Positions 1 to 64,000 of a stretch of DNA of 64,000 bases are shown here, in pieces. Position 1 is the first letter of the stretch, and each line of letters starts with the position of its first letter. The DNA lies in the NCBI GenBank assembly GCA_050747445.1, contig JBOGOE010000229.1, positions 2,511 through 66,510 of the forward strand, read 5' to 3'. The position numbers and the translations under genes were made by a program. This DNA comes from Candidatus Polarisedimenticolia bacterium. GTDB taxonomy: Bacteria > Acidobacteriota > Polarisedimenticolia > Gp22-AA2. The notes beneath the pieces were generated by a model that saw only the letters and a program-made list of their open reading frames with translations, did no database searches and was not told the origin of the DNA.

Positions 1-231
1 CCTCCTGACCGGCCGGCCCTGACGGTCCGGGCGCCCCGATCAACAGCAGGAAGGCGATGGCGGATGCGGGAAGCGAAGCAGGTCGTGTGCGCATGCCGGT
101 CTCCTTCAGGGCCGTCCGCGTCGGCGTACGGCGGTATGCCCGGCTACAAAAATAGGTGCGCGGGGGGGGAAGTCAAGGAGGGCGGCAAGGATGGGCTTCG
201 CGGCGGAGGAATTACGAAATCGCGATCGGCG

Positions 232-798
232 TCATTCGACGGGCGCCGCGAGCAGGTGGTCGCGCGCCAGCGCCGCGGCGTCGCTCTCCGGCTGCCGCCG
301 GAGGAGCTCCTCGATCGTGCACCGGGCCCCCGCGTCGTCGCCTTGCAGCCGCTGCGCGAGGGCGGCGCGGTACAGCGCCCGTCCGGCAATCGGAGCCTCC
401 GGATCGCGCGCCGCGGCTTCGCGGAAGGCGGTGATTGCCTCCCCCGCGAGACCGCGCGCCAGCCGGCATTCGGCGATCCAGTAGATCGCCTCCGCGGCGA
501 CGTCGCGTGGCGCCCCGGAGTGCAGCGCCTGCGCGAGCGTGCGCTCCGCCTCGGCGTGCGCTCCCTGGTGATGCAGGGTGTAGCCGCGGCGCAGGAAGTA
601 GGTCGAAGCGCCCCCGGCGACGTCCCCAAGCTCGCGGCCGATCTCGGCCTGCTGCTGGCGCGCCTGCTCTGCCTGGATCCGGACCGTACGGAGCGGCCCG
701 GCCGGGTCCAGGGAGGCGCAGGCGGTGGCGAGCATCGCCGCCACGAGCCCCACCGGCCCCAAGGCTCCCGCTGCGCGCTTCAGTTCGCTGCGGTTCAC
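232..798 (-). CDS. TPR-repeat protein, probably periplasmic/lipoprotein (N-terminal signal-like segment)
   Basis: 188-aa ORF with N-terminal hydrophobic stretch ending in Cys (LATAC), then TPR-like helices (AEAERTLAQAL, EAITAFREAAARDP). 4-nt overlap with upstream gene 795..3260. Confidence 0.55.
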   Translation of the reverse strand: MNRSELKRAAGALGPVGLVAAMLATACASLDPAGPLRTVRIQAEQARQQQAEIGRELGDVAGGASTYFLRRGYTLHHQGAHAEAERTLAQALHSGAPRDVAAEAIYWIAECRLARGLAGEAITAFREAAARDPEAPIAGRALYRAALAQRLQGDDAGARCTIEELLRRQPESDAAALARDHLLAAPVE

Positions 799-3260
799 GG
801 CTTCGCCCTCCCCGTATCGAAGGGATCCCCGCCCCGGTCCGGCGGCAGCTTCAGCATACGCAGGGACGGTTCGGCCGACAAGGTGGCCCGGTCCACCCCG
901 GCATCGAGGGCCGCCGCCGCGACCGCCACCGCCTCACTGTTCCGGCCCGTGGAAGCCAGGAGGCCGGCCAGGACTACGAGGGCCTCGGAGCAGCGCGGGT
1001 CGCGCGCGAGGAGGGTCCGGAGGCCGTGCTCCGCTTCGTCGATGCCGCCGGCGGCGGCGCCCAGGCGTCCCGCCGCCGCTCCGGACACGCAGCCTCTGGG
1101 GTCGATGGCACGCACCCGTTCGAGCTCCTTCCGGGCCTGCCGATCGAGACCGCGGCGCTGGTACAGGATCGCCAGGTCGGCGCGCGGTCCGGGCTGGCGG
1201 GGTTCGGCGCGGATCGCAGCACGCAGGTCCTCGATCGCCTCGTCGAGCCGCCCGCGGGACGCCAGGAGCGCCCCGCGCGTCCGAAGCGACCCCGGGTCGA
1301 ATCCTTCGCGGCGCCCCGCTGCCTCCCACTCCCGGAGGGCGCCCTCCGGATCGCCGGCGCGCAACAGGTGCGCCGCTCTCGCCAGCCGGGCGGGGACGAA
1401 ATCGGGGTCGAGCTCCAGGGCGCGCCGCTGGGCCTCCCCGGCCTCCGCGAGGCGACCCTGCCCTGCCAGGACGAGTCCGAGGTCATAATGCAGCACGGGG
1501 TTGTCGGGGGCCTTGAGGATCGCCGACCGGAAGAGCCTCTCGGCGTTGGCACCGGCTCCCACCATCCCGAAGAACAGACCGGCGTTGACTTCGGCCACCG
1601 GCACCGGGCGCCGCGGGAGCAGGCGGCGGATCCACGCCGGGACCGGGTCGCGCGCCGCGGATCGGGCATGCTCCTTCGCGATCTGCTCCGCCACACGCGC
1701 CCCCAGAGCCGGATCCCCGAGATCGATCGCGGCGGGCAGCGGCACCGCCGATCCCTCGCGTGCGAAGACCGCCGCCGCCAGATCCGCGTACACCGGGCGC
1801 CAGCCTTGGCCCCCCGCCAGATGGCGGAGGAGCGGTGCCCATTCCGGCCGGTAGGCCGCCACCACGATGCGCGCGTCGTGGCGGCGCGCGAGGCTCTCGA
1901 AGAATTCCGGATCCGCCTGCAGGCGGAGATACGATGCGAACAGGTCGGCATCGTGGACCTCGAGCCGGCCGTCGATGAATATGCGGCGGTGGGGATGCCA
2001 GCGGCCGGCCAGAAACCCGCCGACCGCGAGGTCGTGGATCGCCTCGCCCGGCAGACCGGCCTCCAGAACGAAGGTCGCCGCTCCCTCCGGGTAGAAACCG
2101 GGTGTCAGACCCCGCCCGAAATAACGCTGCGTCCCGTCCCGGATGAAAAACCGGTTCGACGCGACATCGGCCAGGAGGAACACCGCGGCCACGGACACCG
2201 CGGCGCCGGCGATTCCACCCGCCCTTCGGGCCGACAGGGCGGACGCCCCCCCGGGACGGCACCGTTCGGCCACCTGCCGGACCGCACCGTCGAGCCATCC
2301 TCCGCCGGAGGTCAGCGCCGCCAGGGAGAATAGCGGCAGGTTGCGCCGGGCCAGGAGCGCCAGTCCGAGAAACCCGGCCAGCACCAGAAAATCCGCGGCG
2401 CGCACCCGTCGCCACTCGAGGGCCAGCGCGGCCGCCAGGAGGATCGCCAGCCCGGCGAAGACATGGATGGCGGTCGTCGGTCCGTAGCCTCCGAACGGGG
2501 CCTGGAACTCGGCGATCGACCGACCGTACAGGTTGTCGGTTCCGATCCGTTCCAGCAGCAACCGGCCCGGCAGGAGCCAGCCCTTAGCTCCCCAGGGCGT
2601 TGCCGCCGTCGCAAGGAGGGCGGCGACGGCGGCCACCGCGAAGCGACCCGGCGCTCCCTCCCCCTCCGTGGGACCACGCCGACGCCGATCGAGGAAATCA
2701 CCGAGCCCCGTCAGGGCCACCGCGCCCAGCCCTGCCGCGTACAGGGCGTGCTGATTGGCCCACAGGGCGAACAGCGGCGGCAGGCTCCAGAGCAGGCCGG
2801 GCCGGCGATGCCGCTCGCCGAGGATCAGCAGCACGGTCGCCAGCAGCAGGAAGGAGACGGCCTCGGGCCTGAGCGTGAAGCGCTCCTGGGCCGCCACGAT
2901 TGCCAGGAGCAGCAGGATGGAGGCGGACCCTCCCGAGACCCGGCGACGGCGCGCCGCCGCGGCCGCCATCGCGAAGGCCGCGACGATCAGGACGGTCTTC
3001 AGGGTGTCGAGCCCCGCCCATCCGAAGCGTCGGTCGGTCTCCGCGACCAGCACCTGGAACATCCAGTGCAGATCGGTCCACTCCCGCCCGGCCGAGGCGT
3101 AGCTGAGATCGTCGACGCGCGGCACCTGCCCTTCGTCGAGGATCCGGCGCCCCGCCAGCAGGTGCCAGTGCAGATCGACCTCGGCGAGCTCGGTCGCACA
3201 GAAGCCGGCGCAGAGCAGCAGCAGGAGCAGGGTCGGCAGGGCGCGCCACAACCGGCTCAT
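795..3260 (-). CDS. Large polytopic membrane protein (about 11-13 TM helices) with C-terminal TPR-repeat domain; ArnT/PMT-like glycosyltransferase-fold candidate
   Basis: 821 aa. N-terminal two thirds is a run of hydrophobic helices. C-terminal third is clear TPR repeats (LGLVLAGQGRLAEAGEAQRRALELDPDF...). Start overlaps rsmD stop by 4 nt. Confidence 0.6.
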   Translation of the reverse strand: MSRLWRALPTLLLLLLCAGFCATELAEVDLHWHLLAGRRILDEGQVPRVDDLSYASAGREWTDLHWMFQVLVAETDRRFGWAGLDTLKTVLIVAAFAMAAAAARRRRVSGGSASILLLLAIVAAQERFTLRPEAVSFLLLATVLLILGERHRRPGLLWSLPPLFALWANQHALYAAGLGAVALTGLGDFLDRRRRGPTEGEGAPGRFAVAAVAALLATAATPWGAKGWLLPGRLLLERIGTDNLYGRSIAEFQAPFGGYGPTTAIHVFAGLAILLAAALALEWRRVRAADFLVLAGFLGLALLARRNLPLFSLAALTSGGGWLDGAVRQVAERCRPGGASALSARRAGGIAGAAVSVAAVFLLADVASNRFFIRDGTQRYFGRGLTPGFYPEGAATFVLEAGLPGEAIHDLAVGGFLAGRWHPHRRIFIDGRLEVHDADLFASYLRLQADPEFFESLARRHDARIVVAAYRPEWAPLLRHLAGGQGWRPVYADLAAAVFAREGSAVPLPAAIDLGDPALGARVAEQIAKEHARSAARDPVPAWIRRLLPRRPVPVAEVNAGLFFGMVGAGANAERLFRSAILKAPDNPVLHYDLGLVLAGQGRLAEAGEAQRRALELDPDFVPARLARAAHLLRAGDPEGALREWEAAGRREGFDPGSLRTRGALLASRGRLDEAIEDLRAAIRAEPRQPGPRADLAILYQRRGLDRQARKELERVRAIDPRGCVSGAAAGRLGAAAGGIDEAEHGLRTLLARDPRCSEALVVLAGLLASTGRNSEAVAVAAAALDAGVDRATLSAEPSLRMLKLPPDRGGDPFDTGRAKP

Positions 3261-3819
3261 GGACCGACGTCATCCTCGGGCCGGGCAAAGGTCGTGAGGG
3301 CGGTGTCCCCGTGCCGGTAGCTCCGCACCGCCCGGAGGGCGGACCCCGGTTCCGCCGGCTCGGCGGCACGATGCTCGATCACCAGGATCCCCGAGGAGGC
3401 CAGCAATCCCGCCGCCGCTTCGAGGAGTGCCGGACCGGCGGGTCGATCGTAGGGAGGATCCAGGAAAATCACCTCGAATCGCCGGCCCCGGTCCAGAAGG
3501 ATATGGACCGAATGGGTCACGTCGCCCGGCACGATCTCGGGCTCACCCTGCCACTCTCCGACCTCGAGGTTTGTCGCGATCAGCCGGAGCATCAGCCGGT
3601 CCTTCTCGAGAAAGGTGACCAGGCGTGCGCCGCGGCTCAGGGCCTCGATCCCCACGGCCCCCGTTCCTGCGAAACCGTCGAGGAAGTCGGACCCCTCGAT
3701 CCTCGCGCCGAGGACGTCGAACAGGGCCTCGCGCACCCTGTCGGCAGTGGGTCGCACGGCGGTCCCACGGGGACCGCGGAGCGGCCGGCCCCTCCCCTCT
3801 CCACCGGTCAGGCGCATCG
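3257..3819 (-). CDS. rsmD: 16S rRNA (guanine966-N2)-methyltransferase RsmD
   Basis: Conserved RsmD motifs: ADRVREALFDVLG, FLDGFAGTGAVGIEALSRGA, VIFLDPPY. Start taken at internal ATG (MRLTGGE, cat at 3817-3819); the longer ORF to 4195 is Arg/Pro-rich junk. Confidence 0.8.
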
Positions 3820-3991
3820 TCCCCTCCCCGCGCACCGGCGCCCGCGACCGGCGGCCCGGCGCGCCACGTGCGGGCCCCGCGTCTGGGGAGGCGGGACCCG
3901 AGGCTCTCCATTTCGATGTGGGACTGCCCCTGATGGCCGACCGCGCGTAAGGAACACGGAGTATACACCGCGGCGCTGTGCGGTCCGATTC

Positions 3992-4020
3992 TTGACTTCC
4001 ACCGATCGCACCGGTACGAT
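3992..4020 (+). promoter_or_regulatory. Candidate sigma70 promoter TTGACT-N17-TACGAT upstream of the FG-GAP/TSP3 gene
   Basis: ttgact (3992-3997), 17-nt spacer, tacgat (4015-4020), about 50 nt upstream of ATG at 4072, in the divergent rsmD/4072 intergenic region. Confidence 0.35.
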
Positions 4021-4071
4021 GGCCCGCAAATTCATGAGTCGATTGAGGATTCGCCGCGGGAGGCGGCCGGG

Positions 4072-7000
4072 TTGATGGCCTCGGACAGGGATTCGCGCAA
4101 TCTCCTCCCACGCTTCCTGCACGGACCTGCCTGGTGGCTCCTGGCGACGACCTGTACGGCGGCGCTGCCGGTGGCCGCGGCCCTGCTGGAGCCACGGCCG
4201 GGTCCGATCGACCGACCGCTGTACCTGGTCGCCGACGACTTCGACCGGGACGGACTGCAGGACCTCATGATCGCCAACTTCCAGGGCGGGGTCCTGACCC
4301 TCCTGCTGAGTCGGGGCGACGGGACATTCGACCCGCACCCGGACTCGCCGTTCGCGGTCGGCACCGCCGCCGTCGGTCTCTCCACCTCGGGCCCCGTGCA
4401 GATCCTGGTGGCCGAGCTGAACCCCTTCGATGCGGACGGCGACGGCATTGCCAACGGTCTCGACAACTGCCCGAACGTCTACAACCCGGCGGTCGCCGGC
4501 TCGCAAACGGACACCGACGCCAATGGAATCGGTGACCAGTGCGAGGTCGGGATCAGGGACGCCGGCGGCATGCTCATCGGCACCATCGACACCGACTCCG
4601 ACGGGATACCCGACTACGACTTTCTTGCCAGCACGCCGGCGCTCGACAACTGTCCCCGCCACCCCAACAGCGGACAGGAAGACACCGAGATGGCAGAGGG
4701 GCCGGACACGATGTGCGCCACGGCGGACGATCGACCCGACCTGTTCGGGCCGGACAACCAGTGCGGCGGCGGAGACGATCGAACCGGGGACGGCGTGGGG
4801 GAGGCCTGCGCCGCCAGCCCCGATCTCGTGATCGTGGAGGCCAGCCTGGGCGGACCCTCCGGGAGCGGCATCATGAGGATCCGGGTCAACAACGGAAGCG
4901 GCGGCTTCCTCGCCCGGGCCTCGAAGATCACCGGAGCCGGCACTTCAGCCGGAGCCTTGGGGGACTTCGACGGCGACGGCCTGCTCGACGCGGCCATCAG
5001 CATCAGCGGCGCCGATCGGGTGACCCTCTTCGAGGGGCTGGCCAACGGCGAGTTCGGCACCGAGTCGGCCCTGAACGCCGGCGACGGGCCGCAGGGACTG
5101 GCCGTGGCCGATTTCAACGGGGACGGACTCGTCGATCTGGCGGTCGCCAACCGCACCTCGGGAACCGTGGGGCTGTATCACAGCACCGGCACGGCGCTGC
5201 CTCCGGATCCGACGAGCACGTTGGCGACCCATCCGCAGCCGACCCTCCTGCTGGCGGGGAACCTGGACGGGGATTTGTGCGCCGACCTCGTCGTCCTCAC
5301 CCAGGCCAGCGACGGCCTCTGCGCCGGGGGGATGGAAAACGGCAACCCCTGCACCACCAACGCCGACTGCCCTCCCGATTCGGTGACTCCCTCCCCCGTC
5401 TGCGCCCCGGGTCCGGCCCCCGACCACGGCATCGTCGAGGTGTTCACCAACCCGGCGATGGCCCCCGCCTGCGCTCCGACCCTCCTGGTTGCCACTTCGC
5501 TGGGCCCGGGCCGGCGTCCCGCCGGCGGCCTGCTCCGGGATCTCGACGGCGACCTCCTTCCCGACCTCGCGATCGCCGACTTCTCCGGCGGCGGTGACGG
5601 CGCGCTCCTGCTGCTCGCCGGCGGCGGGGACGGAACGTTCGGGATCCCCGTCGCTTTCGCTCCGCCGCTCCAGATGCTCGCGCGGAACCCCGCCGCCGTC
5701 GCCGCCATCGACTACGACGACAGCGGCGATCCGGACCTGGCGGTGCTCGGGTTCGCCAACAACCGCGTGGAGTTGATGCACAACGGCGGCGCACTCGCCT
5801 CCTTCACGATGGCCGGGACGTCTCCGGCTTCGATCTGGAAGGACGTTGCCGCGCTCGCCGCCATCCCCGCCGACGCGAGCGCCGGCAACGACGCCGTCCT
5901 GGTGCAGCGCATCCCGGCCCGGCTTTCCTCGCTGAGCGGGGCCGGTAACGGGTTCTTCAGGCCCCTCGCGGACTTCCCGCTGGATCAACCCGCCTCGGCG
6001 ACCGGTGCGGTGGTCGGCGATTTCCGCCGCGACAATCGTCTCGACCTCGCCGTCCTGGATGAGACCGGATCGAGCCTGAGCATCGTGACCGGGGTCGCGG
6101 GAGGCGGCTTCGGCGAGCGCGATAGCGTGCCGCTGCCCGCCCCGCCGGTGCGCGGCGCGGGCGGTACCCTGTACAACGACACCGGCGACTTCGATCGTGA
6201 CGGCGTTCCCGACCTGCTGGACAACTGCCCGACCCGGTACAACCCGCCGGGTTGCACGGTGACCGACGTCGAATGCGCCGTCGAGGTCCTGTGCACCGAC
6301 ACGGGCCACGCGAACTTTTCCCCCACCGACTGTCCCCAGGACCCGATGACGCCGACTCAGTGTGACAGCGACAATGACGGCATCGGCGACCATTGTCAGC
6401 TGTTGTCGGCGGCCTGCCAGGGACTCGACAGCGACGGCGACGGAGTCCTCGACTACGATCCGAGCCCCACCGCGACCGTGCGGCTGGACAACTGTCCCTT
6501 CGAGTTCAATCCGAACCAGGAGGACGGCGACGACCCCGACGACGGGGTTGGAGACCAGTGCGAGGGTACCTGTGCTTCGAATCTGGTCTGCGTCGGAGGC
6601 GGGAACGCCAATCAGGCCTGCATCTCCCCTTCCGATTGCGTCGCCGGTCTGCCCGATCTGGTGACCGTCGGCCGGGGGAGCGGGGGGCCGGACGGCACGG
6701 TGACGCTGCTGCAGGGAGACGGGTCGGGGAGCCTGCGTCAGTCGGCCGCGTCGCCACTCACCGGCTTCGTTGAGCCCGCCGCCGCGCTCCTGGGAGGTTT
6801 CACGTTCGATTGCCCGGTGCCAGTCTTCTTCCTGACCTGCGCCAGCCGATCCACGACCGATCTTGTCGTCGCCGAGCGCCGGAACCTCGGTGACTCCGGA
6901 GATGACACCCTCTCGGTGCTCCAGGGGGATGGTCTAGGAGATTTCAACCCGGTGGCGACCGTCTCCACCCAGGGGAATCCAGGGAAGCTCATCCTGGCGA

Positions 7001-7914
7001 ACGATCAGCCCGTCTGTCCCGACCCGTCCGCGGATCAATCGGCGAACCCATCGGTCCGGTTTGACGGCGACTCCGGATCTCCTCTGGTGGCCGTGCTGCA
7101 GCCGGACACTTCCACGCTCGGCGTCTTTCTGCCGGCCGGGCGCGGCATCTGCTCCGGCGGAATCAATGACGGCAACCCCTGCGTCCGCAGGCTCCCCACG
7201 GATGATTGCCCCGGCGGGACCTGCGGCGCGGTGGCCGACCTGGTGCCTCCTCCTGGCCATCCCGATCCGCTGCCGGTGCCCGGAGGAACCCCTTCCGACC
7301 TCCTGTTCGTCGACCTGAATCGCGACGGCCTGCTGGATCTGGTCGCGGCGTCGCGGGACGACGGCGACCCGGCCACTCCGGGGGTGACCTTCTACCTCGG
7401 GATCGGCAACGGACTCTTCTACACCGATCCCACCTTCCACCCCGCGGGATTCGAGGGGGACTTCACCCTGGTCGGCGCGGGCCGCTTCACCGCGAACTCC
7501 GGGTTCTTCCCGGACCTCATCCTGTTCGACGAGATCGGCGCGGCGCCGGTCGTACTGACAAACGTCGTCCGGGAGCGGGCCGACATCGACGGCTCGGGGC
7601 GGGTCGACGGTGTCGATCTGGCCTACCTGGCCCGCGCCTTCGGGGCGGTGCGCGGCGAGGACTTCACCATCCTGGGACCCTCCGACGGGGTTCTCGACGG
7701 CACCCTGCTGCAGACGGGGAGCGGTCCCGATCGAAGGGTGGTCGGCAGCGGCGTAGAATCGATCGGACAGGACCTGGTGAAGGGACAGTTCTGCGACGGC
7801 GCCCTGGATCCACTGAGCGGCGCCTACGGGCTTCCGGTGGATATCGACCTTGACGGTCTGGTCGATGGCGAAGACCTGGCGCTCCTGGCCGCACTCTTCG
7901 GATCGTCCCTGTGA
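4072..7914 (+). CDS. Giant secreted FG-GAP/VCBS-repeat protein with thrombospondin type-3-like Ca-binding repeats and two C-terminal dockerin-like repeats
   Basis: 1280 aa; signal-like N-terminus (WWLLATTCTAALPVAAA). Repeated FG-GAP-like motifs (DFDRDGLQDL, DFNGDGLVDLAV, DLDGDLLPDLAIADF). TSP3-like motifs (DGDGIANGLDNCPNVYNPAVAGSQTDTDANGIGDQCE, DNCPTRYNP, DNCPFEFNPNQEDGDDPDDGVGDQCE). C-terminal dockerin-like pairs (DIDGSGRVDGVDLAYLARAFG; DIDLDGLVDGEDLALLAALFG). Confidence 0.75.
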   Translation: MMASDRDSRNLLPRFLHGPAWWLLATTCTAALPVAAALLEPRPGPIDRPLYLVADDFDRDGLQDLMIANFQGGVLTLLLSRGDGTFDPHPDSPFAVGTAAVGLSTSGPVQILVAELNPFDADGDGIANGLDNCPNVYNPAVAGSQTDTDANGIGDQCEVGIRDAGGMLIGTIDTDSDGIPDYDFLASTPALDNCPRHPNSGQEDTEMAEGPDTMCATADDRPDLFGPDNQCGGGDDRTGDGVGEACAASPDLVIVEASLGGPSGSGIMRIRVNNGSGGFLARASKITGAGTSAGALGDFDGDGLLDAAISISGADRVTLFEGLANGEFGTESALNAGDGPQGLAVADFNGDGLVDLAVANRTSGTVGLYHSTGTALPPDPTSTLATHPQPTLLLAGNLDGDLCADLVVLTQASDGLCAGGMENGNPCTTNADCPPDSVTPSPVCAPGPAPDHGIVEVFTNPAMAPACAPTLLVATSLGPGRRPAGGLLRDLDGDLLPDLAIADFSGGGDGALLLLAGGGDGTFGIPVAFAPPLQMLARNPAAVAAIDYDDSGDPDLAVLGFANNRVELMHNGGALASFTMAGTSPASIWKDVAALAAIPADASAGNDAVLVQRIPARLSSLSGAGNGFFRPLADFPLDQPASATGAVVGDFRRDNRLDLAVLDETGSSLSIVTGVAGGGFGERDSVPLPAPPVRGAGGTLYNDTGDFDRDGVPDLLDNCPTRYNPPGCTVTDVECAVEVLCTDTGHANFSPTDCPQDPMTPTQCDSDNDGIGDHCQLLSAACQGLDSDGDGVLDYDPSPTATVRLDNCPFEFNPNQEDGDDPDDGVGDQCEGTCASNLVCVGGGNANQACISPSDCVAGLPDLVTVGRGSGGPDGTVTLLQGDGSGSLRQSAASPLTGFVEPAAALLGGFTFDCPVPVFFLTCASRSTTDLVVAERRNLGDSGDDTLSVLQGDGLGDFNPVATVSTQGNPGKLILANDQPVCPDPSADQSANPSVRFDGDSGSPLVAVLQPDTSTLGVFLPAGRGICSGGINDGNPCVRRLPTDDCPGGTCGAVADLVPPPGHPDPLPVPGGTPSDLLFVDLNRDGLLDLVAASRDDGDPATPGVTFYLGIGNGLFYTDPTFHPAGFEGDFTLVGAGRFTANSGFFPDLILFDEIGAAPVVLTNVVRERADIDGSGRVDGVDLAYLARAFGAVRGEDFTILGPSDGVLDGTLLQTGSGPDRRVVGSGVESIGQDLVKGQFCDGALDPLSGAYGLPVDIDLDGLVDGEDLALLAALFGSSL

Positions 7915-7927
7915 GGGACGGAGCGCG

Positions 7928-9028
7928 TCACTCCGCCTCTCCCGGGATCATGTTGTAGTAGAAGCAGAACGCGACCCCCTCGCTGTCGTGTGGGAAGTTC
8001 TCGGGCAGGGGGGGCAGCGGGTCGCTCGCACGCAGGGCATCCGCCGCCGCGCGGTCGAGAGGGGGCACGGAGGAGGACCGCAGGCGCCGGAACTCTCCGA
8101 GCCTCCCGTCACGCGCGATCCGGATGTGCCAGCAGACGTAGCCCCGGATTCCCTCCCGCGCGGCCAGGGGATAGCGGGCAAGCCAGTTGTTCCGCACGAT
8201 CACGTAGATCTGGCGCGCGTAATCCCCCCAGGGGAATTCCTGGGTATCGAACGAGAGGCTCCCCTCGGCCTCGCCCCGCAGAAATCCCGGATTATTAAAG
8301 GTGAACTTGAACTCGCCGGGCCGATAGTCCGAGAGGGCCTCGTCGATCCGACGTCTCCCTTCACCCTCTCCGGATTCTCCGCCACCCGCCCCCTCCCGGC
8401 CCCCGGCTCCCCCCGCCATGGTCCCTTCCCGACCCGTTCCGGCCCCCTCCCGCGGGGCGACCCCCTCCGACTCGCGCCCGACCCCCTCCCGCGGGCCGGC
8501 CGCGGCCGCGACCTCCGCGCCGGGTCCGGGGGCATCCGTCGCGCCGCCCGGCTCCTCACGTGGCGGTACCGGCGTGTCCTGTCCCTCGGGCAGTTCGGGG
8601 TCGGGACGGACCCGATCACGCGTCTGGCCGACGGAATGAGGATCCGGTGTCAGGAGGGACGCATCGGGGGGCGGCCTGGTCTCCTGGCGCGCCCGGCGAT
8701 TCCGATCCGAGAGCAGGCGGGCGTCCGGGTTTTCGGCGACCGGCGTGTCGTCCGGGATCTTGACGTAGGTGAACTCCAGCGGGATTGAATCGCGGGGTTC
8801 CTGTTTTTTTGCGACCTCCTGGCCGGATGACGGCGCGGCCGGAGCGGGGACCGGCTGGGCCGCGATCGCCCGGGGAACGAGCCAGGCACGCATCCCGTCG
8901 GGAATGTGCCGCGGCACGTACAACAGCAGGAATGCCGCGACCAGATGGACCGCGGCGGAGGCGATCACCGCCTCCGCCCGGCTCACCGACGGCGCGGGGC
9001 GCTCCGGCGGCTCCTGAAGCGACAGCAT
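7928..9028 (-). CDS. TonB-family-like protein: N-terminal TM anchor, Pro/Glu/Gly-rich spacer, TonB C-terminal-like domain
   Basis: Start chosen at MLSLQEPP (cat 9026-9028) just before TM helix AVIASAAVHLVAAFLLLYV. The C-terminus (IRGYVCWHIRIARDGRLGEFRRLRSSSVPPLDRAAADALRAS) resembles the TonB_C fold. The ORF upstream of 9028 overlaps the beta-lactamase-like gene and is low-complexity. Confidence 0.5.
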   Translation of the reverse strand: MLSLQEPPERPAPSVSRAEAVIASAAVHLVAAFLLLYVPRHIPDGMRAWLVPRAIAAQPVPAPAAPSSGQEVAKKQEPRDSIPLEFTYVKIPDDTPVAENPDARLLSDRNRRARQETRPPPDASLLTPDPHSVGQTRDRVRPDPELPEGQDTPVPPREEPGGATDAPGPGAEVAAAAGPREGVGRESEGVAPREGAGTGREGTMAGGAGGREGAGGGESGEGEGRRRIDEALSDYRPGEFKFTFNNPGFLRGEAEGSLSFDTQEFPWGDYARQIYVIVRNNWLARYPLAAREGIRGYVCWHIRIARDGRLGEFRRLRSSSVPPLDRAAADALRASDPLPPLPENFPHDSEGVAFCFYYNMIPGEAE

Positions 9029-9066
9029 CTCCAAAGGCGCTCCTGTGGTCCGGCCGGCGCCGGCAC

Positions 9067-10146
9067 TCAGCGGGCGGCGATGGCGTGGAATGCGCGACGC
9101 ACGCTGTTCATTCTCATGTCCCGGAATTCCGGGTGGACGCGGTTCGTGAGCAGGATGAAAATGCGCCGGGACTTCGGGTCGATCCAGAGGGAGGTGCCGG
9201 TGAACCCCGTGTGCCCGAATGCCGCCCGGGAAAGGGCGGGGCCGGCGCTGCTGCCCGGAGTCGACGCGATCTGGAATCCGACCGACCGGTCCTCCTGCAG
9301 GCCTCCCGTGAGGTTGCTCCGGAACAGGCGACGCTCCCCCTCTTCGAGCAATCCCCGGCCGGCCGGAAGGAATTCCCGCGCCAACCGGAACACGGCGCGC
9401 GCCGTTCCGAACAGCCCCGCGTGTCCGCTCACCCCCTCCAGCGTGAAGGCATTGTGGTCGTGCACCGCACCCCGGATGATCCCGTCGCGCCACCCATTGT
9501 AGCGGTCGCCCGCGGGGCCGGCGAGGTGACGCTCCCGCGCATTGCCGCGCTCGGTGGCGGCGATCCGCGGTCTCAGGGTCGCCGGTGGGCGGAACATCAG
9601 GGCTCGAAGACCGAGCGGTCGCGCCACCAGGCGCCGGAACAGCCGATCGAGGGACGCACGCGCCGCCCGCTCGAGCGCGAACCCCAGGAGGATGTAACCC
9701 GGGTCGGAATAGACAACCTGCGTCCCCGGCCGACCTGCCAGCGGCATTCGCCTCAGGTACCCGATCCTCCCCGCCCGCTCGCCCCGGCGGGCGTGCAGGT
9801 AGAGCGGGGCCCAGGCGGGAAGACCCGAACGGTGCGTCAGCAGGTCCAGGAGGGTGATCCGCTCGCGGCCATCCCCCCCCGTCCATTCGGGAAGGTGCCT
9901 GGACAGGCGATCGTCGAGACGCAGCGCGCCGCATCGCTGCAGCAGGACCGCCAGCAGACCGGTGGCCAGCGGTTTGGTCAGGGAGGCCAGATCGTACAGC
10001 GTGGCCGTGGTCACCGGCACCGGGCGCGGTGTCACGACCGCATCCCCGGCCGCCCCGGCCGCGAGGACGCGCGCCCCCTCGGCGATCAGGTACGAGGCAC
10101 CGGGAAAGGAGCCCGCGGCGATCTGCTTCTCGAGGAAGGCCAGCAT
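9067..10146 (-). CDS. Beta-lactamase family serine hydrolase (class C / PBP-like)
   Basis: SxxK motif ASLTKPL, HRSGL, GHTGFTG (KTG-like) motifs. Start at MLAFLEKQ (cat 10144-10146). Confidence 0.75.
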   Translation of the reverse strand: MLAFLEKQIAAGSFPGASYLIAEGARVLAAGAAGDAVVTPRPVPVTTATLYDLASLTKPLATGLLAVLLQRCGALRLDDRLSRHLPEWTGGDGRERITLLDLLTHRSGLPAWAPLYLHARRGERAGRIGYLRRMPLAGRPGTQVVYSDPGYILLGFALERAARASLDRLFRRLVARPLGLRALMFRPPATLRPRIAATERGNARERHLAGPAGDRYNGWRDGIIRGAVHDHNAFTLEGVSGHAGLFGTARAVFRLAREFLPAGRGLLEEGERRLFRSNLTGGLQEDRSVGFQIASTPGSSAGPALSRAAFGHTGFTGTSLWIDPKSRRIFILLTNRVHPEFRDMRMNSVRRAFHAIAAR

Positions 10147-10174
10147 CGCGGTGGACCGACGCAAAGGGACGCCC

Positions 10175-11095
10175 CTACCGCGCGCCGGCGATCTGTCCCA
10201 CGATGCGCAGGGCGGTGCGCAGGGCGCGCACCCCTTCGGGAGCCTCGACGACCGGCGTGTCGCCGCCCCGCACGCGCCGGACGAACGCCCGCAGCTCGAC
10301 GGCGAGCGGTTCCTCACGTTCGACCGGGAGGGTTTCGCGGACGATCTCCGGCCGCCCCCCGGCGCGCCGCTCCAGGGAGTAGACGGTCGCCTCCTGCTGG
10401 GCGTAATCGAGCGACAGATAGGCGTTCGGCTCGAACACGCGGAGCTTGCGTACCCGATCGGTGCTGATCCGGCTGGCGGTCACGTTGGCGACGCACCCGT
10501 CGGCGAAACGCAGGCGGGCATTGGCGATGTCCACCTTGTCGGTCAGGGCGCTCACCCCCACGGCATCCACCGAGACCAGCTCGGAGGGGACCAGGCTCAG
10601 GATGACGTCCAGATCGTGGATCATCACGTCCAGGACGACGTCCACGTCGGTGCTCCGCCCGGGGAAGGCGCCCAGACGATGGGCCTCGATGAACCGGGGC
10701 CGGCGGATCCTCGCGGCAGCCGCGCGGACGACCGGATTGAATCTCTCCGTGTGCCCGACACACAGCAGTCGCCCCGCCCGGCGCGCCGCCTCCATCATCG
10801 ATTCCGCCTCCTCCAGGCTCGGGGCCATCGGCTTCTCCACGAGGACTGCCAGACCTCGACCGAGGAGTTCGCGCGTCACTGCGGCGTGCGCCGAGGTCGG
10901 CACCGCCACGGTGACCGCGTCGAGTTCGCGCGGCAGGTCGGCGTGGCCGGCCAGCGCCGGGACGCCGTGGCGCGCCCCGACCGCGGCCGCCCGATCCGGG
11001 GAGAGGTCCACCACGGCGCAGAGTCGCGCCTCCGGCAGGGTGGCGAGGATCCTGGCGTGGTGCTGTCCGAGGCTGCCGACTCCGACCACCGCCAC
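10175..11095 (-). CDS. Gfo/Idh/MocA family NAD-dependent oxidoreductase, GnnA-like by position after lpxA
   Basis: Rossmann N-terminus VRVAVVGVGSLGQHHARIL, EKP motif (VLVEKPMA), dimerisation domain. Start uncertain (GTG at 11093-11095 chosen); the ORF extends to 11548 but overlaps lpxA. Confidence 0.65.
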   Translation of the reverse strand: MAVVGVGSLGQHHARILATLPEARLCAVVDLSPDRAAAVGARHGVPALAGHADLPRELDAVTVAVPTSAHAAVTRELLGRGLAVLVEKPMAPSLEEAESMMEAARRAGRLLCVGHTERFNPVVRAAAARIRRPRFIEAHRLGAFPGRSTDVDVVLDVMIHDLDVILSLVPSELVSVDAVGVSALTDKVDIANARLRFADGCVANVTASRISTDRVRKLRVFEPNAYLSLDYAQQEATVYSLERRAGGRPEIVRETLPVEREEPLAVELRAFVRRVRGGDTPVVEAPEGVRALRTALRIVGQIAGAR

Positions 11096-11136
11096 GCGGA
11101 CCGGCGTGACACCGCCGGCCGGCGGCGCCGGAACGT

Positions 11137-11922
11137 TCAGCGGATCACCCCGCGCTCGCTGGTGCGCACGAAATCGGCGAGAATCCGGACCTCCTCCACG
11201 CTCCCGAGCTCCGCCTCGAGCCGCGCCAGGGCCTCCGGCTGCGCCAGACGGGAGCGGAACAGGACCCGATAGGCCTGTTTCAGCGCCGCGATGGTCGCGG
11301 CCGGCACCTGCCGGCGCTCCAGACCGATGACATTGATCCCGAAGCTCTTGGCCCGGTTGCCCACCGTCAGGACGTAGGGCAGGGCGTCCTGGGTCAGGAC
11401 CGAGTAGCCGCCGATGTAGGCGTGCCGGCCGACGCGGCAGAACTGGTGCACCCCGGAGAACGCGCCGACGGTCGCGGCGTCCTCGACCGTCACGTGCCCC
11501 GCCAGCGTCGCGGCATTGGCGAAGATGACGTGATTCCCGACCCGGCAATCGTGCGCCACGTGGGTCTGGGCCATGAGCAGGTTGTGCGACCCGATCCGGG
11601 TCACCCCGCCGCCGCCGGCCGTCCCGCGGTGCACCGTGACCCCTTCACGGAACACGTTGTCGTCGCCGACCTCGAGCGTCGTCTCCTCCCCGCGGAACTT
11701 CAGATCCTGCGGCGGCAGCCCGATGGCGGCGAACGGAAAGACCCGGCAGCGGGCCCCGAGCACCGACGGCCCCTCGATGACCGCGTGCGGCCCGACGATG
11801 CATTCCGCTCCCAGGATGACGCGCTCGCCGATGACGCTGAACGGGCCGACGACCGTCCCCTCTCCCAGACGCGCCCCGGGGTCGACGACGGCGGTGGGAT
11901 GGATCCGGGACGGGCCGCTCAC
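11137..11922 (-). CDS. lpxA: Acyl-ACP--UDP-N-acetylglucosamine O-acyltransferase
   Basis: Left-handed beta-helix hexapeptide repeats, [27 protein letters not shown]-terminal helical domain. 4-nt overlap with fabZ. Confidence 0.9.
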
Positions 11923-12401
11923 GGAGCCGGGTCGGGGGTCGTTCCCCCGCCATCGCGATCGACCATGGTGGAGAACAACTCGGCCTCGGCGACCAGATCG
12001 CTCCCGACGTAGGCGTGTCCCCGCAGCAGGGCCGAACGCGAGCGGAGCTTGAGGACCTCGACTTCGAGGCGCAGCTGGTCGCCGGGCGTGACCGGTCTGC
12101 GGAATCTGGCGCCGTCGATCCCGGCGAAGTAGACCAGCTTCGACCCGCGATCCGGGACCGCCCGGAGCAGCAGCACCGCCCCCGCCTGCGCCATCGCCTC
12201 GACGATCAGGACGCCGGGCATGACGGGGTGCCCCGGGAAATGTCCCTGGAAGTACGGCTCATTGACCGTGACATTCTTGATCCCCACGATCCGGCGCCCC
12301 TCCTCGATCGACACGATCCGGTCCACCAGGAGAAAGGGATAGCGGTGGGGCAGAATCGAAAGGATCTGCCGGATGTCCAGGTTGCCGCGGACCTCCTCCA
12401 T
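11919..12401 (-). CDS. fabZ: 3-hydroxyacyl-ACP dehydratase FabZ
   Basis: Hot-dog fold motifs [36 protein letters not shown]. Confidence 0.9.
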
Positions 12402-12412
12402 CGTGCCTCCTC

Positions 12413-13510
12413 TCAGGATCGCGCCGGTGCCGCGCGCCGCGTGCGGCGGCCCGTCCGGGACCGGCGCCGCGGATGGTCCGCCACCGCACCGGCGCCGGAA
12501 GCATGGAGCGTCTCTTCCAGGCGGGCGAGACGCCGGAGCGCGTCGGGCAGCCGCCGCAGCGCCGCCTGCTGGCGCTTCCAGTCGCGGTGGTCCTCCGCGG
12601 GACAGCCCAGCACGTAGGCGCCGGGGGCCACGTCCTGGAGCGCCACGGACGTCGCTCCGACGACCGCTCCCTCGCCGATCTCGAGATGCCCGGAGGCGCC
12701 GGCCCGTCCCGCGAACACCACCCCCCGGCCGATCCGGGTGCTGCCGGCGATCCCGGTCTGCGCCACCAGCACCGCGTCCTCGCCGACCTGCACGTTGTGT
12801 CCGATCTGAACCAGGTTGTCGATCTTCGAACCGCGCCCGATGATCGTGCTGCCAAAGGTGGCGCGATCGATGGTCGCGCAGGCGCCGATCTCCACGTCGT
12901 CTCCGATCCGGACGTTGCCCGCCTGCGGGATCTTGGTGCGCTCCCCGCCTTCCTCGGCGAACCCGAATCCGTCCGCCCCGATGACGGCGTTGGCGTGGAC
13001 CACGACACGGGCGCCGAGTACCGACCGGCGGTAGACCACCACGCCCGGTCCAAGGCGGCTGTCAGGACCGATCGATACGCCGTCGCCGAGCACGACACCC
13101 GGAAGCAGGGCGGCGCGCTCCCCGAGGACGCACACCCGGCCCAGGACGACGAACGGTCCGACCGAAACATCAGCCCCCAGCCGGCATCCCGCCCCGATGA
13201 CGGCGAGAGGACTGATCCCCGGGGGGGACGGCTCCTCCCGGAAAAACAGGCCCATCGCGACCGCCAGCGCGCTGTACGGATTGCCGACGACGATGAGGTT
13301 GCGTCCGGGGAGGATGGCCGCGTCGCGCGCGATCAGGGCCCCCGCCCGCGACGCCTCAGCCGCACGGCGATAGCGCGGCAGCGCGATGAAGCTCAGGTCT
13401 CCGGGTCCGGCTTCGTCGAGCGGGCGGATCCCGGAGATGCGGACACCGGCATCGCCGTGCACGACCCCCTTGAGGCGGGTGGCGATCTCGCCGAGCGTGT
13501 AGGACTCCAA
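12413..13510 (-). CDS. lpxD: UDP-3-O-acylglucosamine N-acyltransferase
   Basis: N-terminal LpxD domain ([10 protein letters not shown]), extensive hexapeptide repeats, length 365 aa. Confidence 0.9.
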
Positions 13511-13530
13511 GCTCGATTCCTGGGGCCGCG

Positions 13531-14127
13531 TCAGTCCTTCGGCGGCTCCTTCGGCTTCTCCGGGGCCTTCTTCACCGGGGGCCTGGCGGCGCCGGATGCC
13601 GGGGCCTTGTGCATCTCGTTGAACTTCGCGATCAGATCCTGGGTGATGTCGATCTGCGGTGCGTTGTAGTCGATGACGCCCCGGTTGAGAATCAGCAGGA
13701 GGTTCTTCTCCTTGCCGAAGGTCTCGATCGTCTGCATCAGCATCTGCTGGAAGCGGCCCTGCACGTCGTTGAGCTGGAATTTCATCTCCTTTGTGGCGTC
13801 CTCCTCCATGCGGTCCCTCTCGGTCCGCTTGGCGAGGATCTCCTTCTGCATCTGGGTGATCTTCTCCTCGCTGAGGCTCGCCTGCTGCTGGCGCAGCCGA
13901 TCCATCATCCCTTCGAGCTCCTGGGACCTCTTGTCGATGTCACCCTGGAGCCGGTTGCGGGCGGCCGTCAGGTCGGTGTTGTACTTCTTGCCGACCTCGG
14001 TCAGCCTCCAGAGCTGTTCCGGATCGAAGACGGCGATGCGCGGAGCCTCGCCCTGGGCGAATGCCGCCGCCGCGCCGATCGCCAGTGCCATCGCGAGCGC
14101 CGGAGCGCCGATGAACCGTCGTGCCAT
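13531..14127 (-). CDS. skp: Periplasmic chaperone Skp/OmpH
   Basis: Signal peptide (MARRFIGAPALAMALAIGAAAAFAQ), coiled-coil-rich OmpH-like body. Start at internal ATG 14125-14127. Position between bamA and lpxD. Confidence 0.8.
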   Translation of the reverse strand: MARRFIGAPALAMALAIGAAAAFAQGEAPRIAVFDPEQLWRLTEVGKKYNTDLTAARNRLQGDIDKRSQELEGMMDRLRQQQASLSEEKITQMQKEILAKRTERDRMEEDATKEMKFQLNDVQGRFQQMLMQTIETFGKEKNLLLILNRGVIDYNAPQIDITQDLIAKFNEMHKAPASGAARPPVKKAPEKPKEPPKD

Positions 14128-14198
14128 GCGTTTCTCCTCCCCTCGCCGATGCAATCGTTGACTATACCACAGGCCCGCGGGGCCCCCGGACCCGCGGC

Positions 14199-17100
14199 TC
14201 AGAACGTCGAACCGATGCTGAAGATGAAATTGCTGGCGTCCTCTCCGGGACGCGGGTTCTGGATGAAGCCGTAGATCAGCCGCAACGGCGCCTGGAACAC
14301 CGGCAGGTGGAAGCGCATCTCCAGACCGTAATCGACCCGCATGTCGTCGAACGCGATCCTCTGCCCGTCGTCGAAGGCGTTCCCCGCATCATAGAACAGG
14401 GAGAACTCCACCGTGTCGGTCAGCGGGATGGTGTACTCGGCGTTGAGCAGCACGTACTGGTTGCCCCCCGGGAACACCGTGCCGAACACCCCGTCACCGT
14501 TGGTGTCCTCCCCCGCGTCGAGGACACAGTTGCCCCCGAGGGCGGATTCGAGCACCGGATTTTCCGGGTTGCCCGGGTCCGCGAGCTGGTTCCCGTCCAT
14601 GTTGGGATCATCGGGGGGGCAGAAAGGGGTCCAGACGCCGTCGAACAGGTCCTCCGCCGCATCCAGGGTCCCGTTGCCGTTGAGGTCCTCGGTATCGAGC
14701 GCGCCGTTCCCGTTTCCGTCTTCGCCCGGGTCGAGGACCCCGTTGCGATTCAGATCCTCTGTGTCGAGGGTGCCGTTGCCATTGAGATCCTCACGGGGGT
14801 CGAGGACCCCGTCGCCGTCGAGGTCCTCCGGAAAATCGATCCGTCCGTTTCCGTTGAGGTCCAGATCGCGGCGTGACGGGCTGACCTCGCGCGTGCGGAA
14901 GACGCGCAGGCTCCGCTCCCCTCCCAGATAGAACCGCTCGAAAAACGGGACGTCCCGGCCCCCCAGCGCGCGGACATACGAGTAGGACGCGTTGAGCCCT
15001 ATGTAATGCCGGCGCGCGAATCCCGGCAGGTAAAGCGTCCCCTCCACCCGCGGCTTGACGAACCAGTTGTCACCGCCCAGGAAGCTGCCGGCGTATTCCA
15101 GGGCGGTCTGGATCCGGTAGCCGCGCGTGGGGCGGAAATAGTTGTTGCGGGTGTCGATGGTGTAGATCGCGGTGAGGCTGCTGGTGGAGGTGGTCGTGCT
15201 CGACCCGAACCCCGCCTGGGTGGGCAGGAAGTCGACGGTTTCGTATCCGTACGCCACGTCGACCCGGCCGAAGTGACCCAGGAGGCGGCCGAGGACCAGA
15301 CTCCCGCCGCTGCCCAGGCGACGGAATCCGACGTAGTCGCTCTGACGGCGGAAGACGGAGAACCCCAGGGTCCACGGCTTGCCCAGAAACCACGGCTCGG
15401 TGAAGTTGATCGAGTACCGGTCGGCGCGCGAACCGGCCTGGAGGAACAGGGAGAAGATCTCGCCCCGACCCAGGAAGTTGCGGGTCGCGTAGGACGCCTG
15501 AAAGAAGCCCCCCTCGATCCCCGACACGCCGCCGCCGACCTGGATCTCGTTGCGGCTGGATTCGATCCCCTGGACCTCGATATCGACCCGATCGCTCCCG
15601 GGCTGTGGTTTCACGACCGGGTCCTGGCCGATCTGGAAATACCCGAGCTGGGCGATCTTCCTCACCCCGAGGCGCATCCGCCGGACGTTGAAGAGATCCT
15701 CCTCGTAGAGCGGCATCTCGCGCCGCAGGACGCCGTCGCGCGTCGTGGTATTCCCGGTGAACTCGATTCGATCCACGAAGTATTTGCGGTCCTCGGTGAT
15801 CGACAGCTTGAGATCGGCGCTGGTCTCGCGCCGGTTGATCTGCGGATCGATCGAGACGTAGAAGTAGCCGCGTTCCCCGTAGTCCTCCTCCAGGCGCTTG
15901 GCCCCGGCCTTCATCGCCGCCTCGTTGAACACGGACCCGCTGCGGAGCGGCATCCGGGCCATGATCTCGCGCGTGCTGAAGACCGTGTTTCCCTCCACCT
16001 CGATCTCCCCGACCCGGTACTGCGGACCCTCTTCGATGGGGACCGTCAGGTGGACGAACTTCCTGGCGCCCCGGGCCTCTTTGCGGCGCGCCTCGAGCTC
16101 GGCTTTGACCCTTTTGCGGCGCTGTTTTTCGGTCTCGCCGGGGGGCGGCGCCGTCGGCGCCGGTGGTTCCCAGAAGGCATCCTCGGGCTCTTCCGCGTCG
16201 GCGGCGGGCGGTTCGCCGTGCCGCCGTTTCTTGCCCTTCGCCGTCAGGACCTCGACGATCTCCGGCTGGACCTTCACGTCGAGATACCCGCCGCTCCGGT
16301 AGGCGGCCCGGATCCCCTCGGCGTCCTGGTCGAACTTGGCGGGGTGGTACAGGTTCTTCGACGAGGCCCACGAGGTGAGCCAGAAGGCCTGCTTCGTCAG
16401 CTTCAGCATCTTCCGGAGGCGGCGATCGTTGAAGACCGTGTTGCCGACGAACTCGATGCTCTTGATGCGCGTTTTCGAGCCCTCGCGGATGTAGAAGGTG
16501 ACGTCACGCTGACCCTGCCGGGAGGGGGTCAGGCGGGAGCGCACCCTGGCCTCGAGATAGCCCTTCTCGGCCAGCAGGTGCTCGATCGCCGACTCGGCCC
16601 GCTTGAGGACCGAGAAATCGATCGGCTGTCCGCGGCGCACGTCCGCCTTGGCCTGGTTGAGCCGCTCGAGGATGGTCGATTCGGTCACCGCCTTCATCCC
16701 CACGAAGGCGACCCCGGTCACCAGGGGCCGATCCTGGACATGAAAGATCAGATCCACGACCCCGGCCGACCTCTGGCGCGACTCGACGATCAGGTCGTCG
16801 AACAGCCCCAGCTCCCACAGGCGGCGGAACTCCTCCTGAAGCCCCCGCTCGTCGAACGGGTCTCCCGGCTTCAGATTCAGGTTGCTGAAGAAGGCGGCGT
16901 CCGAGACCCGTACGTTGCCGTCGACGAAGATCCTGCCGATCCGGCCCCCCCCGGCCGCCGTCGGGTCCTCCCCCTCCCCCGTCGCCGGCTCGGCCTCCCC
17001 GGCCGGCGGGTCCCCGGGCTCCGGCTCGACGGTCGCAGGTTGGGCGGACTCCGCCGCCTCCAGCTGCGGCTCGGGCGCCCGGGGCGGCGCCCCCTCCGAA

Positions 17101-17207
17101 GGGGGCGACTGCGCCCGGATCGGCCCGGCCAGCAGAAGGCCGAGGACGCCACCGGCGACGGCGAGCGCCGGCAGGCGGGGCGGACGGGGGTTGCGGAGTC
17201 GTTTCAC
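14199..17207 (-). CDS. bamA: Outer membrane protein assembly factor BamA, with large Asp/Asn/Gly-repeat insertion in extracellular loop 6
   Basis: POTRA repeats, conserved L6 motif FYLGGERSLRVF, C-terminal barrel strands ending ...FIFSIGSTF. GTG start at 17205-17207 gives a canonical signal peptide (VKRLRNPRPPRLPALAVAGGVLGLLLAGPIRAQS) and avoids overlap with clpC. Confidence 0.85.
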   Translation of the reverse strand: MKRLRNPRPPRLPALAVAGGVLGLLLAGPIRAQSPPSEGAPPRAPEPQLEAAESAQPATVEPEPGDPPAGEAEPATGEGEDPTAAGGGRIGRIFVDGNVRVSDAAFFSNLNLKPGDPFDERGLQEEFRRLWELGLFDDLIVESRQRSAGVVDLIFHVQDRPLVTGVAFVGMKAVTESTILERLNQAKADVRRGQPIDFSVLKRAESAIEHLLAEKGYLEARVRSRLTPSRQGQRDVTFYIREGSKTRIKSIEFVGNTVFNDRRLRKMLKLTKQAFWLTSWASSKNLYHPAKFDQDAEGIRAAYRSGGYLDVKVQPEIVEVLTAKGKKRRHGEPPAADAEEPEDAFWEPPAPTAPPPGETEKQRRKRVKAELEARRKEARGARKFVHLTVPIEEGPQYRVGEIEVEGNTVFSTREIMARMPLRSGSVFNEAAMKAGAKRLEEDYGERGYFYVSIDPQINRRETSADLKLSITEDRKYFVDRIEFTGNTTTRDGVLRREMPLYEEDLFNVRRMRLGVRKIAQLGYFQIGQDPVVKPQPGSDRVDIEVQGIESSRNEIQVGGGVSGIEGGFFQASYATRNFLGRGEIFSLFLQAGSRADRYSINFTEPWFLGKPWTLGFSVFRRQSDYVGFRRLGSGGSLVLGRLLGHFGRVDVAYGYETVDFLPTQAGFGSSTTTSTSSLTAIYTIDTRNNYFRPTRGYRIQTALEYAGSFLGGDNWFVKPRVEGTLYLPGFARRHYIGLNASYSYVRALGGRDVPFFERFYLGGERSLRVFRTREVSPSRRDLDLNGNGRIDFPEDLDGDGVLDPREDLNGNGTLDTEDLNRNGVLDPGEDGNGNGALDTEDLNGNGTLDAAEDLFDGVWTPFCPPDDPNMDGNQLADPGNPENPVLESALGGNCVLDAGEDTNGDGVFGTVFPGGNQYVLLNAEYTIPLTDTVEFSLFYDAGNAFDDGQRIAFDDMRVDYGLEMRFHLPVFQAPLRLIYGFIQNPRPGEDASNFIFSIGSTF

Positions 17208-17292
17208 CGGGGCTCCGGAGCGCCCTACGGCGTGCGCCGGGAGGTCCCGGTGTTCGGGAGCCGGGGCGGCCGCAATAGGCAGGAGGGCGGAT

Positions 17293-19716
<2,424 letters not shown>

Positions 19717-19723
19717 CACGCGG

Positions 19724-20452
19724 TCAGCGGGGAACCTCAGCGGTTCCGAGGGGGACATTGTAACGGCTGCCGTTCGGCTCGGTCAAGGAACCGTGTTCCA
19801 TTCGCAGGACCCGGCTGCAGCGACCGGCCAGCCTCTGGCTGTGGGTCACCAGGAGGGTGGTCATGCCGCGCCGCGCGTGCAGGTCGAGCAGGAGCTCGAA
19901 GACCGCATGGGCGTTGCGTTCGTCCAGGTTCCCGGTGGGCTCGTCGGCCAGGAGGAGCTGGGGGCCCCCGGAGAGGGCCCGGGCGATCGCCACCCGTTGC
20001 TGCTCGCCACCCGACAGCTCTCCCGGCCGCCGCTCCCGGACCTGGGCCAGCCCCAGCTCGTCCAGCAGCCCGGCGGCCCGCGCGGCCGCCCGGGCGCGCG
20101 GCTCGCCCCGGATCAGAAGGGGCATCATGACGTTCTCCACGGCGGTGAATTCCGGGAGCAGGTGGTGGAACTGGAACACGAAGCCCAGCTCCCGGTTCCG
20201 GTACCAGGCCCGCTGGTCCGGGTCGCCGGCGGCGATGTCCCGTCCGCGGAACAGGATCTGACCGTCGTCGGGGCGCTCGATGGCGCCGACCAGGTGCAGG
20301 AGCGTGGTCTTGCCGGCCCCGGACTCCCCGAGGATGGCGACCATCTCCCCCCGCCCCACCTCCAGCCGCAGGTCCCGCAGGACCTCGACCTTCCGGTCGG
20401 GCGGCCCGAACGCCTTGGACACGCCCAGGCAGCGCAGGATCGGCTCGCTCAC
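19724..20452 (-). CDS. lolD: Lipoprotein-releasing system ATP-binding protein LolD-like ABC ATPase
   Basis: Walker A GESGAGKTT, signature LSGGEQQRVAIARAL, Walker B LLLADEPTGNLD. Adjacent to FtsX-like permease. Confidence 0.8.
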   Translation of the reverse strand: MSEPILRCLGVSKAFGPPDRKVEVLRDLRLEVGRGEMVAILGESGAGKTTLLHLVGAIERPDDGQILFRGRDIAAGDPDQRAWYRNRELGFVFQFHHLLPEFTAVENVMMPLLIRGEPRARAAARAAGLLDELGLAQVRERRPGELSGGEQQRVAIARALSGGPQLLLADEPTGNLDERNAHAVFELLLDLHARRGMTTLLVTHSQRLAGRCSRVLRMEHGSLTEPNGSRYNVPLGTAEVPR

Positions 20453-20456
20453 GGCC

Positions 20457-21698
20457 TCACTCGTAGCGCAACGCTTCGGAAGGGTCGAGGCGGGCGGCCC
20501 GCCAGGCGGGATAGAGGGTGGCCAGGAGCGAGACCCCCACGGTGAGGGTCGACACGACGACCACGTCCAGGAGCCGGACGTGGAACGGCACGTAGGGGAT
20601 GAAGTAGACGTCGACCGGCAGCGCCACCAGCCGGTACCGGTCGAGGAGCCAGGCGAGGGTGGTCCCCAGGGTCACGCCGAGGGTCGTGCCGAGAACGGCG
20701 ATGATCAGCCCCTGCAGGACGAACACCTTCCGGATCCCGCCGGGGGTCGCCCCCATCGCCAGGAGGACGCCGATGTCCCGCACCTTTTCCATGACCATCA
20801 GCACCAGAATCGACACGATATTGAGCGCCGCCACCAGCACGATGAGGCCGATGGCGATCGACATGCCGAGCTTCTCGAAGCGCAGCGCGGAGAAGAAGGT
20901 CCGGTTCATGCGGATCAGATCGGTGACGTAGTAGGAATCGCCGAGGGCCGTCTGGACCTCGCGGGCCGCCCGCTGAACCCCGCCGGGATCGTGGACCCGT
21001 GCCTCGACGGCGGTCGCCTGATCCTCGCCCAGCCCGACGAGACGGCGCGCCGCGTCGAGGGAGACGTAGGCCCTGCTGTTGTCGTAGTCGTAGAAGCCGG
21101 CATCCGACAACCCCGCGACTTCGAATTCGCGGCTGCGCGGAACGGCAAAAAAAGGGGAGACATCGGCCTGCGCGATCAGGATCCGGACGACGTCGCCCGG
21201 ACCGACACCGAGGTTGGACGCCAGATCCTTTCCGAGGATCACCCGTTCGCGGCCGCGCTCCCCGGGACGCAGCAGCGTCTCCAGCCGCCCCCCGACCTGC
21301 GCCGCGACCTCGGTGACCAGGGGATCGAGCCCCGGATCGATCCCCTTGATCAGGACGGCCGCCCCGGCGGCGTTGAGGGAGCTGACCGCCATCCCTTTCT
21401 CGTAGACCACGGGAGACGCCGCGCGAACCGGGTCCAGTGATTGGAGGCGCGCGGTCAACCGGCCGATCCCGTCGATGGGGCGGCCCGACCAGCCCGAGAA
21501 GATGGTCAGGTGGGCGTTGGCCCCGAAGATTTTCGACTGGATCTTGTCCTGGAAACCGGTCATCAGGGCGAGGACCAGGATCAGGGCCCCGACCCCGACG
21601 ATCACCCCCAGCACCGAGATGGAGGAGATTACGTAGATGATCGCCTGCTTGCGCCGGGCCAGCAGGTAACGCGCGGCGATGAACAGCGGGTATCCCAT
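20457..21698 (-). CDS. LolC/LolE family lipoprotein-releasing ABC permease (FtsX-like)
   Basis: 413 aa, N-terminal TM, large periplasmic MacB-like domain, C-terminal FtsX 3-TM bundle. Confidence 0.8.
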   Translation of the reverse strand: MGYPLFIAARYLLARRKQAIIYVISSISVLGVIVGVGALILVLALMTGFQDKIQSKIFGANAHLTIFSGWSGRPIDGIGRLTARLQSLDPVRAASPVVYEKGMAVSSLNAAGAAVLIKGIDPGLDPLVTEVAAQVGGRLETLLRPGERGRERVILGKDLASNLGVGPGDVVRILIAQADVSPFFAVPRSREFEVAGLSDAGFYDYDNSRAYVSLDAARRLVGLGEDQATAVEARVHDPGGVQRAAREVQTALGDSYYVTDLIRMNRTFFSALRFEKLGMSIAIGLIVLVAALNIVSILVLMVMEKVRDIGVLLAMGATPGGIRKVFVLQGLIIAVLGTTLGVTLGTTLAWLLDRYRLVALPVDVYFIPYVPFHVRLLDVVVVSTLTVGVSLLATLYPAWRAARLDPSEALRYE

Positions 21699-21890
21699 GG
21701 AGGGCGGCCCGGCCGGCCCGAGCGGCGGGCGGCAGGAGGGGCAGGATGTTACCGCGCGCTCCCGGGGCGGTCAAGAAGGCGGCGACCCGCCGCGGTCGTT
21801 CGGGCGGGGCGCGGTGCCGTTGCCGAATCCTCGCCCTCCAGGGCCCGCCGGGAGACCGGGACGTGGGATAATCGGCCGCAGCGGACACCC

Positions 21891-23918
21891 ATGAAACATC
21901 GCGGACCAAGCACCATCCTGCTTCTGACCGGCGTCCTGGGGGTCGCGGGTGCCGCGCCCCCGGCGGACGAGCCGGCGCCCCGCGTCGAGCGGGCCACGGT
22001 CGAGCTCGTGCTCATCGAGGCCTACGTGACGGACCGCGAGGACCGCGTCGTGCGCGGACTGGGACCGGAGGACTTCGTCCTCAAGGTCGACGGAATCACC
22101 CGGGCCATCAGCTCCGTCGAATTCAGGGATCTGGGGGCCGCCGAGCCGGCACCGGTGGCGTCCTCCGGCGAGGCTGATTCGGCGTCCGGTGTGCGGTCCC
22201 CCGTCGCCCACCCGCGACGCTTCGTGTTGTTCTTCGACGACGAAACGTCCTCCCCCCAGGGACTGGGTCTCGCCCGCAAGGCCGCGGACGAGCTCCTGGC
22301 CGGCGGTCTCCTGCCAGACGACCAGGTGGCGGTGGTCGCCTACCGGCGCCGGCTCGTCGTCCTGCACGATTTCAGCACCGACCGGGTCTCGCTGCGCCGC
22401 GCCGCGACCAGGGAGATCGACGACGTGGCGCGCGTGTCCCTGTTCAGCCTCGAGTCGCTGCAACGGGCCGAGGAGTTCATCGTCAAGCTGCGGACCGAGG
22501 GCCCCTCGGCCGCCGCGTCCATGCTCTCGGTGTTTGCTCACGAGGACCTCCAGCCCCAGCGCCGCGTCCTGCAGGCGCTGTCGGGGCTGGCCGACTCGCT
22601 CGCCGCCTGGCCCGGGTACAAGGGGCTCATCGTCATGGGGGACGGTCTCGCGGAGTACCCCGCCCAGGCCTACATCGATCGCCTCTATCCCGCTCCGGTG
22701 CCCCCGTCCGTGCTCGACGTCGTTCACAAGCACAACCTGACTCTCGAGATGAACGCCCTCATGCAGTCGGCTTCGGGCAGCGGCGTCACCTTCCATACCG
22801 TGCAGACTTCGGGACTGCTGGCGGGCAAGGCGGGCGATCTGCGGGCCGAGCGCCGCCGCTCGAACAGCCTGGAGAGCCTCGCCCTCAACACAGGGGGCGT
22901 GTCGTGGACCTCGAACGATCTCTCTCGAGGCCTGTCGGAGGCGGACCGGGGCAGCCGCTTCTATTACGTCATCGGCTACGCGCCCGAGGGTCCGGCGGAC
23001 GGACGGTTTCACGCCGTGAGGCTGCGGGTGAAGCGCGGCGGGCTGCGGCTCCGCTATCGCACCGGATTCACCCGGTTCACGCCCGAGGACGCGCACCGGC
23101 GGGCCGCTCAGGCCGCCTACCTCCTGCCGGAGATGTATCGCGATCTGGGGGTCACGCTGACTCCGGTCGAGGGCCCCGCGGACGGCTCGGGACGCGCCGT
23201 CGACCTGGTCGTCCACGTACCCCCCGGCCGCGTCCTGTTCCTGCCGCAGGCGGGACGGCCGATCGCCACCCTGGAGGCCGGATTCATCGCCATCGACGAC
23301 GCCGCGCGGGAGACCCTCCGGATGGCCAGACGCGTTCGCCTCGCGCTGCCTCCCGGCTCGCGGGCGGAGAGCGGCTCCGGGCTCAACCTGTTCGCGCGGG
23401 TCCGTCTTCCATCCGGCACCCAGACCATCACCGCCGTCCTGTCCGACCTCGGGAATTCGACCTTTGGCGCGGCGCGGGCGGTCCTGACGCCGCGGCCCGC
23501 CGGGGCGTCGATCCAGGGACTCTCCCTCTACTCCCTTTCGGAGCAGAGCCTGTGGGTGGAGCTGCGCCGGGCGGAGGGGGCATCCGGCGGCCTCGAGGAG
23601 GCGGATTTCGAGGTCGGTCCCGCGCTGCGAACCGTGTTCCGGCCCGACGAGCCGGTGGCCTGCGGCTTCCGCGCGCGGCCGTTCCCACACCTGCGGCTGG
23701 AGATCCGCGGCGCCCGGGGCGAACGTCGGTCCCTGGAACTGGCGGGTGGGAGCGGGGGACCCTTCAAGATGGCGATCCCGACCGCCGGACTGCGGCCCGG
23801 AGACTACCTTCTGGTCGTCAGCGAGGGGGGACCGGAGGCGGGCGTCGACCGCGGCAGCCTGGGATTCCGCATCCGCGCCGAACCCGCCCCGCCGGGGAAC
23901 GGCACCTCCGGCGGCTGA
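21891..23918 (+). CDS. Secreted VWA-domain protein (acidobacterial VWFA-related, TIGR03436-like)
   Basis: Start at ATG 21891 (MKHRGPSTILLLTGVLGVAGA signal). Recurrent motifs typical of the family (VELVLIEAYVTDREDRVVRGLGPEDFVLKVDG, FVLFFDDETSS, RFYYVIGYAP, FHAVRLRVKRGGLRLRYRTGF). The upstream 150 codons of the ORF are antisense to lolC/E and discarded. Confidence 0.65.
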   Translation: MKHRGPSTILLLTGVLGVAGAAPPADEPAPRVERATVELVLIEAYVTDREDRVVRGLGPEDFVLKVDGITRAISSVEFRDLGAAEPAPVASSGEADSASGVRSPVAHPRRFVLFFDDETSSPQGLGLARKAADELLAGGLLPDDQVAVVAYRRRLVVLHDFSTDRVSLRRAATREIDDVARVSLFSLESLQRAEEFIVKLRTEGPSAAASMLSVFAHEDLQPQRRVLQALSGLADSLAAWPGYKGLIVMGDGLAEYPAQAYIDRLYPAPVPPSVLDVVHKHNLTLEMNALMQSASGSGVTFHTVQTSGLLAGKAGDLRAERRRSNSLESLALNTGGVSWTSNDLSRGLSEADRGSRFYYVIGYAPEGPADGRFHAVRLRVKRGGLRLRYRTGFTRFTPEDAHRRAAQAAYLLPEMYRDLGVTLTPVEGPADGSGRAVDLVVHVPPGRVLFLPQAGRPIATLEAGFIAIDDAARETLRMARRVRLALPPGSRAESGSGLNLFARVRLPSGTQTITAVLSDLGNSTFGAARAVLTPRPAGASIQGLSLYSLSEQSLWVELRRAEGASGGLEEADFEVGPALRTVFRPDEPVACGFRARPFPHLRLEIRGARGERRSLELAGGSGGPFKMAIPTAGLRPGDYLLVVSEGGPEAGVDRGSLGFRIRAEPAPPGNGTSGG

Positions 23919-23931
23919 GGAACGCGCCGCT

Positions 23932-24699
23932 TCACGAGTCGGGTCGCTCGGCGCGCTTGCGGGCCACCCACGACCCGTTGGTCGCCTCTCCACCGGACAG
24001 GATGAAGTTCTGCCAGGTGCCCCGCACGGTCCGCCCGTCGGGAGCCAGGCTTCCCTCCAGGTCGGACGACCGTCCCAGCTTGGAATCGATCCGGTGGAGC
24101 AGCAGCTTGCCGTCCACGAAGGTCCCTTGCAGGCTCCCCTTCCAGCCCCCCTCGAGCGTGTATTCGCCCAGGAGAATCGTCCCCGACTGACGCAGCTGGA
24201 AGACGCCCTTGTCGCCGCTCGGGAGATAGGTCACGTCCCAGATGCCGGTCAGCGATTCATTGTCGGAGGGCAGGGTCTTCCGCAGGCGGGCGATCCGATC
24301 CGCGAGGATGTCGAGCCGCGCGTGGGTGTCGCGGATCTCGCTGCGCAGGGAGTGGCCCGCCCGCGCCAGGCCTTCGAGCTCCGACTCGCCCTTGAGAATG
24401 TCCGCCTCGCGCTGCTCGAGAAGCACCGGATCGGAGTCCGTCTGTCCCGAGATCATGGCGTCAAGGTCCTCGTAGAGCCGCGCCAGCCGCGCCGCGGCCT
24501 GCTGTCGGCCGCGGATGTGATCCGAATAGCGCTGCATCGCATCGTCCAGCCGGCGCTGCTCGATCTCCAGCTGCACCCTCAGGGTGTAGATGGCGGCGAG
24601 CTGCTCCTCGGGCCGCTTCAGGTCCTGCGCCCCGGACGGGAACGGGACCGCCAGCAGCGCCGCGCCCAGGGCCACTCCCCGCCATGCGCTCCGGCTCAC
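23932..24699 (-). CDS. Secreted hypothetical protein: signal peptide, coiled-coil, C-terminal beta-rich domain
   Basis: MSRSAWRGVALGAALLAVPFPSGAQD signal; heptad-rich middle; no recognisable catalytic motif. Last gene of the psd-pssA operon (4-nt overlap with Asd-like gene). Confidence 0.5.
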   Translation of the reverse strand: MSRSAWRGVALGAALLAVPFPSGAQDLKRPEEQLAAIYTLRVQLEIEQRRLDDAMQRYSDHIRGRQQAAARLARLYEDLDAMISGQTDSDPVLLEQREADILKGESELEGLARAGHSLRSEIRDTHARLDILADRIARLRKTLPSDNESLTGIWDVTYLPSGDKGVFQLRQSGTILLGEYTLEGGWKGSLQGTFVDGKLLLHRIDSKLGRSSDLEGSLAPDGRTVRGTWQNFILSGGEATNGSWVARKRAERPDS

Positions 24700-25739
24700 G
24701 CGGCGCCCCTCCCGAGGCCGGTTTCCAGGATGGTCTCGGCGATGCGCACGGCGTTCAGGGTGGTGCCCCCGACCAGATCATCAGCCGCCGCCCACAGCCA
24801 CGCGGACCCCTCCTCCGCCGGCCGCACACCCCCGACCAGGATCCCCGGCTTTCCCGCCCGCCCCACCGGCGTGACCGCCTTGCCCGGAGGCGCCAATTCG
24901 AGGTCCGGAGCCGAACGCAGCGCCTCCGGCAGCTCGGACGGCTGCCGCCCCTCCGGCAGGACGACCCGGAGGAGCACGGTGTGACAATGGAACACCGGCG
25001 CCAGAACCACCTCCACCTCGAGACCGTATCCATCTCCGGTCACGCGCAGCACCTCCTGCCGCAATCGTGCCGGATCGGAGCCACCGGGCATGGCGCCGCC
25101 CGCGTAGGCGGAGGACGGGATCAGATTGAAGGCCAGCTGCGACCCGTGGACGGCCGTGGGCAGGTCCTGGAAGTTGAGGACACCGAGCGTCTGCCGGTAG
25201 AGCTCGTCGATCGCCCCTTCCCCGGACCCGGAGGCCGGCTGGAAAACGACTGCGGTCGCCGCGCGGAGGCCGGGGCCGCGCCGGATCGGGGCCAGCACGC
25301 TCGAAAGGATCTGCGCCATGGGACCGGGAGCGGCGATCACCGACGGTGCCGGCGGGATCGCCTCCGGATTGACCGCGACGTTCACCACCGGCACCCCGGT
25401 GCGCTCCGGGGAGGCGGCGGTCAGGTCGATGGCGGTGAAGCCGATCCTCCGGGCCCACTCGTGATAGGGGAACGGTTCCGTGCCGGTCCCGCAGAGGAAC
25501 GCCAGATCGAGGCTCCCCAGCGCGTCCGGATCGGGTCTGGCGACCAGCATCGCCTCGCCGCCGAAGTCGGTGAGGTTGGCGTCCGGGTCCTCGCTGCTGG
25601 TGAACAACCGGACCGAGGCGGTGGGGAAGGCGCGCGCGACCAGCTGGTCCTTGAGGCCCTTGGCGAGCAGCGTGGTGGCCTCGAAGAGGGCGATGTGGGC
25701 CTTGAGGCGCGGCGGCGGGCGGGCTTCAGACCGCGCCAT
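24696..25739 (-). CDS. Aspartate-semialdehyde dehydrogenase family protein lacking catalytic Cys and Rossmann glycines (probable pseudoenzyme)
   Basis: Clear Asd-family blocks (FQPASGSGEGAIDELYRQTLGVLN, QLAFNLIP, VGGVRPAEEG...LVGGTTLNAVRIAETIL). The NxNCST active-site Cys position reads APGPMAQ, and GxxGxxG is replaced by ALFEATTLLAKG. Confidence 0.6.
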   Translation of the reverse strand: MARSEARPPPRLKAHIALFEATTLLAKGLKDQLVARAFPTASVRLFTSSEDPDANLTDFGGEAMLVARPDPDALGSLDLAFLCGTGTEPFPYHEWARRIGFTAIDLTAASPERTGVPVVNVAVNPEAIPPAPSVIAAPGPMAQILSSVLAPIRRGPGLRAATAVVFQPASGSGEGAIDELYRQTLGVLNFQDLPTAVHGSQLAFNLIPSSAYAGGAMPGGSDPARLRQEVLRVTGDGYGLEVEVVLAPVFHCHTVLLRVVLPEGRQPSELPEALRSAPDLELAPPGKAVTPVGRAGKPGILVGGVRPAEEGSAWLWAAADDLVGGTTLNAVRIAETILETGLGRGAA

Positions 25740-26484
25740 CGTTTCCCCCGGCCGTCGCCGGCCGCGCCTGCTCCTTGGGCGCCGCGCGGCCGGAGCGCGG
25801 CAGGAAGCCCGAGACCAGGTAGGCGAAGCTGAGCACCAGCCCCACCAGCTGGGGCGAGGCGGCGACCACGAAGTAGACGAGCGCGACGAGCAGCACCAGG
25901 ACCCAGCGGATGCGCGATCGAAGGTCGATCTCCTTGAACGAGCGGTAACGCACCTTGCTCACCATCAGTCCCGCCAGGAGCGTGAGCAGGACGGCAACCA
26001 TCCCCCCGGCGACCGGGTCGGTGATCCTCTCGGGGCTGTAGAAAACGCACGCGGAGACGACGCAGGCCCCCGCCGGTATCGGCAGCCCGACGAACCAGCG
26101 GCGGTCCTGACCCGGGGACTGGATGTTGAACCGGGCCAGACGGGCGGCCCCGGCGGTCACGTAGAGGAACGGCGCCAGGGACCAGGGCTTCGGAAGGGAC
26201 GCGAGGGCCCACATGTACGCCAGCAGCGCCGGCGCCATGCCGAAGGAAATGACGTCGGCCAGGGAGTCGAGCTGTACCCCGAAGTCACTCGTCGTACCGG
26301 TGAGACGCGCCACCCAGCCGTCGACCCGATCGAGAACGGCCGCGATGAACAACGCCACGGCCGCCCACTCGAACTCCCCCTGGATGCTGCGCACCACAGT
26401 GATGTAGCCGCACAGCAGGTTGCCGATGGTGAACAGGCTCGGCACCAGGTAGGCTCCGCGGCGGAAACGGGTCCGCTCCTTCAC
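25726..26484 (-). CDS. pssA: CDP-diacylglycerol--serine O-phosphatidyltransferase (CDP-alcohol phosphatidyltransferase family)
   Basis: Motif DRVDGWVARLTGTTSDFGVQLDSLADVISFG (D-x2-DG-x2-AR...G-x3-D-x3-D), 6 TM helices. Confidence 0.85.
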   Translation of the reverse strand: MKERTRFRRGAYLVPSLFTIGNLLCGYITVVRSIQGEFEWAAVALFIAAVLDRVDGWVARLTGTTSDFGVQLDSLADVISFGMAPALLAYMWALASLPKPWSLAPFLYVTAGAARLARFNIQSPGQDRRWFVGLPIPAGACVVSACVFYSPERITDPVAGGMVAVLLTLLAGLMVSKVRYRSFKEIDLRSRIRWVLVLLVALVYFVVAASPQLVGLVLSFAYLVSGFLPRSGRAAPKEQARPATAGGNDGAV

Positions 26485-27188
26485 CGGGCGGCTCCGGCGC
26501 CCGCGGCCCGCCCGGTTGCCATCGCGCCGGTGTCCCGGGCACGGGCCAGGATCGTCAGTCCGCCGCGCACGCGCTGCCCGATCGCCACCAGCGGCTCGAC
26601 TCCCGCCGGCAGCCGCAGGTCGGTGCGCGACCCGAACCGGATGAGACCGATCCGCTCGCCGCGCGACACGGCGTCTCCGGGGCGCTTGGTGCAGACGATC
26701 CGGCGGGCGACGATGCCGGCGATCTGCGTCACGCCGTAGCGGCCGTCCGCCGCTTCGAGTTCGAGGTGATTGCGCTCGTTCTCACGGCTCGCCCGCCCCT
26801 GCCACGCCGGGTGGAAACCTCCCGGGGTGTGGCGCACCGACACGACCCGCCCCGCCACCGGGGAGCGATTGATGTGACAGTCGAACAGGCTCAGGAAGAT
26901 CGAGATACTGGCCCCCTCAGGCTCGCGACGGACCTCGGTGACCCGGCCGTCGGCGGGGGCCAGCACCAGATCTTCCCCCGGCGGCGGGACGCGTTCGGGA
27001 TCACGGAAGAAATAGAGGAAGAAGGCGCCCGCCAGAACCGCCGGGGCCGCCCCAAGAGGTCCGAGGACGTACCCGAGCAGCACCGCGAGCGCGGCGGCTC
27101 CGAGCAGGAACGGAAATGCCTGTGGGGCGACCGGCACGATGGTTCTCCCTGCAGGAGGGGGCGGGCCCCGGGGCGACCGGGGCGCCAC
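26481..27188 (-). CDS. psd: Phosphatidylserine decarboxylase proenzyme (short PSD type)
   Basis: FLSLFDCHINRSPVAGRV and self-cleavage GS(T) region FGSRTDL. 4-nt overlap with pssA. Start position uncertain. Confidence 0.8.
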   Translation of the reverse strand: MAPRSPRGPPPPAGRTIVPVAPQAFPFLLGAAALAVLLGYVLGPLGAAPAVLAGAFFLYFFRDPERVPPPGEDLVLAPADGRVTEVRREPEGASISIFLSLFDCHINRSPVAGRVVSVRHTPGGFHPAWQGRASRENERNHLELEAADGRYGVTQIAGIVARRIVCTKRPGDAVSRGERIGLIRFGSRTDLRLPAGVEPLVAIGQRVRGGLTILARARDTGAMATGRAAGAGAAR

Positions 27189-27198
27189 ACACGTCCGT

Positions 27199-27447
27199 CT
27201 AGGTCCGAACGCCGGCGCCGGTCGCCCGCTCGATGCGGCCCCTGAGGATGGCCTCCATCCGGTCCTTCAGATGGAGCTTCTGTTTCTTGATGTTGACGCT
27301 CTCGAGGCGTTCGCCGTCGTCGAGGACCGCCTTCCCCTGGAGCTCCTGCAGCCGGGTTTCGCAGCGGGCATGCTCCTCAAGCAGGTTGCGGTACTCCTCG
27401 TCCGTTTCCGCGAGTGTTCGCCTCAGATCTTCGTGGATGTGCCCCAT
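27199..27447 (-). CDS. Small DUF465/YdcH-like coiled-coil protein
   Basis: 82 aa, MGHIHEDLRRTLAETDEEYRNLLEEHARCETRLQEL... Located in a different frame inside the longer spurious ORF 27199..28089. Sits 10 nt upstream of psd. Confidence 0.5.
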   Translation of the reverse strand: MGHIHEDLRRTLAETDEEYRNLLEEHARCETRLQELQGKAVLDDGERLESVNIKKQKLHLKDRMEAILRGRIERATGAGVRT

Positions 27448-27557
27448 CGGCCTCAACCTCCTGGGATGTGCAGGCTTTTCGACCGAACCTGACGGCGGGT
27501 CACTGGTCTCATCTGGCCGGAATTCTATCACCTGGGATGGCCCCCCGCAAGCCGCGG

Positions 27558-28001
27558 TCAGCCACGCCGCGGGACGATTGGGCGGGCCATGACGATGGCA
27601 TCCTCGTGGGTGTCGGAATAGTACTGTTTGCGGCGCCCGACGGCGACCAGCCCCGCCTTCCGGTAGAGCCGGATCGCCGCCAGGTTGCTCGGCCGGACTT
27701 CCAGGGTGACCTCCCGGCACCCCTGCTGGGCGCCGAACTCGACGAGAAACCGGAGCAGGCGTGTTCCGATCCCCCGGCCCCGGACCTCCGGGTGGATGGC
27801 GAGGTTGTTGACCTTCATCTCCTCGTCCAGCACCCAGACGCAGGCGAACCCGAGCACCCGCATCCGATCCGGGCTCTTGATCACGAACAGGCTGGCGTAG
27901 GGGTTCTCGAACAGCTCGTGGCGGAACGACGAATCGCTCCACGGCGTGGGAAACGATCGTTCCTCGATCTCGAGTACCCCGGGCAGATCGTCCAGGGTCA
28001 T
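27558..28001 (-). CDS. rimI: Ribosomal-protein-alanine N-acetyltransferase RimI (GNAT)
   Basis: GNAT motifs (LAIHPEVRGRGIGTRLL, RLYRKAGL). Adjacent to tsaB, the classic tsaB-rimI pairing. Confidence 0.8.
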   Translation of the reverse strand: MTLDDLPGVLEIEERSFPTPWSDSSFRHELFENPYASLFVIKSPDRMRVLGFACVWVLDEEMKVNNLAIHPEVRGRGIGTRLLRFLVEFGAQQGCREVTLEVRPSNLAAIRLYRKAGLVAVGRRKQYYSDTHEDAIVMARPIVPRRG

Positions 28002-28045
28002 CCCGGAGATGACGGCGGCCGTCGGCGATCGGGATCTGCGTCCCT

Positions 28046-28735
28046 TCAGGGTCGACGTCTCCGCCTCGCCACGTCCGCCGGGCGGACATAGTTGGGCCGC
28101 AGCGTGCCGGGCCGGTATCCGGTCGATCCGGCCAGGGTCTCTCCGGCCCAGACGGCCACCGCGCCGGCGAGCACCGGCGATGGATCCAGGGTGGCGAAGG
28201 TTCGCCCGGCAGCGGCCGCCTCGCGGATCAGGGCGGCCGCGCCGTCCCCGGCCAGCAGGACACCCTCCGGCAGGAGGGCCGGGAGATCGCAGGGCCTCCA
28301 GGCCCGGTCCTCCCCGGTCCGTGACAGCCCGCCGGGACCGGTCCGGAACACGGTCGCGTATACCTCCCCCCGCCCCGCCTCGAGGACCGGGCAGATCGCG
28401 GGTGGGGCGGGGTCGAGGTGCCGGAGCGCCGCCAGGGCCAACGCTTCGAGCGTGGAAAGTCCGCTCACGCCGATGCCCAGCGCGTAGGCCAATCCCTTCG
28501 CGGTCGCCATGCCGACACGGACGCCCGTGAACGACCCGGGGCCGGTGGTGACGCCGATGCCCGCCAGATCGGCGGCCTGCAGACCCAGCCCACGCAGGAG
28601 GGCGTCCAGCCGGGGCAGGAGATCCAGCGCATGGGCGCCGCGTTCCTCCAGGACCGTCTCACCCAGGAGGCGCCGGTCGTGCGCCAGGGCGATGCTGCCG
28701 CGGCCGGTCGCCGTGTCGATGCCGAGGTACGGCAT
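28046..28735 (-). CDS. tsaB: tRNA threonylcarbamoyladenosine biosynthesis protein TsaB (YeaZ)
   Basis: MPYLGIDTATGRGSIALA..., VTTGPGSFTGVRVGMATAKGLA. Start ATG 28733-28735 overlaps stop of upstream GGDEF-PilZ gene. Confidence 0.85.
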   Translation of the reverse strand: MPYLGIDTATGRGSIALAHDRRLLGETVLEERGAHALDLLPRLDALLRGLGLQAADLAGIGVTTGPGSFTGVRVGMATAKGLAYALGIGVSGLSTLEALALAALRHLDPAPPAICPVLEAGRGEVYATVFRTGPGGLSRTGEDRAWRPCDLPALLPEGVLLAGDGAAALIREAAAAGRTFATLDPSPVLAGAVAVWAGETLAGSTGYRPGTLRPNYVRPADVARRRRRP

Positions 28736-29949
28736 CAGCCCGTCGCGAGCAGTCCGCCGCGGCGGAGGAACTCCGTGATCTGGGCTTCCTGGTGCTCCCA
28801 CTCGAGCAGGAAGGCCGCCCCGACCTCGTAACGGCCCGCCTGCCCTTCGATCTCCTCGACGCGCACCACCCGGCCCCGGAGGGTCAGCCGCGCCCGGTCC
28901 CGGGCGTCCTGGCAGACGATGGTCACTTCCTCCCCGAGGACGTAGGCGCGGTCGCTGTCGAACAGCAACCCGCTGCGGCTGATGTTGCGTGGCTCGCTCC
29001 CCTCGTCCGGGGACGTCGCGTCCCGCGTCGCGTCCGCCGGTCCCACCCGGATCTGAACGCCACGCCCCCGCGTCTCGAAGCGGATGAAATTCCGCCGCTC
29101 GCGATAGTAGACCCCCACGGTATTGCCGCCCCGCGCCTTGGCCTGGTGCATCGCCTCCTCGCTCCGGCGGAGCAGGCGGTCGGCGACCGTCGCGTCGTCG
29201 GGGTACTGCGACATGCCGAGGGTCACGGTCATGCCGATCGGCCGGCCATCGATGTCCCGCCGCAGGAAGTGACGCTCGATCTCCTTGCGGATCCGCTCGG
29301 CCACCAGGAACGCCCCCATCCGCTCGGTCTCCGGAAGGATGAGCCCGAACTCCTCGCCCGCGATCCGCGCCGCCATGTCGATGTCGCGGATCTTGTTCTT
29401 CAGGAGAATCGCCACCTCGCGCAGGAGGATGTCGCCGACGAGCTCGCCGTACCGCTCGTTTGTCTCGCGGAAGTTGTCGAGATCGACGTACAGGACGCAC
29501 AGGTTGAGTTCGTACCGCTTGGCCCGGCGGGTCTCCTTCTGGAGGGCGGTGAGGAACTGGCGGGCGTTCCAGAGTCCCGTCGCTCCGTCCACGGGTGACG
29601 AAGGGTCCGGCCGTTCCTCGAAGGCCAGGTCGATCAGGCGCGGCTGGGTCAACTGGCGGTTGACGTTGACGAAATAGTCCAGGACCGCCACGCGCAGACC
29701 GACGTCCCGCTGCAGCCGGGCGGCCAGGGTCCGGCGGTGGGACAGCACCCCCTCCCAGTGACGGCGGGCCTCGGACTCCTCGAAGGGCAGACCGGTCAGG
29801 ATCAGCAGGAGCGCGGCGTATACCTGGAGGCCGCTCTGCGTGCGGATCTGGTCCAGCCGCCTCAGGATCCGCTCCTCGTTGTGAGCGTCCTCCTTCAGGA
29901 CGCCGACCAGCTCGTCCTTGTAGCGGGTGGCCTCTTCCAGCGTGATCAC
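28735..29949 (-). CDS. Diguanylate cyclase-like GGDEF (AGEEF variant, I-site RDID present) fused to C-terminal PilZ domain
   Basis: GGDEF-domain blocks (LYVDLDNFRETNERYG, RIAGEEFGLILPET, RxxD = RDID). PilZ motifs RRNFIR and NISRSG. GTG start 29947-29949 overlaps TGA of upstream paralogue (GTGA). Confidence 0.75.
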   Translation of the reverse strand: MITLEEATRYKDELVGVLKEDAHNEERILRRLDQIRTQSGLQVYAALLLILTGLPFEESEARRHWEGVLSHRRTLAARLQRDVGLRVAVLDYFVNVNRQLTQPRLIDLAFEERPDPSSPVDGATGLWNARQFLTALQKETRRAKRYELNLCVLYVDLDNFRETNERYGELVGDILLREVAILLKNKIRDIDMAARIAGEEFGLILPETERMGAFLVAERIRKEIERHFLRRDIDGRPIGMTVTLGMSQYPDDATVADRLLRRSEEAMHQAKARGGNTVGVYYRERRNFIRFETRGRGVQIRVGPADATRDATSPDEGSEPRNISRSGLLFDSDRAYVLGEEVTIVCQDARDRARLTLRGRVVRVEEIEGQAGRYEVGAAFLLEWEHQEAQITEFLRRGGLLATG

Positions 29950-31085
29950 GACCGGTCCCCCGGGACGGCCGCCGGCCGGCCGGCCGGACCGGCCCCGGGG
30001 AGATCGGCGACCAGATCGGCGAGCCTTCCGCGCGCCCCCGGCTGCGGCAGGAAGCTCACCGCCGCGACCGACCCGCCCCCCGCGACCGGCCGGCCGCTGC
30101 GCACGACACGGGAGCCGAGCACCATCACCCGGGAGCGGACCGCCGATCCGCGCAGCGCGAGACGGATCGCGGCGCCCCGGGGCAGCACGTCCTGCGTCGC
30201 CAGGAGCGCGCCGCCGAACGACACGTCCTCCACCCGGGCCTCGGCGCGCCGCCCCGCGTGCTCCAGGGAGGCGGTCATGCCCCCGGGCGGCCGTACCCGC
30301 GCGTGGGCGCGTCGCTCGGATCGCGCGACTTCGACCCGCCCGCCTCCGTCGCAACGGGCACGCCGGAGCGCCTCGCGCGCTCCCTCCTCCAGCTCCCGCA
30401 CCGGGACCGGGGTTTCACCTGGCGCCCGGCCGGCGACGCCACCGCTCCAGGAGACGCCCGTGGCGTCGACCAGGGCGATCCGGTAGCGTTCGGCCGCGCG
30501 CCGCGCGGCCGCCGCATCCGTACAGGGAAGGAGGACGGTCAGCACGTCGCCGGCGCCGCGGACCCAATCGCTGTCGCGGGTCACATGGCGGAGGAGGTCC
30601 GGACCGCCCTGCTCCGCGCCGTCCGATGGCGGATCGGGCGCCAGCGCGACCCAGGCCACAGGTCGTCTCGATCGGTCGGCGCGATGCCGTTCCAGCCGGC
30701 CGCGCTCCTCGTCCATTCCGGCCGGAGCGCCGGGCCCGGAACCGTCGGCAGCGGCCGTGCCGCCCTGCCGGATCACCGGCCCCCCGGGGAGTCCTTCGCC
30801 CCCCCGCAGGTGGTCGAGCGCCGCCACGACGAATCCCGGATCCCGCCCGAGCACCGACTCGAGCCGTGCGCGGTGGGTCTCGATTTCGAGGAAGGCGGTG
30901 CGGGCGCGGGGTTCCGGCAGATCGAGCGCGAGCAGGTCACGGACCAGGCAGCGGAACGGCTCGACGCGGTGACGGGTCCCGAGGGCGAACACGGCGCTGC
31001 AGAGCGCTTCGCCACGCAGCCCTGGATCCGCCAGGGCCCCGCGGAGCTCAAGGTGAACGGCGTGCGCGGCGTCCTCCGGGCTCAC
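29946..31085 (-). CDS. Paralogous protein with degenerate GGDEF-like domain (RGAGDVL in place of GGDEF) and C-terminal PilZ domain
   Basis: N-terminal about 100 aa is similar to that of 28735..29949 (LLALDLPEPRARTAFLEIETHRARLESVL vs LILTGLPFEESEARRHWEGVLSHRRTL). Central VRGAGDVLTVLLPCTDAAAARRAAERYR aligns to the GGDEF C-terminal half. PilZ motifs GRRAEAR and DVSFGG. Confidence 0.65.
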   Translation of the reverse strand: MSPEDAAHAVHLELRGALADPGLRGEALCSAVFALGTRHRVEPFRCLVRDLLALDLPEPRARTAFLEIETHRARLESVLGRDPGFVVAALDHLRGGEGLPGGPVIRQGGTAAADGSGPGAPAGMDEERGRLERHRADRSRRPVAWVALAPDPPSDGAEQGGPDLLRHVTRDSDWVRGAGDVLTVLLPCTDAAAARRAAERYRIALVDATGVSWSGGVAGRAPGETPVPVRELEEGAREALRRARCDGGGRVEVARSERRAHARVRPPGGMTASLEHAGRRAEARVEDVSFGGALLATQDVLPRGAAIRLALRGSAVRSRVMVLGSRVVRSGRPVAGGGSVAAVSFLPQPGARGRLADLVADLPGAGPAGRPAAVPGDRS

Positions 31086-31185
31086 GACGTCCCTCCGCGA
31101 CCGGGCCGGATGTTAATGGGAACAACCCTGACTGTCAACAAACGCCGCGAGCGCAGCGGCAGAATAGGCCGCCGGGAAAAAAATT

Positions 31186-31214
31186 TTGACAATTACTTGA
31201 CTGCGCCTTATATT
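31186..31214 (+). promoter_or_regulatory. Near-consensus sigma70-type promoter TTGACA-N17-TATATT for prkA, in an AT-rich island
   Basis: ttgaca 31186-31191, 17-nt spacer, tatatt 31209-31214. GAGGA Shine-Dalgarno (31236-31240) before ATG 31246. The surrounding 31170-31245 is strikingly AT-rich for this genome. Confidence 0.55.
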
Positions 31215-31245
31215 ACCGGACAGTTGATGCGAAGCTGAGGAAAGC

Positions 31246-33381
<2,136 letters not shown>

Positions 33382-33466
33382 AGGACGTGACGGGCCACGC
33401 CCCTGAGGGGCCGCGGCGGCCGGCCGCCCGCTCCGCAGGGGCTTTCGTTTCAGGGGCCTCCCGGCC

Positions 33467-34573
33467 ATGATTCTGCGGATCGAAGGCGACCACAGCCGCT
33501 TCAAGCAGATCGTCCGCGGCAAGATCAAGAAGGAGCTGCGGAAGTACATCAGCAGCGGAGAGCTGATCGGCCGGCGCGGCAAGGACCTGATCTCCATCCC
33601 CCTCCCGCAGATCAAGATCCCCCAGTTCGTCTATGGCCAGAAGCAGACCGGCGGCGTCGGCCAGGGCGAGGGCGCGGTCGGCACCGTCCTGGGCGCCGGG
33701 GAGATGGAGGGGGGCCAGCAGCAGGCGGGGAACACCCCGGGGGAGCACCTGCTGGAGGTCGACATCAGCCTCGACGAACTCGCCGCGATGCTGGGCGAGG
33801 AGCTCGAGCTGCCGGCCATCAAGCCCAGGGGGCGCAAGAACATCCTGTCGCACAAGGACCGTTACACGGGGATCGCGCATTACGGGCCGGAGACCCTCCG
33901 GCACTTCAAGCGGACCTACAAGGAGACCCTCAAGCGCAGCATCGCGACCGGCACGTACCGCCCGGATTTCCCAATCCTGATCCCGATCCGGCAGGACAAA
34001 CGCTACCGCTCCTGGAAGTCCGCGGTCATGCCGCAGGCCAACGCCGCGATCCTCTACATGATGGACGTGTCGGGGTCGATGGGCGAGGAGCAGAAGGAGA
34101 TCGTGCGGATCGAGTCCTTCTGGATCGACACCTGGCTGCGCCATCACTACAAGGGGGTCGAGATCCGCTACATCATCCACGACGCGGAGGCGCGCGAGGT
34201 CGATCGCGAGACCTTCTACCACACGCGCGAGTCGGGCGGGACGGTGATCTCCGCCGCCTACAAGCTGTGCGCCCGCATGATCGACACCGACTACCCCGCC
34301 GACGAATGGAACGTCTACGGGCTGCACTTCTCCGACGGCGACAACTGGTCCCAGGGAGACACCGAGGAGTGCGTCAACATCCTGAAGGGGCAGATCCTGC
34401 CCCGCGTGAATCTGTTCTGCTACGGACAGGTCGAGAGCCCCTACGGGACCGGGCAGTTTCTCGTGGACCTCAAGGAGGCCTACGGCGACGACGAGCGGGT
34501 CGCGCTCTCGAAAATCGAGAACAAGGACGGCATCTACCAGTCGATCAAGGACTTCCTGGGGCGGGGGCGATAG
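33467..34573 (+). CDS. yeaH: YeaH/YhbH family protein (DUF444, VWA-like)
   Basis: Conserved DUF444 blocks ([44 protein letters not shown]). Canonical partner of prkA. Confidence 0.9.
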
Positions 34574-34577
34574 CGCC

Positions 34578-36067
<1,490 letters not shown>

Positions 36068-36068
<1 letters not shown>

Positions 36069-37786
36069 TGAGCGAGCCCGCAGCTCCCGGATCGTCCGCC
36101 CAGTCCCAGGCATCGCCGGCACCGGTCGCCGCGGCGTCCGGCGTCCGCCAGTCGGTCTGGGCGCTGGCCGGCGGCAAAGGAGGCGTGGGTCGTTCCCTGT
36201 TGTGCGCCAATCTCGGGATCCAGCTGGCCCGCATGGGGCGTCGTGTCGTCCTGGTCGACCTCGACCTGCAGGGCAGCAACCTGCAGTCCTATCTCGGGTT
36301 CCAGCGGATGCCCCGCACCCTCGCGGACTTCGCGTCCGGCAAGGTCCGCCTGCTGTCGGAGATCGCGTGCGAGACGCCGACCGGGCATCTGCGGCTGGTC
36401 GGCGGGCTGCAGCGGGGCGAGGCCGGCGACGACCCCGTGGCCTTCGTGCGCCAGGTCGCCGCGCAGTTCGGAACGCTGCATGCCGACCAGGTGCTGGTCG
36501 ACTGCGGGTCGGGCCGGTTCCCGGCCACCATCGCCGCATTTGCGGAGGCGACTGTCGGCATCCTGGTCACCACGCCGGAGCCCGCCGCGCTCGAAGGGAC
36601 CTACCTGTTCACCGAGTCCTACCTGCGCTGGTGCCTGGTCCGCGCTTTGACCGGCGAACGGATGGCGGAGGTGGATCGGCGTCTCAAGGACGGCGGTCAC
36701 GACACCGCGCGCGCGTCGTTCCGCGGATTCATGACCCGGCTGGGGGCCATCGATCCCGACGCCCGCGACACCATCGCCGGCGTGGTCCGCCGGACGCGCC
36801 TGGAGCTGGTGTTGAACCAGGTGCGCGGCGAGACCGACGAGGAGGCGACGGCCTCGTTGCAGAGCGGCTTCCGCAAGTGTTTCGGGCTCAACCTCCAGAC
36901 CGCCGGCGCCATCGAGCACGACCTGTCGATCCTGCAGTCGGTGCAGAAGCGGCGCCCCCTGTCCCAGCAGTATCCCAACGCCGCTTCCACCAAAGGGATC
37001 GCGCGGGCCGCGACCCGGCTGCTGGCGGTGTCCGGCGCTCCCTTGCGCGAGGCCGACGAGGAGTGGGAGGACCTCGACGCCATCGATCACTATCGCGTCC
37101 TCGAGGTGGTCCCCAAGGCCTCCCCAAAGGAGGTCCAGTCGGCCTATCAACTCCTGAAGAAAACCTACGACCCCGAGACGACCGTGCTCGCCCCCCTCAT
37201 GGACGCCCCCGGACTGCGCGAGATGCAGGCGCGGATCGAGTCGGCCTACCGCACGCTGATCTTCCTGGAAAGCCGCTCGGATTACGATCGCCGGCTCCTG
37301 GACAAGGGTCGCGATCGCGACCGCCAGCCCGGGGCCCCCTCTCCGGCGGCCGCTCCGGCCGCACCGGTCGAGCCGGCCGGCGAAGGGGGGACGCTGGAGA
37401 TGGCGGGTGGGAATTCCCCCCCCATGACGCCCCCACCCGCGCCCGCGTCGACCGCCACGAGCGACCGGGCGACAGTATCCCCGGAGGAGCCGGACGCGAC
37501 CTCGCCGACGCCGGTGACCGCCGCCACGGCCGCCCGGGCCCCCCCGGGGTCCCCGCCGGACAGGCGATTCCCGCCAGCGGCGGCGAGCTCCGCGACGAAC
37601 GCCAGAGGCGGCGCCAGACGCTGGAGGGAATTGCCGAGAAGACCAAGATCCGGCGCGCCTACCTGCAGGCCATCGAGGAGGAGCGTTTCGGAGACCTGCC
37701 GGCCGCCGTCTTCGTCCGCGGCTTCATCAGGGAGTACGCGCGCAGCCTGGGGCTCCCCGGCGACGAAGTGGTCCGGCAGTACATGA
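36068..37786 (+). CDS. ParA/MinD-like P-loop protein with Walker-A Lys-to-Arg substitution (GGKGGVGRS), degenerate J-like domain (HPD replaced by YDP) and Pro/Ala/Thr-rich linker; 3' end likely mis-framed
   Basis: ATG 36068 overlaps spoVR TGA. Deviant Walker A aligns to MinD/ParA xKGGxGK[ST] but has R at the catalytic Lys. J-like DHYRVLEVVPKASPKEVQSAYQLLKKTYDPE. After about 37545 this frame becomes implausible while the -1 frame encodes an HTH. Confidence 0.55.
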
Positions 37787-37857
37787 AACGCCACCGGGAC
37801 TGGCAGGAGTCGCGCCCGCGCCCTCCGGGCAGCCCGGATCCCTTTTCCAGCAACTGA
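37537..37857 (+). CDS. RodZ-like HTH_25 (XRE-type) domain segment in the -1 frame, with no own start codon; probable C-terminus of the 36068 gene
   Basis: ELRDERQRRRQTLEGIAEKTKIRRAYLQAIEEERFGDLPAAVFVRGFIREYARSLGLPGDEVVRQYM matches the RodZ/HTH_25 N-terminal pattern. No ATG/GTG/TTG start in frame. Immediately follows a C7 tract (37539-37545). Confidence 0.5.
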   Translation, partial: GPPGVPAGQAIPASGGELRDERQRRRQTLEGIAEKTKIRRAYLQAIEEERFGDLPAAVFVRGFIREYARSLGLPGDEVVRQYMKRHRDWQESRPRPPGSPDPFSSN

Positions 37858-37979
37858 GACCGGCTGGAGACCCGGCCGGTCGCCCGCGGATGGCCGCCTC
37901 CCCCGCCATCCCGCGATCCCGGGCCTCATCCGGACGCCCGAACAACAATGGTAGAATCGCCGCTCCCGCAGAGGGCCGG

Positions 37980-39365
37980 ATGATCGACAGCGATCCGATT
38001 GCGCACGAGGAGGATCTGCGCGGCTATTTCGACCTGGGGTCGAAGCCGCGCGAGCGCTGGGGCGTCGGGGTGGAGTACGAGCGCCTCGGAGTGTTCCGCG
38101 ATACGGGCCGGGCCGTGCCGTACGAGGGGCACGTCTCGATCGAAAGCATGCTCCGCACCCTGGTGCGTGACGCCGGCTGGGAGGCCGAGGAGGAAGGCGG
38201 CCACAGCCTCGCGTTGCGGCGCGGCGGTACCCGTCTGACCCTCGAGCCCGGCGCCCAGGTGGAGCTGTCCTCGGCGGTGCACCGCACGCTCCCGTCCCTC
38301 GACGAGGAGCTGCGCGGGTTCGTCGACCTCCTGGAGGCGGCGTCCCGCCCGTTCGGATTCACCTTCATCGGTCTGGGCGTGCACCCGATCTCGCCGTTGG
38401 ACGAGATCGGATGGATCCCCAAGAAACGCTACGCCATCATGCGCGACTACCTGCCGAAACGCGGGGCCAGGGCGCACGTCATGATGAAGCAGACCGCCGG
38501 GATCCAGGTCAACCTGGATTACGGCAGCGAAGGGGACGCCGCCGACAAGCTGCGCACCGCCATGGCGCTCTCCCCCCTCCTGACGGCGCTCTATGCGAAC
38601 TCCCCCCTGACCGACGGCAAGCTGAACGGCTTCCTGAGCTGGCGGGCGTGGGCCTGGCGGGAGACCGACCCCGATCGCTGCGGACTCCTCCCCTTCGTGT
38701 TCAAGGACGGCGCCGGGTTCGGCGACTATCTCGAGTACGCCCTCGACGTGCCGATGTTCTTCGTGGTGCGCGGGGACCAGTGGATGCCGGCCAACGGCCT
38801 CACCTTCCGGCGATTCCTCCGGCGGGGTTTCGAGGGACACCGCGCCACGCGGTCCGACTTCGAGCTGCACCTCTCGACGTTGTTTCCGGAGGTCCGTCTG
38901 AAGCACTACATCGAGATCCGCAGCGTCGACTCCGGCGAACCGGCGTCCGCCCTGGCCCTGGCGGCGCTGCTCAAGGGGATCCTCTATGACGGGGCCTCCC
39001 GCCGGGCCGCCTGGGAGCTGGTCCGCGACATGAGCTTCAAGGACCGCGAGCGGCTCCTGGACGAGGTCTGCCGGAGGGGTCCTGCGGCGCGCGTCGTCCT
39101 CCAGGGAGGCCGGCACGAGGCTTCGGGGAAGGTCGGGATCATCGTGCGCGACCTGCTGCTGGAGATCGTCCGGCTGGCGCGGCAGGGACTGAACAATCAG
39201 GGGGCCCCGGGGGAGGAGGCATATCTCGAGGTGCTGGACCGCCGCCTGGGAGGCGAAGGGGGTTGTCCGGGTTTCCGGCTGGCCGCCGACTGGAACGGGG
39301 TCCTCAGGCAGGATCCCCGGCGCCTCGTCGAGGCACTGGCCCCGCCGCTCCCCGGCTCCGGATGA
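37980..39365 (+). CDS. Glutamate--cysteine ligase, GCS2 (plant/proteobacterial) family
   Basis: GCS2 blocks (GVEYERLGV, HPISPLDEIGWIPKKRYAIMRDYLP, QVNLDYGSEGDA, FPEVRLKHYIEIRSVD). Start at MIDSDPIAHE (atg 37980). Confidence 0.75.
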   Translation: MIDSDPIAHEEDLRGYFDLGSKPRERWGVGVEYERLGVFRDTGRAVPYEGHVSIESMLRTLVRDAGWEAEEEGGHSLALRRGGTRLTLEPGAQVELSSAVHRTLPSLDEELRGFVDLLEAASRPFGFTFIGLGVHPISPLDEIGWIPKKRYAIMRDYLPKRGARAHVMMKQTAGIQVNLDYGSEGDAADKLRTAMALSPLLTALYANSPLTDGKLNGFLSWRAWAWRETDPDRCGLLPFVFKDGAGFGDYLEYALDVPMFFVVRGDQWMPANGLTFRRFLRRGFEGHRATRSDFELHLSTLFPEVRLKHYIEIRSVDSGEPASALALAALLKGILYDGASRRAAWELVRDMSFKDRERLLDEVCRRGPAARVVLQGGRHEASGKVGIIVRDLLLEIVRLARQGLNNQGAPGEEAYLEVLDRRLGGEGGCPGFRLAADWNGVLRQDPRRLVEALAPPLPGSG

Positions 39366-40324
39366 ACGCCGCCGGCGCCCGGAGCCGTCAGGACGGCGAA
39401 CCGGCCGCGACACCGGGTGCCGAAGGACAACTCGTCGAGTGCGTCCCCAACGTGAGCGAGGGGCGCGACCCGGACCTGGTGGCCGCCCTGGCCCAGGCGG
39501 CCCGCCGGGCGGGTCCGGCGCGCCTCGTGGACCTGAGCTCCGACCCCGACCACAACCGCTCGGTCTTCACCTTCGCGGGGGCGCCCCGGGACGTCCTGGC
39601 GGCCATCGAGGCGCTGGTCGCCGCGGCGGTCGACCGGATCGATCTCCGGCGTCATCGCGGAAGCCATCCCCGGATGGGGGCGGTCGACGTCATCCCCTTC
39701 GTCCCGGTGCGGCGCGCCACCATGGCGGAGTGCGTCGCCCTGGCGCATGACGCGGGCCGGGCGATTGCGGCGCGCCACGGCATCCCGGTGTATCTCTACG
39801 AACGGGCCGCCACCGCGCCGCACCGCCGCAATCTCGCGGACGTCCGCAGGGGGGGGTTCGAGGGGTTCCCCGGCAAGATCCGCGATCCCCTCTGGAAACC
39901 CGACTACGGCCCCGACCGGGTCCACCCCTCGGCCGGGTGCGTGGCCGTGGGGGCCCGTCCGTTCCTGATCGCGTTCAATGTCAACCTCGCCAGCCCGGAC
40001 CTGGAGACCGCGAAGGCAATCGCCAGGGCCGTCCGGGAGAGCAGCGGCGGCCTCCCCTGCGTCAAGGCCATGGGCGTGCCTCTGACGGGGCGGGGGCGCG
40101 TGCAGGTGTCGATGAACCTGACCGACTACCGGACCACCTCGATCGCGCGCGCCTTCGAGGCGGTGCGGGCCGAGGCGGCGCGGCGCGGCGTGGAGGTGGA
40201 CGGGAGCGAGATCGTCGGCCTGGTGCCCGCGGAGGCGCTCGTCGGGGCGGCCGCCGAGCTCCTGAAGGTGGAGGGGTTCTCGCCCGAACGCATCCTCGAG
40301 CACCGGCTTGAGGAGGGGGCGTGA
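39362..40324 (+). CDS. Glutamate formimidoyltransferase-like protein (FtcD N-terminal formiminotransferase domain only)
   Basis: LVECVPNVSEGRD (FtcD_N hallmark), DHNRSVFTF, FGARPFLIAFNVNL. ATGA overlap with preceding gene. Confidence 0.7.
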   Translation: MNAAGARSRQDGEPAATPGAEGQLVECVPNVSEGRDPDLVAALAQAARRAGPARLVDLSSDPDHNRSVFTFAGAPRDVLAAIEALVAAAVDRIDLRRHRGSHPRMGAVDVIPFVPVRRATMAECVALAHDAGRAIAARHGIPVYLYERAATAPHRRNLADVRRGGFEGFPGKIRDPLWKPDYGPDRVHPSAGCVAVGARPFLIAFNVNLASPDLETAKAIARAVRESSGGLPCVKAMGVPLTGRGRVQVSMNLTDYRTTSIARAFEAVRAEAARRGVEVDGSEIVGLVPAEALVGAAAELLKVEGFSPERILEHRLEEGA

Positions 40325-41160
40325 GCGGCGGACCCCGGGTCGCGATCCAGGGGGAACGCGGCGCTTTCTCCGAGCTGGCAGTCCGTTCGCTGTTCGGCCG
40401 GCGCGCGACCATCGTCCCCTGCCCCGATTTCGACGCCCTGTTCCGCGCCCCGATCGGCGGACGATGCCGCTACGCCCTGGCGCCGGTCGAGAACACCATC
40501 GCGGGGTCGATCCATCGCGTTCACGACCTCCTGCTCGACACGCCGCTCCAGGTGGTCGGCGAGGCGATCGTGCGCGTGGCGCACGCGCTGGTGGCCCTGC
40601 CGGGTGTTTCGCTCCGTGACGTGCGTCGCGTCTACTCGCATCCGGTGGCGCTGGCGCAGTGCGAGCGCTTTTTCCGCCGCCATCCCGGTCTGACGCGGGT
40701 GGCGACCTACGACACCGCAGGGAGCGTCCGACTCCTGCGGGAGGAGAACGCCCGGGACGCGGCCGCGATCGCCCCGGTCCTGGCGGCGCGGCTGTACCGC
40801 GCGCGGATCCTCCGGACACACCTCGAGGATCACCCCGCGAACTTCACGCGCTTCTTCCTGCTGTCGCGGCGCGGCCGGCCGTCGGGACGGCCGGACAAGA
40901 CCTCCGTCCTGTTCGCCGTGCCGCACGCCCCGGGCGCGCTGTTCCGCTGTATGGGGGTGTTCGCCCTGCGGGACATCAATCTCCTGAAGATCGAGTCGCG
41001 ACCGCTGGTGGGTCGGCCCTGGGAATACGTGTTCCACGTGGACTTCGAGGGCTCGGCGGACGAACCGCGGTGCCGGAACGCGCTCCGTCATCTGCGCGAG
41101 GTCTGCGACTTCGTCCGCCTGCTCGGCTCCTACGCGCGGGCGCGGGCGCCGCGCCGCTGA
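40321..41160 (+). CDS. pheA: Prephenate dehydratase (PDT catalytic + ACT regulatory domain)
   Basis: RVAIQGERGAFSE, TRF (ESRP) motif in LLKIESRPLVGRPWEYVFHVDFEG (ACT). Confidence 0.85.
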   Translation: MSGGPRVAIQGERGAFSELAVRSLFGRRATIVPCPDFDALFRAPIGGRCRYALAPVENTIAGSIHRVHDLLLDTPLQVVGEAIVRVAHALVALPGVSLRDVRRVYSHPVALAQCERFFRRHPGLTRVATYDTAGSVRLLREENARDAAAIAPVLAARLYRARILRTHLEDHPANFTRFFLLSRRGRPSGRPDKTSVLFAVPHAPGALFRCMGVFALRDINLLKIESRPLVGRPWEYVFHVDFEGSADEPRCRNALRHLREVCDFVRLLGSYARARAPRR

Positions 41161-42980
41161 ACCTCGATCCAGGAGCGCACGCGCGCCTCCAGCAGATCGA
41201 GCGGCAGGGCGCCCTGGCCGAGGATCTCGTCGTGGAAGGCCCGCAGGTCGAAGCGCTCCCCCAGGACCCGACGTGCCTCGTCCCGCAGCTCGCGGATCTT
41301 CAGCTCGCCGATCTTGTAGGCCAGCGCCTGCCCCGGGTCGACGATGTACCGGTCGATCTCCACGATGATGTCATGGTCAGTCTTGGCGGCGTTGTCGCGG
41401 AAGAAGGCGATCGATCGCTCCCGGGTCCACCCCAGGGCGTGCATTCCGGTGTCGACCACCAGGCGGATGGCGCGCCACATTTCGTAGGTCAGGCGGCCGA
41501 ACCGGGAGTATGGGTCACCGTACACCCCGAGGTCGTCGCCCAGCCCCTCGGCATAGAGCGCCCATCCCTCGACGTAGGCCGTCGGACCGGTGTGTCTGCG
41601 GAACTCCGGCAGACCTTCCAGCTCCTGGGCCAGGGCGATTTGCAGATGATGACCGGGAACCGCCTCGTGCAGGGTCAGCGCCTCCATCTCCCACTTCGGG
41701 CGGGCGCGGAGATCGTAGGTGTTGACGAAGAAGATCCCGGGTCGGCCCGCGTCCGGGGAGCCCTGCTCGTAGTAGGCGGTGGTCTGGGATTTCTCCGCGA
41801 AGGAAGGGATGGGGTTGACTCCGTACGGCAGCCGCGGGAGGCGTCCGAACAACCGGACCAGTCCCGGGTCGATCCGCTTGGAGATGTCCCGGTACTCCTT
41901 CACGAGCGCCCCGGCCTCGGTGAAGAAGAAGCGTGGGTCGGTGCGCAGAAACTCGATGAACGCGGCGAGGTTCCCCTCGTACCCCGCTTCCTTGCGGACC
42001 GCCTCCATGGCGGCCCGGATCCGGTGGATCTCCCGCAGTCCCAGGTCGTGGATCTGCCGCGGGGTGAGGCGGGTGGTCGTCTGCCGCCGCACCTGGAAGG
42101 CGTACCAGGCTTCGCCGTCGGGCAGATCGCGCAGCGCGATTCCTTCCCGCGCCCCCGCCAGGTAGGTGCCGGCGAGAAAGTCCCGCAGGCGCTCGAATGA
42201 GGGACGGACCGATTCCCGGTAGATCCGGACCGCGTCGGCCCGCAACCGCTCGCGTTCGCCCCCTGGAAGGTCCCCGGGGATGCGGGTGAAGGGCGCGAGC
42301 AGCGGACTCCTCAGGGGATCCTCGACGATCTGGTTTCCGACCTGTCCCGGTACGTCGCGCAGCGCGACCTTGGGCGGCGTGACCCCGCGCCGCAGTCCTT
42401 CGCGCATCAGGACGATGGTCTGATCGACCGCGAGCGGCAGCCGTTCCAGCCGCGCGAGGAGGTCCCGGTAGTCCCTAAGGGTGGCCGCGGGCGCCATCGC
42501 CATGACCAGGGCGGCCTCCTGCTGCACGCCACTCAGCTGGGTGACCGGCATCAGATCCGACGGGAACCGCCGGGCCTCCTGCGCCTCCTCCAGCGACCGG
42601 GAGAACAGGTCGTGGCTCAGCCGCTCCTCCTCGCCGAGGACCTCGCGGCGGATGCTCCGGAGGACGGCCGCCGGTCGTTCCAGGTCCCGTTTGCGCCGCT
42701 CGATCGCCTCGAGCGATCGATCCGTCCAACGATCGCCCTGGCCGGGGAATCCCACGTTCGTCGCGAACTCCGGGAACTCGGTCATCGACTCCCGCCAGGC
42801 CAGGTCGAACAGGCGCCGCAGGCGGGTCCCCTCGTCGAGCCCCTCCCGGTTGGTGCGGAGCGCCTCGTACGCGACGGCGAACCCGCCCGCCGCGCCGTCG
42901 GACGGACCGCGCGTCGAGGCTGCGCTCCCGGGATCGGGCACCCCCAGCATGAGCAGCATCACCGCCAGCCCGCGTCGCAT
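41130..42980 (-). CDS. DUF885 family putative metallopeptidase-like protein, secreted
   Basis: HEAVPGHHLQ motif typical of DUF885. Signal peptide MRRGLAVMLLMLGVPDPGSAAS (start ATG 42978-42980). Confidence 0.7.
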   Translation of the reverse strand: MRRGLAVMLLMLGVPDPGSAASTRGPSDGAAGGFAVAYEALRTNREGLDEGTRLRRLFDLAWRESMTEFPEFATNVGFPGQGDRWTDRSLEAIERRKRDLERPAAVLRSIRREVLGEEERLSHDLFSRSLEEAQEARRFPSDLMPVTQLSGVQQEAALVMAMAPAATLRDYRDLLARLERLPLAVDQTIVLMREGLRRGVTPPKVALRDVPGQVGNQIVEDPLRSPLLAPFTRIPGDLPGGERERLRADAVRIYRESVRPSFERLRDFLAGTYLAGAREGIALRDLPDGEAWYAFQVRRQTTTRLTPRQIHDLGLREIHRIRAAMEAVRKEAGYEGNLAAFIEFLRTDPRFFFTEAGALVKEYRDISKRIDPGLVRLFGRLPRLPYGVNPIPSFAEKSQTTAYYEQGSPDAGRPGIFFVNTYDLRARPKWEMEALTLHEAVPGHHLQIALAQELEGLPEFRRHTGPTAYVEGWALYAEGLGDDLGVYGDPYSRFGRLTYEMWRAIRLVVDTGMHALGWTRERSIAFFRDNAAKTDHDIIVEIDRYIVDPGQALAYKIGELKIRELRDEARRVLGERFDLRAFHDEILGQGALPLDLLEARVRSWIEVQRRGARARA

Positions 42981-43107
42981 GCGTCCTCCGCCGCGGGGCA
43001 CGTGGCCGCCGCAAAGGAAAAGGGCGGAGGCGCGCCCGCCCCCGCCCTGCGTCCTCGCGCCCGCGGCGCCGGGGTGGAGCCTCCGCCCGGGACGCCGCCG
43101 ATTGCGC

Positions 43108-45156
43108 TCAGTGGCACCCGCAGCCCGCGCCACACGACTCCCCCGCCGACGCTCCGGCAAGGACCGTGTCACGCCCCGGGACGCCGATCGGATCGGACAT
43201 CACCGGAAGCGGCTTCCCGAGCGCCGCCTCGGCCGCGGCGGACAGACCCATCGGCACGCTCTTCCCGGCCGCGTAGATCGGGTGCCGGCCCTTCTCCTTG
43301 AACCATTGCGCGGTGCTGTGGGTGGAGAACATCTTCTCGACGATCTGCCGCCAGCCGACGCCGGTGTTGTAGGCGCAGAACGACACCTCGCCGAGCTGCG
43401 TCGCGTAGGGGATGATGCACATTTCGGTGCGGCGGAAGTCGTAGTTGAAGAGATCCTGGAACCACATCCCGGCCACCATCATGATGCGCCAGTTATAGCG
43501 GGCCTTCTCCGCCAGACCCAGGCGACCGCCGTTGTGGCCGTCGATGATCTTCATCATCTCGCGCAGGTTGAGCCCCTGGGGCATCGCCTCGTAGCGGGCG
43601 TTGCGCAGGATCGAGAGCGCGAACTGGAACACCGTGAGCGGCTTCGACCGGCAGGTGTCGTTGATGACCTTGAGGTCTTCCAGCAGCTGATCGGTGTTCA
43701 GGATCTGAGGGAAGGGGTAGACCTCCTTGGTCGTCTGATTGATCACCAGCATGGTGCCGACCCCGCAGTTCGGATGGCAGCCGCATTTCATGGCACCCCA
43801 TTCGGACTCCAGACCCTGGAGCTGGTCGCGCAGGTCGGAGAACGGTCCGGACGCCGAGAGCGGATACCAGTCGCGGAGCGGCTCGGTGACGCCGAGCTGC
43901 CGCTTCAGGTCGTGCGCCAGATGCGAGAGGGTGTAGCGCTGCCGGCGGCGGGTCTCGTCGTCGATATCCTCGTCCCGGCCGGTGAACGACACCGGTTGGA
44001 ACGAGACGGCGTTGATCTTGTCGATGTGGTCGATGGCGAACTTCACGATCGGACCGACCTGCTCGTCGTTGACCGTGTTGACGATCGTCGTGACCAGCGT
44101 CACGTCGATGCCCGCGCGGTGCAGGTTCTCGATCGCCCGCTTCTTGACGTCGAAGAGATTGCCGACGCCCCGGTGGTTGTTCGCCTCGTTGGTGACGCCG
44201 TCGAACTGCAGGTAGGTCAGGCGGAGCCCCGCCGCCTTGGCGCGCAGGCAGAAGTCGAAGTCCTGCGCGAACCGGATGCCGTTGGTGGCGGCCTGCACGC
44301 TCATGTACCCGATCTTGCGGGCGTGGGCGACCGCGTCCAGAAAGAAGGGCGACAGGGTCGGCTCGCCGCCGGAGAACTGCACCGACATCTGACGCTTCGG
44401 CTTGACGTTGATCGAGTTGTCGAGGATCTGCCGGACATCGTCCCAGTTGAGCTCGTGGACGTAGCCGACCTGGTTCGCATCCATGAAACAGGGATTGCAC
44501 ATCATGTTGCAGCGATTGGTCAGATCGACGGTGAGCACCGCGCCGCGTCCGTACTTCACGGTGGAGGAGCCGTGATTGTGGTAGGGATCGGGCGCCATAC
44601 GGAAATCCCGGCCCGGGAACAACTTCTCCATGCGGCGCAGGAACGTGGCGTCGACCGCCATCAGGTCCTCGAAGTGACCGTGCGTCGGGCAGTCCTTCTC
44701 CATCCAGACCTGCCCCTCCCGCTCCACGATGCGGGCGCGGATCTCCCCCGGTCGCCCGTCGATGAGGGCCTTCCAGTCGCTTTCTCCCTTGAGGACGCCG
44801 TCGCGCACGTCCTTGACGCACTGCGGGCAGAGCGAGTCGGTCTCACGCGGGAATCCCAGCTCCGGGAAGGTCCGGTCCTTCGATTTGAGAAGCGGCGCCG
44901 GCGCCCATTTCGGGTGGAACCTGCCGTACGGGAGACGCCGGTTGACCGTCTGGAAAGCGTGCCAGGCGGCCTGCGCCGCCCCCTTGACGGCGAACCCGAC
45001 GAGGACCTGGGGCCGCAGGTAGCGCTTCAGACCCCGCCGCGTCGCGGCGGCGGAGCCGGAGACTGGCATGCCGGCACCGGCCGGCGCCGTGGGGGCCGGG
45101 GGGACGCTCGTCCCGACCGTTGTTGCCTCGGGAACGCGGGCCACAGCCTGATTCAT
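43108..45156 (-). CDS. Large radical SAM enzyme with N-terminal rubredoxin-like knuckle pair and Cys-rich C-terminal region
   Basis: CxxxCxxC = CNMMCNPC, SAM-binding QFSGGEPTL. N-terminal CPQC...CPTHGH. C-terminal clusters KCGCHPNCGVG, CIIPYATQLGEVSFC, ESCGAGCGCH. Start could be the later ATG (MPVSGS). Confidence 0.75.
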   Translation of the reverse strand: MNQAVARVPEATTVGTSVPPAPTAPAGAGMPVSGSAAATRRGLKRYLRPQVLVGFAVKGAAQAAWHAFQTVNRRLPYGRFHPKWAPAPLLKSKDRTFPELGFPRETDSLCPQCVKDVRDGVLKGESDWKALIDGRPGEIRARIVEREGQVWMEKDCPTHGHFEDLMAVDATFLRRMEKLFPGRDFRMAPDPYHNHGSSTVKYGRGAVLTVDLTNRCNMMCNPCFMDANQVGYVHELNWDDVRQILDNSINVKPKRQMSVQFSGGEPTLSPFFLDAVAHARKIGYMSVQAATNGIRFAQDFDFCLRAKAAGLRLTYLQFDGVTNEANNHRGVGNLFDVKKRAIENLHRAGIDVTLVTTIVNTVNDEQVGPIVKFAIDHIDKINAVSFQPVSFTGRDEDIDDETRRRQRYTLSHLAHDLKRQLGVTEPLRDWYPLSASGPFSDLRDQLQGLESEWGAMKCGCHPNCGVGTMLVINQTTKEVYPFPQILNTDQLLEDLKVINDTCRSKPLTVFQFALSILRNARYEAMPQGLNLREMMKIIDGHNGGRLGLAEKARYNWRIMMVAGMWFQDLFNYDFRRTEMCIIPYATQLGEVSFCAYNTGVGWRQIVEKMFSTHSTAQWFKEKGRHPIYAAGKSVPMGLSAAAEAALGKPLPVMSDPIGVPGRDTVLAGASAGESCGAGCGCH

Positions 45157-45193
45157 GTCACGCCTCCTCTGAGTACCGTTCCGTGAACATCAG

Positions 45194-46087
45194 TCAATGC
45201 CCGGCGGACGCACCGCCATCGGCGCCGGGGTCCGCTCTCCCCGGACCGGTTGCGAAGGCGCGCGCCCGCTCCTGGAACTGCCGGACCACGTGCCCATCCA
45301 GTCCGCGGCGGGCCCGGCGGAGACGCCGGTGCCACTCCGAACCCGGCCCCTCCCTGCCCAGGAGCGCCATGACCGGGAGGCGTCGCAGCCCCTTCAGTCG
45401 ATCGACCGGAGATCGCGCTCCCCGGGGCGCGAAACCGGACCAGGTGCGCCCGGCCCGCAGCTCGGAAAGAAAACCGGCGACGCCCGTGGCGCGCGCCGCG
45501 GTGTATCCCGTCCCCACCCCGCGGGGCGCCCGCGCGGAGCTCCCGCCGATGCGGTCGGGTGGGCGGCCGTTCCGTGCGTCCTGCGCGATCCGATCGACGA
45601 CATCGCACCAATCGGCTCCCCACGCGGCGCCTCCGGTTTCGATGCACTCGAACCGTTCCAGGATGCGGCGCAGTTCCACGGTGCCGCCGTCGGCTCCGAG
45701 AAGATGGGGGCTCGGCGCGAGCGCGGCGGCGATCGACGCTCCCCGGGCCCAGTGGAGCAACGCCTCGATGTCCTCCCTCAACCGCAGCGCCTCCGCCGCA
45801 CCGGTCTCGTCGAGGCCGAACAACAGCACGGGGACCCGGGTGCCGCTCGGCGGATCGAGGGCCCAGGTCTCCATGGAGATGATGAACCGTGCGTCCACGG
45901 GGTGCCGATCGAGATATCGCAGACACCCCTCGATGGTGTCGCGGTCGGTCAGGGTCGCGAGATCCATCCCGCGCCGCCATGCGGCGCGGACCATCGTCTC
46001 GGGCTCGCAGCCACGGCGACCCCGCCGGTAGGCGCACGGATCTCCGGCGGCGCCGAACCCGGAATGGACGTGCAGATCGGCACGCAT
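45194..46087 (-). CDS. PHP-domain metal-dependent phosphoesterase family protein
   Basis: MRADLHVHS... (PHP motif I HxH), further His/Asp-containing blocks. Start chosen at ATG 46085-46087; alternative ATG at 46151-46153. The upstream 5' part of the ORF is low-complexity. Confidence 0.6.
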   Translation of the reverse strand: MRADLHVHSGFGAAGDPCAYRRGRRGCEPETMVRAAWRRGMDLATLTDRDTIEGCLRYLDRHPVDARFIISMETWALDPPSGTRVPVLLFGLDETGAAEALRLREDIEALLHWARGASIAAALAPSPHLLGADGGTVELRRILERFECIETGGAAWGADWCDVVDRIAQDARNGRPPDRIGGSSARAPRGVGTGYTAARATGVAGFLSELRAGRTWSGFAPRGARSPVDRLKGLRRLPVMALLGREGPGSEWHRRLRRARRGLDGHVVRQFQERARAFATGPGRADPGADGGASAGH

Positions 46088-46167
46088 CCACCCGCGGCCG
46101 TGCCGCGGCTCCGTTCCGGACGAATCAGACCCGGTTGGTCCGAAAAGCGGCATGCGTCGAGAGGTCC

Positions 46168-46575
46168 TCAGGACGCCGTCTGACGGAGATCCTCGACGGT
46201 CGTCTTCTCGAGGATCACGGCCACCTTCCGCTGCACCTTGGCGAACACCTGCCGCAGGTGGCAGCGATGCTTCCGCCCCGTCTCGCGCAGGTGATCGAGG
46301 CAGCGATGAAACTCGATCGGCCCCTGCAGCGCCTCGATGATCTCGCGCAACGTGATCCGACCCGCCGGACGGGCGAGCTGGAAGCCGCCGCGGAATCCCC
46401 GGCGCGATCGAATGAGCCCCTTGGACGCCAGGCGCTGGAAGATCTTGGACAGAAACGTCGGCGGGATCGACGTCGCCCGGGAAATGTCCCGGATCAACGC
46501 CGTCTCTCCGCGCCCCTGTCGCGCCAGGTACAGGACCCCCTCGATCGCGTATTCGACCCCCTTCGTCAGCTGCAT
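46168..46575 (-). CDS. Rrf2 family transcriptional regulator (IscR/NsrR-like) with Cys ligands
   Basis: MQLTKGVEYAIEGVLYLAR wHTH, SKIFQRLASKGLIRSRRGFRGG, Cys at CLDHL...HRCHL. Confidence 0.8.
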   Translation of the reverse strand: MQLTKGVEYAIEGVLYLARQGRGETALIRDISRATSIPPTFLSKIFQRLASKGLIRSRRGFRGGFQLARPAGRITLREIIEALQGPIEFHRCLDHLRETGRKHRCHLRQVFAKVQRKVAVILEKTTVEDLRQTAS

Positions 46576-46676
46576 CGTCGCGTGTCCCGATTACTTGGGC
46601 GCATTCTACTAGCCGGCAAGGAGATGTCAAGAGACCTGCGCTTGACCGCGGGGCCCGGGCGCCCCATGTTGGCGGC

Positions 46677-47222
46677 GTGCGGGGACCAGCGGGCGCGGTT
46701 GGGCGCCTCGTCGCCGGGGCGGGTCTGGCGGGCTGGGCCCTCGCCCTCGCCCGCCAGGATCGCCCCTTTTCCCCGCTGGATTGGGCCAATCTGGCGTTCC
46801 ACGAGGCCGGTCACCTGGTGTTCGCCCCGTTCGGACGCACCCTCCATCTCCTGGGGGGGACGCTGCTGCAGCTCCTGGTTCCCATGGTCCTGACCGGATA
46901 CTTCCTGCTGCGACGCCACAGTCCCCCGGCGGCGCTGGCCTGCGCTTTCTGGATCGGGGAGAGCCTGCTCAACGTCTACGTGTACATGGCGGACGCGCGC
47001 GACCTGAGCCTTCCCCTGGTCGGGGGCGGTGAACACGACTGGAACGGGCTGCTGTACGACTTCGGTCTGCTGAACGCCGACGCGGTCGCGGCGATCTCCG
47101 GGTGGACCCGGGGCGCGGCGGTGCTCCTCATGCTGGGGGCGGCCGGCGCGCTCGCGTGGCTGGCGCTGCGGCCGGACCACGAGGTGGCGCTTCGTGAATC
47201 CCTGGAGGAGCGCGCCGGCTGA
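46677..47222 (+). CDS. Small polytopic membrane protein with HEAGH (HExxH) motif; possible intramembrane metallopeptidase-like
   Basis: 181 aa, 4-5 hydrophobic helices, LAFHEAGHLVF. Divergent from the Rrf2 regulator. Weak call. Confidence 0.4.
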   Translation: MRGPAGAVGRLVAGAGLAGWALALARQDRPFSPLDWANLAFHEAGHLVFAPFGRTLHLLGGTLLQLLVPMVLTGYFLLRRHSPPAALACAFWIGESLLNVYVYMADARDLSLPLVGGGEHDWNGLLYDFGLLNADAVAAISGWTRGAAVLLMLGAAGALAWLALRPDHEVALRESLEERAG

Positions 47223-47255
47223 CGGCAGGTCGGTCGCGCCGCGGCACGCCGACGC

Positions 47256-48620
<1,365 letters not shown>

Positions 48621-48662
48621 GGCCGCCTATTCTAGCAGCGCCCCCGACCGCAGGGCCGCGTC

Positions 48663-50894
48663 TCAGGCCGCCGCGGGCAGCTCGATCACGAACCTCGCGC
48701 CGCGGGGCTGGTTGTCCTCCACCCGGATGCGCCCGTGGTGGTCGGAAACGATCCGGTGGACGATCGCCAGACCGAGCCCGCTCCCCTTCTTCTTGGTCGA
48801 GAAGTAGGGCAGAAACAGCCGCTCGCGATCCTCGGGACGGATCCCGGGCCCCTCGTCCGCAACCTCCAGTCTGACGAGACCGGCGCCCTCTCCGGTTCGC
48901 GCCTCGATGGTGATCGTCCCCTCCCCCCCCATGGCTTCGACGGCGTTGTCCACCAGATTGACCAGCACCCTCTTGATCTGGTCCGGATCGAGCAGGAGGC
49001 GCGGGAGCTCCGGGTCGCAGCGGGCGCGCAGCGCGATCCGCGACCCGGCCCCGTTGTAGAGACCGACGACCGCCGCCACGACGTCCGCGAGGCGCGTCGG
49101 CACCGGTTGCGGGGCGGGCAGCCGCGCGAAGCGGCTGAATTCGTCGACCAGGTTCTTGAGGGTCGCGACCTCGCGGGCGATGGCGGCGGCGCCTTCCTCC
49201 ACGACCGCGTCGAGATCGCGGGCCCGCTCGGCGACCTTCTTGCGGATCCTCTCGGCCGACAGCTGGATCGGCGTCAGGGGGTTCTTGATCTCGTGCGCCA
49301 GGCGACGCGCCACCTCGCGCCAGGCGGCGATCTTCTGGGCACGCATCAGATCGGTCAGGTCCTCCAGCACCAGGATGGCGCCCGCCGGCTCGCCCGCCTC
49401 CCCGCGCAACGAGGTCGCTCCGATGGCGAGATGCACGCTGCGCGCGGCGATCGGCAGCTCGATCTCGCGGACCGCCGATCGGTCCCCCCCCGAAACGACC
49501 TCGTGCAGCAGGCCGTCGACGGCGGCGTGGCCCTCCGCGGGGACGAGCGCGGTCCAGGGCCGGCCCTCCGCGGAAGACTCCGACTCCAGACCCAGCAGGC
49601 GCTGCGCCGCCCGGTTGGCCGTGGTCACCCGTCCGTCCCGATTGATCGACAGCACGGCGGTCGGGATCCCCTGCAGCAACGCCTCGATGTAGCGGCGGCG
49701 CGACATGAGCTCCCGATTGCTCCGGGAGAGCTCGATGTTGTGCCGCTCGATGGTCTCCTTGCCGGCGCGCAGCTCCGCCGTCATCCGGTTGAAGGACTCG
49801 ACGAGAATCCCCAGCTCGTCCCCGGCCTTGACCTCCACCTGCACGTCGAGGTTCCCGGCGGAGATGTCCCGCGTCGCCTGGAGCAGCGATTGGATCGGCT
49901 CGGTGATCCTCCGCGCCAGATAGAGGCCGATCCAGGTCACCGAGAACAGGACGACCAGAGTGATCAGGGCGAACACCAGGACGTACACCCGCTTGATCAA
50001 CCCCTTCTGGGCCCGGATCTGCCGGTAGTCCTCGTTGCTGCGGCTGACCGCCGCGGCAAGCCGCGCCAGGTCCCGGCGGAGGTAGATGCCGGCGACCGCC
50101 ACGCCCCGGACGGGGCCCTCCCCGGGTACGGGATGTCCGCACCGGATCAGGTGCCCCCCGCGGAACTCCGTCACCCAGGTGAAGGGCCGGCCGGCGCGCG
50201 CCCCCTCCATCTGGCTGGGCGGGATCTCCTCCATGTCGCCGGTGGCCGGAACGTGCGGGTCGAGGACCAGCCAGGGAGCGCCGGGGCCCGGGTAGAGGGC
50301 GACCAGGTCGAGGTGGTACTCCCGCAGCAATCCTCCGAGCGTCCGCGGCACCTCGTCGCGACGGGACGGGTCGAGAAGCGCCGCCTCCCCCGCCCGGCGC
50401 GCCACCTCGCGCGCGAACGCGGCGCCCCGCTCCCGGGCGTCCTCGTAGTAGGCGTCGACGATCGCCTGCGACCCCTCGGTGAGGCGATCCATCGGCTCGT
50501 TGAACCAGCGGTCGACGCTGCGCTGGATCATCTGGAGCGCCGCCCAGAAGATGATCCCCGAGGGCACGAGCCACAGAAGGAGGAGCGTGAACACCAGCCG
50601 GGTCCGGAATCGGGAGCCCAGGATCCCGCGCCGGCGCTCCACCAGCGCCTTGACCAGATTGCGCATGAGGAGGGTCAGCAGGGTCAGGACGAGGAGGGCG
50701 TTGGTCAGGAACAGGACGGACAGCAGGACCGAGTTGGTGATGTAGGGCCAGGCGAGATCGTCGGCGTTGCGCAGGACGAAGTACCCGCCCAGGAAAATCA
50801 GCAGGAGCGCCAGGACGCCGAATTGCAGGAGCCGGTCGACGCGGACCCGGGACGAAGCGCCTTCCGCCGGGTCGTTGTCAGGGATGGGTGGCAT
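48663..50894 (-). CDS. Membrane sensor histidine kinase (periplasmic sensor-HAMP-PAS-HisKA-HATPase)
   Basis: Two N-terminal TMs flanking a large periplasmic domain; H-box HEIKNPLTPI, N/G1/G2 boxes (LVNLVDNAVEA, DEGPGI, GSGLGLAIV). Confidence 0.8.
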   Translation of the reverse strand: MPPIPDNDPAEGASSRVRVDRLLQFGVLALLLIFLGGYFVLRNADDLAWPYITNSVLLSVLFLTNALLVLTLLTLLMRNLVKALVERRRGILGSRFRTRLVFTLLLLWLVPSGIIFWAALQMIQRSVDRWFNEPMDRLTEGSQAIVDAYYEDARERGAAFAREVARRAGEAALLDPSRRDEVPRTLGGLLREYHLDLVALYPGPGAPWLVLDPHVPATGDMEEIPPSQMEGARAGRPFTWVTEFRGGHLIRCGHPVPGEGPVRGVAVAGIYLRRDLARLAAAVSRSNEDYRQIRAQKGLIKRVYVLVFALITLVVLFSVTWIGLYLARRITEPIQSLLQATRDISAGNLDVQVEVKAGDELGILVESFNRMTAELRAGKETIERHNIELSRSNRELMSRRRYIEALLQGIPTAVLSINRDGRVTTANRAAQRLLGLESESSAEGRPWTALVPAEGHAAVDGLLHEVVSGGDRSAVREIELPIAARSVHLAIGATSLRGEAGEPAGAILVLEDLTDLMRAQKIAAWREVARRLAHEIKNPLTPIQLSAERIRKKVAERARDLDAVVEEGAAAIAREVATLKNLVDEFSRFARLPAPQPVPTRLADVVAAVVGLYNGAGSRIALRARCDPELPRLLLDPDQIKRVLVNLVDNAVEAMGGEGTITIEARTGEGAGLVRLEVADEGPGIRPEDRERLFLPYFSTKKKGSGLGLAIVHRIVSDHHGRIRVEDNQPRGARFVIELPAAA

Positions 50895-51444
50895 GGGGGC
50901 TCCCCGCCGGCGCCCCGATCTCCGCGCGGATCCAGGGGGTGTCGAGCGACCAGGGGATCAGGTAGAAGCGCCAGACGAGTCCCAGGTTCGATTTGGCCTT
51001 GAGGTAGTAGGAACGGCCGGGTTCCAGGACCGCGGTCCCGGCCACCGGCAGATCCCGGAGTCCGGTGAGGAAGGCGCGCATGTCGGCCTCGTCGTCGGTG
51101 ACCCTGGTCTCGGCGATCTCGCCGTCCACGCGCCGCACCAGGGTGAACTGCCGCGTCAGGGTGTCGTGGCGCACCGTGCAGGCGACCTGGCGGCGCGCCA
51201 CGAGGGCGTCCAGGAACCCGCTGCGGCGGCGGTACAGATGCAGGCGGTACTCGACCGTGGTCTCCAGACCCGCGCCGATCTCCTCCGCGAGCGCCGGGGT
51301 CAGGGCCCCCTCGAGGCGGACGCTGGCGAGGACCTGCCCTTCTTCCAGACGGGTGCCCAGCTCGACGAGCACCGGATCGGCCGAAGCCTCGCGGGCGACG
51401 GCGAGGCACGACACGAGGATCACGATGGCGCGGCTGGATTTCAT
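50878..51444 (-). CDS. DUF4390-like secreted protein, first gene of the kinase/regulator operon
   Basis: Signal peptide MKSSRAIVILVSCLAVAREASA. Start overlaps kinase by 17 nt. The family typically precedes NtrY/NtrX-like two-component pairs. Confidence 0.55.
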   Translation of the reverse strand: MKSSRAIVILVSCLAVAREASADPVLVELGTRLEEGQVLASVRLEGALTPALAEEIGAGLETTVEYRLHLYRRRSGFLDALVARRQVACTVRHDTLTRQFTLVRRVDGEIAETRVTDDEADMRAFLTGLRDLPVAGTAVLEPGRSYYLKAKSNLGLVWRFYLIPWSLDTPWIRAEIGAPAGSPHATHP

Positions 51445-51578
51445 CGTTGGACGCGGGCGGCGGCGCGGCACGGCGCGACGGACGGGGCCCCGACCGGATG
51501 CAGTCTAACGAACGCGCGAGGGGCGTGACAAGGGCCGGGTCGCGGCGGGACCCCGGAGGCGGGTGACTTCCGGCCGGC

Positions 51579-52508
51579 TCAGGACGCCAGCGGCGCCTGC
51601 AGCGGCACCAGCGCGTCCTTGAGGTGGGCGTAGGCTGCGAGGGTGCCGGCAGGCAGCCGGTCCTCGGATGTGGCGATCGACCAGCTGGCGCGCTGGCTCA
51701 TGATGCGACGCACCAGGGCCGCATGCAGCCGGTGCCCCCCCTTGAAGGCGATCACGTGGGCCCGGAGGGGCGCCCCGAGCAGGGCCAGGTCGCCGATCAG
51801 ATCCAGGACCTTGTGGCGGACGAACTCGTCGGGGAAGCGCAGGGCTCCGTTAAGGACACCGTCATCCCCGACGACCACCGCGTTGTCCAGCGAGCCGCCG
51901 CGCGCCAGACCCGCCCGGCGCATCGCGGCGACATCGCGCATCAGGCAGAAGGTCCGGGCCGGCGCGATCGCCGCGGCGTAGGAGGCGGCCTCCACTCCGG
52001 TCTCCAGCGCCTGGTAGCCGATGGCCGGGTGCGGGAACTCGATGGCGTAGGTCGCCCGGAGGTCGTTGGCCGGCAGGGCCAGGATCTCCTTCTCCCCTTC
52101 CTTGATGCGCACGGGCCGGTTCAGGGAGAGATAGCGGCGCGGGACGTCGAGGGCCCGCGTTCCGGCCTCGAGGATCGCCTCCACGAAGGGCAGGGCGCTG
52201 CCATCGAGAATCGGCACCTCGGGGCCGTCGAGTTCGACGCGCGCATTGTCGACCCCCAGGCCGTGCAGCGCCGACAGGAGGTGCTCCACCGTCATGATCC
52301 GCGCATCGCCGCGCGACAGGGTGGTCGACAGGCTGCCCCCCTGGAGCAGCTGCCAGGACGCCGGCAGTACCGCCCTGTCCTCCCGGCGCAGGAAGACGAG
52401 GCCGCTCCCGGCCTCTGCCGGGAGGAGACGCAGCCGCGCGGTGGCGCCGGTGTGGAGCCCGTTGCCCTGAAGCTCGACCGACCTCGCCAGCGTTCTCTGC
52501 AGATCCAC
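51579..52508 (-). CDS. lpxC: UDP-3-O-acyl-N-acetylglucosamine deacetylase
   Basis: RTLARSVELQGNGLHTG, HxxxD motif (VRHKVLDLIGDLALLG), length 309 aa. Confidence 0.9.
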   Translation of the reverse strand: MDLQRTLARSVELQGNGLHTGATARLRLLPAEAGSGLVFLRREDRAVLPASWQLLQGGSLSTTLSRGDARIMTVEHLLSALHGLGVDNARVELDGPEVPILDGSALPFVEAILEAGTRALDVPRRYLSLNRPVRIKEGEKEILALPANDLRATYAIEFPHPAIGYQALETGVEAASYAAAIAPARTFCLMRDVAAMRRAGLARGGSLDNAVVVGDDGVLNGALRFPDEFVRHKVLDLIGDLALLGAPLRAHVIAFKGGHRLHAALVRRIMSQRASWSIATSEDRLPAGTLAAYAHLKDALVPLQAPLAS

Positions 52509-52764
52509 GTTCCCTCCCCCATACCGGTCGTGCGGCTTCCCCTACTGCACCGCATATGCCATCCTGAGTCCAGCCGAGAGAATCTTAATAACACTTGTAT
52601 TCCGTTATAGTTGCAGCATTAACCCGGGGTCTGTCCCGTACCCCTGACGGGCAGACCAGGTGCGCATTCGCCACAGTCGAGTGTGGCATCCGCACCAGTC
52701 GGGCCGGGTTTGACTCACCCGATCCCCTGTGGTATGAGGGGCCGGCGTCACGATTGGAGCGCGG

Positions 52765-53832
52765 ATGGGCGGGCGTCTCAGGGAACGGATCGAGTCGGAG
52801 TCGGGAAGGCTGCTGCGGGAACGGGCGGCGCGGATCCGGACGCAGATCGAAGGGGCGCTCCGGGAGCTTTCCGACCCGCTGGAGCTCGAGCTGGCCCCCG
52901 GCGAGTGGGGGGCCGCCGAGGGGGAAGGACAGGTCCAGGCGCTGCGCGAGGCGGTCGACGCGCTGGCACGCCACGAGTCGCAGCGGGACATCCTCACCGC
53001 CCTCATGGACGCCGCGGCCGCCTTCTATCCGCGCGCCGCGGTCTTCGTCGTCAAGGAAGGAACCCTGTCCGGGTGGGCCGGTCTCGGATTTCTTGGAGAG
53101 GGCGGGTTCGTGAGCGAGGCGGTCCCGCGTGTCACTCTCCCCGCCGGCGAGGACCACCTCCTCGGACGGGCGCTGCGTTCCCGCTCGCTGCAGCGCGCCG
53201 GGCCGGAAGGTCCGGGGGAGCGGATCATCGCGGCGCTCGGCCGCGTCAGACCGCGGGAGACCTGCGCCGTGCCGGTCCTGGTCCGGACCCGGCCCGTGGC
53301 CGTGCTGTACGGCGACACCGGAACGACCGCCGACGCGGGACGCCCGCTGTCCTTCGACGTCGTGGCGCGGGTGGCCGGTCTTGCGATGGAGCGTCTCGCC
53401 GCCCACACCCGGCGACCCACCCGGCCCGGCGAGGCGCCACCACCGGTTCCCGCGCCCCACGCCGCGCGGGCGGGAGGCGTCATCACCCCGCCCGAGGAGG
53501 CCGAGGTGCGCGCCCTCATCGCGGATCTCGACACCATCCCCCGGCGGCCGGCCGCCGACGACGGCCTCTCCGACGAGGAGCGCCGGAGGCAGTCGGATGC
53601 CCGCCGCTTCGCGCACCTCCTGGTCTCCGAGCTCCTGCTCTACAACGAGGAGGCGGTCCTGCAGGGGCGGCGGCACCGCGACCTCTACGCGCGGCTCTCC
53701 AAGGAGATCGAACGCAGCCGGCAGGCCTACCGGGACCGGTTTCCGTCACGGACCGGCGCGCGCGATCATTTCGAGGAGGAGCTGGTGCGGTTGCTGGCGG
53801 AGGGGAACACCGCGCTCATGGGGTCGCACTGA
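52765..53832 (+). CDS. Hypothetical protein with GAF-like domain
   Basis: AAVFVVKEGTLSGWAGLGF...CAVPVLVRTRPVAVLYGDTG resembles a GAF core. C-terminal helical region. No catalytic motif. Confidence 0.45.
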   Translation: MGGRLRERIESESGRLLRERAARIRTQIEGALRELSDPLELELAPGEWGAAEGEGQVQALREAVDALARHESQRDILTALMDAAAAFYPRAAVFVVKEGTLSGWAGLGFLGEGGFVSEAVPRVTLPAGEDHLLGRALRSRSLQRAGPEGPGERIIAALGRVRPRETCAVPVLVRTRPVAVLYGDTGTTADAGRPLSFDVVARVAGLAMERLAAHTRRPTRPGEAPPPVPAPHAARAGGVITPPEEAEVRALIADLDTIPRRPAADDGLSDEERRRQSDARRFAHLLVSELLLYNEEAVLQGRRHRDLYARLSKEIERSRQAYRDRFPSRTGARDHFEEELVRLLAEGNTALMGSH

Positions 53833-53853
53833 CCGTACCGGACTTCCACGACC

Positions 53854-55281
53854 TCAGCGTCGCGCGCCGAGGGCCGCGAGCAGTTTTTCGTGGATCCCGC
53901 CGAAGGCGCCGTTCGACATCACCAGGACGACGTCCCCGGTCCCGGCCTCCGCAGCGAGCCTGGCCACCAGACCCTCGACATCCGGCACGCATGCGGCATC
54001 CTTGCCCCGGGCCTGCAGATCGCGCACCAGCCGTTCCACCGAAAAGCGCTGTCCTTCCGGCGCCCGCTCGGGGTGATCGACCGCGGCAATCAGGGTCCGG
54101 TCGGCGTCGTCGAACGCCTTGCCATACTCCTCCTGGAAGACGCTTCGCCGCGTCGTGTTGGTACGCGGCTCGAAGACCGCCCAGAGGCGGCGGCCGCGAT
54201 AGCGGTCGCGGGTGGCCGCCAGCGTCTCGCGCACCGCCGTCGGGTGATGCGCGAAGTCGTCGATCACCAGGATACCGCCGGACTGTCCGCGCACCTCCTG
54301 GCGTCGTTTCATGCCGGCGAAGGTCCGCAGCCCCTCACCGATCGCCGCGGGCGCGATTCCCCGATGATGGGCCACGGCGACGACGGAGAGAATGTTGCGC
54401 AGGTTGTGCATCCCGGTAAGCGTCGTCCGGTAGATGCCGAACGGCTCGCGGTCCCTGCTCACTTCGATCTCCATGCCGTCCGGCCCCGCGGAGCGGATCA
54501 GCCCGCGCCACCCCTCGCCCCCTCCGGTCCCGTAAGGCTGCCGCGGGCACCGCGCGGCCGCGATCACCTCGCGGACGTTGAGATCGTCGGCGCAGTACAC
54601 CAGCAGCCCGTCCTCGGGGATCAGATCGACGAATCGCCGGAAGGCCTCCTTCACGGAGGGCAGATCGGCGTACATCTCGGCATGGTCGTATTCGACCGAA
54701 GTCAGGACCGCGGTCCGCGGCCGGTAGTGCAGGAACTTCGGTCCCTTGTCGAAAAACGCCGTCTCGTACTCGTCCCCTTCGATGACGAACTCCTCCCCCT
54801 GGCCGAGACCGTACGAGCGGTTGAAGTTGCGCAGCACCCCGCCGACCAGGAACGACGGATGGCGTTCTCCAACCGACAGGATCCACGCCATCAGTCCCGC
54901 CGTCGTCGTCTTGCCGTGCGTCCCGGCGACCACGATGGGGTGACGGCCCTCCAGGAACAGGCGGGCGATCGCCTGAGGCATGCTGAGGCAGGGGATCCCC
55001 TCCGCCGCGGCAGCGACCGCCTCGGGGTTGGCGCGGGTGGCGATGTTGCCGATGACGACGAGATCGGGGCGCGGGGCGAGATTCTCCGCCCGGTAGCCTT
55101 CGATCAGGCGGATCCCCTTCTCCTTGAGCATGGTGCTCATCGGGGGGTAGACGGCCTGATCCGAGCCGCGGACGTCGAACCCGGCGTCGGCGAGCAGCCC
55201 GGCGAGCGAGCCCATGCCGGTGCCGCAGATGCCGACGAGGTGGACGCTCTTGACGACCGGTGGCGCTTGAAAAGCGGGCAT
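53854..55281 (-). CDS. mpl: UDP-N-acetylmuramate:L-alanyl-gamma-D-glutamyl-meso-diaminopimelate ligase (murein peptide ligase)
   Basis: Near-identical blocks to Mpl (HLVGICGTGMGSLA, VYPPMSTML, AGTHGKTTTAG, C-terminal VLVMSNGAFGGIHEKLL). Confidence 0.85.
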   Translation of the reverse strand: MPAFQAPPVVKSVHLVGICGTGMGSLAGLLADAGFDVRGSDQAVYPPMSTMLKEKGIRLIEGYRAENLAPRPDLVVIGNIATRANPEAVAAAAEGIPCLSMPQAIARLFLEGRHPIVVAGTHGKTTTAGLMAWILSVGERHPSFLVGGVLRNFNRSYGLGQGEEFVIEGDEYETAFFDKGPKFLHYRPRTAVLTSVEYDHAEMYADLPSVKEAFRRFVDLIPEDGLLVYCADDLNVREVIAAARCPRQPYGTGGGEGWRGLIRSAGPDGMEIEVSRDREPFGIYRTTLTGMHNLRNILSVVAVAHHRGIAPAAIGEGLRTFAGMKRRQEVRGQSGGILVIDDFAHHPTAVRETLAATRDRYRGRRLWAVFEPRTNTTRRSVFQEEYGKAFDDADRTLIAAVDHPERAPEGQRFSVERLVRDLQARGKDAACVPDVEGLVARLAAEAGTGDVVLVMSNGAFGGIHEKLLAALGARR

Positions 55282-55332
55282 GCGGGCGGGCCCCCGACCG
55301 GCCGCCTCACCGGCGGCCGGCGAACGGAAGTC

Positions 55333-55785
55333 CTACTGGCCGCTCGTCCCTGCGGGGTTCAGACCGAGCGCTTCGTCGGTGATCAGGCCGATCTTTTCGG
55401 CGCCACCGCCGCGGATCTCGTCCATGACGCCGACGACAAACTGGTACGGGATCTCGTTTTCCGCCTGGAAGAAGACGACCTTTTCGCGCCGCCCCTTCAT
55501 GAGTCCCTCGATCCGCTCCCGGACCGCTCCGGCCCCGCCGGGAATCTCCTCCTGATTCAGGAGGATGACCGGGGATTCCACCGGACCGCGGACGGTGATG
55601 ATGAGCTGCTCAACGACGTCCGTCGGAGCCTCCGCTTCAGTCTTCGGCGGCACCGAAATGTCGAGGGCGCGGCTGAGAAGCGGCGTCACCACCATGAAGA
55701 TGATGAGCAGTACCAGGACGATGTCAACGAAGGGGGTGACGTTGATGTCGGACTTGACGCCGCTGCCTCCGAGTTGCATGGCCAT
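55333..55785 (-). CDS. exbD: Biopolymer transport protein ExbD/TolR
   Basis: INVTPFVDIVLVLLIIFMV TM plus periplasmic domain. Confidence 0.8.
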   Translation of the reverse strand: MAMQLGGSGVKSDINVTPFVDIVLVLLIIFMVVTPLLSRALDISVPPKTEAEAPTDVVEQLIITVRGPVESPVILLNQEEIPGGAGAVRERIEGLMKGRREKVVFFQAENEIPYQFVVGVMDEIRGGGAEKIGLITDEALGLNPAGTSGQ

Positions 55786-55797
55786 GTGCTGTTCCTC

Positions 55798-56235
55798 CTA
55801 CTGCTCGCTGCCCGGCGTCTTCTCGGTGACCAGCGAGACCGTCTCGAACCCGGCGTCGTTGGTCTCGATCATCACCTTGCGGACGTCGCCATACAGCATC
55901 GCCCGGTCCGCCTTGATCAGGACCGACTTCTCCGGCATCCGGTCGTGGATCTCGGTCATCTCGGCCAGGTACTGCTCCCGGGGGATCGGCTTCTTCTGGA
56001 CGAAGATCGACTCTTCGCCGTTGGCCTCGGTTCGCACCGCGACGATGATGGCGTGCGCCTCGTCGTCTTCCTTCTTCTCGGTGTTCTTGGCGAACGGCAG
56101 ATTGACCTGGATCCCCTCCTGCAGCATGGGCGTCACCACCATGAAGATGATGAGCAGCACCAGGCAGATGTCGACGAAGGGGGTCACGTTGATTTCGGAA
56201 TTGAACCCCTTGTTGCTACCGAGCGACGCTGCCAT
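55798..56235 (-). CDS. exbD: Biopolymer transport protein ExbD/TolR (second tandem copy)
   Basis: INVTPFVDICLVLLIIFMV; paralogue of the 55333 gene. Confidence 0.8.
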   Translation of the reverse strand: MAASLGSNKGFNSEINVTPFVDICLVLLIIFMVVTPMLQEGIQVNLPFAKNTEKKEDDEAHAIIVAVRTEANGEESIFVQKKPIPREQYLAEMTEIHDRMPEKSVLIKADRAMLYGDVRKVMIETNDAGFETVSLVTEKTPGSEQ

Positions 56236-56905
56236 GCCCCGTTCCCTGCCGCTTCAGGAAGAAATCGACCAGCTCGGACGACGAGTTGGACATCTCGATC
56301 CCGAAGAATTCGATCTGCCCCTGGAAGTAGTTGAACATCCAGACCGCCGGAATGGCGACCCCCAGGCCGACCGCGGTGTTGATCAGCGCCTCGGCGATCC
56401 CGGCCGAAACCGCCCCGATGCCGCCCGAGCCGCTCATGGCCATGCTGGTGAAGGCGTTGATGATGCCGATGACGGTCCCCAGCAATCCGATGAAGGGGGC
56501 GGTGGAGCCGATGGTCGCCAGCCCGCCGAGTCCGCGCTTCATCTCCGCCGTGGTCAGGGCCGCCGCGCGCTCGACCGCGAGGCGCACCGACTCCACGGCG
56601 TCGTGGCTGGGCTGATCTTCCTTTTCGAACATGAACTGTTGCAGGCCGGCCGCAAGGACCTTTGCCAGGTGGCTCTTGTTGTACCGCTTGGCGGCCTCCA
56701 CCGCCTGACGGTAGTTCCCCTCCCGCAGCGACTTGGTCGCCAGCGGCAGGTAATCGATCGACTGTTTCTTCGCGGCCCGGAAGTACAGGAACCGTTCGAT
56801 GAACAATCCCAGCGAGTAAATCGACATCAGCACCATGAGCATGGCGATGCCCTTCGCGAGGAAGGTCATCTGTCCCCACATTTCAAAAAACGAATGACCC
56901 ATCAT
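56216..56905 (-). CDS. exbB: MotA/TolQ/ExbB proton channel family protein
   Basis: MMGHSFFEMWGQ start (catcat 56900-56905), three TMs, conserved GLLGTVIGII and ALINTAVGL. Confidence 0.85.
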   Translation of the reverse strand: MMGHSFFEMWGQMTFLAKGIAMLMVLMSIYSLGLFIERFLYFRAAKKQSIDYLPLATKSLREGNYRQAVEAAKRYNKSHLAKVLAAGLQQFMFEKEDQPSHDAVESVRLAVERAAALTTAEMKRGLGGLATIGSTAPFIGLLGTVIGIINAFTSMAMSGSGGIGAVSAGIAEALINTAVGLGVAIPAVWMFNYFQGQIEFFGIEMSNSSSELVDFFLKRQGTGHGSVAR

Positions 56906-56937
56906 AGGCGCACGCCCTCCTTGCGACCCGTGTCTGC

Positions 56938-57699
56938 TTACTGCAGCACGAAGTCCACGACAATCGTGAAATAGACGTCCACCGGCTTGCCGTTCTGCAG
57001 GCCGGGCTTGTATTTCCATTGCTTGACCGCCGCGATGGCGGCCTCGTCGAAGCCGAATTTGGAGCCGGGCGATCGGAGCACGGTGATGTCCGCCACCGCC
57101 CCGTCCTTGCGGATGACCGCCTGGAGGATGACCTGCCCCTGGACCTTGGCCTTGCGTGCGATCTCCGGGTAGGTCGGGTTTTTCTTGACGATGATCTCGG
57201 GGTTGCTGACGCCGCCGATGCCCGCGTAGAGCGGCTGATCGAGCATCCCTCCCTCGACGCCGCCGAGCATCCCTCCCAGGACGCCGCCCACCACGCCGCC
57301 GACGACGCCGCCGACGACACCGCCCACCACGCCCCCTTCCACCCCGCCGTCCACGCCTTCGTCCTCGCCCAGGTCTTCCTCGGGGGCGGTGATCGGCACC
57401 GGCTTGTCCTCCGGGACCATCTTGGGCTGGACCAGCTCGGTCGGCTTGGGGATCTCCTTGGGCTTGATCTCCGTGGTCTTCTTCTTCCGCGCCGGGGGCG
57501 GCGGGGGGGGCGGCGGGGGCGGCGGTGCCGCCACGAACGAGATGGTGATCGGCGGCGCCGGGACCGACTCCACGGTCATGAAGGAGGCGATGACCATGCC
57601 GCCGAGGACCACGGCGTGCGCGGCGATCGCGACCGGGAACGACAGCCACCGCCGGCTGCGTTGCCGTTTCTTCGTCGATATGACGACCGACTCGAACAA
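56938..57699 (-). CDS. tonB: Energy transducer TonB with poly-Pro and (GGV)n repeat spacer
   Basis: N-terminal TM, PPPPPPPPPPP plus KP/EP-rich spacer, unusual GG[VML] x13 repeat, TonB_C domain (NPTYPEIARKAKVQGQVILQAVIRKDGAVADITVLRSPGS..FDEAAIAAVKQWKYKP). Confidence 0.8.
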   Translation of the reverse strand: MFESVVISTKKRQRSRRWLSFPVAIAAHAVVLGGMVIASFMTVESVPAPPITISFVAAPPPPPPPPPPPARKKKTTEIKPKEIPKPTELVQPKMVPEDKPVPITAPEEDLGEDEGVDGGVEGGVVGGVVGGVVGGVVGGVLGGMLGGVEGGMLDQPLYAGIGGVSNPEIIVKKNPTYPEIARKAKVQGQVILQAVIRKDGAVADITVLRSPGSKFGFDEAAIAAVKQWKYKPGLQNGKPVDVYFTIVVDFVLQ

Positions 57700-57760
57700 G
57701 GCCTCACCTCATCTGGCTCGCCCGTCCCGCGGCCCGCGGGACGGCGCGGGAACGGACCGC

Positions 57761-58609
57761 CTACTTCTTCGCCATGGCCTTTTTGCGCAGGTCGAGCGCG
57801 ATGCGCTGCTGGGCGTCGGCCTCCTGCATCCACTTCGCGAACTCCTCGGTGTTGCCCAGCAGCTGGGCCACCTTGGCCTTTTCGCGGTACAGGAGGTTGA
57901 TATAGAGCACCGCTTCGAAGTAGTTCTCGCGCTCCGCCGCCGCCCGCTTCAGGTAATCGAGACCGATGTCGACCAGCTCCTTGCGGCGGTCCAGCTCCAT
58001 GGTCGTCCCCGCCTTGTAGACCTTCTCCCAGCACAGGACGCCGATGGTATAGAGCGCCTCCGGGTTCTTCTTCTCGAGCTCGGCGCGCCGCTTGTACCAC
58101 TCGAGAGAGGACTCGAAATCCCCCTTCTTCGAGTAGATCATCCCCAGGATCTGGGCCAGCCGGGACACCGCCTCGGTGTCGTCCCCCTGGCGCTTGACCT
58201 CCTCCTCGAAGAAAGCCGCCGCTTCGTCGTACCGCTCGGCCTGGAGGAACACGGTCAGGAGCTGCGCCTTGGCCTCTTCGTCGCCGGGGTCGTACTGGAT
58301 GTACCGCTTCAGGCTCTCGATGGCCTTCTGGGAGAAGAGGAGATCCTTGGGGTGGCGCGATCCGGGCTTGTAGAGGGCCATGTAGGCCAGCCCGGCGTTG
58401 TGGTACGCGATCGGAAGCTCGGGATTCAGGTAGGTGCTGTACCGGTACCACTGGACCGCTTTGTTGAAGTCCTGCGCCTTGTAGTACTCGTTTCCCTGCT
58501 TGGCCGCGTAGTTCGCTTTCAGTCGATTGATTGCCGACTGGCAGCCTGTCCCCGGCAGCAGGACGAGGGTCGCCAGGACCAGGGTGGCCGATCGCCTCAC
58601 TCCGATCAT
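57761..58609 (-). CDS. TPR-repeat lipoprotein (first gene of the tonB-exbBD operon)
   Basis: Lipobox LLPGTGC (start ATG 58607-58609); TPR helices throughout (NEYYKAQDFNKAVQWYRYSTYLNPE...). Confidence 0.6.
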   Translation of the reverse strand: MIGVRRSATLVLATLVLLPGTGCQSAINRLKANYAAKQGNEYYKAQDFNKAVQWYRYSTYLNPELPIAYHNAGLAYMALYKPGSRHPKDLLFSQKAIESLKRYIQYDPGDEEAKAQLLTVFLQAERYDEAAAFFEEEVKRQGDDTEAVSRLAQILGMIYSKKGDFESSLEWYKRRAELEKKNPEALYTIGVLCWEKVYKAGTTMELDRRKELVDIGLDYLKRAAAERENYFEAVLYINLLYREKAKVAQLLGNTEEFAKWMQEADAQQRIALDLRKKAMAKK

Positions 58610-58810
58610 CGCACTCCTCCGGAACGGCCCCGTGAGCCGGGCCGCCGACGGCCTCGCTGCTCTCTGCGTGGGGCGGAGGGCGATCCGCTCGCCCATCCGG
58701 CCGCGCATCATAGCCCGACTGGCCCCGAATTCTCAAGCAGCGGACGGGGGGATCGGGCGGGCCGCCGCGGCGTTTGCCCTGCACCGGCATCGCACCGGCT
58801 GGAGCCGCCG

Positions 58811-58853
58811 GAGAAAGAAAAAGGGCCGCCGCGCGAGGGGGCGCGGCGGCCCT
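58811..58853 (-). terminator. Rho-independent terminator for the 58881..59234 gene (minus strand)
   Basis: Perfect 12-bp GC stem (gggccgccgcgc / gcgcggcggccc, 58823-58852) with 6-nt loop. On the minus strand it is followed by UUUUUCUUUCUC (plus-strand gagaaagaaaaa 58811-58822). Lies 28 nt past the stop codon. Confidence 0.5.
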
Positions 58854-58880
58854 TCGGCCGCGGAGCCGAAGCGCGGCCGA

Positions 58881-59234
58881 TCAGGCGATGCTCATCTGGC
58901 TCCGGAGTCCGTCGAGCTGCAGCCGGAGCTTCAGGAGCGCCTCACGCTCGAGCTGGCGGACGCGCTCCTTGCTCAGTTTCAGGATGCGCGATACCGCTTC
59001 GAGCGTCAGCTCGCTCCCGTCCCGCATCCCGAAGCGACGCTCGATGATGTACCGCTCCCGCGGGGGCAGCTGCCGGAGGGCTTTCGCGAGGATGCGGTCC
59101 ATCTCCTCCCGCAGAATTTCCCGCTCGTGCCGGAAGGAGTTCGGATCGGAGAGAAACGCCTCCAGGCGGGTCTCCTCGTCCGGAGAGATGAAATCATCGT
59201 AGCTGGTTGCGTGGGGGAGAAGTTGGTGCCACAT
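58881..59234 (-). CDS. Small protein consisting only of a sigma-70 region-4-like HTH domain
   Basis: 117 aa; RERYIIERRFGMRDGSELTLEAVSRILKLSKERVRQLEREALLKLR matches sigma70 region 4.2. No region 2 upstream in any frame. Confidence 0.55.
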   Translation of the reverse strand: MWHQLLPHATSYDDFISPDEETRLEAFLSDPNSFRHEREILREEMDRILAKALRQLPPRERYIIERRFGMRDGSELTLEAVSRILKLSKERVRQLEREALLKLRLQLDGLRSQMSIA

Positions 59235-59488
59235 GTGCAGCTGGCCCTCCTTTCACGGCGCAGGCATTTAGCAACATCCCTGCCAACTCGCACGTGACCC
59301 ATTGGATGGGTCGCGGCGCGGCCAGGATGCAGCGCCGCGCCCCGGGTCAAGCGGCCGGATCGGGCTGATTTCAGGGAGGCTGCGCCCCATCCCCCGTCCG
59401 CCCGCCGGCGCCGCGCGGGCGTCGTCGATTCTCCCGCCCGGGCGTTCGGGCCGGTCGTTTTGGCACGCTGGGTGAACACTATGACTTT

Positions 59489-59518
59489 TTGACAGGCCAC
59501 TGCGCCCTCCGATACAGT
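59489..59518 (+). promoter_or_regulatory. Possible sigma70-like promoter TTGACA-N18-TACAGT upstream of polX
   Basis: ttgaca 59489-59494, tacagt 59513-59518. Only 22 nt before the proposed GTG start, so weak. Confidence 0.3.
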
Positions 59519-59539
59519 CCGTGGACGCCCGGGTGCCGC

Positions 59540-61264
59540 GTGGACAGGGAACGGATCGCCGACGCCCTCGAAGAATTCGCCCTCCTTCTGGAGATGAAGG
59601 GGGAAAGTCCGTTCAAAACGCGGGCCTACGCCAACGCCGCCGACCTCCTCCGGGCCCTGGATCAGGATCTCGGCGCGCTGGTCCGGGACGGTCGTCTCAC
59701 CTCCCTCAAGGGGATCGGCAAGGCCCTCAGCGAGAAAATCGCCGCCCTCTATCTCACGGGCGCCCTGCCCGCCCTGGACGATCTCCGGGCCGAGGTCCCG
59801 CAGGCGAAGGCCATCCGGGAGTTCCTGCGGATCCCGGGTCTCGGGATCAAGAAGGCCCGGATCCTGGCCGAATCGCTTCAAGTCGCCAGCCTGGGGGAGC
59901 TGGAGTACGCCTGCCGGGAGAACCGTCTCCTCGAGCTGCCCGGTTTCGGGGCGAGGGCCCAGGAGAAGATCCTCCGTGGCATCGAGCGGCTGAAGGACTA
60001 CAGCCGCCAGCTGCTCCTGAACGACGCATCCAGGATTTCGGAGACGATCGGGGAGGCGATCGGCCGCGTCGCCGGGGTCCGCGAGGTCCTGGTCGCCGGT
60101 CCCCTGCGCCGCTCCCGGGAAACCATCGACGCCCTGGCGCTGGTCGCGGTGGGCGGCGACCCCGGTTCGATCCTGGCGGCGGTCTCCGGCCTTGCGGGGG
60201 TCCAGTCGGCGGCCGCCCGCGGCGGCTCCCGGATCGAGGCCGCGCTCCAGGGTGGCATCCCCTTGACCCTCCTGATGGCCGCGCCCGGCGGCCGCACCGG
60301 GGCTCTTCTCGACGCAACCGGGAGCGAAGCGCACGTCGAGGCGCTGCGTCGGCGCGCCGCGGGGCTCGGCTTCGAGCTCCGCCCGGACGGGCTCTACCGC
60401 GCCGGCCGCCCGCGGGACACACCGGAGGAGGAGGCGCTGTATGCCGCCCTGGACATGGCGTTCGTCCCGCCCGAGCTGCGCGAGGGGGAGGAGGCGATCG
60501 CGATGGCGATCGACCGCCGGTTGCCGGCCCTCATCCGGGAACGGGACCTCCGCGGCATCGTCCACGTCCATTCCACATGGAGCGACGGCCGTCTGACGAT
60601 CGACGAAATCGTCCGCCGCAGCGCCGCTCTCGGCTACGACTACGTCGGCATCTCGGATCACAGCCGCTCGGCACGCTACGCACGGGGGTTGTCGGTGGAA
60701 TCGCTGCGCCAGCAGCAGCTGCAGATCGACGCGGCCCGGGAGGCCCACCCGGAGATCCGCGTTCTCAAGGGCAGCGAGGTGGACATCCTGCCGGATGGGA
60801 CGCTCGACTATCCCGACGAGGTGCTGGCCACGTTCGATTTCGTCGTGGCCTCGGTCCACTCGCAGTTCACCCTCCCGGAGGAGGAGCAGACCCGGCGGAT
60901 CGTCCGGGCCCTGCGGCATCCGCGGACCACCATCCTCGGCCACCCGACGGGGCGGCTGCTTCTGGCGCGCGATCCCTACGCGGTCGATCTGGAGGCGGTG
61001 CTGCGCGCGGCGGCGCAGGAGGGGGTCTTCGTCGAGCTCAATGCCCACCCCAGCCGCCTGGACCTCGACAGCGCCGCCTGCCGGAGGCTGCGGGAGCTGG
61101 GGGGGCGGGTGGCCATCGACCCCGATGCCCACGACGCCGAGGGGCTGGGCCACGCCCGCTTCGGAGTCGGCGTGGCCCGCCGCGCGGGGCTCACGGCCGC
61201 CGACGTCCTCAACACCACCTCGGCTTCCGGTCTGGATGCGGCCCTCCGGAGAGCGGCGCGGTGA
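59540..61264 (+). CDS. polX: DNA polymerase X family protein (Pol-beta-like N-terminal half with HhH motifs + C-terminal PHP phosphoesterase domain)
   Basis: N-terminus RIADALEEFALLLEMKGESPFKTRAYANAA, HhH GIGKAL/GLGIKKA, PHP HVHSTWSDG...GISDH...ELNAH. Start set to GTG 59540 (the ORF finder start TTG 59489 is also possible). TGA overlaps nth GTG. Confidence 0.8.
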   Translation: MDRERIADALEEFALLLEMKGESPFKTRAYANAADLLRALDQDLGALVRDGRLTSLKGIGKALSEKIAALYLTGALPALDDLRAEVPQAKAIREFLRIPGLGIKKARILAESLQVASLGELEYACRENRLLELPGFGARAQEKILRGIERLKDYSRQLLLNDASRISETIGEAIGRVAGVREVLVAGPLRRSRETIDALALVAVGGDPGSILAAVSGLAGVQSAAARGGSRIEAALQGGIPLTLLMAAPGGRTGALLDATGSEAHVEALRRRAAGLGFELRPDGLYRAGRPRDTPEEEALYAALDMAFVPPELREGEEAIAMAIDRRLPALIRERDLRGIVHVHSTWSDGRLTIDEIVRRSAALGYDYVGISDHSRSARYARGLSVESLRQQQLQIDAAREAHPEIRVLKGSEVDILPDGTLDYPDEVLATFDFVVASVHSQFTLPEEEQTRRIVRALRHPRTTILGHPTGRLLLARDPYAVDLEAVLRAAAQEGVFVELNAHPSRLDLDSAACRRLRELGGRVAIDPDAHDAEGLGHARFGVGVARRAGLTAADVLNTTSASGLDAALRRAAR

Positions 61265-62010
61265 CCCCGCGGAGCGCCCGCTCCGCGTCGGCGCGGGCGC
61301 CGCTGCCGCGGGTCCTGGAGGCGCTCCGCGCCGCGCGGCCCGAGGCCCGCGTGGAGCTCGATCATCGCAACCCCTTCGAGCTTCTGGTCGCCACCATCCT
61401 GTCGGCGCAATCGACCGATGCCCGGGTCAACCTGGTGACGCCGATCCTGTTCCGCGCCTGGCCCGGCGCCGCGGCCCTGGCGGCCGCCCCGATCGACCGG
61501 ATCGAGGAGGTCATCCGATCGACCGGGTTCTTCCGCGCCAAGGCCAAGGCCATCCAGGGCTGCGCCCGCGCCATCGTCGAGCGGCATGGAGGCGAGGTCC
61601 CACGCACGATCGGGGAGCTGACCGCCCTCCCCGGTGTCGGCCGCAAGACGGCCAACGTCGTGCTGGGGGCGGCGTGGGGCATCGCCTCGGGGATCGTGGT
61701 CGACACGCACATGGCGCGGGTGGCACGGCGGCTCGGATGGACCCGACGGAGCGACCCCGTGACGATCGAAAAGGACCTGATGGCGATCGTTCCCGAACGC
61801 GACTGGGTCTTCTGCTCCATCGCGATGGTCCTGCACGGCCGCTACGTGTGCCGGGCGCGGCGACCACGCTGCGGCGTCTGCGCGCTGCGCCCGTACTGTC
61901 CCTCGCGCCACCTGGAGGAATCGGCGGGGGGGGCCGGTGGGGGCAGGGTCACCCGGCGGAGGCGGCGGGGCGGTCCTCGTCGTCGTCGTCCGGACCGGGG
62001 TCGAGCTTGA
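61261..62010 (+). CDS. nth: Endonuclease III (DNA glycosylase/AP lyase, HhH-GPD with [4Fe-4S])
   Basis: PFELLVATILSAQSTD, HhH-GPD LPGVGRKTANVVL, catalytic K in GVGRK, Cys cluster C-x6-C-x2-C-x5-C (CRARRPRCGVCALRPYC). GTG start in GTGA overlap with polX. Confidence 0.85.
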   Translation: MTPRSARSASARAPLPRVLEALRAARPEARVELDHRNPFELLVATILSAQSTDARVNLVTPILFRAWPGAAALAAAPIDRIEEVIRSTGFFRAKAKAIQGCARAIVERHGGEVPRTIGELTALPGVGRKTANVVLGAAWGIASGIVVDTHMARVARRLGWTRRSDPVTIEKDLMAIVPERDWVFCSIAMVLHGRYVCRARRPRCGVCALRPYCPSRHLEESAGGAGGGRVTRRRRRGGPRRRRPDRGRA

Positions 62011-62245
62011 ATCCGACCCGCTCCGCTTCGCGCAACGCCCGGCGGACCAGTCGTTGCTCGCGCCAGCGGCGGATCCAGCGGCGCACGGTGCGGCTCTCGG
62101 CGCTCAGGAGGGCCAGACCGGGAAGGAACAACAGGATCCCGGGACCCGGCATCACCATCAGGATGAGGCCGCCGACCGTCAGCCCCCATCCGGCGGACAG
62201 ACGCACGAGCCTCCAGACGCGGCGCTTCCCCTCCTCGAAGGTCAT
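61949..62245 (-). CDS. Small PGPGW-motif transmembrane protein
   Basis: MTFEEGKRRVWRLVRLSAGWGLTVGGLILMVMPGPGILLFLPGLALLSAE. Start ATG overlaps dapF stop. Confidence 0.5.
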   Translation of the reverse strand: MTFEEGKRRVWRLVRLSAGWGLTVGGLILMVMPGPGILLFLPGLALLSAESRTVRRWIRRWREQRLVRRALREAERVGFKLDPGPDDDDEDRPAASAG

Positions 62246-63087
62246 CACGGCAGGATCTCGTCCGTGAGGTGGCCGACGTAGACCAGGCGGGCGTCCCCCT
62301 CGAGCCGGACACCGGTGGCGCGCCGCGCCTCCCCCTCGTAGCGCACCTCGATCCATTCCCCCGATCGCGTCCGCAGACGCATCGGCTGGGCGCCCCGGCC
62401 CGCGGCGCCGGCGGCGATCGCCGCCGCGACGCAGCCGGTGCCGCAGGCGAGGGTCTCCCCCTCCACCCCGCGCTCGAAGGTCCGGATCGCCAGCCCGCCC
62501 TGCAGCAGGGGGTGGACGAAGTTGACGTTCACCCCGGCCGGCGCGAAACGGGGGTGCTGGCGCAGCGCCCGGCCCAGCAAGTCGATCGCCTGGGTCGCGG
62601 CGAACTCGCGGAACACCACGAAGTGGGGCACCCCGGTGTCGACGAACGTGCCGCGGATGACCTGACCCTCGCAGGCGACTTCGATCTCCTCGGTTCCGCG
62701 CGGGTCGCGCATCTCGAGGGACACGCGCCGCCCCTGGATCTCGGCGTGGTGCACCATGACGTCGGTCTCGAGGCGCAGCCGCGGCGGGGCGATCCCCTGC
62801 AGGTATGCCAGACGGGCGGCGCAGCGGGCGCCGTTGCCGCAGAAAGTCGGCCGGCCGTCCGGGTTGTAGAAGCTGGCGCGGACATCCGCCCCGGACGATC
62901 GTTCCAGCAGGATCACGCCGTCGGCCCCGACCGACAGACCGCGCGCGCAGAGGGCGGGGACGCGCGATGGCAGACCCGCCGCCCGCAGGGAGCCGTTTCG
63001 ATCGTCGAACAGGATGAAGTCGTTGCCGCCCGCCGTCATCTTGAAGAACTCGGAGGCGAGGGGCGCGGCGAGGCGTGGCGGGCTCAT
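62245..63087 (-). CDS. dapF: Diaminopimelate epimerase
   Basis: FFKMTAGGNDFILFD, active-site Cys in FCGNGARC and ACGTGCVAAA. Confidence 0.85.
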   Translation of the reverse strand: MSPPRLAAPLASEFFKMTAGGNDFILFDDRNGSLRAAGLPSRVPALCARGLSVGADGVILLERSSGADVRASFYNPDGRPTFCGNGARCAARLAYLQGIAPPRLRLETDVMVHHAEIQGRRVSLEMRDPRGTEEIEVACEGQVIRGTFVDTGVPHFVVFREFAATQAIDLLGRALRQHPRFAPAGVNVNFVHPLLQGGLAIRTFERGVEGETLACGTGCVAAAIAAGAAGRGAQPMRLRTRSGEWIEVRYEGEARRATGVRLEGDARLVYVGHLTDEILP

Positions 63088-63935
63088 CGGTCGCCTCCCT
63101 CGCCGGCGGGGGACAGCATTTCGGTTTCTTCCGCGGACGGGACGCTTTCGTTCGGAGGTTCGGCCGAATCGAACGCGGTCACGCGGTAATCATAACGCAC
63201 GCCCGCGGCCGCCGCGGGCTCGACCCACGAGGGCTCCGCGGCGTCCACCTCGGCCACCAGACGCCACTCCTCCCCGATCCCCGCGGCGCGCCGGTGGATC
63301 CGATAGCCGCGCAGGTCGGCCTCCTCGTTGGGGAACCAGTAGAGCCGGATCGCCCCCCCCTCGATCGCCACCGCAAGCCCGTCGGGCGCTTTGGGCGGAT
63401 AGACGTCCCGCGGCACCACGCGGACCGGCGCGGTTCCGGCGCTCTCCCGGGGTGGTCCCTCGCCGGAGGCCACCGCACGCACGCTGTAGACGCAGGCTTC
63501 GCCGTAGCGGAACGTCCGATCCACCCAGGAGGTCCCGTCAATCGGAGCCGGATTGAGCGGCGCTCCCGGTTCCCCTGCCCCCCGCTCCCCCAGGCGGTAC
63601 ACGTTGAACCGGAGACCGGGCGGCGAGTCTTCGCCCGGCGACCAGGAGAGCCGGAGCTCCCCCTCCGCCGCCTCGACCGCGAGCCCCCGCGGGGCGGGGG
63701 GTGCCGGCGCCAGGTCGAGCGGCACCGGCATCGCCAGCGACGAGCGCTTCTCGTCCGGATCGTGGATCAGCACCGAATAGAGGTGGCGCGGTCCGCTCCG
63801 CGGTACGGCCGCTCCCCGGGGAGCGGGGGAACCCGGCGCGGCCACGCCCGGCGTCGCGGCGGCGGGGGGGGCGGCGGGGAGAGGGACGTCCGGGGCGTCG
63901 GGGAAGGCCCCAGGAGCGATGGCGTCGCGGTACAC
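63084..63935 (-). CDS. Fibronectin type III domain-containing protein (5' end may extend beyond ORF start)
   Basis: Two FN3-like units (GELRLSWSPGE...RFNVYR; GGAIRLYWFPNEEADLRGYRIHRR). Pro/Ala-rich N-terminus. 4-nt overlap with dapF. Confidence 0.5.
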   Translation of the reverse strand: MYRDAIAPGAFPDAPDVPLPAAPPAAATPGVAAPGSPAPRGAAVPRSGPRHLYSVLIHDPDEKRSSLAMPVPLDLAPAPPAPRGLAVEAAEGELRLSWSPGEDSPPGLRFNVYRLGERGAGEPGAPLNPAPIDGTSWVDRTFRYGEACVYSVRAVASGEGPPRESAGTAPVRVVPRDVYPPKAPDGLAVAIEGGAIRLYWFPNEEADLRGYRIHRRAAGIGEEWRLVAEVDAAEPSWVEPAAAAGVRYDYRVTAFDSAEPPNESVPSAEETEMLSPAGEGGDR

Positions 63936-64000
63936 CAGCCGGCCACCCGGCGCCGCGGCGGCCAGCGCTTCCCCGCTCAGGGTCGCAAGGGTCGCGGCCT

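Follow-up and report, generated by a model that had tools for sequence, protein, structure and literature searches.

Loop 6 (L6) of BamA in one uncultured group of Acidobacteriota carries a real, conserved and apparently undescribed array of calcium-binding-type loops, with about 100 residues in addition to the usual loop. The array was found in a stretch of DNA of 64 kb (the window), and the host of its bamA gene is an uncultured Acidobacteriota lineage, the relatives of which are labelled Acidobacteriota or Candidatus Polarisedimenticolia. No description was found in the literature on BamA L6, on EF-hand-like repeats in the loops of outer membrane proteins (OMPs) and on Polarisedimenticolia, the coverage of which was incomplete, so that absence is not proof.

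A housekeeping bamA with an expanded loop 6

The gene at 14199..17207/17450 (-) is a housekeeping bamA. This identification, which had already been made in the initial annotation, is based on a score of 477.6 bits with the BamA equivalog TIGR03303 of NCBIfam, well above the cut-off of 297.15, on five POTRA stretches (Pfam, E=5.1e-58) and on an Omp85 domain that starts at aa 658 (Pfam, E=2.8e-47). The longest ORF in the ORF list extends to 17450 (-) and overlaps the 3' end of clpC. Downstream of clpC there is no start other than the GTG at 17207, which is preceded by a GGAG 9 nt upstream and followed by a signal-peptide-like sequence; the probable true gene is listed together with the other features in Table 1. 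The AlphaFold2 model of the barrel has 16 strands with a pLDDT >90 outside L6, and Foldseek matches it best to BamA chains of E. coli (E ~1e-22), with a target-normalised TM-score of up to 0.75. An alignment of relatives revealed a charged, Pro-rich insertion of ~60 aa within the POTRA region (~16086-16268 (-)). The gene order clpC-bamA-skp-lpxD-fabZ-lpxA is kept in array-bearing contigs wherever the contig reaches far enough. Rfam gave no match anywhere in the 64-kb window.

Table 1. Features of bamA, of its expanded loop 6 and of the adjacent genes in the window.
Feature	Position	Strand	Remarks
bamA, probable true gene	14199..17207	-	GTG start 17207, stop codon 14199-14201
POTRA1-5 region, periplasmic	15480..16937	-	~ORF aa 172-657, Pfam POTRA
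Omp85 16-strand beta-barrel	14202..15479	-	ORF aa 658-1083, AlphaFold2 and Foldseek
L6 motif FYLGGERSLRVF	14898..14933	-	aa 840-851, aligned to E. coli/Salmonella motif
Expanded L6 stretch, motif to strand 12	14469..14897	-	aa 852-994, 143 aa
Six contiguous EF-hand-type loops	14652..14861	-	aa 864-933, 12-/11-residue units alternating
Cys-bounded module C944...C975	14526..14621	-	degenerate loop DPNMDGNQLAD inside
Terminal loop DTNGDGVFGTVF	14472..14507	-	aa 982-993, DTNGDG, leads into strand 12
Barrel resumes GGNQYVLLNAEYTIPL, strand 12	14421..14468	-	aa 995-1010
skp	13531-14154	-	ORF, Pfam OmpH match
lpxD	12413-13510	-	ORF
fabZ	11919-12401	-	ORF
lpxA	11137-11922	-	ORF

The L6 motif FYLGGERSLRVF contains LRVF where (V/I)RG(F/Y) is expected, and LRVF aligns with VRGF of E. 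coli. Among 75 Acidobacteriota BamAs the Arg of the motif is invariant and the Phe nearly invariant; the Gly is replaced by V, A, L, M, N or I in all of this part of the phylum. phmmer pairs FFERFYLGGERSLRVFRTREVSPS with the L6 segment of E. coli BamA, and this alignment places the insert directly after the motif, as had been proposed. From there the stretch runs up to the strand-12 sequence GGNQYVLLNAEY, and the strand itself (GGNQYVLLNAEYTIPL) is aligned to GGNAMAVASLEFITP of E. coli. In the AlphaFold2 model the insert lies between strands 11 and 12 of the 16-strand barrel, which is extracellular loop 6, and strand 416-427 of the construct corresponds to ORF aa 998-1009 (strand 12). Alignment and model therefore agree with the initial annotation that the repeat block is in extracellular L6, and the motif alignment and the model topology exclude a POTRA linker or a periplasmic turn.

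The place given before, 14457-14880, was right; the repeats are on the minus strand, and the borders of the stretch itself are those in Table 1. The former estimate of an insertion of about 140 aa was too high: the net gain is ~95-100 aa, because every BamA carries about 30-65 aa there. Compared to the 143 aa here, the same stretch is 43 aa long in E. coli and 29-66 aa long in Acidobacteriota BamAs without an array; in Acidobacteriota as a whole, L6 comprises between 15 and 180 aa at the insertion site. It had also been regarded as unusual that an insertion occurs in a functionally critical loop tucked into the barrel lumen. The loop is indeed L6, but the site is its variable, deletable part and not the lumen-buried tip. 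As this part is variable and deletable in E. coli, the tolerance is less surprising than had been implied. The 143 residues include 24 D, 10 E, 16 N, 22 G, 7 R and no K, resulting in a net charge of -27.

Organization of the repeats

The six contiguous loops are, in order, DLNGNGRIDFPE, DLDGDGVLDPRE, DLNGNGTLDTE, DLNRNGVLDPGE, DGNGNGALDTE and DLNGNGTLDAAE, with a spacing of 12, 12, 11, 12 and 11 residues. All six fit positions 1-12 of the PROSITE-type EF-hand loop pattern (D1, N/D3, N/D5, G6, L/I8, D9, E/D12), and in the six-frame translation of the 64-kb window six of the seven matches to this pattern lie in BamA L6. A less strict motif, Dx[DN]x[DN]G, was observed nine times in the insert, compared to a mean of 0.27 and a maximum of 4 in 20,000 composition-preserving shuffles. 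C944 and C975 are the only Cys residues of mature BamA. According to the alignment, the module bounded by them has an extension of 8-10 aa that is unique to this sequence, and the module is present in some relatives and absent from others. The terminal (E)DTNGDG loop is conserved in the crown group. The six loops, the Cys pair around a degenerate loop and the DTNGDG loop together make the earlier count of "at least 8 repeats plus a Cys pair" a fair one.

At the DNA level, the tandem repeats had been described as 36-39 nt long. The units are in fact 33 and 36 nt long and alternate, which results in a 69-nt period, and Tandem Repeats Finder reported this period at 14670-14828 with 2.3 copies and 73% matches. 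The units are mutually 39-73% identical, with a longest exact repeat of 16 nt, and a divergence of this extent means that they did not arise by recent slippage.

Calcium-loop signature and predicted fold

In 160 loops from 25 clade members D1, N/D3 and N/D5 are each present in 100%, G6 in 97%, D9 in 92%, E/D12 in 91% and L/I/F8 in 86%, and the presumably exposed, non-ligand positions 2, 4, 10 and 11 vary freely across the clade. In a comparison of the isolated insert with Pfam, EF-hand_5 scored 34.5 bits (cut-off 25.9) and EF-hand_1 28.5 bits (cut-off 25.4), so by sequence the repeats belong to the calcium-loop type, as had been suggested. The EF-hand profile matches cover only the loop part (profile positions 7-21). 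The proposed resemblance to EF-hands and thrombospondin type-3 repeats holds for EF-hand loops, but not for the thrombospondin profile, since neither TSP_3 nor TSP3_bac of Pfam matches the insert at E<=1. The Pfam scan also matched none of the RTX families (the motif of the insert is DxNxNGxLDxxE, with a period of 11/12). Pfam and NCBIfam contain no dedicated family for the insert, and only the EF-hand loop part, 12 residues of DUF7151 and CglD (E=0.6) were retrieved. A PDB sequence search yielded weak loop-level matches, the best being lanmodulin (E=0.007), CaBP1, calmodulin loops and SdrD.

AlphaFold2 predicted no secondary structure for the insert, neither in the context of the barrel (pLDDT 39-58, 75 sequences) nor for the insert alone (mean pLDDT 53, no helices, 27 sequences). 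Foldseek with the insert model found no structural match, and no fold is assignable. An EF-hand domain, a helix-loop-helix with E and F helices and two paired hands, was considered and rejected: contiguous loops at a spacing of 11/12 residues cannot accommodate helices between them, the profile match is confined to the loop part, and the AlphaFold2 models contain no helices. The repeats are therefore EF-hand-like loops. The lack of the flanking helices, which position the ligands in true EF-hands, speaks against a calcium-loop reading, and so does the deviation of the 11-residue units from the canonical 12.

The BamA-type repeat also occurs in other proteins. Giant extracellular proteins (Big_1, beta-helix, Glucodextran_B) contain it in arrays of 20-38 loops, and it is also found inside GspH/FimT pseudopilins. 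The repeats of the neighbouring FG-GAP protein (4072-7914) had been noted as similar to the insert. This is correct as a generic likeness, but homology with the FG-GAP/TSP3 repeats was rejected, because Pfam TSP_3 matches the neighbour (E=2.2e-12) and not the insert.

Distribution and history of the array

The array is present at the same site in 16 proteins, 3 GTDB species representatives and 25 metagenome contigs, and more than 40 independent contigs or proteins carry it in frame. In a barrel-only NJ tree the array bearers are monophyletic; the feature is lineage-specific, as had been supposed. Along this tree the L6 stretch increases from 62-85 aa in basal members to 110 aa in the next one and to 134-164 aa in the crown. 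The loop numbers in the clade form a graded series of 3, 5, 8 and 9-11, modules have been gained and lost, and insert lengths of 59, 82, 106, 130, 137, 143, 156-165 and 179 aa occur among the relatives. The array has a single origin and was expanded stepwise. Descent from the single-loop L6 forms P0047, P0055 and P0062 was rejected, because these fall into a different clade of the NJ tree.

The insert is 56-78% identical to those of relatives, a conservation that could in part be inflated by its low-complexity composition, compared to 49-81% for the N-terminal barrel region of the same pairs. The central core of 11-12-11 units is kept in nearly all larger arrays, and the six loops of P0001, the closest relative (77-80% identical), are spaced in the same way. 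In its degree of conservation the insert equals the barrel, which points to selection.

Discussion

Ca2+ binding, a C944-C975 disulfide, the extracellular fold and the role of the array are inferred. In this lineage, the variable half of L6 that is exposed at the surface, from the lumen-anchored (V)R(G)F motif up to strand 12, has become an array of EF-hand-type loops (Dx[DN]x[DN]G), about 8-9 in number and helix-less. The most likely reading, which we regard as rather probable, is that Ca2+ stiffens this array into a structural cap or docking platform on the dome of BamA. Each unit of 11/12 residues would bind one Ca2+ via D1, N/D3, N/D5, the backbone at position 7, D9 and E/D12. Position 12 of an 11-residue unit would be the first Asp of the next unit, so that adjacent sites would share a carboxylate. 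The conserved hydrophobic positions 2, 7 and 8 may pack between the loops, and the single disulfide would staple the distal module. The highly acidic stretch is expected to be disordered without Ca2+ and to become a rigid body devoid of secondary structure with Ca2+, and this condensed body would sit atop the dome, not in the catalytic lateral gate. A more far-reaching idea, to which we give only a small chance, is that the 11/12-residue unit EDxNGNGxLDxx represents an undescribed, widespread extracellular Ca repeat (a helix-less 'EF-loop solenoid or wire') that can be inserted into loops of unrelated scaffolds (BamA L6, GspH/FimT pseudopilins) and be multiplied to arrays of 20-38 units in giant surface proteins. 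The Ca2+-dependent BamA cap might then couple the state of the dome, and thereby the insertion or release of OMPs, to external calcium, or it might anchor an extracellular BAM component of Acidobacteriota.

The array could alternatively be a docking platform for an extracellular partner, e.g., a BAM surface lipoprotein, an S-layer or a Ca-bridged exopolysaccharide, with Ca2+ only shaping it. The Bacteroidota offer a precedent, as a 76-residue insertion in L5 of their BamA binds the extracellular BamM and an L6 extension contacts BamP (PMC12611786); an array conserved like the barrel would fit a binding surface, and the BamA-type repeat is found in adhesin-like giant proteins. However, a gene for a partner protein is not indicated in the window or in the related loci, and only clpC and skp-lpxD-fabZ-lpxA lie beside bamA in the window and in 29 related loci. 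In addition, the presumably exposed positions 2, 4, 10 and 11 are free to vary, and the gain and loss of whole modules among close relatives is hard to square with a fixed interface, so this function seems unlikely to us. Variable module content and loop number among relatives (insert 59 to 179 aa) would suit a shield or decoy against phages, contact-dependent inhibition toxins or BamA-targeting peptides, which would cover the conserved dome and evolve under conflict. It also fits that L6/L7 of E. coli is the receptor epitope of CdiA-EC93 and strongly variable between species (PMC3735181). But the identity of the insert equals that of the barrel and the ligand positions are 90-100% conserved, which points to purifying and not to diversifying selection, and nearly all larger arrays have retained the central 11-12-11 core. 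A shield or decoy is therefore quite improbable.

Slippage of repeats in a permissive loop might have produced an acidic disordered tail as a neutral by-product, with no specific metal binding and no role. In E. coli the site can be deleted or replaced (PMC3735181), L6 varies from 15 to 180 aa across Acidobacteriota, AlphaFold2 predicts no order in the insert, and acidic regions easily yield Dx[DN]xDG motifs (PMC3123361). Nevertheless, we consider this origin very improbable: an acidic disordered brush would need neither the conserved Gly6 (97%) nor the conserved hydrophobic position 8, the protein pattern was kept although the DNA units are old and diverged, the array persists across lineages with barrels that are only ~50% identical, and its unit is common to many unrelated extracellular proteins. 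The chance that the array is an assembly or annotation artefact (collapsed or expanded tandem repeats, a chimeric contig), or that the stretch lies outside L6, is practically negligible. Tandem repeats in metagenome assemblies of high GC content (70%) can be mis-assembled, and a 69-nt period was indeed detected by Tandem Repeats Finder. But an artefact is contradicted by units of only 39-73% identity without an exact repeat above 16 nt, by the same six-loop spacing in P0001, by the more than 40 independent in-frame sequences, including metagenome contigs, and by the placement in L6 by both alignment and model topology.

BamA is essential and a target for drugs and vaccines, and, to our knowledge, no functional element of the Omp85 superfamily is more conserved than loop 6. 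The array shows that a module of ~100 residues can be accommodated in the surface half of this loop throughout a lineage. Together with the recent result for Bacteroidota, this suggests that there are lineage-specific extracellular BAM architectures outside the Proteobacteria. The array is also a natural scaffold for the grafting of loops into BamA. Although the repeat is often encountered in giant surface proteins from the environment and in pseudopilins, no Pfam family is dedicated to it. A Ca2+-bound structure would define a new type of calcium-binding repeat and improve the annotation of many 'hypothetical' proteins.

In E. coli, the variable part of L6 is dispensable for viability, differs from species to species and is within the loops recognised by the surface toxin CdiA (PMC3735181). 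The sub-loop that follows VRGF in E. coli BamA (~residues 664-706 of the precursor) occupies the same position in the protein, from the motif to strand 12, and like the Acidobacteriota insert it is acidic and contains one Cys pair. However, it has 43 residues, no repeats and no calcium-loop motif, in contrast to 143 residues with 8-9 EF-hand-type loops in the present case. In Flavobacterium johnsoniae and other Bacteroidota, a domain of 76 aa in L5 binds the extracellular BamM, and an extension of L6 by 16 aa caps the pore (PMC12611786). These inserts and the array have in common that they are lineage-wide elaborations of extracellular loops. But the Bacteroidota inserts are beta-sheet/beta-strand elements with the known partners BamM and BamP, whereas the array is a metal-loop-type repeat in L6 without predicted secondary structure.

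RTX repeats are acidic, extracellular nonapeptides (GGxGxDxUx) that form a beta-roll; they are expected to be disordered without Ca2+ and to fold outside the cell. RTX repeats and the BamA array are both extracellular acidic tandem repeats that are expected to need Ca2+ for order, but the array has a period of 11/12 with the motif DxNxNGxLDxxE, compared to a period of 9 with GGxGxDxUx. Thrombospondin type-3 repeats are poor in secondary structure; their chain winds around many Ca2+ ions, disulfides staple it, and adjacent sites share carboxylates. Both they and the BamA array consist of contiguous Asp/Asn-rich loops of the DxDxDG type, but the BamA units are N-rich (DxNxNG), 11/12 residues long and without Cys in every repeat, with one pair in total. 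The 'calcium core' of the thrombospondin repeats is taken here from the citation of Kvansakul et al. (2004) in PMC3123361. The BamA loops resemble canonical EF-hand and Dx[DN]xDG sites (PMC3123361) in the 12-residue ligand pattern 1-3-5-(7)-9-12, in the Gly at position 6 and in the hydrophobic position 8. In contrast to canonical EF-hands, the BamA loops follow each other without entering and exiting helices and without spacers, and half of them comprise 11 residues.

A BamA with a tandem array of putative calcium loops

On sequence grounds, the BamA of the window is a BamA with a lineage-specific extracellular elaboration, in which a known type of putative calcium loop is arranged in a previously undescribed tandem format. 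No published description of a calcium-loop array in BamA extracellular loop 6 (L6) was found in the searchable literature. The open reading frame (ORF) matches the Pfam models for POTRA (five stretches, E=5e-58) and the Omp85 barrel (E=3e-47), and it scores 477.6 bits against the NCBIfam BamA equivalog TIGR03303 (cut-off 297). It is followed by skp (OmpH match), lpxD, fabZ and lpxA and preceded by clpC, the 3' end of which (stop at 17293) is overlapped by the longest bamA ORF. The GTG at 17207 is the sole start codon past clpC, has a GGAG 9 nt upstream, and opens a signal-peptide-like sequence (VKRLRNPRPPRLPALAVAGGVLGLLLAGPIRAQ/S). It is likely the true start, and the first 81 codons of the longest ORF (17207-17450, reverse strand) are probably not translated. 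Residue numbers nevertheless follow the longest ORF (aa 1 = 17450).

Features of the bamA gene, its L6 insert and a neighbouring repeat protein (window coordinates)
Feature	Position	Strand	Remarks
bamA, longest ORF	14199..17450	-	from ORF list
Pro/Glu/Ala-rich low-complexity linker, signal peptide to POTRA1	~16940-17108	-	ORF aa ~115-170, ~55 aa
Second lineage-specific insertion, periplasmic POTRA region	~16086-16268	-	ORF aa ~395-455, ~60 aa
L6 motif FYLGGERSLRVF	14898-14933	-	aa 840-851
L6 stretch between motif and barrel restart	14469-14897	-	143 residues
Six contiguous loop units	14652-14861	-	aa 864-933; spacing 12, 12, 11, 12, 11
Cys-bounded module C944...C975 enclosing a degenerate loop	14526-14621	-	
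Barrel restart GGNQYVLLNAEY		-	from aa 995
FG-GAP_3/TSP_3 protein	4072-7914	+	1280 aa; Pfam: six FG-GAP_3, four thrombospondin type-3 repeats

The second insertion is charged, Pro-rich and of low complexity (…KGKKRRHGEPPAADAEEPEDAFWEPPAPTAPPPGETEKQRRKRVKAELEARRKEARGARK…). It is common to the array clade, and another form is present in the homolog P0047.

Anatomy and placement of the insert

The calcium-loop repeats that the initial annotation had reported after the L6 motif were confirmed, as six contiguous loops, a Cys-bounded module and a final loop (DTNGDGVFG). An insertion is indeed present, but the net gain is about 100 aa instead of the claimed 140 aa or so. The six units are DLNGNGRIDFPE, DLDGDGVLDPRE, DLNGNGTLDTE, DLNRNGVLDPGE, DGNGNGALDTE and DLNGNGTLDAAE, and all of them fit positions 1-12 of the PROSITE-type EF-hand loop pattern; read in all six frames, the window has seven matches to this pattern, and six of them are in the insert. 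Dx[DN]x[DN]G motifs occur nine times, compared to a mean of 0.27 and a maximum of 4 in 20,000 composition-preserving shuffles. The 143-residue stretch is highly acidic (D24, E10, N16, G22, K0, R7; net charge -27). C944 and C975 are the sole Cys residues of the mature protein, and the module that they bound contains an extension of 8-10 aa (NPENPVLESAL) that none of the relatives has. The DNA is tandemly repeated, as had been noted, yet not in units of 36-39 nt: units of 36 and 33 nt alternate, giving a 69-nt period (Tandem Repeats Finder: 14670-14828, 73% matches). Pairwise identities of the units are 39-73%, and exact repeats reach 16 nt at most.

Ortholog alignment and an AlphaFold2 model both placed the insert in L6. 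In phmmer searches against the PDB, YSYVRALGGRDVPFFERFYLGGERSLRVFRTREVSPS aligned to E. coli BamA 635-671, including VRGF, and TDTVEFSLFYDAGNAFD aligned to ANSVRTSFFWDMGTVWD of the same protein. When the protein is aligned directly with BamA of E. coli K-12, the array occupies the gap of a 43-aa E. coli stretch. The model, which spans aa 583-1083, is a 16-stranded barrel with pLDDT above 90. It matches E. coli BamA structures (Foldseek, E about 1e-22) and contains the insert between strands 11 (aa 816-825) and 12 (aa 998-1009). The variable L6 sub-loop is surface-exposed in solved BamA structures. In E. coli this variable part can be deleted with retention of viability (PMC3735181). The array aligns to the same gap; therefore, alignment and model locate it in a known permissive, surface-exposed sub-loop, outside the lumen-buried L6 tip. 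Across this part of the phylum the Gly of the (V/I)RG(F/Y) motif is replaced (LRVF, LRAF, LRLF, PRVF and others), while the Arg never changes and the aromatic residue hardly does; Blastocatellia have kept IRGY.

Distribution and evolution

The proposed lineage specificity was borne out, as the array bearers form one clade within Acidobacteriota / Candidatus Polarisedimenticolia. Only the top 15 of 733 homologs covered 100% of the barrel query, and the others aligned only as far as the insert. The post-motif stretch comprises 29-66 aa in array-less Acidobacteriota BamAs, 59 aa in P0041, 82 aa in P0013-15, 107 aa in P0011, and 131-161 aa in P0001-P0012. In a scan of 185,579 GTDB species representatives, arrays (160-180 aa) were found only in loci L001-L003 among the best 80, and the 150 best-scoring proteins from 1.84 billion 50%-identity representatives included five BamA clusters with arrays and no more. 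Searching for EDTNGDG[VI]FGxx[FY]PGG with a degenerate nucleotide pattern yielded 25 metagenome contigs, which have inserts of 106, 130, 137, 156-160, 165 or 179 aa. The order clpC-bamA-skp-lpxD-fabZ-lpxA is kept in array-bearing contigs that are long enough to show it, and those relatives that have a name are MAGs of Acidobacteriota or Candidatus Polarisedimenticolia. Five contigs (L002, L059, L060, L061, L069) are titled Candidatus Cryosericum, Heliobacteriaceae or Patescibacteria, yet have an Acidobacteriota-type bamA, which suggests binning or labelling errors; L002 also carries clpC-bamA-skp-lpxD.

On a neighbor-joining tree computed from barrel columns only, the array-bearing BamAs were one clade, with array-less forms (stretch of ~50 aa) as sister. 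Within the clade, branching leads from basal forms of 62-85 aa (3-6 loops) via 110 aa (8 loops) to crown forms of 134-164 aa. The 11-12-11 central core is retained in nearly all larger arrays. The alignment with relatives revealed two paralogous Cys-bounded modules (C-x-D-x-N-x-N-G-x-x-D-x-x-E-x-D-x-G-N-C), each present or absent; the first is missing in the window BamA and P0001, the second in P0009 and P0011. Basal array forms are devoid of Cys, and array-less sister BamAs have a Cys pair; that of the window BamA may be inherited from the latter or be a later gain. At this L6 site, a separate Acidobacteriota clade (P0047, P0055, P0062) bears a lone EF-hand-type loop, DFDRNGDGILDRND, which appears to have arisen independently. 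Blastocatellia-type BamAs (L056, L058-L060, L065-L075, L077-L080) have 78-97 unrelated, non-repetitive residues there, including a Cys pair. Post-motif stretches range from 15 to 180 aa across Acidobacteriota. The site is thus an insertion hot spot, with the window-type array as the extreme case.

The repeat is not confined to BamA. A search with the insert retrieved the same 11/12-residue unit (EDxNGNGxLDxx in BamA, pseudopilins and giant proteins) within the GspH domain of the GspH/FimT pseudopilins P0132 and P0143, and in prepilin-like and hypothetical proteins. At least 82 proteins other than BamA, each with no fewer than three loops, were among the 150 best-scoring of the representative library. 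Many have 1,000-6,000 aa and 20-38 loops adjoining Big_1, Invasin_D3, Beta_helix, Glucodextran_B or Big_6 domains. Arrays of 20-38 loops also occur in giant extracellular proteins that have Big_1, Beta_helix or Glucodextran_B domains (P0159-P0164, P0168, P0181; also L108, L109). No Pfam model describes the array as such; arrays were matched only via the EF-hand loop part and 12 residues of DUF7151. The suggested likeness to the neighbouring FG-GAP protein, which has 11 DxDxDG-type sites, is only generic and does not extend to kinship of the repeats, because TSP_3 matches the neighbour and has no Pfam match in the BamA insert.

Constraint and putative function

Across 25 clade members (160 loops), D1, N/D3 and N/D5 are conserved to 100%, G6 to 97%, L/I/F8 to 86%, D9 to 92% and E/D12 to 91%, while positions 2, 4, 10 and 11 are variable. 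Identity to the window BamA is 56-78% for the insert, 49-81% for the N-terminal and 65-84% for the C-terminal barrel region of the same pairs. This is the signature that a metal-site scaffold under purifying selection would leave; the conserved ligand positions and the barrel-like identity argue against a hypervariable decoy or a neutral acidic tail.

Dx[DN]xDG sites of many folds bind Ca2+ in a near-identical manner (PMC3123361), and each array unit would bind one Ca2+ in this way. Position 12 of an 11-residue unit is Asp1 of the next unit, so that adjacent sites would share a carboxylate. The contiguous units leave no space for helices, and AlphaFold2 predicts none; pLDDT of the insert is 39-58 in the barrel model and 53 on average when folded alone, and Foldseek found no fold match for the insert model. 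The thrombospondin type-3 calcium core is a metal-dependent structure without secondary structure, and the low pLDDT and absent fold match are compatible with such a structure, without proving it. The array sits within loops of both BamA and GspH, so its ends are probably close together, which suggests a compact body and not a rod. Most likely, the array would serve as a cap or platform that Ca2+ stiffens on top of the BamA dome. Docking of a partner, a shield or decoy, a neutral expansion and an artefact were considered as rival, less likely readings. Extracellular BamA elaboration has a precedent in the Bacteroidota BAM structure, in which a 76-aa L5 domain is the binding site of the extracellular BamM and L6 is extended by 16 aa that fill the pore mouth (PMC12611786).

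Follow-up and report, generated by a model that had tools for sequence, protein, structure and literature searches.

Tandem NTD-GGDEF-PilZ paralogues upstream of tsaB in Candidatus Polarisedimenticolia: a putative diguanylate cyclase and a predicted two-site c-di-GMP receptor

The window, by which we mean the whole 64,000-nucleotide stretch of DNA from a Candidatus Polarisedimenticolia bacterium that was analysed, carries two adjacent minus-strand genes, A and B, which are followed by a gene cluster beginning with tsaB and preceded by a divergent operon. The region is laid out as follows.

31246..36068, plus strand: divergent operon of prkA, DUF444/yeaH and spoVR (context)
31186-31214, plus strand: back-to-back promoter-like site ahead of prkA
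31110..31138, minus strand: promoter-like site TTGACA-17-TAACAT, ~25 nt ahead of where gene A starts
29946..31085, minus strand: gene A, 379 aa; N-terminal domain (NTD), degenerate GGDEF fold and PilZ domain
29946..29949, minus strand: A/B junction GTGA, formed by the overlapping A stop (TGA) and B start (GTG)
28735..29949, minus strand: gene B, 404 aa; NTD, GGDEF domain (AGEEF) and PilZ domain
28733..28737, minus strand: B/tsaB junction TGATG, with 1 nt common to the B stop and the tsaB ATG
28046-28735, minus strand: tsaB, first gene of the downstream cluster (25726..28735, context)
27558-28001, minus strand: rimI-type GNAT gene, downstream cluster
27199-27447, minus strand: DUF465 gene, downstream cluster
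26481-27188, minus strand: psd, downstream cluster
25726-26484, minus strand: pssA-type CDP-alcohol phosphatidyltransferase gene, downstream cluster

A sequence-only reading of this DNA had given the coordinates, strand and frames of both genes, and the GTGA overlap between them, correctly. Gene A starts with GTG, and GGAGGG lies 6-7 nt upstream of it. The two promoter-like sites (2 in 6.4 kb, versus 0.1 expected from shuffles) are consensus matches only. Translational coupling of the pair into tsaB-rimI and the phosphatidylethanolamine (PE) genes, as the same reading proposed, comes down for tsaB to a 1-nt overlap. Beyond tsaB it is not borne out: a gap of 44 nt precedes rimI, further gaps occur on the way through DUF465 to psd and pssA, and psd/pssA is the only overlap in the rimI-to-pssA stretch.

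A and B are full-length paralogues. Their families align in hhalign with 99.4% probability (E 1.3e-21, 340 columns), and in BLASTP the two proteins align collinearly along 290 aa (E 0.001). The pair goes back to an old tandem duplication of a protein with three domains, NTD-GGDEF-PilZ, and the tandem architecture that had been read from the sequence, with intact PilZ motifs in both copies, was confirmed. The common ~100-aa NTD was likewise borne out by hhalign and by the family HMM, and the motif HRxxLxxxLxRDxGxxVAxxD occurs in both NTDs. No Pfam family was found for this domain; the search with the NTD of B returned only a sub-threshold match, with the C-terminal end of DUF4032 at E 0.005.

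To score the binding sites, an I-site was taken to be an RxxD five residues ahead of the signature position together with an Arg equivalent to PleD R390, and the PilZ motifs were taken to be RxxxR and [D/N]hSxxG, as refined in bioRxiv 10.1101/814665. Gene A has the following features.

30795..31085, minus strand: NTD, aa 1-97; five-helix bundle, pLDDT ~90
30327..30722, minus strand: degenerate GGDEF-fold domain, aa ~122-253; the signature position reads GAGDV
30567..30578, minus strand: I-site RDSD, R170-D173
30486-30488, minus strand: I-site partner Arg R200, equivalent to PleD R390
30036..30317, minus strand: PilZ domain, aa 257-350; Pfam match
30297-30314, minus strand: PilZ motif RRAHAR, aa 258-263
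30210-30227, minus strand: PilZ motif DVSFGG, aa 287-292

In Pfam, A matches PilZ only (E 3.6e-6, 27.7 bits versus a cut-off of 22.5), and no GGDEF match was found there even at E up to 1. The family GGDEF HMM does match A (5e-5), and the less decayed A-type copies at loci L006 and L004 match PF00990. An AlphaFold2 (AF2) model of A has a pLDDT of 78, with 299 of its 379 residues at >=70. Compared with solved structures in Foldseek, the model matched WspR and other GGDEF domains (E 2e-7, TM 0.56-0.69) and the PilZ domains of MotI, BcsA and Alg44 (E ~2e-4). That A had lost its GGDEF signature was recognised earlier, but the loss is wider. Most of the GTP-binding loop, which in B and in basal A-type copies reads DxDxFKxxNDxxGHxxGD, has been deleted, and the remainder retains no residue of it. 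The catalytic residues of a GGDEF domain (the DxD loop, N335/D344 and GG(D/E)EF) are therefore missing, and the signature position varies freely across 40 distinct A orthologues. Since A in the window's clade has neither the GTP-binding loop nor the signature, it cannot be a cyclase and, judged by its sequence, is a catalytically dead pseudo-enzyme.

The RxxD (R170 and D173 in the window) and the R390 equivalent (R200) are each present in 40/40 distinct A orthologues, as are the PilZ motifs [RK]RxxxR and [DNE]xSxxG, one orthologue having E for D/N. Because all of these are kept, A is probably a two-site c-di-GMP receptor. The earlier description of A as receptor-only stands with regard to the absent cyclase, but reception would not be by PilZ alone. 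The RxxD I-site of A is absent from that description.

A might alternatively be a functionless duplicate in decay, a pseudogene in progress. Its fast evolution (30-45% identity to the window protein among relatives, where B keeps 58-79%), its missing catalytic loop and its place below the Pfam GGDEF threshold would all suit this idea. We nevertheless regard it as very improbable, given that the open reading frame is intact in ~40 distinct orthologues, that a 16-sequence A alignment has 36 invariant columns, that the I-site and PilZ residues are kept in 40/40, that the AF2 model is confident, and that the overlap with B is conserved.

Gene B has the same three domains, with a non-canonical active site.

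29650..29949, minus strand: NTD, aa 1-100; EDAHNEERILRRLDQIR...HWxxILxHRxxL...RVAVLDYF, very strongly conserved
29122..29592, minus strand: GGDEF domain, aa 120-276; carries DLDNFRETNERYGELVGD and AKARGGN
29377-29388, minus strand: I-site RDID, aa 188-191
29347-29361, minus strand: signature AGEEF, aa 197-201
28765..29103, minus strand: PilZ domain, aa 283-395; Pfam match
29080-29097, minus strand: PilZ motif RRNFIR, aa 285-290
28969-28986, minus strand: PilZ motif NISRSG, aa 322-327

The AGEEF and the RDID I-site reported previously are present. B matches Pfam GGDEF over residues 120-276 (E 2e-36, 125.6 bits versus a cut-off of 23.8), TIGR00254 (1.7e-39, 135.2 bits versus 37.4) and Pfam PilZ (E 1.5e-7, 32.1 bits versus 22.5), and its GGDEF fold superimposes on solved GGDEF domains with TM 0.83-0.91 and an rmsd of ~2 Å. 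Residues of B were converted to PleD numbering with an offset of +171, obtained from the match to the full-length PleD chain 9g85_A and the known PleD motif numbers. In PleD, D327, E370 and E371 act as metal ligands or catalytic acid, N335 and D344 recognise the guanine, and K332, K442 and R446 are phosphate and transition-state residues.

Scored in this way, the B protein of the window keeps the metal ligands D156 and E199, plus D158, E200, F201, N164, D173 and K271, and so has the equivalents of D327, E370, E371, N335, D344 and K442. It departs from PleD at G368, K332 and R446: the canonical GG(D/E)EF has no match, as the signature reads AGEEF, and K332 and R446 are replaced by Arg and Gly. 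The changes G368A, K332R and R446G leave the proposal that B is a c-di-GMP synthase insecure.

These departures are properties of the family, whose conservation was counted over 120 orthologue cluster representatives. The signature is AGEEF in 91, SGEEF in 19, ADEEF in 8, and AAEEF and AGDEF in 1 each; GGEEF occurs in 0, so that G368 is never Gly (G368A/S), and the second Gly (G369) is replaced in 9. K332 is always Arg, R446 is always Gly, Ala or Pro, and H340E/D is a further departure from canonical cyclases. Where members of the wider family have GGEEF, the canonical FK, ND, GH and G(K/R)N are found as well, so the active site of the B clade has drifted in a coordinated way. Against this, the equivalents of the metal ligands, N335, E371 and K442 are found in 119-120 of the 120, and R273, which lies two positions ahead of where R446 has been lost, is present in 119/120 and could make up for it. 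The I-site residues R188, D191 and R219 and the PilZ motif residues are invariant in all 120.

The position of the guanine-recognition Asp, D344, is the most variable: Asp is kept in 70/120 and replaced in 50 (42%), by Ser in 4 and by Gly or Asn in 46. As Hallberg et al. 2016 reportedly found, a D344-to-Ser change marks Hypr enzymes, and B could be a Hypr-type GGDEF protein that makes another cyclic dinucleotide, e.g. 3',3'-cGAMP. The best solved-structure sequence match of B, the Geobacter GGDEF domain 6d9m, does have Ser at this position, and the replacements within the family lean the same way. However, the window protein has Asp (D173), the guanine-specific state, and not Ser, and all 4 Ser variants co-occur with ADEEF, a broken signature. 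This identity for B is thus highly unlikely.

The binding sites of B are invariant but D344 has been lost in 50 representatives and G369 in 9, which argues that selection in this family has been steadier on c-di-GMP binding than on catalysis. This brings in a second possibility, namely that A and B are both receptors only and form a sensor with four sites, to which cyclases encoded at other loci supply c-di-GMP; the GGDEF domain of B would then fold and perhaps bind nucleotide and metal, but would no longer make c-di-GMP. The invariant I-site and PilZ residues, the fixed changes at G368, K332 and R446, the losses at D344 and G369, and the coordinated drift relative to the canonical GGEEF relatives all favour it. 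Weighing on the other side are the eight active-site residues that the window protein retains and the near-invariance of the metal ligands and of the N335, E371 and K442 equivalents, which is hard to explain if neither nucleotide nor metal is bound. R273 might compensate for R446. Moreover, purified VCA0965 of Vibrio cholerae, an AGDEF protein, makes c-di-GMP in vitro, and any of A, G, M and H is accepted as the first residue of the signature (PMC3974145), in agreement with the earlier statement that variants of the AGEEF kind can be active. We consider a receptors-only pair possible, if on the unlikely side. Whether B is a cyclase is uncertain, and we describe it as a possible, putative diguanylate cyclase regulated by its I-site and PilZ domain.

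The order A-B-tsaB was found at ~35 metagenomic loci of Polarisedimenticolia and other Acidobacteriota, and in the whole of Ca. Polarisedimenticolia, as well as in deeper Acidobacteriota lineages known from metagenome-assembled genomes, the pair lies ahead of tsaB-rimI-psd-pssA-asd. The order of the window's downstream cluster recurs in L001-L007, L050 and L051. The 4-nt A/B overlap is kept in 22/28 scorable related loci, in support of the translational coupling of A and B proposed from the window; the B-tsaB junction in relatives is mostly a gap of 7-15 nt, and sometimes -4 or 0. In relatives, A is 30-45% identical to its counterpart in the window, B 58-79% and TsaB 38-58%. From these values A appears to drift freely except at its binding sites, and B to be more constrained than a housekeeping enzyme. 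Intermediate states of the upstream copy have the signatures GGAHF (L028), GGGHF (L025), GGSHF (L026) and EGASF (L006). In L048 and L050 both copies are canonical, in L051 it is the downstream copy that is degenerate (GEDGF), and L049 has a single-copy relative. In the deeper lineages, therefore, either both active sites look competent or decay has struck the opposite copy.

Conserved order need not mean joint function. A and B could act independently. B would then be a cyclase of the usual kind under feedback inhibition, A would act on a target of its own as a separate PilZ/I-site effector, and the overlap and synteny would reflect co-expression only. Overlapping stop and start codons are common among tandem paralogues of GC-rich operons, and the single-copy relative at L049 also fits. 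Yet the pair, its order and mostly its 4-nt overlap persist across lineages in which B identity is down to ~45%; either member can decay (L051 versus the window), as is typical of hetero-complex duplicates; and the NTD motif is retained in both families. Independence of the two proteins therefore seems rather improbable to us.

The reading that we favour, and hold at about an even chance, is that a weak or conditional cyclase, B, and a two-site receptor, A, associate and read c-di-GMP. B would be a weak or conditional diguanylate cyclase whose product acts back on it at the I-site and at the PilZ domain fused to it. A would be a pseudo-enzyme dedicated to c-di-GMP reception at two sites, and the conserved 4-nt overlap would keep its production in constant proportion to that of B. 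The two would associate via their common NTD and/or c-di-GMP bridging of I-sites, so that the complex would read the c-di-GMP level, whether set by B or by other cyclases, and pass it on to a target. A diguanylate cyclase requires two GTP-loaded GGDEF domains, and the A:B heterodimer itself would thus be inactive. Output or interaction most likely runs through the surface of the NTD, since this domain alone has no nucleotide role and its conservation in B is extreme. The gene order with tsaB, psd and pssA may simply have been inherited and imply no functional link. Both the contact between A and B and the 'self-contained local c-di-GMP circuit' of the sequence-only reading are pure inference.

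A bolder version, which we think quite improbable, makes A/B an obligate hetero-oligomeric c-di-GMP switch of an undescribed kind, with output via the NTD to a core cellular target. With an I-site and a PilZ site per subunit, a heterodimer would have four sites, and cross-linking of A and B by c-di-GMP would give an ultrasensitive on/off state. The fixed operon context may then indicate t6A tRNA modification or phosphatidylethanolamine synthesis as the target. If such a switch existed, the drift of B (G368A/S, K332R, R446G and the variable D344) would represent the passage from a cyclase to a nucleotide-loaded sensor.

The favoured arrangement, a putative cyclase beside a predicted receptor, has a precedent in PleD and PopA of Caulobacter crescentus, paralogues of which one keeps the catalytic apparatus and the other has lost its A-site and keeps RxxD; PopA works as a c-di-GMP receptor, as summarised in PMC3974145. 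However, PleD and PopA have N-terminal receiver domains where A and B have a helical NTD, neither carries a PilZ domain, they are neither adjacent nor translationally coupled, and PleD has a canonical GGEEF where B has AGEEF, K332R and R446G. PopA, PelD, CdgA and SgmT are listed as degenerate GGDEF domains that serve as I-site receptors in PMC3974145 and PMC3509222. Like PelD, SgmT and CdgA, A has a GGDEF fold without cyclase activity and is a predicted I-site receptor; unlike A, they have a single c-di-GMP site and other partner domains (membrane/GAF, histidine kinase), and none carries PilZ or adjoins a catalytic paralogue. B resembles VCA0965 in having Ala for the first signature Gly and an intact RxxD, but VCA0965 is AGDEF and has no PilZ domain, and the other substitutions of B are not reported for it.

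A c-di-GMP-metabolising domain and PilZ on one polypeptide also characterise the PilZ fusions to GGDEF/EAL/HD-GYP catalogued by Amikam and Galperin 2006, as cited in bioRxiv 10.1101/814665, and the PilZ-GGDEF proteins of saprophytic Leptospira tabulated in PMC5932348. In those sources the fusions are listed but not studied functionally, the domain order is reversed in the Leptospira proteins, and neither a tandem enzyme/pseudo-enzyme pair nor an NTD of the A/B type is described. Our literature search found no functional study of a GGDEF-PilZ fusion. While such fusions have been catalogued since 2006, what is new here is the tandem pair of an enzyme-like and a pseudo-enzyme copy with this NTD.

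All parts of A and B come from well-known families, and we infer each functional step. We know of nothing published on second-messenger signalling in Polarisedimenticolia, an uncultured acidobacterial class in which B is now marked as a very strongly conserved signalling protein, more so than TsaB. With an enzyme-like and a pseudo-enzyme copy side by side, and intermediates in relatives, the locus is a natural test case. From it one might learn by what steps a cyclase becomes a receptor, and whether PilZ in the same polypeptide adds product feedback to that exerted at the I-site.

The two genes, A (upstream) and B (downstream), lie in tandem on the minus strand of a window with a G+C content of ~70%. 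Their GTGA stop/start overlap, first noticed in a sequence-only reading, is borne out, and the locus is laid out as follows:

31186..31214, plus strand: sigma-70-like promoter match (consensus match only)
31138..31110, minus strand: sigma-70-like promoter match (consensus match only)
31085 to 29946, minus strand: gene A, 379 aa, GTG start with GGAGGG 6-7 nt upstream
29946-29949, minus strand: GTGA, formed by the TGA of A and the GTG of B
29949 to 28735, minus strand: gene B, 404 aa
28733-28737, minus strand: TGATG, in which the last base of the B TGA is the first base of the tsaB ATG
directly downstream of B, minus strand: tsaB (PF00814)
44-nt gap after tsaB, minus strand: RimI-type GNAT
after the RimI-type GNAT, minus strand: DUF465 protein
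after DUF465, minus strand: psd
4-nt overlap with psd, minus strand: pssA-type CDP-alcohol phosphatidyltransferase

A database protein 100% identical to A, from a Candidatus Polarisedimenticolia bacterium MAG, is annotated as 'PilZ domain-containing protein', which places the source among uncultured Acidobacteriota. Long Arg/Pro-rich open reading frames on the opposite strand (e.g., 29927..31189, plus strand, 420 aa) were judged to be artefacts of the 70% GC, because the homologues and domain matches of A and B lie in minus-strand frames.

The sequence-only reading had described an N-terminal domain (NTD), a GGDEF domain and a PilZ domain, twice in tandem, and had proposed a Pfam domain search. 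For B, that search returned both GGDEF (E 2e-36, residues 120-276) and PilZ (E 1.5e-7); TIGR00254 also matched (E 1.7e-39), and the AF2 model of B superposed on solved GGDEF domains with a TM of 0.83-0.91 and an rmsd of ~2 A. For A, it returned PilZ only (E 3.6e-6, above the Pfam cut-off). Nevertheless, the middle domain of A is a reduced GGDEF fold, on which four lines of evidence agree. BLASTP aligned A with B collinearly across 290 residues (26% identity, E 0.001), and hhalign, run on profiles built from 16 A and 34 B homologues, gave a probability of 99.4% (E 1.3e-21) over 340 columns, from the N-terminus through PilZ. A GGDEF-domain HMM of the wider family matched A (E 5e-5), and the AF2 model of A, with a mean pLDDT of 78, matched the WspR GGDEF domain in Foldseek (E 2e-7, TM 0.56-0.69, rmsd 3.1-3.5 A), as well as the PilZ domains of MotI, BcsA, and Alg44 (E ~2e-4). 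The architecture as originally described is therefore correct, and far beyond chance.

The NTD of A had no Pfam match at E up to 10, and at the same limit that of B returned only DUF4032, below threshold (17 bits vs 23.8). The NTD profile found no meaningful match among PDB sequences, and in Foldseek searches, which used whole models, the GGDEF domain dominates the result for both A and B, so the NTD is left without a family name. The DUF4032 match (E 0.005) involves the last 30 positions of that family and B residues 67-96, which form two conserved helices at the C-terminal end of the NTD, HRRTLAARLQRDVGLRVAVLDYF (window 29635-29949, minus strand); a remote relationship between the two sequences is possible.

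As had been suggested for scoring the catalytic residues, B 120-278 was aligned with PleD 291-449 (full-length chain 9g85_A), and the numbering (B residue + 171 = PleD residue) was taken from the alignment and the known PleD motif numbers. The residue roles and motif numbers that we assign to B positions are those established for PleD. The retained positions (PleD equivalents in brackets) are D156/D158 (D327/D329), N164 (N335), D173 (D344, guanine recognition; 29431-29433, minus strand), R188/D191 (I-site R359/D362), R195 (R366), E199/E200/F201 (E370/E371/F372), R219 (I-site R390), and K271 (K442), so that the AGEEF signature and RxxD I-site read earlier from the sequence are both present. Five positions are changed, namely A197 (G368), R161 (K332), E165 (D336), E169 (H340), and G275 (R446). 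The active site of B is nearly complete but non-canonical, and the I-site and PilZ binding signatures accompany it.

In A, the equivalent of the B stretch DLDNFRETNERYGELVGD is mostly deleted, with not one of its residues left in the remainder. At the signature position A has GAGDV, in keeping with the degenerate GGDEF initially ascribed to this copy. The three I-site residues have their aligned counterparts in R170-D-S-D173 and R200, and both PilZ motifs (RRAHAR, DVSFGG) are preserved. A thus combines zero catalytic residues with two conserved c-di-GMP-binding signatures, and its description as a 'receptor-only' paralogue holds for the loss of catalysis but not for PilZ as the sole site, given that the I-site RxxD and Arg are also kept in 40/40 A orthologues.

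The database contains at least 1960 relatives of B, of which the best 120 are 62-96% identical over their full length and all contain GGDEF and PilZ; the named ones among these 120 are Polarisedimenticolia or Acidobacteriota MAGs. A word-indexed search returned 16 relatives of A (33-77% identical by alignment), which share contigs with relatives of B. We compared 40 distinct A orthologues with 120 representatives of B orthologue clusters (P0017-P0136).

Site census of A and B orthologues (PleD numbering)
I-site RxxD: A 40/40; B 120/120
R390-equivalent Arg: A 40/40; B 120/120
PilZ RxxxR: A 40/40, as [RK]RxxxR; B 120/120
PilZ [D/N]xSxxG: A 40/40 (one with E); B 120/120
GG(D/E)EF position: A without any conservation; B with A (101) or S (19) but never G as first residue, and without the second G in 9
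D327, N335, E371, K442: A lost; B 120/120 each
E370: A lost; B 119/120
K332 / R446: A lost; B R throughout / G, A or P throughout
D344 (guanine recognition): A lost; B D 70, G 39, N 7, S 4

The PilZ motifs, previously called intact in both copies, are so throughout. All four B representatives with Ser at the D344 position carry ADEEF. Erosion of this position, in a family 62-96% identical overall, stands against the invariance of the c-di-GMP-binding residues. As judged from these alignments, the invariant I-site and PilZ residues and the variable catalytic ones indicate absolute selection on c-di-GMP binding in both paralogues, with selection on catalysis abolished in A and only partial in B.

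It had also been proposed that B is an active cyclase. Support for this idea comes from VCA0965, an AGDEF diguanylate cyclase that is active (PMC3974145), but catalytic residues erode within the B family, and the census of 120 representatives favors, family-wide, the main alternative that B too is a sensor only. Window B, however, has the most enzyme-like residue combination in the family, D344 with AGEEF, found in 54/120 representatives. We put the chances that B is a weak or conditional cyclase, subject to double feedback by its product, at about even. A is probably a two-site c-di-GMP receptor, the analogues being PopA, PelD, SgmT, and canonical PilZ proteins. The two may form a complex via the shared NTD or c-di-GMP-bridged I-sites, a step for and against which we see the balance as equal, and output would pass via the NTD to a putative partner. 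The earlier observation is confirmed, and its interpretation partly supported.

The closest functional analogue is the PleD/PopA enzyme/receptor paralogue pair, and the closest architectural precedent is that of the PilZ-GGDEF fusions, which were listed by Amikam and Galperin (2006), according to the citing passage in bioRxiv 10.1101/814665, and are tabulated for saprophytic Leptospira (table in PMC5932348). Our literature search for a characterised GGDEF-PilZ fusion returned census-type mentions only, and found no description of a tandem, translationally coupled enzyme/pseudo-enzyme arrangement, of one receptor that unites a PilZ site with the I-site of a degenerate GGDEF, or of this NTD.

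Coupling of the pair into tsaB-rimI, as once envisaged, is supported for B and tsaB by one shared base, but not for tsaB and rimI, which lie 44 nt apart; in related loci, B and tsaB are usually separated by 7-15 nt. Divergently upstream of A lie prkA, DUF444 (yeaH), and spoVR. The sigma-70-like sites stand back-to-back in the 160-bp divergent intergenic region (31086-31245), one per direction, and are the only two in the 6.4 kb scanned (0.1 expected by chance), an arrangement that would fit a position of A at the head of an operon. A terminator-like hairpin (31161..31143, minus strand) overlaps these matches. No Rfam family (riboswitch or other RNA element) reached gathering score in the window, and HMMs of the GGDEF, PilZ, and NTD families matched only A and B across the 64 kb. 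An anti-phage defence role was discarded, as no PADLOC model matched.

In several related loci from metagenomes or MAGs, the divergent neighbour is an ECF sigma factor (L006 3357-4619, L007 547-1809, L028 1954-2580, L048 3588-4804, L050 2386-3611, L051 232-1047), with a zf-HC2 anti-sigma in most. The window has prkA in its place, and no sigma gene between prkA and the pair. The prkA-DUF444-spoVR stretch (32001-36000) has a G+C of 0.63, vs ~0.70-0.72 on either side. The ORF that immediately follows spoVR (36065-37786, plus strand) overlaps the spoVR stop, and its counterpart in L001 (91-1914) encodes a ParA/CbiA ATPase, DnaJ, and HTH_25 in one 607-aa protein. This fusion is unusual and accompanies the prkA operon.

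When species-representative genomes were scanned, B orthologues turned up in 26 MAG loci (L008-L033). When these were combined with seven metagenome loci, A was directly upstream and tsaB directly downstream of B in nearly all loci with sufficient flank, and the 4-nt A/B overlap was present in 22/28 scorable loci. Across L001-L033, the A proteins are 30-45% identical to their window counterpart, the B proteins 58-79%, and the TsaB proteins 38-58%. B is thus conserved above the adjacent housekeeping protein, implying that this signalling protein is under unusually tight constraint. Four loci on contigs labelled Binatia, Dongiaceae, Cryosericum, and Verrucomicrobiia (L014, L020, L022, L031) have B orthologues 65-77% identical, tsaB directly downstream, and an A-type copy upstream, except in the short-flanked L020; the labels most likely reflect MAG binning or labelling errors.

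A profile of the NTD alone, searched against 1.84 billion representatives, had 929 protein matches with an E no higher than 0.001; the cluster names yielded hardly any taxonomic information on this wider family. The best 150 of these are mostly ~400 aa with the three-domain layout, and many have a canonical RxxD-GGEEF; the GGEEF relatives carry canonical FK, ND, GH, and G(K/R)N.

State of the two copies in related loci
L048, 5001-7118: both copies canonical (GGEEF); contig ends inside the downstream copy
L050, 3759-6227: both copies canonical (GGEEF), then tsaB-rimI-psd-pssA-asd
L028: upstream full length, GGAHF; downstream GGEEF
L025: upstream full length, GGGHF; downstream A/SGEEF
L026: upstream full length, GGSHF; downstream A/SGEEF
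L006: upstream full length, EGASF; downstream A/SGEEF
Window clade: upstream additionally without the GTP-binding loop; downstream A/SGEEF
L051, 1606-4073: upstream GGEEF; downstream degenerate GEDGF, the reverse of the window
L049: single copy, different context

The L051 pair likewise stands in front of tsaB, and we found no description in the literature of such reciprocal decay across lineages. From this series of sequences, we infer that the A/B duplication is old and that the pair has stayed together. The pseudo-enzyme fate appears to have been open to either member, a pattern that would be expected of duplicates functioning together.

Follow-up and report, generated by a model that had tools for sequence, protein, structure and literature searches.

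Gene order and reading frames at the locus

On the forward strand of the window, i.e., the whole stretch of 64,000 nucleotides that was analyzed, the gene under study is preceded by a prkA-yeaH-spoVR triad. A sigma-70-like promoter (31186–31214; TTGACA-17-TATATT, 11 of 12 positions matching), which is likely the promoter of the operon, lies in front of prkA (31246–33381). The latter is intact, contains the PrkA AAA and the PrkA C-terminal domain according to Pfam and shares 99% amino acid identity with its counterpart in locus L001, the nearest strain found, at a dN/dS of 0.02. It is followed by the likewise intact yeaH/yhbH (33467–34573; DUF444 in Pfam), whose exact protein product is deposited at NCBI as MGH9749860.1/MGH9797320.1 from MAGs of Ca. 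Polarisedimenticolia and is also encoded on a 3.3-kb contig of a sister MAG. The third gene, spoVR/ycgB (34578–36068), has a frame of 496 codons that is broken by an in-frame TAA at codon 52 (34731–34733). This codon reads TAC (Tyr) in the sister MAG and TAT in L001, and the TAA is unique to the window. The gene under study directly follows the triad and overlaps the stop codon of spoVR. The overlap had previously been given as ATGA; the actual arrangement is TGATG, in which the stop codon (36066–36068) and the ATG (36068–36070) have one base in common. Downstream, a GCS2-family carboxylate-amine ligase was identified by Pfam (37980–39365).

The four genes prkA, yeaH, spoVR and the one under study follow one another in this order in L001 and in all Acidobacteriota loci (L003–L029) whose contig reaches that far, in accordance with the earlier suggestion of a fourth gene behind the triad. 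This order recurs in L063, a relative at 37% identity whose P-loop has the normal Lys. The GCS2 gene lies downstream in all of the loci L003–L029 with a sufficiently long contig and is absent in L063. Linkage to the triad is confined to loci of the Acidobacteriota type, whereas the corresponding module of Myxococcota is not linked to prkA. PrkA/YeaG, YeaH and SpoVR/YcgB are usually encoded in one operon and show strong mutual cofitness (bioRxiv 10.1101/072470). In the literature searched, a fourth, MinD-like/RodZ-like component of this triad is nowhere described.

The gene extends from 36068 to 37857 on the forward strand and consists of two parts in different frames. Its 5′ part (36068–37545) encodes a MinD/FlhG-like domain (approximately 36152–37033, based on profile and structure model), a J-like domain (37085–37288) and the start of a disordered Pro/Ala/Thr linker (from approximately 37325). 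Translation of this upstream frame from the ATG at 36068 gives a product of 572 aa with a stop codon at 37784–37786, the last ~70 residues of which, 3′ of a C7 run (37539–37545), are Arg/Pro-rich noise. The 3′ part (37546–37857) lies in the -1 frame and comprises the end of the linker, an HTH_25 domain (37588–37770) and a short tail. In this frame the sequence reads SGGELRDERQRRRQTLEGIAEKTKIRRAYLQAIEEERFGDLPAAVFVRGFIREYARSLGLPGDEV, running to a TGA at 37855–37857, and contains no ATG, GTG or TTG among the ~60 codons preceding the HTH domain. A RodZ-type HTH domain that lies in the -1 frame behind a C tract and has no start of its own is what the preliminary description had reported, and all of this was reproduced, as were the positions of the C7 run and of a C8 run (37416–37423) in the same gene. 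In line with this, GC3 periodicity favors the upstream frame as far as ~37306, and from ~37585 onward it favors the -1 frame. The linker around the C7 tract has a G+C content of 82%; the window, at 70% G+C, contains 24 homopolymer runs of at least seven bases, and the C7 tract is unremarkable given this homopolymer content.

Addition of a single C to the tract unites all domains in one protein of 596 aa, close to the ~595 aa that had been predicted. Pfam searches with this repaired protein returned matches to CbiA/ParA (E 1e-11), to HTH_25 (PF13413; E 4.1e-22, model positions 2–62 of 62) and to DnaJ (PF00226), the last of which covers the whole 63-residue model and is marginal at 28.6 bits versus a gathering cut-off of 27.8. 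Taken as a whole, the Pfam matches of the repaired protein are far above chance, and the region from 36068 to 37857 is one gene rather than an ORF accompanied by an orphan domain.

Domain architecture and family membership

The AF2 model (mean pLDDT 85.9) has values above 90 over the MinD-like domain and leaves the linker (residues 423–491) disordered. Foldseek assigned the best match to FleN-AMPPNP (5j1j; target-normalised TM-score 0.87), and the top 30 matches included FleN, FlhG, MinD and Soj, each at a probability of 1.00 and with target-normalised TM-scores of 0.70–0.87. A profile search against the PDB likewise matched FleN (E 4.5e-24). Not only the fold is shared with FleN, FlhG and MinD, since the signature Lys (K37; 107 K and 6 R among aligned homologues), the switch-I Asp pair (D64/D66) and the Walker-B Asp (D145) are conserved in this family as well. 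In contrast, the P-loop Lys of these proteins is invariably replaced by Arg in the subfamily studied here. In the Walker A motif GGKGGVGRS (36170–36196) it is encoded by CGT (36191–36193), the sequence of the region is identical in the sister assembly, and Arg is present in all 114 of 114 aligned homologues having a residue at this position, the deviant Walker A of the family being KGG[VA]GR[ST]. In the wider family the position is occupied by K, R, T, A, C or V, the catalytic Lys having been replaced several times (by R, T, A, C and V). The Arg had already been recognized in the preliminary description; the further claim that the ATPase is catalytically dead goes beyond the data, as the other active-site residues named above are conserved, and an exchange of Lys for Arg does not necessarily do away with the binding or the hydrolysis of ATP.

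MinD and FlhG carry a C-terminal membrane-targeting helix, whereas the protein described here continues with the J-like domain, the linker and the HTH domain, and its gene is found outside any flagellar or min gene context. The scores for the MinD equivalogs of NCBIfam were well below the respective cut-offs (TIGR01968, 55.9 versus 212.9 bits; TIGR01969, 62.9 versus 201.75 bits). The KGGVGR variant of Walker A is shared with NCBIfam NF047398 (AAA_KGGVGR), but the match is local (residues 30–80), with 51 of 190 model positions (4–54) aligned and 44.2 bits versus a cut-off of 90. NF047398 represents a different lineage with the same substitution. A role in a defense system was also considered and rejected, since the PADLOC search gave a local match to the P-loop only.

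The J-like domain is helical in the AF2 model, and its profile also matches J-domain structures of DNAJA3; the helical model and the Pfam match to DnaJ are what it has in common with J-domain proteins. The HPD tripeptide of these proteins is, however, replaced throughout the subfamily by DPE (37169–37177), within the segment KKTYDPE of the upstream-frame product (YDPE at 37166–37177). Among 116 homologues, D is found in 105, P in 92 and E in 100 at the three positions, and HPD occurs in none of the 70 J-like segments from across the wider family, the domains of which were scored with local HMMs built from the family alignment. Both the replacement of the P-loop Lys by Arg and the absence of HPD, the latter having been pointed out before, are traits of the family. 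The requirement of HPD for the stimulation of Hsp70 is well established, and because it is replaced by DPE, stimulation of an Hsp70 ATPase is not expected here.

The linker comprises 50–125 Pro/Ala-rich residues across the family and is disordered. The HTH_25 match behind it is full-length, and the nearest solved structures in PDB profile searches are RodZ N-terminal domains, namely 2wus_R (the chain from the Thermotoga maritima RodZ-MreB co-crystal), 4gqm and 3fym. HTH_25 belongs to the XRE clan, so that binding of DNA is still conceivable. The HTH_25 domain of RodZ binds MreB, not DNA, and for this binding the helix-4 residues Y53 and Y57 of the T. maritima protein are needed (PMC6946637). 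In the protein described here the aromatic pair is kept as F549 and F553, which align with these two tyrosines and are each at least 90% conserved. By analogy with RodZ, the domain is therefore more likely to bind MreB than DNA, and the DNA-binding role assigned to it previously appears doubtful. The arrangement differs from that of RodZ, in which the HTH domain is N-terminal and followed by a transmembrane helix and a periplasmic domain; here the domain is C-terminal, lacks both of these segments and is followed by only ~25 hydrophilic residues. The RodZ equivalogs of NCBIfam were accordingly not reached (42.5 versus 375 bits and 24.6 versus 208 bits).

The order of domains, i.e., a P-loop domain of the MinD/FlhG/FleN fold, a J-like domain, a linker and HTH_25, is common in metagenomes of Acidobacteriota and Myxococcota, where it is sometimes distributed over two genes. 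The family profile matches approximately 1,300 clusters formed at 50% identity (E <= 1e-30), and in ~45% of the best 149 clusters a MinD/FlhG-type dimerization switch is connected via the J-like module to the domain with which RodZ binds MreB. Members are named in the databases only as ‘FlhG’ (an automatic JGI annotation), ‘helix-turn-helix domain-containing protein’ or ‘P-loop NTPase’. The literature search returned neither a paper on the family nor a characterized member, which, together with the scores below the AAA_KGGVGR, MinD and RodZ cut-offs, agrees with the earlier view that no described family fits.

Origin of the frameshift

Homologues of the repaired protein are nearly all encoded by single ORFs of 530–630 aa with Pfam matches to ParA, DnaJ and HTH_25 (best 120 of 171 significant matches). 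At 25 of 26 orthologous loci the length of the linker is a multiple of three and the three domains share a common frame; a single fused ORF, as anticipated in the preliminary description, is hence the norm. In the nearest strain (L001; 91.6% nucleotide identity across 17.7 kb) and in L061, an independent re-assembly of it, the run equivalent to the C7 tract is C8 and the ORF of 602 codons is intact. A codon-by-codon alignment to L001 places a loss of one base at the C tract and, in combination with the gap-free contig of the 99.8%-identical sister MAG, which ends at 37524, brackets the shift to 37525–37560. Since that contig ends 14 nt 5′ of the tract, the site seems to be hard to assemble; the ends of the sister contigs pointed to no consistent assembler k-mer size k. 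Compared with L001, the tail in the -1 frame has a dN/dS of 0.18 at a dS of 0.30, and the derived changes in the gene number two in the window versus three in L001, i.e., there is no excess. No closer relative than L001 was obtained in searches of genome contigs and metagenome contigs, and the PrkA, the truncated SpoVR and the frameshifted product of the window had no exact match in the protein collection searched. A second frameshift at the same site was looked for as well, but the lesion in L016 turned out to be an unrelated deletion inside the HTH domain, and P0116 and P0067, two other frameshifted or chimeric database entries, are broken elsewhere.

All these observations make it very probable that the locus contains a normal single gene of the family which suffered a local one-base loss in this assembly, and that no programmed recoding is involved. 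One C would have been lost from a C8 run in the linker, leaving C7 at 37539–37545 and placing the HTH domain in the -1 frame. As the shifted tail is under purifying selection and the nearest strain has C8, this loss must be very recent if it is real; it would be either a consensus homopolymer miscall or a null allele at the level of the strain, produced by slippage during replication. No use of the lost base would be made in translation, implying neither a programmed frameshift nor a conserved contingency tract.

Of the three origins considered in the preliminary description, a sequencing error and a real slippage-derived allele are both retained here; the third was programmed -1 frameshifting. 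In this reading the C tract would serve -1 frameshifting, transcriptional slippage or ON/OFF switching, and cells would produce a truncated ATPase-J protein alongside a full-length protein bearing the HTH domain. In the upstream frame, C_CCC_CCG has the form of an X_XXY_YYZ heptamer, C7 and C8 both occur among close strains with an assembly breaking at the site, and a stable RNA hairpin (37563–37635, forward strand; -50 kcal/mol, z -3.5) is situated 16 nt downstream of the tract. Yet this hairpin lies inside the HTH coding sequence, has no counterpart in the 19 orthologues examined and is window-specific and probably fortuitous; Rfam contained nothing relevant at the locus. The spacer of 16 nt is also too long, stimulatory RNA structures of -1 frameshifting being expected 5–9 nt downstream, and a slippery site made up of G:C pairs throughout is unlike known bacterial -1 sites such as A_AAA_AAG. 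Slippage on Pro codons is typically +1 and would not rescue a deletion. Moreover, the frameshift is limited to this one assembly, the exception L016 being unrelated, and in 13 of the 26 loci the linker contains no homopolymer of at least six bases that could correspond to the tract. Because neither the frameshift nor the tract nor the hairpin is conserved among orthologues, recoding or phase variation appears highly improbable, although strain-specific slippage keeps a small probability in view of the formal resemblance of the site to a -1 signal. The existence of two genuine genes, with an ATPase-J protein that ends in the linker and a separately translated small HTH protein, can practically be dismissed. 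It is true that in related loci of Myxococcota the module is divided between two genes with translational coupling, but there the split (with ATGA, GTGA or TGATG overlaps) falls between the ATPase and the J-like domain and not between the J-like and the HTH domain; furthermore, the -1 frame of the window offers no start codon before the HTH domain, and the upstream frame continues for ~80 noise codons past the tract.

Within the favored explanation of a one-base loss, two sub-cases have to be distinguished. The loss could be purely an artifact of assembly or sequencing, in which case the gene of the organism would be intact, with a C8 run from which one C was dropped in the consensus; to this we assign somewhat less than an even chance. 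The homopolymeric nature of the site, the C8 in the closest strain and the intact purifying selection on the shifted frame are in line with this. In addition, a second, independent assembly of the species breaks off 14 nt before the tract, which hints at trouble with coverage or errors at this place. On the other hand, none of the 16 other runs of at least six bases within the 17.7 kb that could be compared with L001 shows a frame-disrupting change in length, and the assembly is thus not generally prone to homopolymer errors. A general sloppiness of the assembly was not borne out either, as a rough GC3-based screening of reading frames along the entire window flagged two spots that both proved to be normal gene pairs, namely two tandem ExbD genes (55333–56253) and a beta-lactamase-like gene with an adjoining TonB-like gene (7928–10317). 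The nonsense codon in spoVR is a substitution (TAC/TAT to TAA) and as such atypical for a consensus error. Comparison of the window genes with their homologues covered 28.2–45.9 kb; nine of the 11 genes compared with L001 are intact and the two lesions sit in neighboring genes, a pattern that is unlikely for random consensus errors and favors a real null haplotype.

Such a haplotype, in which spoVR (Y52*) and the coupled downstream gene (C8 to C7) were both recently inactivated, is a serious possibility, although we consider it slightly short of evenly balanced. Neutral decay following the polar nonsense mutation could have led to it, as could selection against the pathway. Apart from the position of the lesions in adjacent, coupled genes, it is supported by the sister sample, in which the contigs L002 and L060 differ by four SNPs in an overlap of 239 nt, so that at least two haplotypes exist at the locus, with L002 having the same spoVR A2V allele as the window. 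SpoVR has seven derived residues in the lineage of window and sister versus two in that of L001, a difference that is not significant, and of the seven only A2V is not common to the sister contig. In other bacteria, yeaG/yeaH/ycgB mutants have growth advantages under some conditions (bioRxiv 10.1101/072470). Against a null haplotype stand the lack of accumulated decay (dN/dS 0.07–0.18) and the fact that neither lesion is seen in a second assembly, the sister contigs being intact or ending just short of it. For annotation, the locus should in any case be called one frameshifted (pseudo)gene, neither an ATPase with an orphan domain nor a case of recoding.

Possible function of the three-domain protein

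The MinD-like domain is likely to dimerize as a nucleotide-dependent sandwich, in which ATP turnover might be slow or absent owing to the Arg in place of the P-loop Lys. Two RodZ-type HTH domains on flexible tethers would be offered by the dimer to MreB or, less likely, to DNA, and the J-like domain without HPD might serve as a partner-binding module and not as an activator of Hsp70. The Acidobacteriota gene is presumably co-transcribed and translationally coupled with prkA-yeaH-spoVR, and would thus probably act in the stress or starvation pathway of this triad. The triad, enigmatic in its biochemistry, shows strong genetic linkage in many bacteria.

It is possible, but rather unlikely, that all of this holds together, i.e., that the three-domain protein is a new MreB-tethered (or nucleoid-tethered) positioning or scaffold ATPase and the fourth component of the PrkA-YeaH-SpoVR pathway in Acidobacteriota, and that the paired null alleles are a real co-inactivated haplotype. 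If true, the pairing of null alleles in spoVR and the downstream gene would constitute genetic evidence that the two act together. In a weaker variant, the C7/C8 tract may switch the HTH domain on and off in this lineage. The lesson for annotation is a routine one, and the point of interest is the family itself: a physical link between the triad and the cell-shape cytoskeleton, drawn purely from architecture and synteny, would be a new idea that can be tested.

A single gene with MinD-like, J-like and HTH domains

Direct reading of window positions 35900-38300 yielded an upstream frame of 572 residues, which runs from the ATG at 36068 to the stop codon at 37784-37786. It encodes the deviant Walker A motif GGKGGVGRS (36170-36196, plus strand), a J-like segment (...DHYRVLEVVPKASPKEVQSAYQLLKKTYDPE...) and, downstream of it, a Pro/Ala/Thr linker, and ends in approximately 70 residues of Arg/Pro noise beyond the C7 run at 37539-37545. 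A clean helix-turn-helix (HTH) is encoded in the -1 frame from about 37560 to the TGA at 37855-37857, with no start codon in the roughly 60 preceding codons. The same frame switch was supported by codon-position G+C. The preliminary description is thereby reproduced, except that the overlap with spoVR is not ATGA but TGATG, with one base common to stop and start. As anticipated there, insertion of one C generated a single fused protein, which comprises 596 aa and matches the Pfam models CbiA/ParA, DnaJ (28.6 bits, gathering cut-off 27.8) and HTH_25 (full model, E = 4e-22).

That a fused ORF is the norm was borne out by the orthologs. A search covering 5.8 billion proteins identified 171 significant homologs. 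Of the best 120, nearly all consist of one ORF of 530-630 aa in which the same three domains occur; the best-listed ones originate from metagenomes of Acidobacteriota/Ca. Polarisedimenticolia. A genome scan identified 46 distinct loci (L003-L048). At all Acidobacteriota loci (L003-L029) but one, a single frame holds the three domains, and in 25 of 26 loci the linker has a length divisible by three. The exception, L016 from an Acidobacteria gp22 AA3 MAG, carries a different lesion, namely a non-3n deletion, within the region L016:3240-3780, that takes out the first HTH helix. The closest relative, JGI contig L001 (91.6% identical over 17.7 kb), contains C8 at the site of the C7 run, and its ...T-P-P-E-A-T-T-G-Q-G-I-P-A-S aligns codon by codon with ...A-P-P-G-V-P-A-G-Q-A-I-P-A-S of the repaired window, so the window lacks precisely one base within or beside the tract. 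L061, a second, independent assembly (Logan) of an L001-like strain, likewise has C8, and its 602-aa ORF is intact from the spoVR-overlapping ATG. Poly-C runs merely represent Pro codons of a Pro-rich linker; the linkers of 13 of the 26 loci lack any such run of at least six bases. Judged from these sequences, the split is not a property of the gene; the one-base loss is isolated.

Further database copies are damaged: P0116 contains a frame shift inside the J-like domain, and the linker of P0067 runs on into unrelated sequence. Together with L016, these cases suggest that in metagenome assemblies the GC-rich linker is prone to errors or indels in general. In the JGI call P0001 (L001:7869-8001) the start was placed at an internal TTG, cutting off the Walker A motif, while the spoVR-overlapping ATG is in frame in L001 and used in L061; database lengths within the family are thus partly start-codon artifacts.

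Origin of the frame disruption

Programmed -1 frameshifting, which had been considered in the preliminary description, is very unlikely. On paper, C_CCC_CCG conforms to an X_XXY_YYZ heptamer, and the 100 nt after the tract (37547-37646) form an unusually stable fold (-50 kcal/mol, z -3.5) with a hairpin, GCGAUUCCC.GCCAGC ... GCUGG.AGGGAAUUGC, at 37563-37635 inside the HTH coding region. However, this hairpin starts 16 nt 3′ of the heptamer, the corresponding segments from 19 orthologs show no folding advantage over shuffled sequence and adopt unrelated shapes, and no ortholog needs a frameshift. Rfam yielded nothing at the tract and hairpin region. The hairpin is treated as fortuitous. The C7 tract itself is not unusual, as the window, with a G+C content of 70%, contains 24 homopolymer runs of at least seven bases. 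The frameshift is ordinary, either an error or a strain-level pseudogene, and not recoding.

These two explanations are about equally probable. Compared with L001, the -1-frame tail shows a dN/dS of 0.18 at a dS of 0.30, similar to the 0.13 of the rest of the gene, which means that the lesion either arose very recently in evolutionary terms or is not real. Reads were best approximated by the sister MAG GCA_050747565.1, whose contigs L060 (JBOGOD010000199.1) and L002 (JBOGOD010000164.1) correspond to window positions 34441-37524 and 31330-34679, respectively. L060 differs from the window by seven mismatches without gaps and confirms the C8 run at 37416-37423 as well as the P-loop Arg codon. It ends 14 nt upstream of the C7 tract, suggesting a site that is hard to assemble due to coverage loss or length heterogeneity. 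This contig break and the homopolymer context favor an artifact. A second lesion lies in the adjacent, translationally coupled spoVR, an in-frame TAA at codon 52 (34731-34733) that reads TAC in L060 and TAT in L001; the residual ORF restarts at the ATG at 34752 without the first 58 codons. Two chance consensus errors in such neighbors are improbable (by rough estimate a few per cent, for a target of about 3 kb in 64 kb), which favors a real null haplotype. The sister MAG carrying TAC is 99.8% identical to the window, and its assembly is broken exactly around both lesion sites. L002 shares the spoVR A2V allele of the window and ends 52 nt before the TAA. Its overlap with L060 (239 nt) contains four SNPs, indicating that at least two closely related haplotypes co-exist at the operon in the sister sample.

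Only spoVR and the gene studied are disrupted among the 11 genes comparable with L001. None of the other 16 homopolymer runs of at least six bases in these 17.7 kb shows a frame-disrupting length difference, and a rough frame scan of the whole window revealed no further broken genes. A DUF885 gene (minus strand, 41157-42968) displays a -1/+1 indel pair relative to L001 at 42905-42911, 6 nt apart, which changes the frame locally over two codons and then restores it.

Family traits and domain relatives

Both supposed degeneracies are, on the evidence of a 116-sequence alignment, real and family traits. The P-loop position is Arg in all 114 sequences with a residue there, and D-P-E occupies the HPD position of the J-like domain; K37 (the signature Lys), D64/D66 and D145 (Walker B) are also conserved. 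An AlphaFold2 model of the repaired protein based on this alignment (mean pLDDT 85.9, pTM 0.70) is disordered only in the linker (423-491). Its predicted N-domain is superposable on FleN-AMPPNP, FlhG, MinD and Soj (target-normalized TM-score up to 0.87), and FleN is also matched by sequence profile (E = 4.5e-24). The C-terminus matches by profile the N-terminal domains of RodZ (3fym, 4gqm, 2wus_R). The HTH had been described as DNA-binding; however, the RodZ HTH binds MreB, not DNA, and this binding is disrupted by Y53A/Y57A in T. maritima RodZ (PMC6946637). These residues align with F549/F553, both of which show at least 90% conservation across the family.

The statement that no described family fits still stands. 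The repaired protein scored 44 (cut-off 90) against the NCBIfam model "KGGVGR-motif variant AAA ATPase", matching only around the P-loop, and far below the cut-offs of the MinD and RodZ equivalogs. All source names of members are generic, and no paper on the family was found.

An exhaustive HMM search across 1.84 billion cluster representatives yielded 1,289 at E ≤ 1e-30, of which the best 149 were classified by means of a local HMM for each of the three modules. All three were found in 66, with K (34), R (8), T (9), A (2), C (1) or V (1) at the P-loop position and no recognizable Walker A in 11; none contains an HPD. In several Myxococcota MAGs (L033, L034, L035, L038, L039, L040, L043, L044, L047) the module consists of two genes, a 350-aa ATPase followed by a J-like-HTH protein of about 200 aa, translationally coupled by stop/start overlaps (ATGA/GTGA/TGATG). 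This places the natural split point between ATPase and J-like domain, not between J-like domain and HTH as in the window.

Genomic context and possible role

The gene is preceded by prkA, DUF444/yeaH and spoVR, with a strong predicted sigma-70-like promoter 5′ of prkA, and followed by a GCS2 ligase gene (Pfam). As far as contigs reach, this order is kept in L001 and at every locus of L003-L029, persisting down to approximately 40% identity of the gene's protein. At L063, prkA-DUF444-spoVR is directly followed by a relative of 37% identity whose P-loop is a normal KGGVGKS, while GCS2 is missing. The position as fourth gene noted in the preliminary description is conserved at these loci. Myxococcota neighbors are a GAF histidine kinase, an RluD-like pseudouridine synthase and ClpX/DksA, without prkA. 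The YeaG-YeaH-YcgB triad shows strong mutual cofitness (bioRxiv 10.1101/072470).

Divergent from prkA lies a GGDEF/PilZ gene pair (28738-31085, minus strand), an arrangement kept in L001; L063 has a single divergent GGDEF/PilZ gene at this position. This neighborhood may link the operon to c-di-GMP. Polarisedimenticolia-type operon contigs also occur in MAGs labeled Binatia, Cryosericum, Verrucomicrobiia and Dongiaceae (L009, L021, L023, L026), with PrkA 87-93% identical to that of the window where present (L009 lacks prkA); the labels probably reflect binning contamination. Elsewhere in the window, a 1,280-aa ORF (4072-7914, plus strand) is, to judge by its translation alone, rich in FG-GAP/VCBS-like and thrombospondin-type-3-like Asp repeats, and L062 contains a 711-aa FG-GAP protein near a Polyangia homolog.

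The protein might dimerize in a MinD-like, nucleotide-dependent manner with slow or absent turnover, and the dimer would offer MreB (or DNA) a pair of tethered RodZ-type HTH domains, with the J-like domain as a putative docking module; in Acidobacteriota it would function within the PrkA pathway. Architecture and synteny suggest that the family is a genuine, uncharacterized variation on the MinD/ParA theme, whose RodZ-type appendage is unusual and whose link to prkA-yeaH-spoVR is conserved.

What the first reader, a model, noticed from the sequence alone, without database searches (positions are those of the whole stretch)
43108..45156. Large radical-SAM enzyme with rubredoxin-like knuckles and three Cys clusters: candidate Tes/MSS-like membrane-spanning lipid synthase
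Beyond the canonical CNMMCNPC/GGEP radical-SAM core, the protein has an N-terminal CPQC…CPTHG pair (rubredoxin-like knuckles with one His). It also has at least two C-terminal Cys-rich segments (KCGCHPNC; ESCGAGCGCH) that could ligate auxiliary [4Fe-4S] clusters. This architecture of one mononuclear site plus three clusters is what has been described for archaeal tetraether synthase (GDGT/MAS). Bacterial membrane-spanning lipid synthases in lineages that make iso-diabolic-acid/brGDGT-type lipids are thought to be related radical-SAM enzymes. If this window is from an acidobacterium, the gene is a plausible candidate for that chemistry. I cannot confirm the homology from memory alone.
Basis: inference. 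Interest (0 to 1): 0.6.

Follow-up and report, generated by a model that had tools for sequence, protein, structure and literature searches.

The report
Acidobacterial Tes-like lipid synthase gene
This gene encodes an acidobacterial relative of the archaeal enzyme that welds two lipid tails into a membrane-spanning lipid; such bacterial relatives are already known (but unproven) candidates for making the brGDGT lipids used as climate proxies, and this one sits in a divergent branch that has lost one of the enzyme's four metal centres.

Summary
The ORF is real: minus strand, 43108-45156, 682 aa, GGAGG ribosome-binding site, terminator 60 nt downstream. It is a full-length homologue of archaeal tetraether synthase Tes/GDGT-MAS (NCBIfam Tes E 1e-99; PDB 7TOL E 4e-66; AlphaFold model matches 7TOL/7TOM over the whole chain, TM 0.88). 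The source is an acidobacterium (class Polarisedimenticolia).

The "one iron plus three clusters" architecture is not supported. The rubredoxin-like site, the radical-SAM cluster and the catalytic C-terminal cluster (C464, C580, C594, Met564, with Tyr584) are conserved. [quoted passage not shown] The protein scores 334 bits against a Tes cut-off of 450.

It belongs to a well-supported bacterial subclade ("type B") found in Acidobacteriota, Gemmatimonadota and Polyangia. This is distinct from the archaeal-like bacterial Tes ("type A"). The terminal ESCGAGCGCH lies in a disordered, lineage-specific tail. The protein is not MSS-like.

The most likely function is Tes-type tail-to-tail C-C coupling of lipid chains; this is unproven. 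Bacterial Tes homologues have been known since 2022, so this is a new member of a known kind.

The parts
43108..45156 (-). CDS of the Tes-like radical-SAM enzyme, 682 aa (stop codon 43108-43110)
45163..45167 (-). Shine-Dalgarno GGAGG, 7 nt upstream of the ATG at 45156
   Evidence: read directly from the sequence
44857..45030 (-). Clade-specific N-terminal extension (aa 43-100). It contains a confidently predicted helix 49-72. It is absent from M. jannaschii Tes, whose first ligand is Cys9.
   Evidence: conserved consensus; pLDDT 90-98
44656..44853 (-). Rubredoxin-like zinc-ribbon domain (aa 102-167). Ligands are C110, C113, C156, H159. The knuckle spacing is x42, not x20 as in Tes.
   Evidence: ligand motif C9X2C12X20C33X2H36 from PMC9433317
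44548..44601 (-). Degenerate N-cluster loop (aa 186-203, RMAPDPYHNHGSSTVKYG). It replaces the Tes CxxxCxxCxxH motif. H195-G-S-S is conserved and no Cys remains.
44035..44523 (-). Radical-SAM core (aa 212-374) with the SAM cluster C216-x3-C220-x2-C223 and the GGEP motif at 263-266. The 5'-dA contacts F224, Q387, S390, R394 are conserved.
43321..43794 (-). C-terminal auxiliary-cluster / lipid-pocket domain (aa 455-612). C464, C580, C594 and labile Met564 match Mj C338, C455, C470, M439; Tyr584 matches Mj Y459. It also carries the clade-invariant extra C458 and C460 (motif C-x-C-H-P-x-C-G).
   Evidence: roles from PMC9433317
43141..43320 (-). C-terminal region after the Tes-homologous part (aa 613-672). 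It is confidently modelled to about residue 640, with helices 615-622 and 640-645. After that it becomes a low-complexity Ala/Pro/Gly-rich linker of variable length and low confidence.
43111..43140 (-). Terminal Cys/His tail ESCGAGCGCH (aa 673-682; C675, C679, C681, H682). It is lineage-specific but under selection.
43021..43048 (-). Intrinsic-terminator-like hairpin (12 bp stem, 10 GC pairs) plus T-run, 60 nt after the stop codon
45194..46153 (-). Upstream ORF encoding a divergent PHP-like metallohydrolase (DLHVHS motif). The start is ATG 46153 or 46087.
46168..46575 (-). Rrf2-family transcriptional regulator, the first gene of the putative operon
   Evidence: the same position in L001, L002, L086, L087, L088
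46603..46630 (-). Sigma-70-like promoter TTGACA-16-TAGAAT (11 of 12 matches) upstream of the Rrf2 gene

Best explanation
The gene encodes a bacterial member of the Tes/GDGT-MAS family of radical-SAM lipid synthases, from an acidobacterium of class Polarisedimenticolia. It belongs to a divergent bacterial subclade that I call type B.

Inferred mechanism, by homology to the M. jannaschii enzyme:
1. The C216/C220/C223 [4Fe-4S] cluster binds and cleaves SAM.
2. The 5'-deoxyadenosyl radical abstracts a hydrogen from the terminal carbon of a lipid tail held in a hydrophobic pocket.
3. The substrate radical is parked on the C-terminal [4Fe-4S] cluster (C464, C580, C594, labile Met564).
4. A second SAM activates a second tail, which couples to the first through a C(sp3)-C(sp3) bond.

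In an acidobacterium the likely substrates are iso-branched acyl or alkyl chains of glycerolipids. The likely products are iso-diabolic-acid-type membrane-spanning lipids, the skeleton of brGDGTs.

Electrons probably enter through the surface rubredoxin-like Fe site (C110, C113, C156, H159). The second surface relay of archaeal Tes, the N-terminal [4Fe-4S] cluster, is absent. In this lineage the gene is the last gene of a small Rrf2-regulated operon, and the protein carries a tethered Cys3His tail of unknown role.

Shown here: homology, fold, ligand conservation and loss, clade structure, operon signals. Inferred: substrate, product, electron path, regulation.
For: Whole-length similarity to Tes:
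- NCBIfam NF045702 E 1.2e-99, profile positions 2-484 of 486.
- PDB 7TOL E 4.1e-66 over residues 139-612.
- The AF2 model (pLDDT 89.3) matches 7TOM/7TOL with E 6e-39 and target TM 0.88-0.89 over about 540 columns. The next hits (MoaA and others) cover only the core at TM about 0.25.

Catalytic residues are conserved in 22/22 clade members: the RS cysteines, F224, Q387, S390, R394, C464, M564, C580, Y584, C594. Their roles come from PMC9433317.

Taxonomy: the source is Acidobacteriota. The clade occurs in Acidobacteriaceae, Bryobacterales/Solibacteraceae, Blastocatellia/Pyrinomonadaceae and Vicinamibacterales. My mapping, not tested here: these taxa correspond to the subdivisions (1, 3, 4, 6) reported to make iso-diabolic acid. 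MSS homologues are reported absent from Acidobacteria (PMC13159169).

An Edaphobacter MAG carries a type-B protein (P0350). E. aggregans makes brGDGT and has a single Tes homologue at 32% identity to archaeal Tes (PMC8941075). That level matches type B (30% to Mj) and not type A (45%).

Culture work links Tes homologues to tetraester or tetraether production (Chen 2025, as cited in PMC13023045).
Against: - No bacterial Tes homologue has been shown to work (PMC11868695).
- A Tes-like protein of T. ethanolicus gave no membrane-spanning lipid in E. coli (bioRxiv 10.1101/2022.04.21.487849).
- The protein is below the NCBIfam Tes equivalog cut-off (334 against 450 bits), as is every type-B protein tested (299-355 bits). 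Type A scores 474-583 bits.
- One of the four Tes metallocentres is missing. Arg210, a 5'-dA contact in Mj, is not conserved.
- Type A and type B both occur in Bryobacterales-type genomes, which fits divergent functions of paralogues.
- No lipid-ether or other lipid-tail gene is linked to it, in the part of the window examined or across 80 loci.
Confidence: 0.6

Rival explanations
1. Type B is a diverged paralogue of Tes. It still acts on hydrophobic lipid tails by radical chemistry but catalyses a different reaction. Examples would be a mid-chain cross-link, a different coupling position, or another tail modification. The true tail-to-tail synthase of Acidobacteria would then be type A or an unknown enzyme.
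For: - Type B is below the equivalog cut-off while type A passes.
- The N cluster is lost and Arg210 is not conserved.
- Type B has a conserved N-terminal extension and an invariant extra CxC next to the C-cluster ligand.
- It is a strongly supported separate clade (NJ bootstrap 193/200 and 200/200).
- Both types occur in Bryobacterales.
- The best-scoring bacterial homologues linked to brGDGT or tetraester producers (Koribacter, Solibacter; 40-42% identity to archaeal Tes) match type A identity levels.
Against: - The residues that define Tes chemistry are all invariant in type B: C cluster, labile Met, Tyr459 equivalent, RS cluster, most 5'-dA contacts.
- The whole lipid-pocket domain superposes on 7TOL.
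- Many type-B-bearing lineages (Acidobacteriaceae, Pyrinomonadaceae) make iso-diabolic acid and reportedly lack MSS.
Confidence: 0.25
2. The enzyme still carries three [4Fe-4S] clusters plus the mononuclear iron. The lost N cluster would be replaced by a cluster bound to the clade-specific cysteines (C458/C460, possibly with His) or to the terminal Cys3His tail, which has the same 3Cys+1His ligand set as the Tes N cluster.
For: - C-x-C-H-P-x-C-G is invariant in 81/81 type-B loci.
- The tail motif ESCG[AS]GCGCH is identical in P0122, which is only 45% identical overall and has an unrelated linker, so the tail is under selection.
- 59 of 117 close homologues end in CxC[H]-type motifs.
Against: - The tail is predicted disordered (pLDDT about 40).
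- The tail is absent from 119/120 Acidobacteriaceae-type type-B proteins and from many close relatives. It therefore cannot be an integral cofactor site of the clade.
- Similar Cys-Gly tails also occur in type A, which still has the N cluster.
- C458 and C460 sit 4-6 residues from the C-cluster ligand, so they more probably belong to that site. No coordinates were available to test geometry.
Confidence: 0.1
3. It is an MSS-type membrane-spanning lipid synthase (Thermotoga/Thermoanaerobacter family), or another radical-SAM subfamily such as TrsS, SPASM maturases, or the old 'hydroxymethylpterin dimethyltransferase' annotation.
For: JGI names some cluster members '7,8-dihydro-6-hydroxymethylpterin dimethyltransferase'. 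TrsS is the second-best NCBIfam hit (213 bits). MSS models are reported to share the catalytic architecture of Tes (PMC13274423).
Against: - TrsS scores 213 bits against a 490-bit cut-off. All SPASM, MoaA and NirJ models match only residues about 200-410 at 30-72 bits, far below their cut-offs.
- The pterin methyltransferase assignment of MJ0619 could not be reproduced and was replaced by GDGT-MAS (PMC9433317).
- No mss homologues were found in Acidobacteria, and Tes is only remotely related to MSS (PMC13159169).
Confidence: 0.03

Closest known systems
Tes / GDGT-MAS of Methanocaldococcus jannaschii (MJ0619; PDB 7TOL, 7TOM)
   Same: The overall four-domain fold is the same (TM 0.88). Also shared: the rubredoxin-like 3Cys+His iron site, the CX3CX2C SAM cluster, the C-terminal [4Fe-4S] cluster with three Cys plus a labile Met, the conserved active-site Tyr, and most 5'-dA contacts.
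   Different: - About 30% identity.
- The N-terminal [4Fe-4S] ligands (C73, C77, C80, H83) are lost.
- A 22-residue insertion lies between the rubredoxin knuckles.
- There is a conserved N-terminal extension of about 60 residues.
- Two extra invariant cysteines precede the C-cluster ligand.
- A 70-residue C-terminal extension ends in a Cys3His tail.
- The host is bacterial and presumably has fatty-acid-based rather than isoprenoid lipids.
Bacterial 'type A' Tes homologues (named 'tetraether lipid synthase Tes' in NCBI annotation, e.g. Bryobacteraceae; by identity level, probably the Koribacter/Solibacter-type homologues of Zeng et al. 2022)
   Same: Same family and same phylum. They are stand-alone genes, and some also carry Cys-Gly-rich C-terminal tails.
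   Different: Type A is about 540 aa and scores 474-583 bits on NF045702, above the cut-off. It keeps all Mj ligands including the N cluster (119/119 sequences) and has x20 knuckle spacing. It is 45% identical to Mj, against 30% for the window protein.
Edaphobacter-type Tes homologue (E. aggregans: single homologue, 32% identity to M. acetivorans Tes; Zeng et al. 2022)
   Same: Probably the same type-B clade. An Edaphobacter sp. MAG protein (P0350) is type B with 314 bits on NF045702. The published identity level fits type B.
   Different: Acidobacteriaceae members lack the Cys3His tail and the Rrf2 linkage. The equivalence with the E. aggregans protein itself is inferred, not tested.
MSS (membrane-spanning lipid synthase) of Thermotoga maritima / Thermoanaerobacter ethanolicus
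   Same: It is a radical-SAM enzyme that couples two lipid tails. It is reported to share the catalytic architecture of Tes in models (PMC13274423).
   Different: It belongs to a different family, only remotely related to Tes, and is reported absent from Acidobacteria (PMC13159169). It was not compared directly here.
Gms (GMGT synthase) and SPASM-type radical-SAM enzymes
   Same: They share the radical-SAM core plus auxiliary clusters used for C(sp3)-C(sp3) bond formation.
   Different: Gms has no rubredoxin domain (PMC13459092). SPASM and twitch profiles match only the core of this protein.

Membership tests
Tes / GDGT-MAS (NCBIfam NF045702, Pfam Zn_ribbon_HMPTM + Radical_SAM) | End-to-end sequence and fold similarity to the solved enzyme, not only in the radical-SAM core | tested here: met
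   Profile positions 2-484 of 486 matched. 7TOL E 4e-66 over residues 139-612. Foldseek against 7TOM/7TOL: E 6e-39, TM 0.88.
Tes / GDGT-MAS (NCBIfam NF045702, Pfam Zn_ribbon_HMPTM + Radical_SAM) | Score above the curated equivalog cut-off (450 bits) | tested here: not met
   334.1 bits. Other type-B proteins score 299-355 bits and type A 474-583 bits.
Tes / GDGT-MAS (NCBIfam NF045702, Pfam Zn_ribbon_HMPTM + Radical_SAM) | Rubredoxin-like mononuclear Fe site, CX2C...CX2H | tested here: met
   C110, C113, C156, H159 are conserved in all aligned sequences. The spacing is x42 instead of x20.
Tes / GDGT-MAS (NCBIfam NF045702, Pfam Zn_ribbon_HMPTM + Radical_SAM) | N-terminal auxiliary [4Fe-4S] cluster ligated by C73, C77, C80 and a conserved His | tested here: not met
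   The aligned residues are gap, H195, S198 and K201. There is no Cys in 22/22 type-B sequences, whereas type A and archaeal-like sequences keep CCCH.
Tes / GDGT-MAS (NCBIfam NF045702, Pfam Zn_ribbon_HMPTM + Radical_SAM) | Radical-SAM CX3CX2C cluster and SAM/5'-dA binding residues | tested here: met
   C216/C220/C223, GGEP 263-266, F224, Q387, S390 and R394 are conserved. The Arg210 equivalent is not conserved.
Tes / GDGT-MAS (NCBIfam NF045702, Pfam Zn_ribbon_HMPTM + Radical_SAM) | C-terminal [4Fe-4S] cluster with three Cys and the labile Met439, plus the conserved Tyr459 | tested here: met
   C464, C580, C594, M564 and Y584 are invariant in 22/22 type-B sequences.
Tes / GDGT-MAS (NCBIfam NF045702, Pfam Zn_ribbon_HMPTM + Radical_SAM) | Catalyses tail-to-tail C(sp3)-C(sp3) coupling of two lipid chains | not testable with these tools
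   This needs expression or an in vitro assay with lipid analysis. No bacterial homologue has been verified (PMC11868695).
MSS (Thermotoga / Thermoanaerobacter membrane-spanning lipid synthase) | Homology to the confirmed MSS proteins (published criterion: E <= 1e-50, identity >= 30%) | not tested
   No MSS sequence was obtainable here. The literature reports no mss homologues in Acidobacteria and only a remote relation between Tes and MSS (PMC13159169).
TrsS radical SAM (seleno)protein (NF045646) | Score above the 490-bit equivalog cut-off | tested here: not met
   213.3 bits, covering only residues 138-422.
SPASM/twitch radical-SAM maturases (PqqE, anSME, NirJ, MftC and others) | Match to the family profile including the C-terminal SPASM cluster domain, above the cut-off | tested here: not met
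   All hits cover only residues about 200-410 at 30-72 bits, against cut-offs of 265-650 bits. PDB hits to SkfB and CteB are core-only.

The most novel reading that the evidence does not exclude
Type-B Tes-like proteins are a distinct three-metallocentre version of tetraether synthase that has shed the surface-exposed N-terminal [4Fe-4S] cluster. They could be the so-far unassigned tail-to-tail synthase of iso-diabolic acid and brGDGT skeletons in Acidobacteria (subdivisions 1, 3, 4, 6), Gemmatimonadota and Polyangia. Searches with a >=30% identity threshold against archaeal Tes would have under-counted them, because type B sits at about 30%. In Polarisedimenticolia the enzyme would additionally be controlled by an Rrf2 regulator and use a tethered Cys3His tail as a redox or Fe-S delivery arm.
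Probability: 0.3. Interest if true: 0.7.

Novelty: new member of a known kind. Interest (0 to 1): 0.35.

Why it matters
brGDGTs are among the most widely used terrestrial palaeothermometers, yet their producers and biosynthetic enzymes are still not established. Bacterial Tes homologues are the leading candidates. This window adds one more candidate, from an uncultured acidobacterial class.

The analysis also shows that "bacterial Tes homologues" are at least two separate enzyme types, with different cofactor sets and very different similarity to the archaeal enzyme. That distinction matters for gene-based surveys of brGDGT producers, because identity or bit-score thresholds pick up type A and miss type B. 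It also matters for choosing which genes to test biochemically. As a single gene it is not a surprise, since the family has been reported since 2022.

Tried and rejected
- **Conserved gene neighbourhood.** tblastn of nine window neighbours against 81 loci, plus all-against-all clustering of 1011 ORFs, found no partner gene shared beyond the Polarisedimenticolia-like group. The largest neighbour cluster occurs in 11 of 81 loci.
- **Sigma-54 promoter** that could link the upstream NtrC-type regulator to the operon: 17 matches against 13.2 expected, none upstream of the Rrf2 or Tes genes.
- **Second Tes copy or other radical-SAM gene in the window:** none. There is only one CxxxCxxC ORF.
- **Lipid-ether or ring genes (Ger/PlsA, ElbD, GrsA-like) in the window:** none among the 30 proteins scanned. 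A few ORFs were not scanned.
- **Geometry of the extra cysteines and the tail:** the model's coordinates are not exposed, so no distances could be measured. The afdb50 library was not available.
- **Finding the clade in cultured, lipid-characterised strains:** cluster look-ups and contig look-ups returned only metagenome contigs without organism names. The supplementary tables of PMC13159169 are not held.
- **PHP-like neighbour:** no Pfam hit at E <= 1e-3 and no PDB match at E <= 1. Only a weak CehA/McbA N-terminal match (E 0.0012).
- **TrsS literature:** it gave no information on function.
- **My first definition of 'type B' was not monophyletic**. Once P0130 was included it was (193/200). 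The wider N-cluster-less clade has 200/200 support.
Full report
**1. Observation**

The finding's coordinates hold a single ORF on the minus strand, 43108..45156 (682 aa, ATG start).
- Codon-position GC is 0.63/0.45/0.91, the signature of a genuine gene in this 70% GC window.
- A GGAGG Shine-Dalgarno lies 7 nt upstream of the ATG.
- A strong hairpin plus T-run terminator lies 60 nt after the stop codon.

- CPQC: C110, C113
- CPTHG: C156, H159
- CNMMCNPC: C216, C220, C223
- GGEP: 263-266
- KCGCHPNC: C458, C460, C464
- ESCGAGCGCH: the last ten residues

The 901-aa ORF on the + strand is the usual antisense artefact of high-GC DNA.

**2. What it is**

Pfam finds Radical_SAM (1.7e-18) and Zn_ribbon_HMPTM (1.6e-15), the N-terminal ribbon of the MJ0619 family. 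The best NCBIfam model is NF045702, 'tetraether lipid synthase Tes'. It matches with E 1.2e-99 over profile positions 2-484 of 486, but at 334 bits it is below the 450-bit equivalog cut-off. All other radical-SAM families match only the core.

The only full-length solved relative is M. jannaschii GDGT-MAS (7TOL/7TOM), at E 4.1e-66 over residues 139-612. An AlphaFold2 model built on 125 sequences has mean pLDDT 89.3 and is disordered only at 1-31 and 657-682. It matches 7TOM/7TOL at E 6e-39 with target-normalised TM 0.88-0.89 over about 540 columns. The next hits (MoaA, SkfB, viperin, HydE) cover only the radical-SAM core.

The protein matches an NCBI MAG protein from 'Candidatus Polarisedimenticolia bacterium' at 100% reported identity (the two differ at about two tail residues). 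That class belongs to Acidobacteriota.

**3. Metal sites compared with the solved enzyme**

Lloyd et al. (PMC9433317) give the ligands of the M. jannaschii enzyme:
- rubredoxin-like Fe: C9, C12, C33, H36
- [4Fe-4S]N: C73, C77, C80 plus a conserved His
- radical-SAM cluster: CX3CX2C
- [4Fe-4S]C: three Cys plus the labile Met439
- Tyr459: strictly conserved in archaeal homologues

I aligned the window protein with the PDB sequence, 42 family representatives clustered at 50% identity, 81 genomic loci and 119 'type A' bacterial proteins. The result:

| Site in Mj Tes | Window protein | Status |
|---|---|---|
| Rubredoxin-like Fe | C110, C113, C156, H159 | Conserved; 22-residue insertion between the knuckles (x42 instead of x20) |
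| Radical-SAM cluster and 5'-dA contacts | C216/C220/C223; F224, Q387, S390, R394 | Conserved |
| Arg210 | G330 | Not conserved |
| C cluster | C464 (=C338), C580 (=C455), C594 (=C470), M564 (=M439), Y584 (=Y459) | Invariant in 22/22 clade members |
| N cluster (C73/C77/C80/H83) | gap/H195/S198/K201 | No Cys at these positions in any of 22 clade members; none in this loop in any of 81 loci |

The Tes-type architecture that can be supported is one Fe plus two [4Fe-4S] clusters, not three.

- KCGCHPNC contains one genuine C-cluster ligand (C464). It also contains two extra cysteines that are invariant in this clade (C-x-C-H-P-x-C-G in 81/81 loci) and have no counterpart in the M. jannaschii enzyme.
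- ESCGAGCGCH lies outside the Tes fold, at the end of a low-complexity linker, and is predicted disordered.

**4. Two kinds of bacterial Tes homologue**

A search started from the nearest N-cluster-bearing representative (P0149) recovers about 540-aa acidobacterial proteins. NCBI's annotation names several of them 'tetraether lipid synthase Tes', for example from Bryobacteraceae. These 'type A' proteins score 474-583 bits on NF045702. They keep every Mj ligand (119/119) and are 45% identical to Mj Tes.

The window protein and its relatives ('type B') score 299-355 bits, are about 30% identical to Mj, and lack the N cluster. They also share a conserved N-terminal extension of about 60 residues, with a confidently predicted helix at 49-72.

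In a neighbour-joining tree of 62 sequences:
- core type B is supported in 193 of 200 bootstraps;
- the wider N-cluster-less clade is supported in 200 of 200;
- its nearest neighbours are bacterial type-A-like sequences.

Type B is widespread. Among GTDB species representatives the 80 best loci come from:
- Acidobacteriaceae/Terriglobia
- Bryobacterales/Solibacteraceae
- Pyrinomonadaceae/Blastocatellia
- Vicinamibacterales
- Thermoanaerobaculia
- Polarisedimenticolia
- Gemmatimonadota
- Polyangia
- Latescibacterota

An Edaphobacter MAG protein (P0350) is type B.

Zeng et al. reported 40-42% identity to archaeal Tes for the Koribacter and Solibacter homologues, and 32% for the single E. aggregans homologue (PMC8941075). 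This suggests those are type A and type B respectively. That is an inference from identity levels, not a direct test.

**5. Genomic setting**

The gene appears to be the last of a three-gene unit on the minus strand:
1. a near-consensus sigma-70 promoter (TTGACA-16-TAGAAT, 46630-46603)
2. an Rrf2-family regulator (46575-46168)
3. a divergent PHP-like ORF (to 45194)
4. the Tes-like gene
5. the terminator (43048-43021)

This is based.

The downstream DUF885 gene most likely starts at 42980, after the terminator, with its own GGAGG.

The order histidine kinase, NtrC-type regulator, Rrf2, (PHP-like), Tes is kept in five related contigs, down to about 69% identity (L001, L002, L086, L087, L088). 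Rrf2 always sits directly upstream. The PHP-like gene is present in three of the six contigs, counting the window.

Outside this lineage there is no conserved neighbour. No sigma-54 promoter was found.

The rest of the window is housekeeping:
- BamA-OmpH-LpxD-FabZ-LpxA
- phosphatidylserine decarboxylase and a CDP-alcohol phosphatidyltransferase
- ClpB
- MurC
- PolX

It has no second radical-SAM gene.

**6. The C-terminal tail**

Among close homologues, 59 of 117 end in CxxxCxC[H] or CxC[H]. P0122 is only 45% identical overall, and it lacks both the rubredoxin insertion and any similarity in the linker. Yet it ends in the same AAGESCG[AS]GCGCH. The motif is therefore under selection independently of the linker.

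The tail is nevertheless absent from essentially all Acidobacteriaceae type-B proteins (119 of 120 have no Cys in the last 12 residues). Different Cys-Gly tails occur in 45 of 119 type-A proteins.

I read it as an accessory, tethered metal-binding or redox-active arm, not an integral auxiliary-cluster site. From general knowledge, an analogy is the mobile C-terminal Cys pair of class I ribonucleotide reductase. This is speculative.

**7. Mechanism and function**

The radical-SAM site, the C cluster with its labile Met, the conserved Tyr and the whole lipid-pocket domain are all retained. The best-supported reading is that the enzyme performs Tes-type chemistry:
1. Two successive SAM cleavages take place.
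2. Hydrogen is abstracted from the terminal carbon of a lipid tail.
3. The first radical is held temporarily on a sulfide of the C cluster.
4. The first tail couples to a second tail (mechanism from PMC9433317 and PMC13459092).

In an acidobacterium the plausible product is an iso-diabolic-acid-type membrane-spanning lipid. Archaeal Tes binds ester phospholipids too. Culture work associates Tes homologues with tetraesters in Koribacter and brGDGTs in Solibacter (Chen 2025, as cited in PMC13023045). The substrate, the product and the electron path remain inferred.

Evidence against:
- No bacterial homologue has been verified.
- A T. ethanolicus Tes-like protein was inactive in E. coli.
- Type B is below the equivalog threshold.
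- Type A and type B coexist in some lineages, as expected for paralogues with different jobs.

**8. Comparison with what is known, and verdict**

Bacterial Tes homologues (456 in the first survey) have been proposed as brGDGT synthases since 2022 (PMC8941075). They are routinely counted in metagenomic surveys (PMC11868695). JGI already labels some close relatives of this protein 'tetraether lipid synthase'. MSS is a different, remotely related family that is reported absent from Acidobacteria.

The finding is therefore a correct identification of a new member of a known kind. One important correction is needed: it has two clusters plus one Fe, not three.

In the papers I could search I did not find the type A / type B split or the loss of the N cluster described. 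This may be useful to specialists but is a modest increment. Interest 0.35.

Noticed in passing
window 46168-46575 (-) and 46603-46630 (-); also L001, L002, L086, L087, L088: An Rrf2-family regulator sits immediately upstream of the Tes-like gene in all six Polarisedimenticolia-like contigs, behind a near-consensus sigma-70 promoter in the window. Its putative cluster-binding region has only two Cys (C92, C105) but four His (H90, H95, H103, H106), unlike the Cys3His of IscR. It might couple expression of the lipid enzyme to Fe-S or redox status.
   Followed up: partly
window 45194-46153 (-); L001 9153-9920; L088 2827-3807: A divergent PHP-like ORF (N-terminal DLHVHS motif) lies between the Rrf2 and Tes-like genes in three of six related contigs. 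It has no Pfam hit at E <= 1e-3 and no PDB match at E <= 1, only a weak CehA/McbA match. Its function is unknown.
   Followed up: partly
L085 8001-9806 (protein P0122): An intermediate Tes-like form: no N-cluster cysteines, but the short (x20) rubredoxin spacing and 414 bits on the Tes model. It is only 45% identical to the window protein yet ends in the same ESCGSGCGCH tail. It may be a second paralogue in a related lineage.
   Followed up: partly
proteins P0126, P0132, P0147 (family representatives): A sister branch of type B has lost the N-cluster cysteines and most of the C-cluster cysteines (A/H at the C464 position, S at C580; C594 is kept in two of the three). It keeps the rubredoxin and SAM-cluster ligands. 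These Tes-like proteins presumably cannot use the cluster-adduct mechanism.
   Followed up: no
L088 6756-10040 (opposite strand, downstream of the Tes-like gene): In one related contig the Tes-like gene is followed by a B12-binding radical-SAM gene, a family-2 glycosyltransferase, an acyl-carrier-like protein and an AMP-binding enzyme. B12 radical-SAM enzymes are the class that cyclises and methylates archaeal GDGT tails. No such gene is in the window.
   Followed up: no
L002 (record titled Dongiaceae bacterium) and protein P0387 (named Candidatus Bathyarchaeia archaeon): L002 carries a 76%-identical homologue with the same acidobacterial gene order, but sits in an alphaproteobacterial MAG. 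P0387 is 88% identical to an Acidobacteriaceae type-B protein, but sits in an archaeal MAG. Both look like mis-binned contigs. This is a caution for MAG-based surveys of who owns Tes genes.
   Followed up: no
window 11137-17450 (-) and 25726-27188 (-): There is a classical outer-membrane and lipid A cluster (BamA, OmpH/Skp, LpxD, FabZ, LpxA). There is also a phosphatidylserine decarboxylase plus CDP-alcohol phosphatidyltransferase pair. The organism therefore also makes ordinary ester phospholipids and LPS. Neither cluster is linked to the Tes-like gene.
   Followed up: partly
window 31246-36068 (+): This stretch has lower GC (0.63 against about 0.70) and three ORFs of 711, 368 and 438 aa. By synteny with L001 they correspond to PrkA, DUF444 and SpoVR. 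They were not scanned directly in the window.
   Followed up: no
window 21441-23918 (+), 52765-53832 (+), 23932-24699 (-), 46677-47222 (+): Four ORFs with coding-type GC3 have no Pfam match at the thresholds used (825, 355, 255 and 181 aa). The 181-aa ORF is inserted between the NtrC-type and Rrf2 genes and is absent from L001.
   Followed up: no
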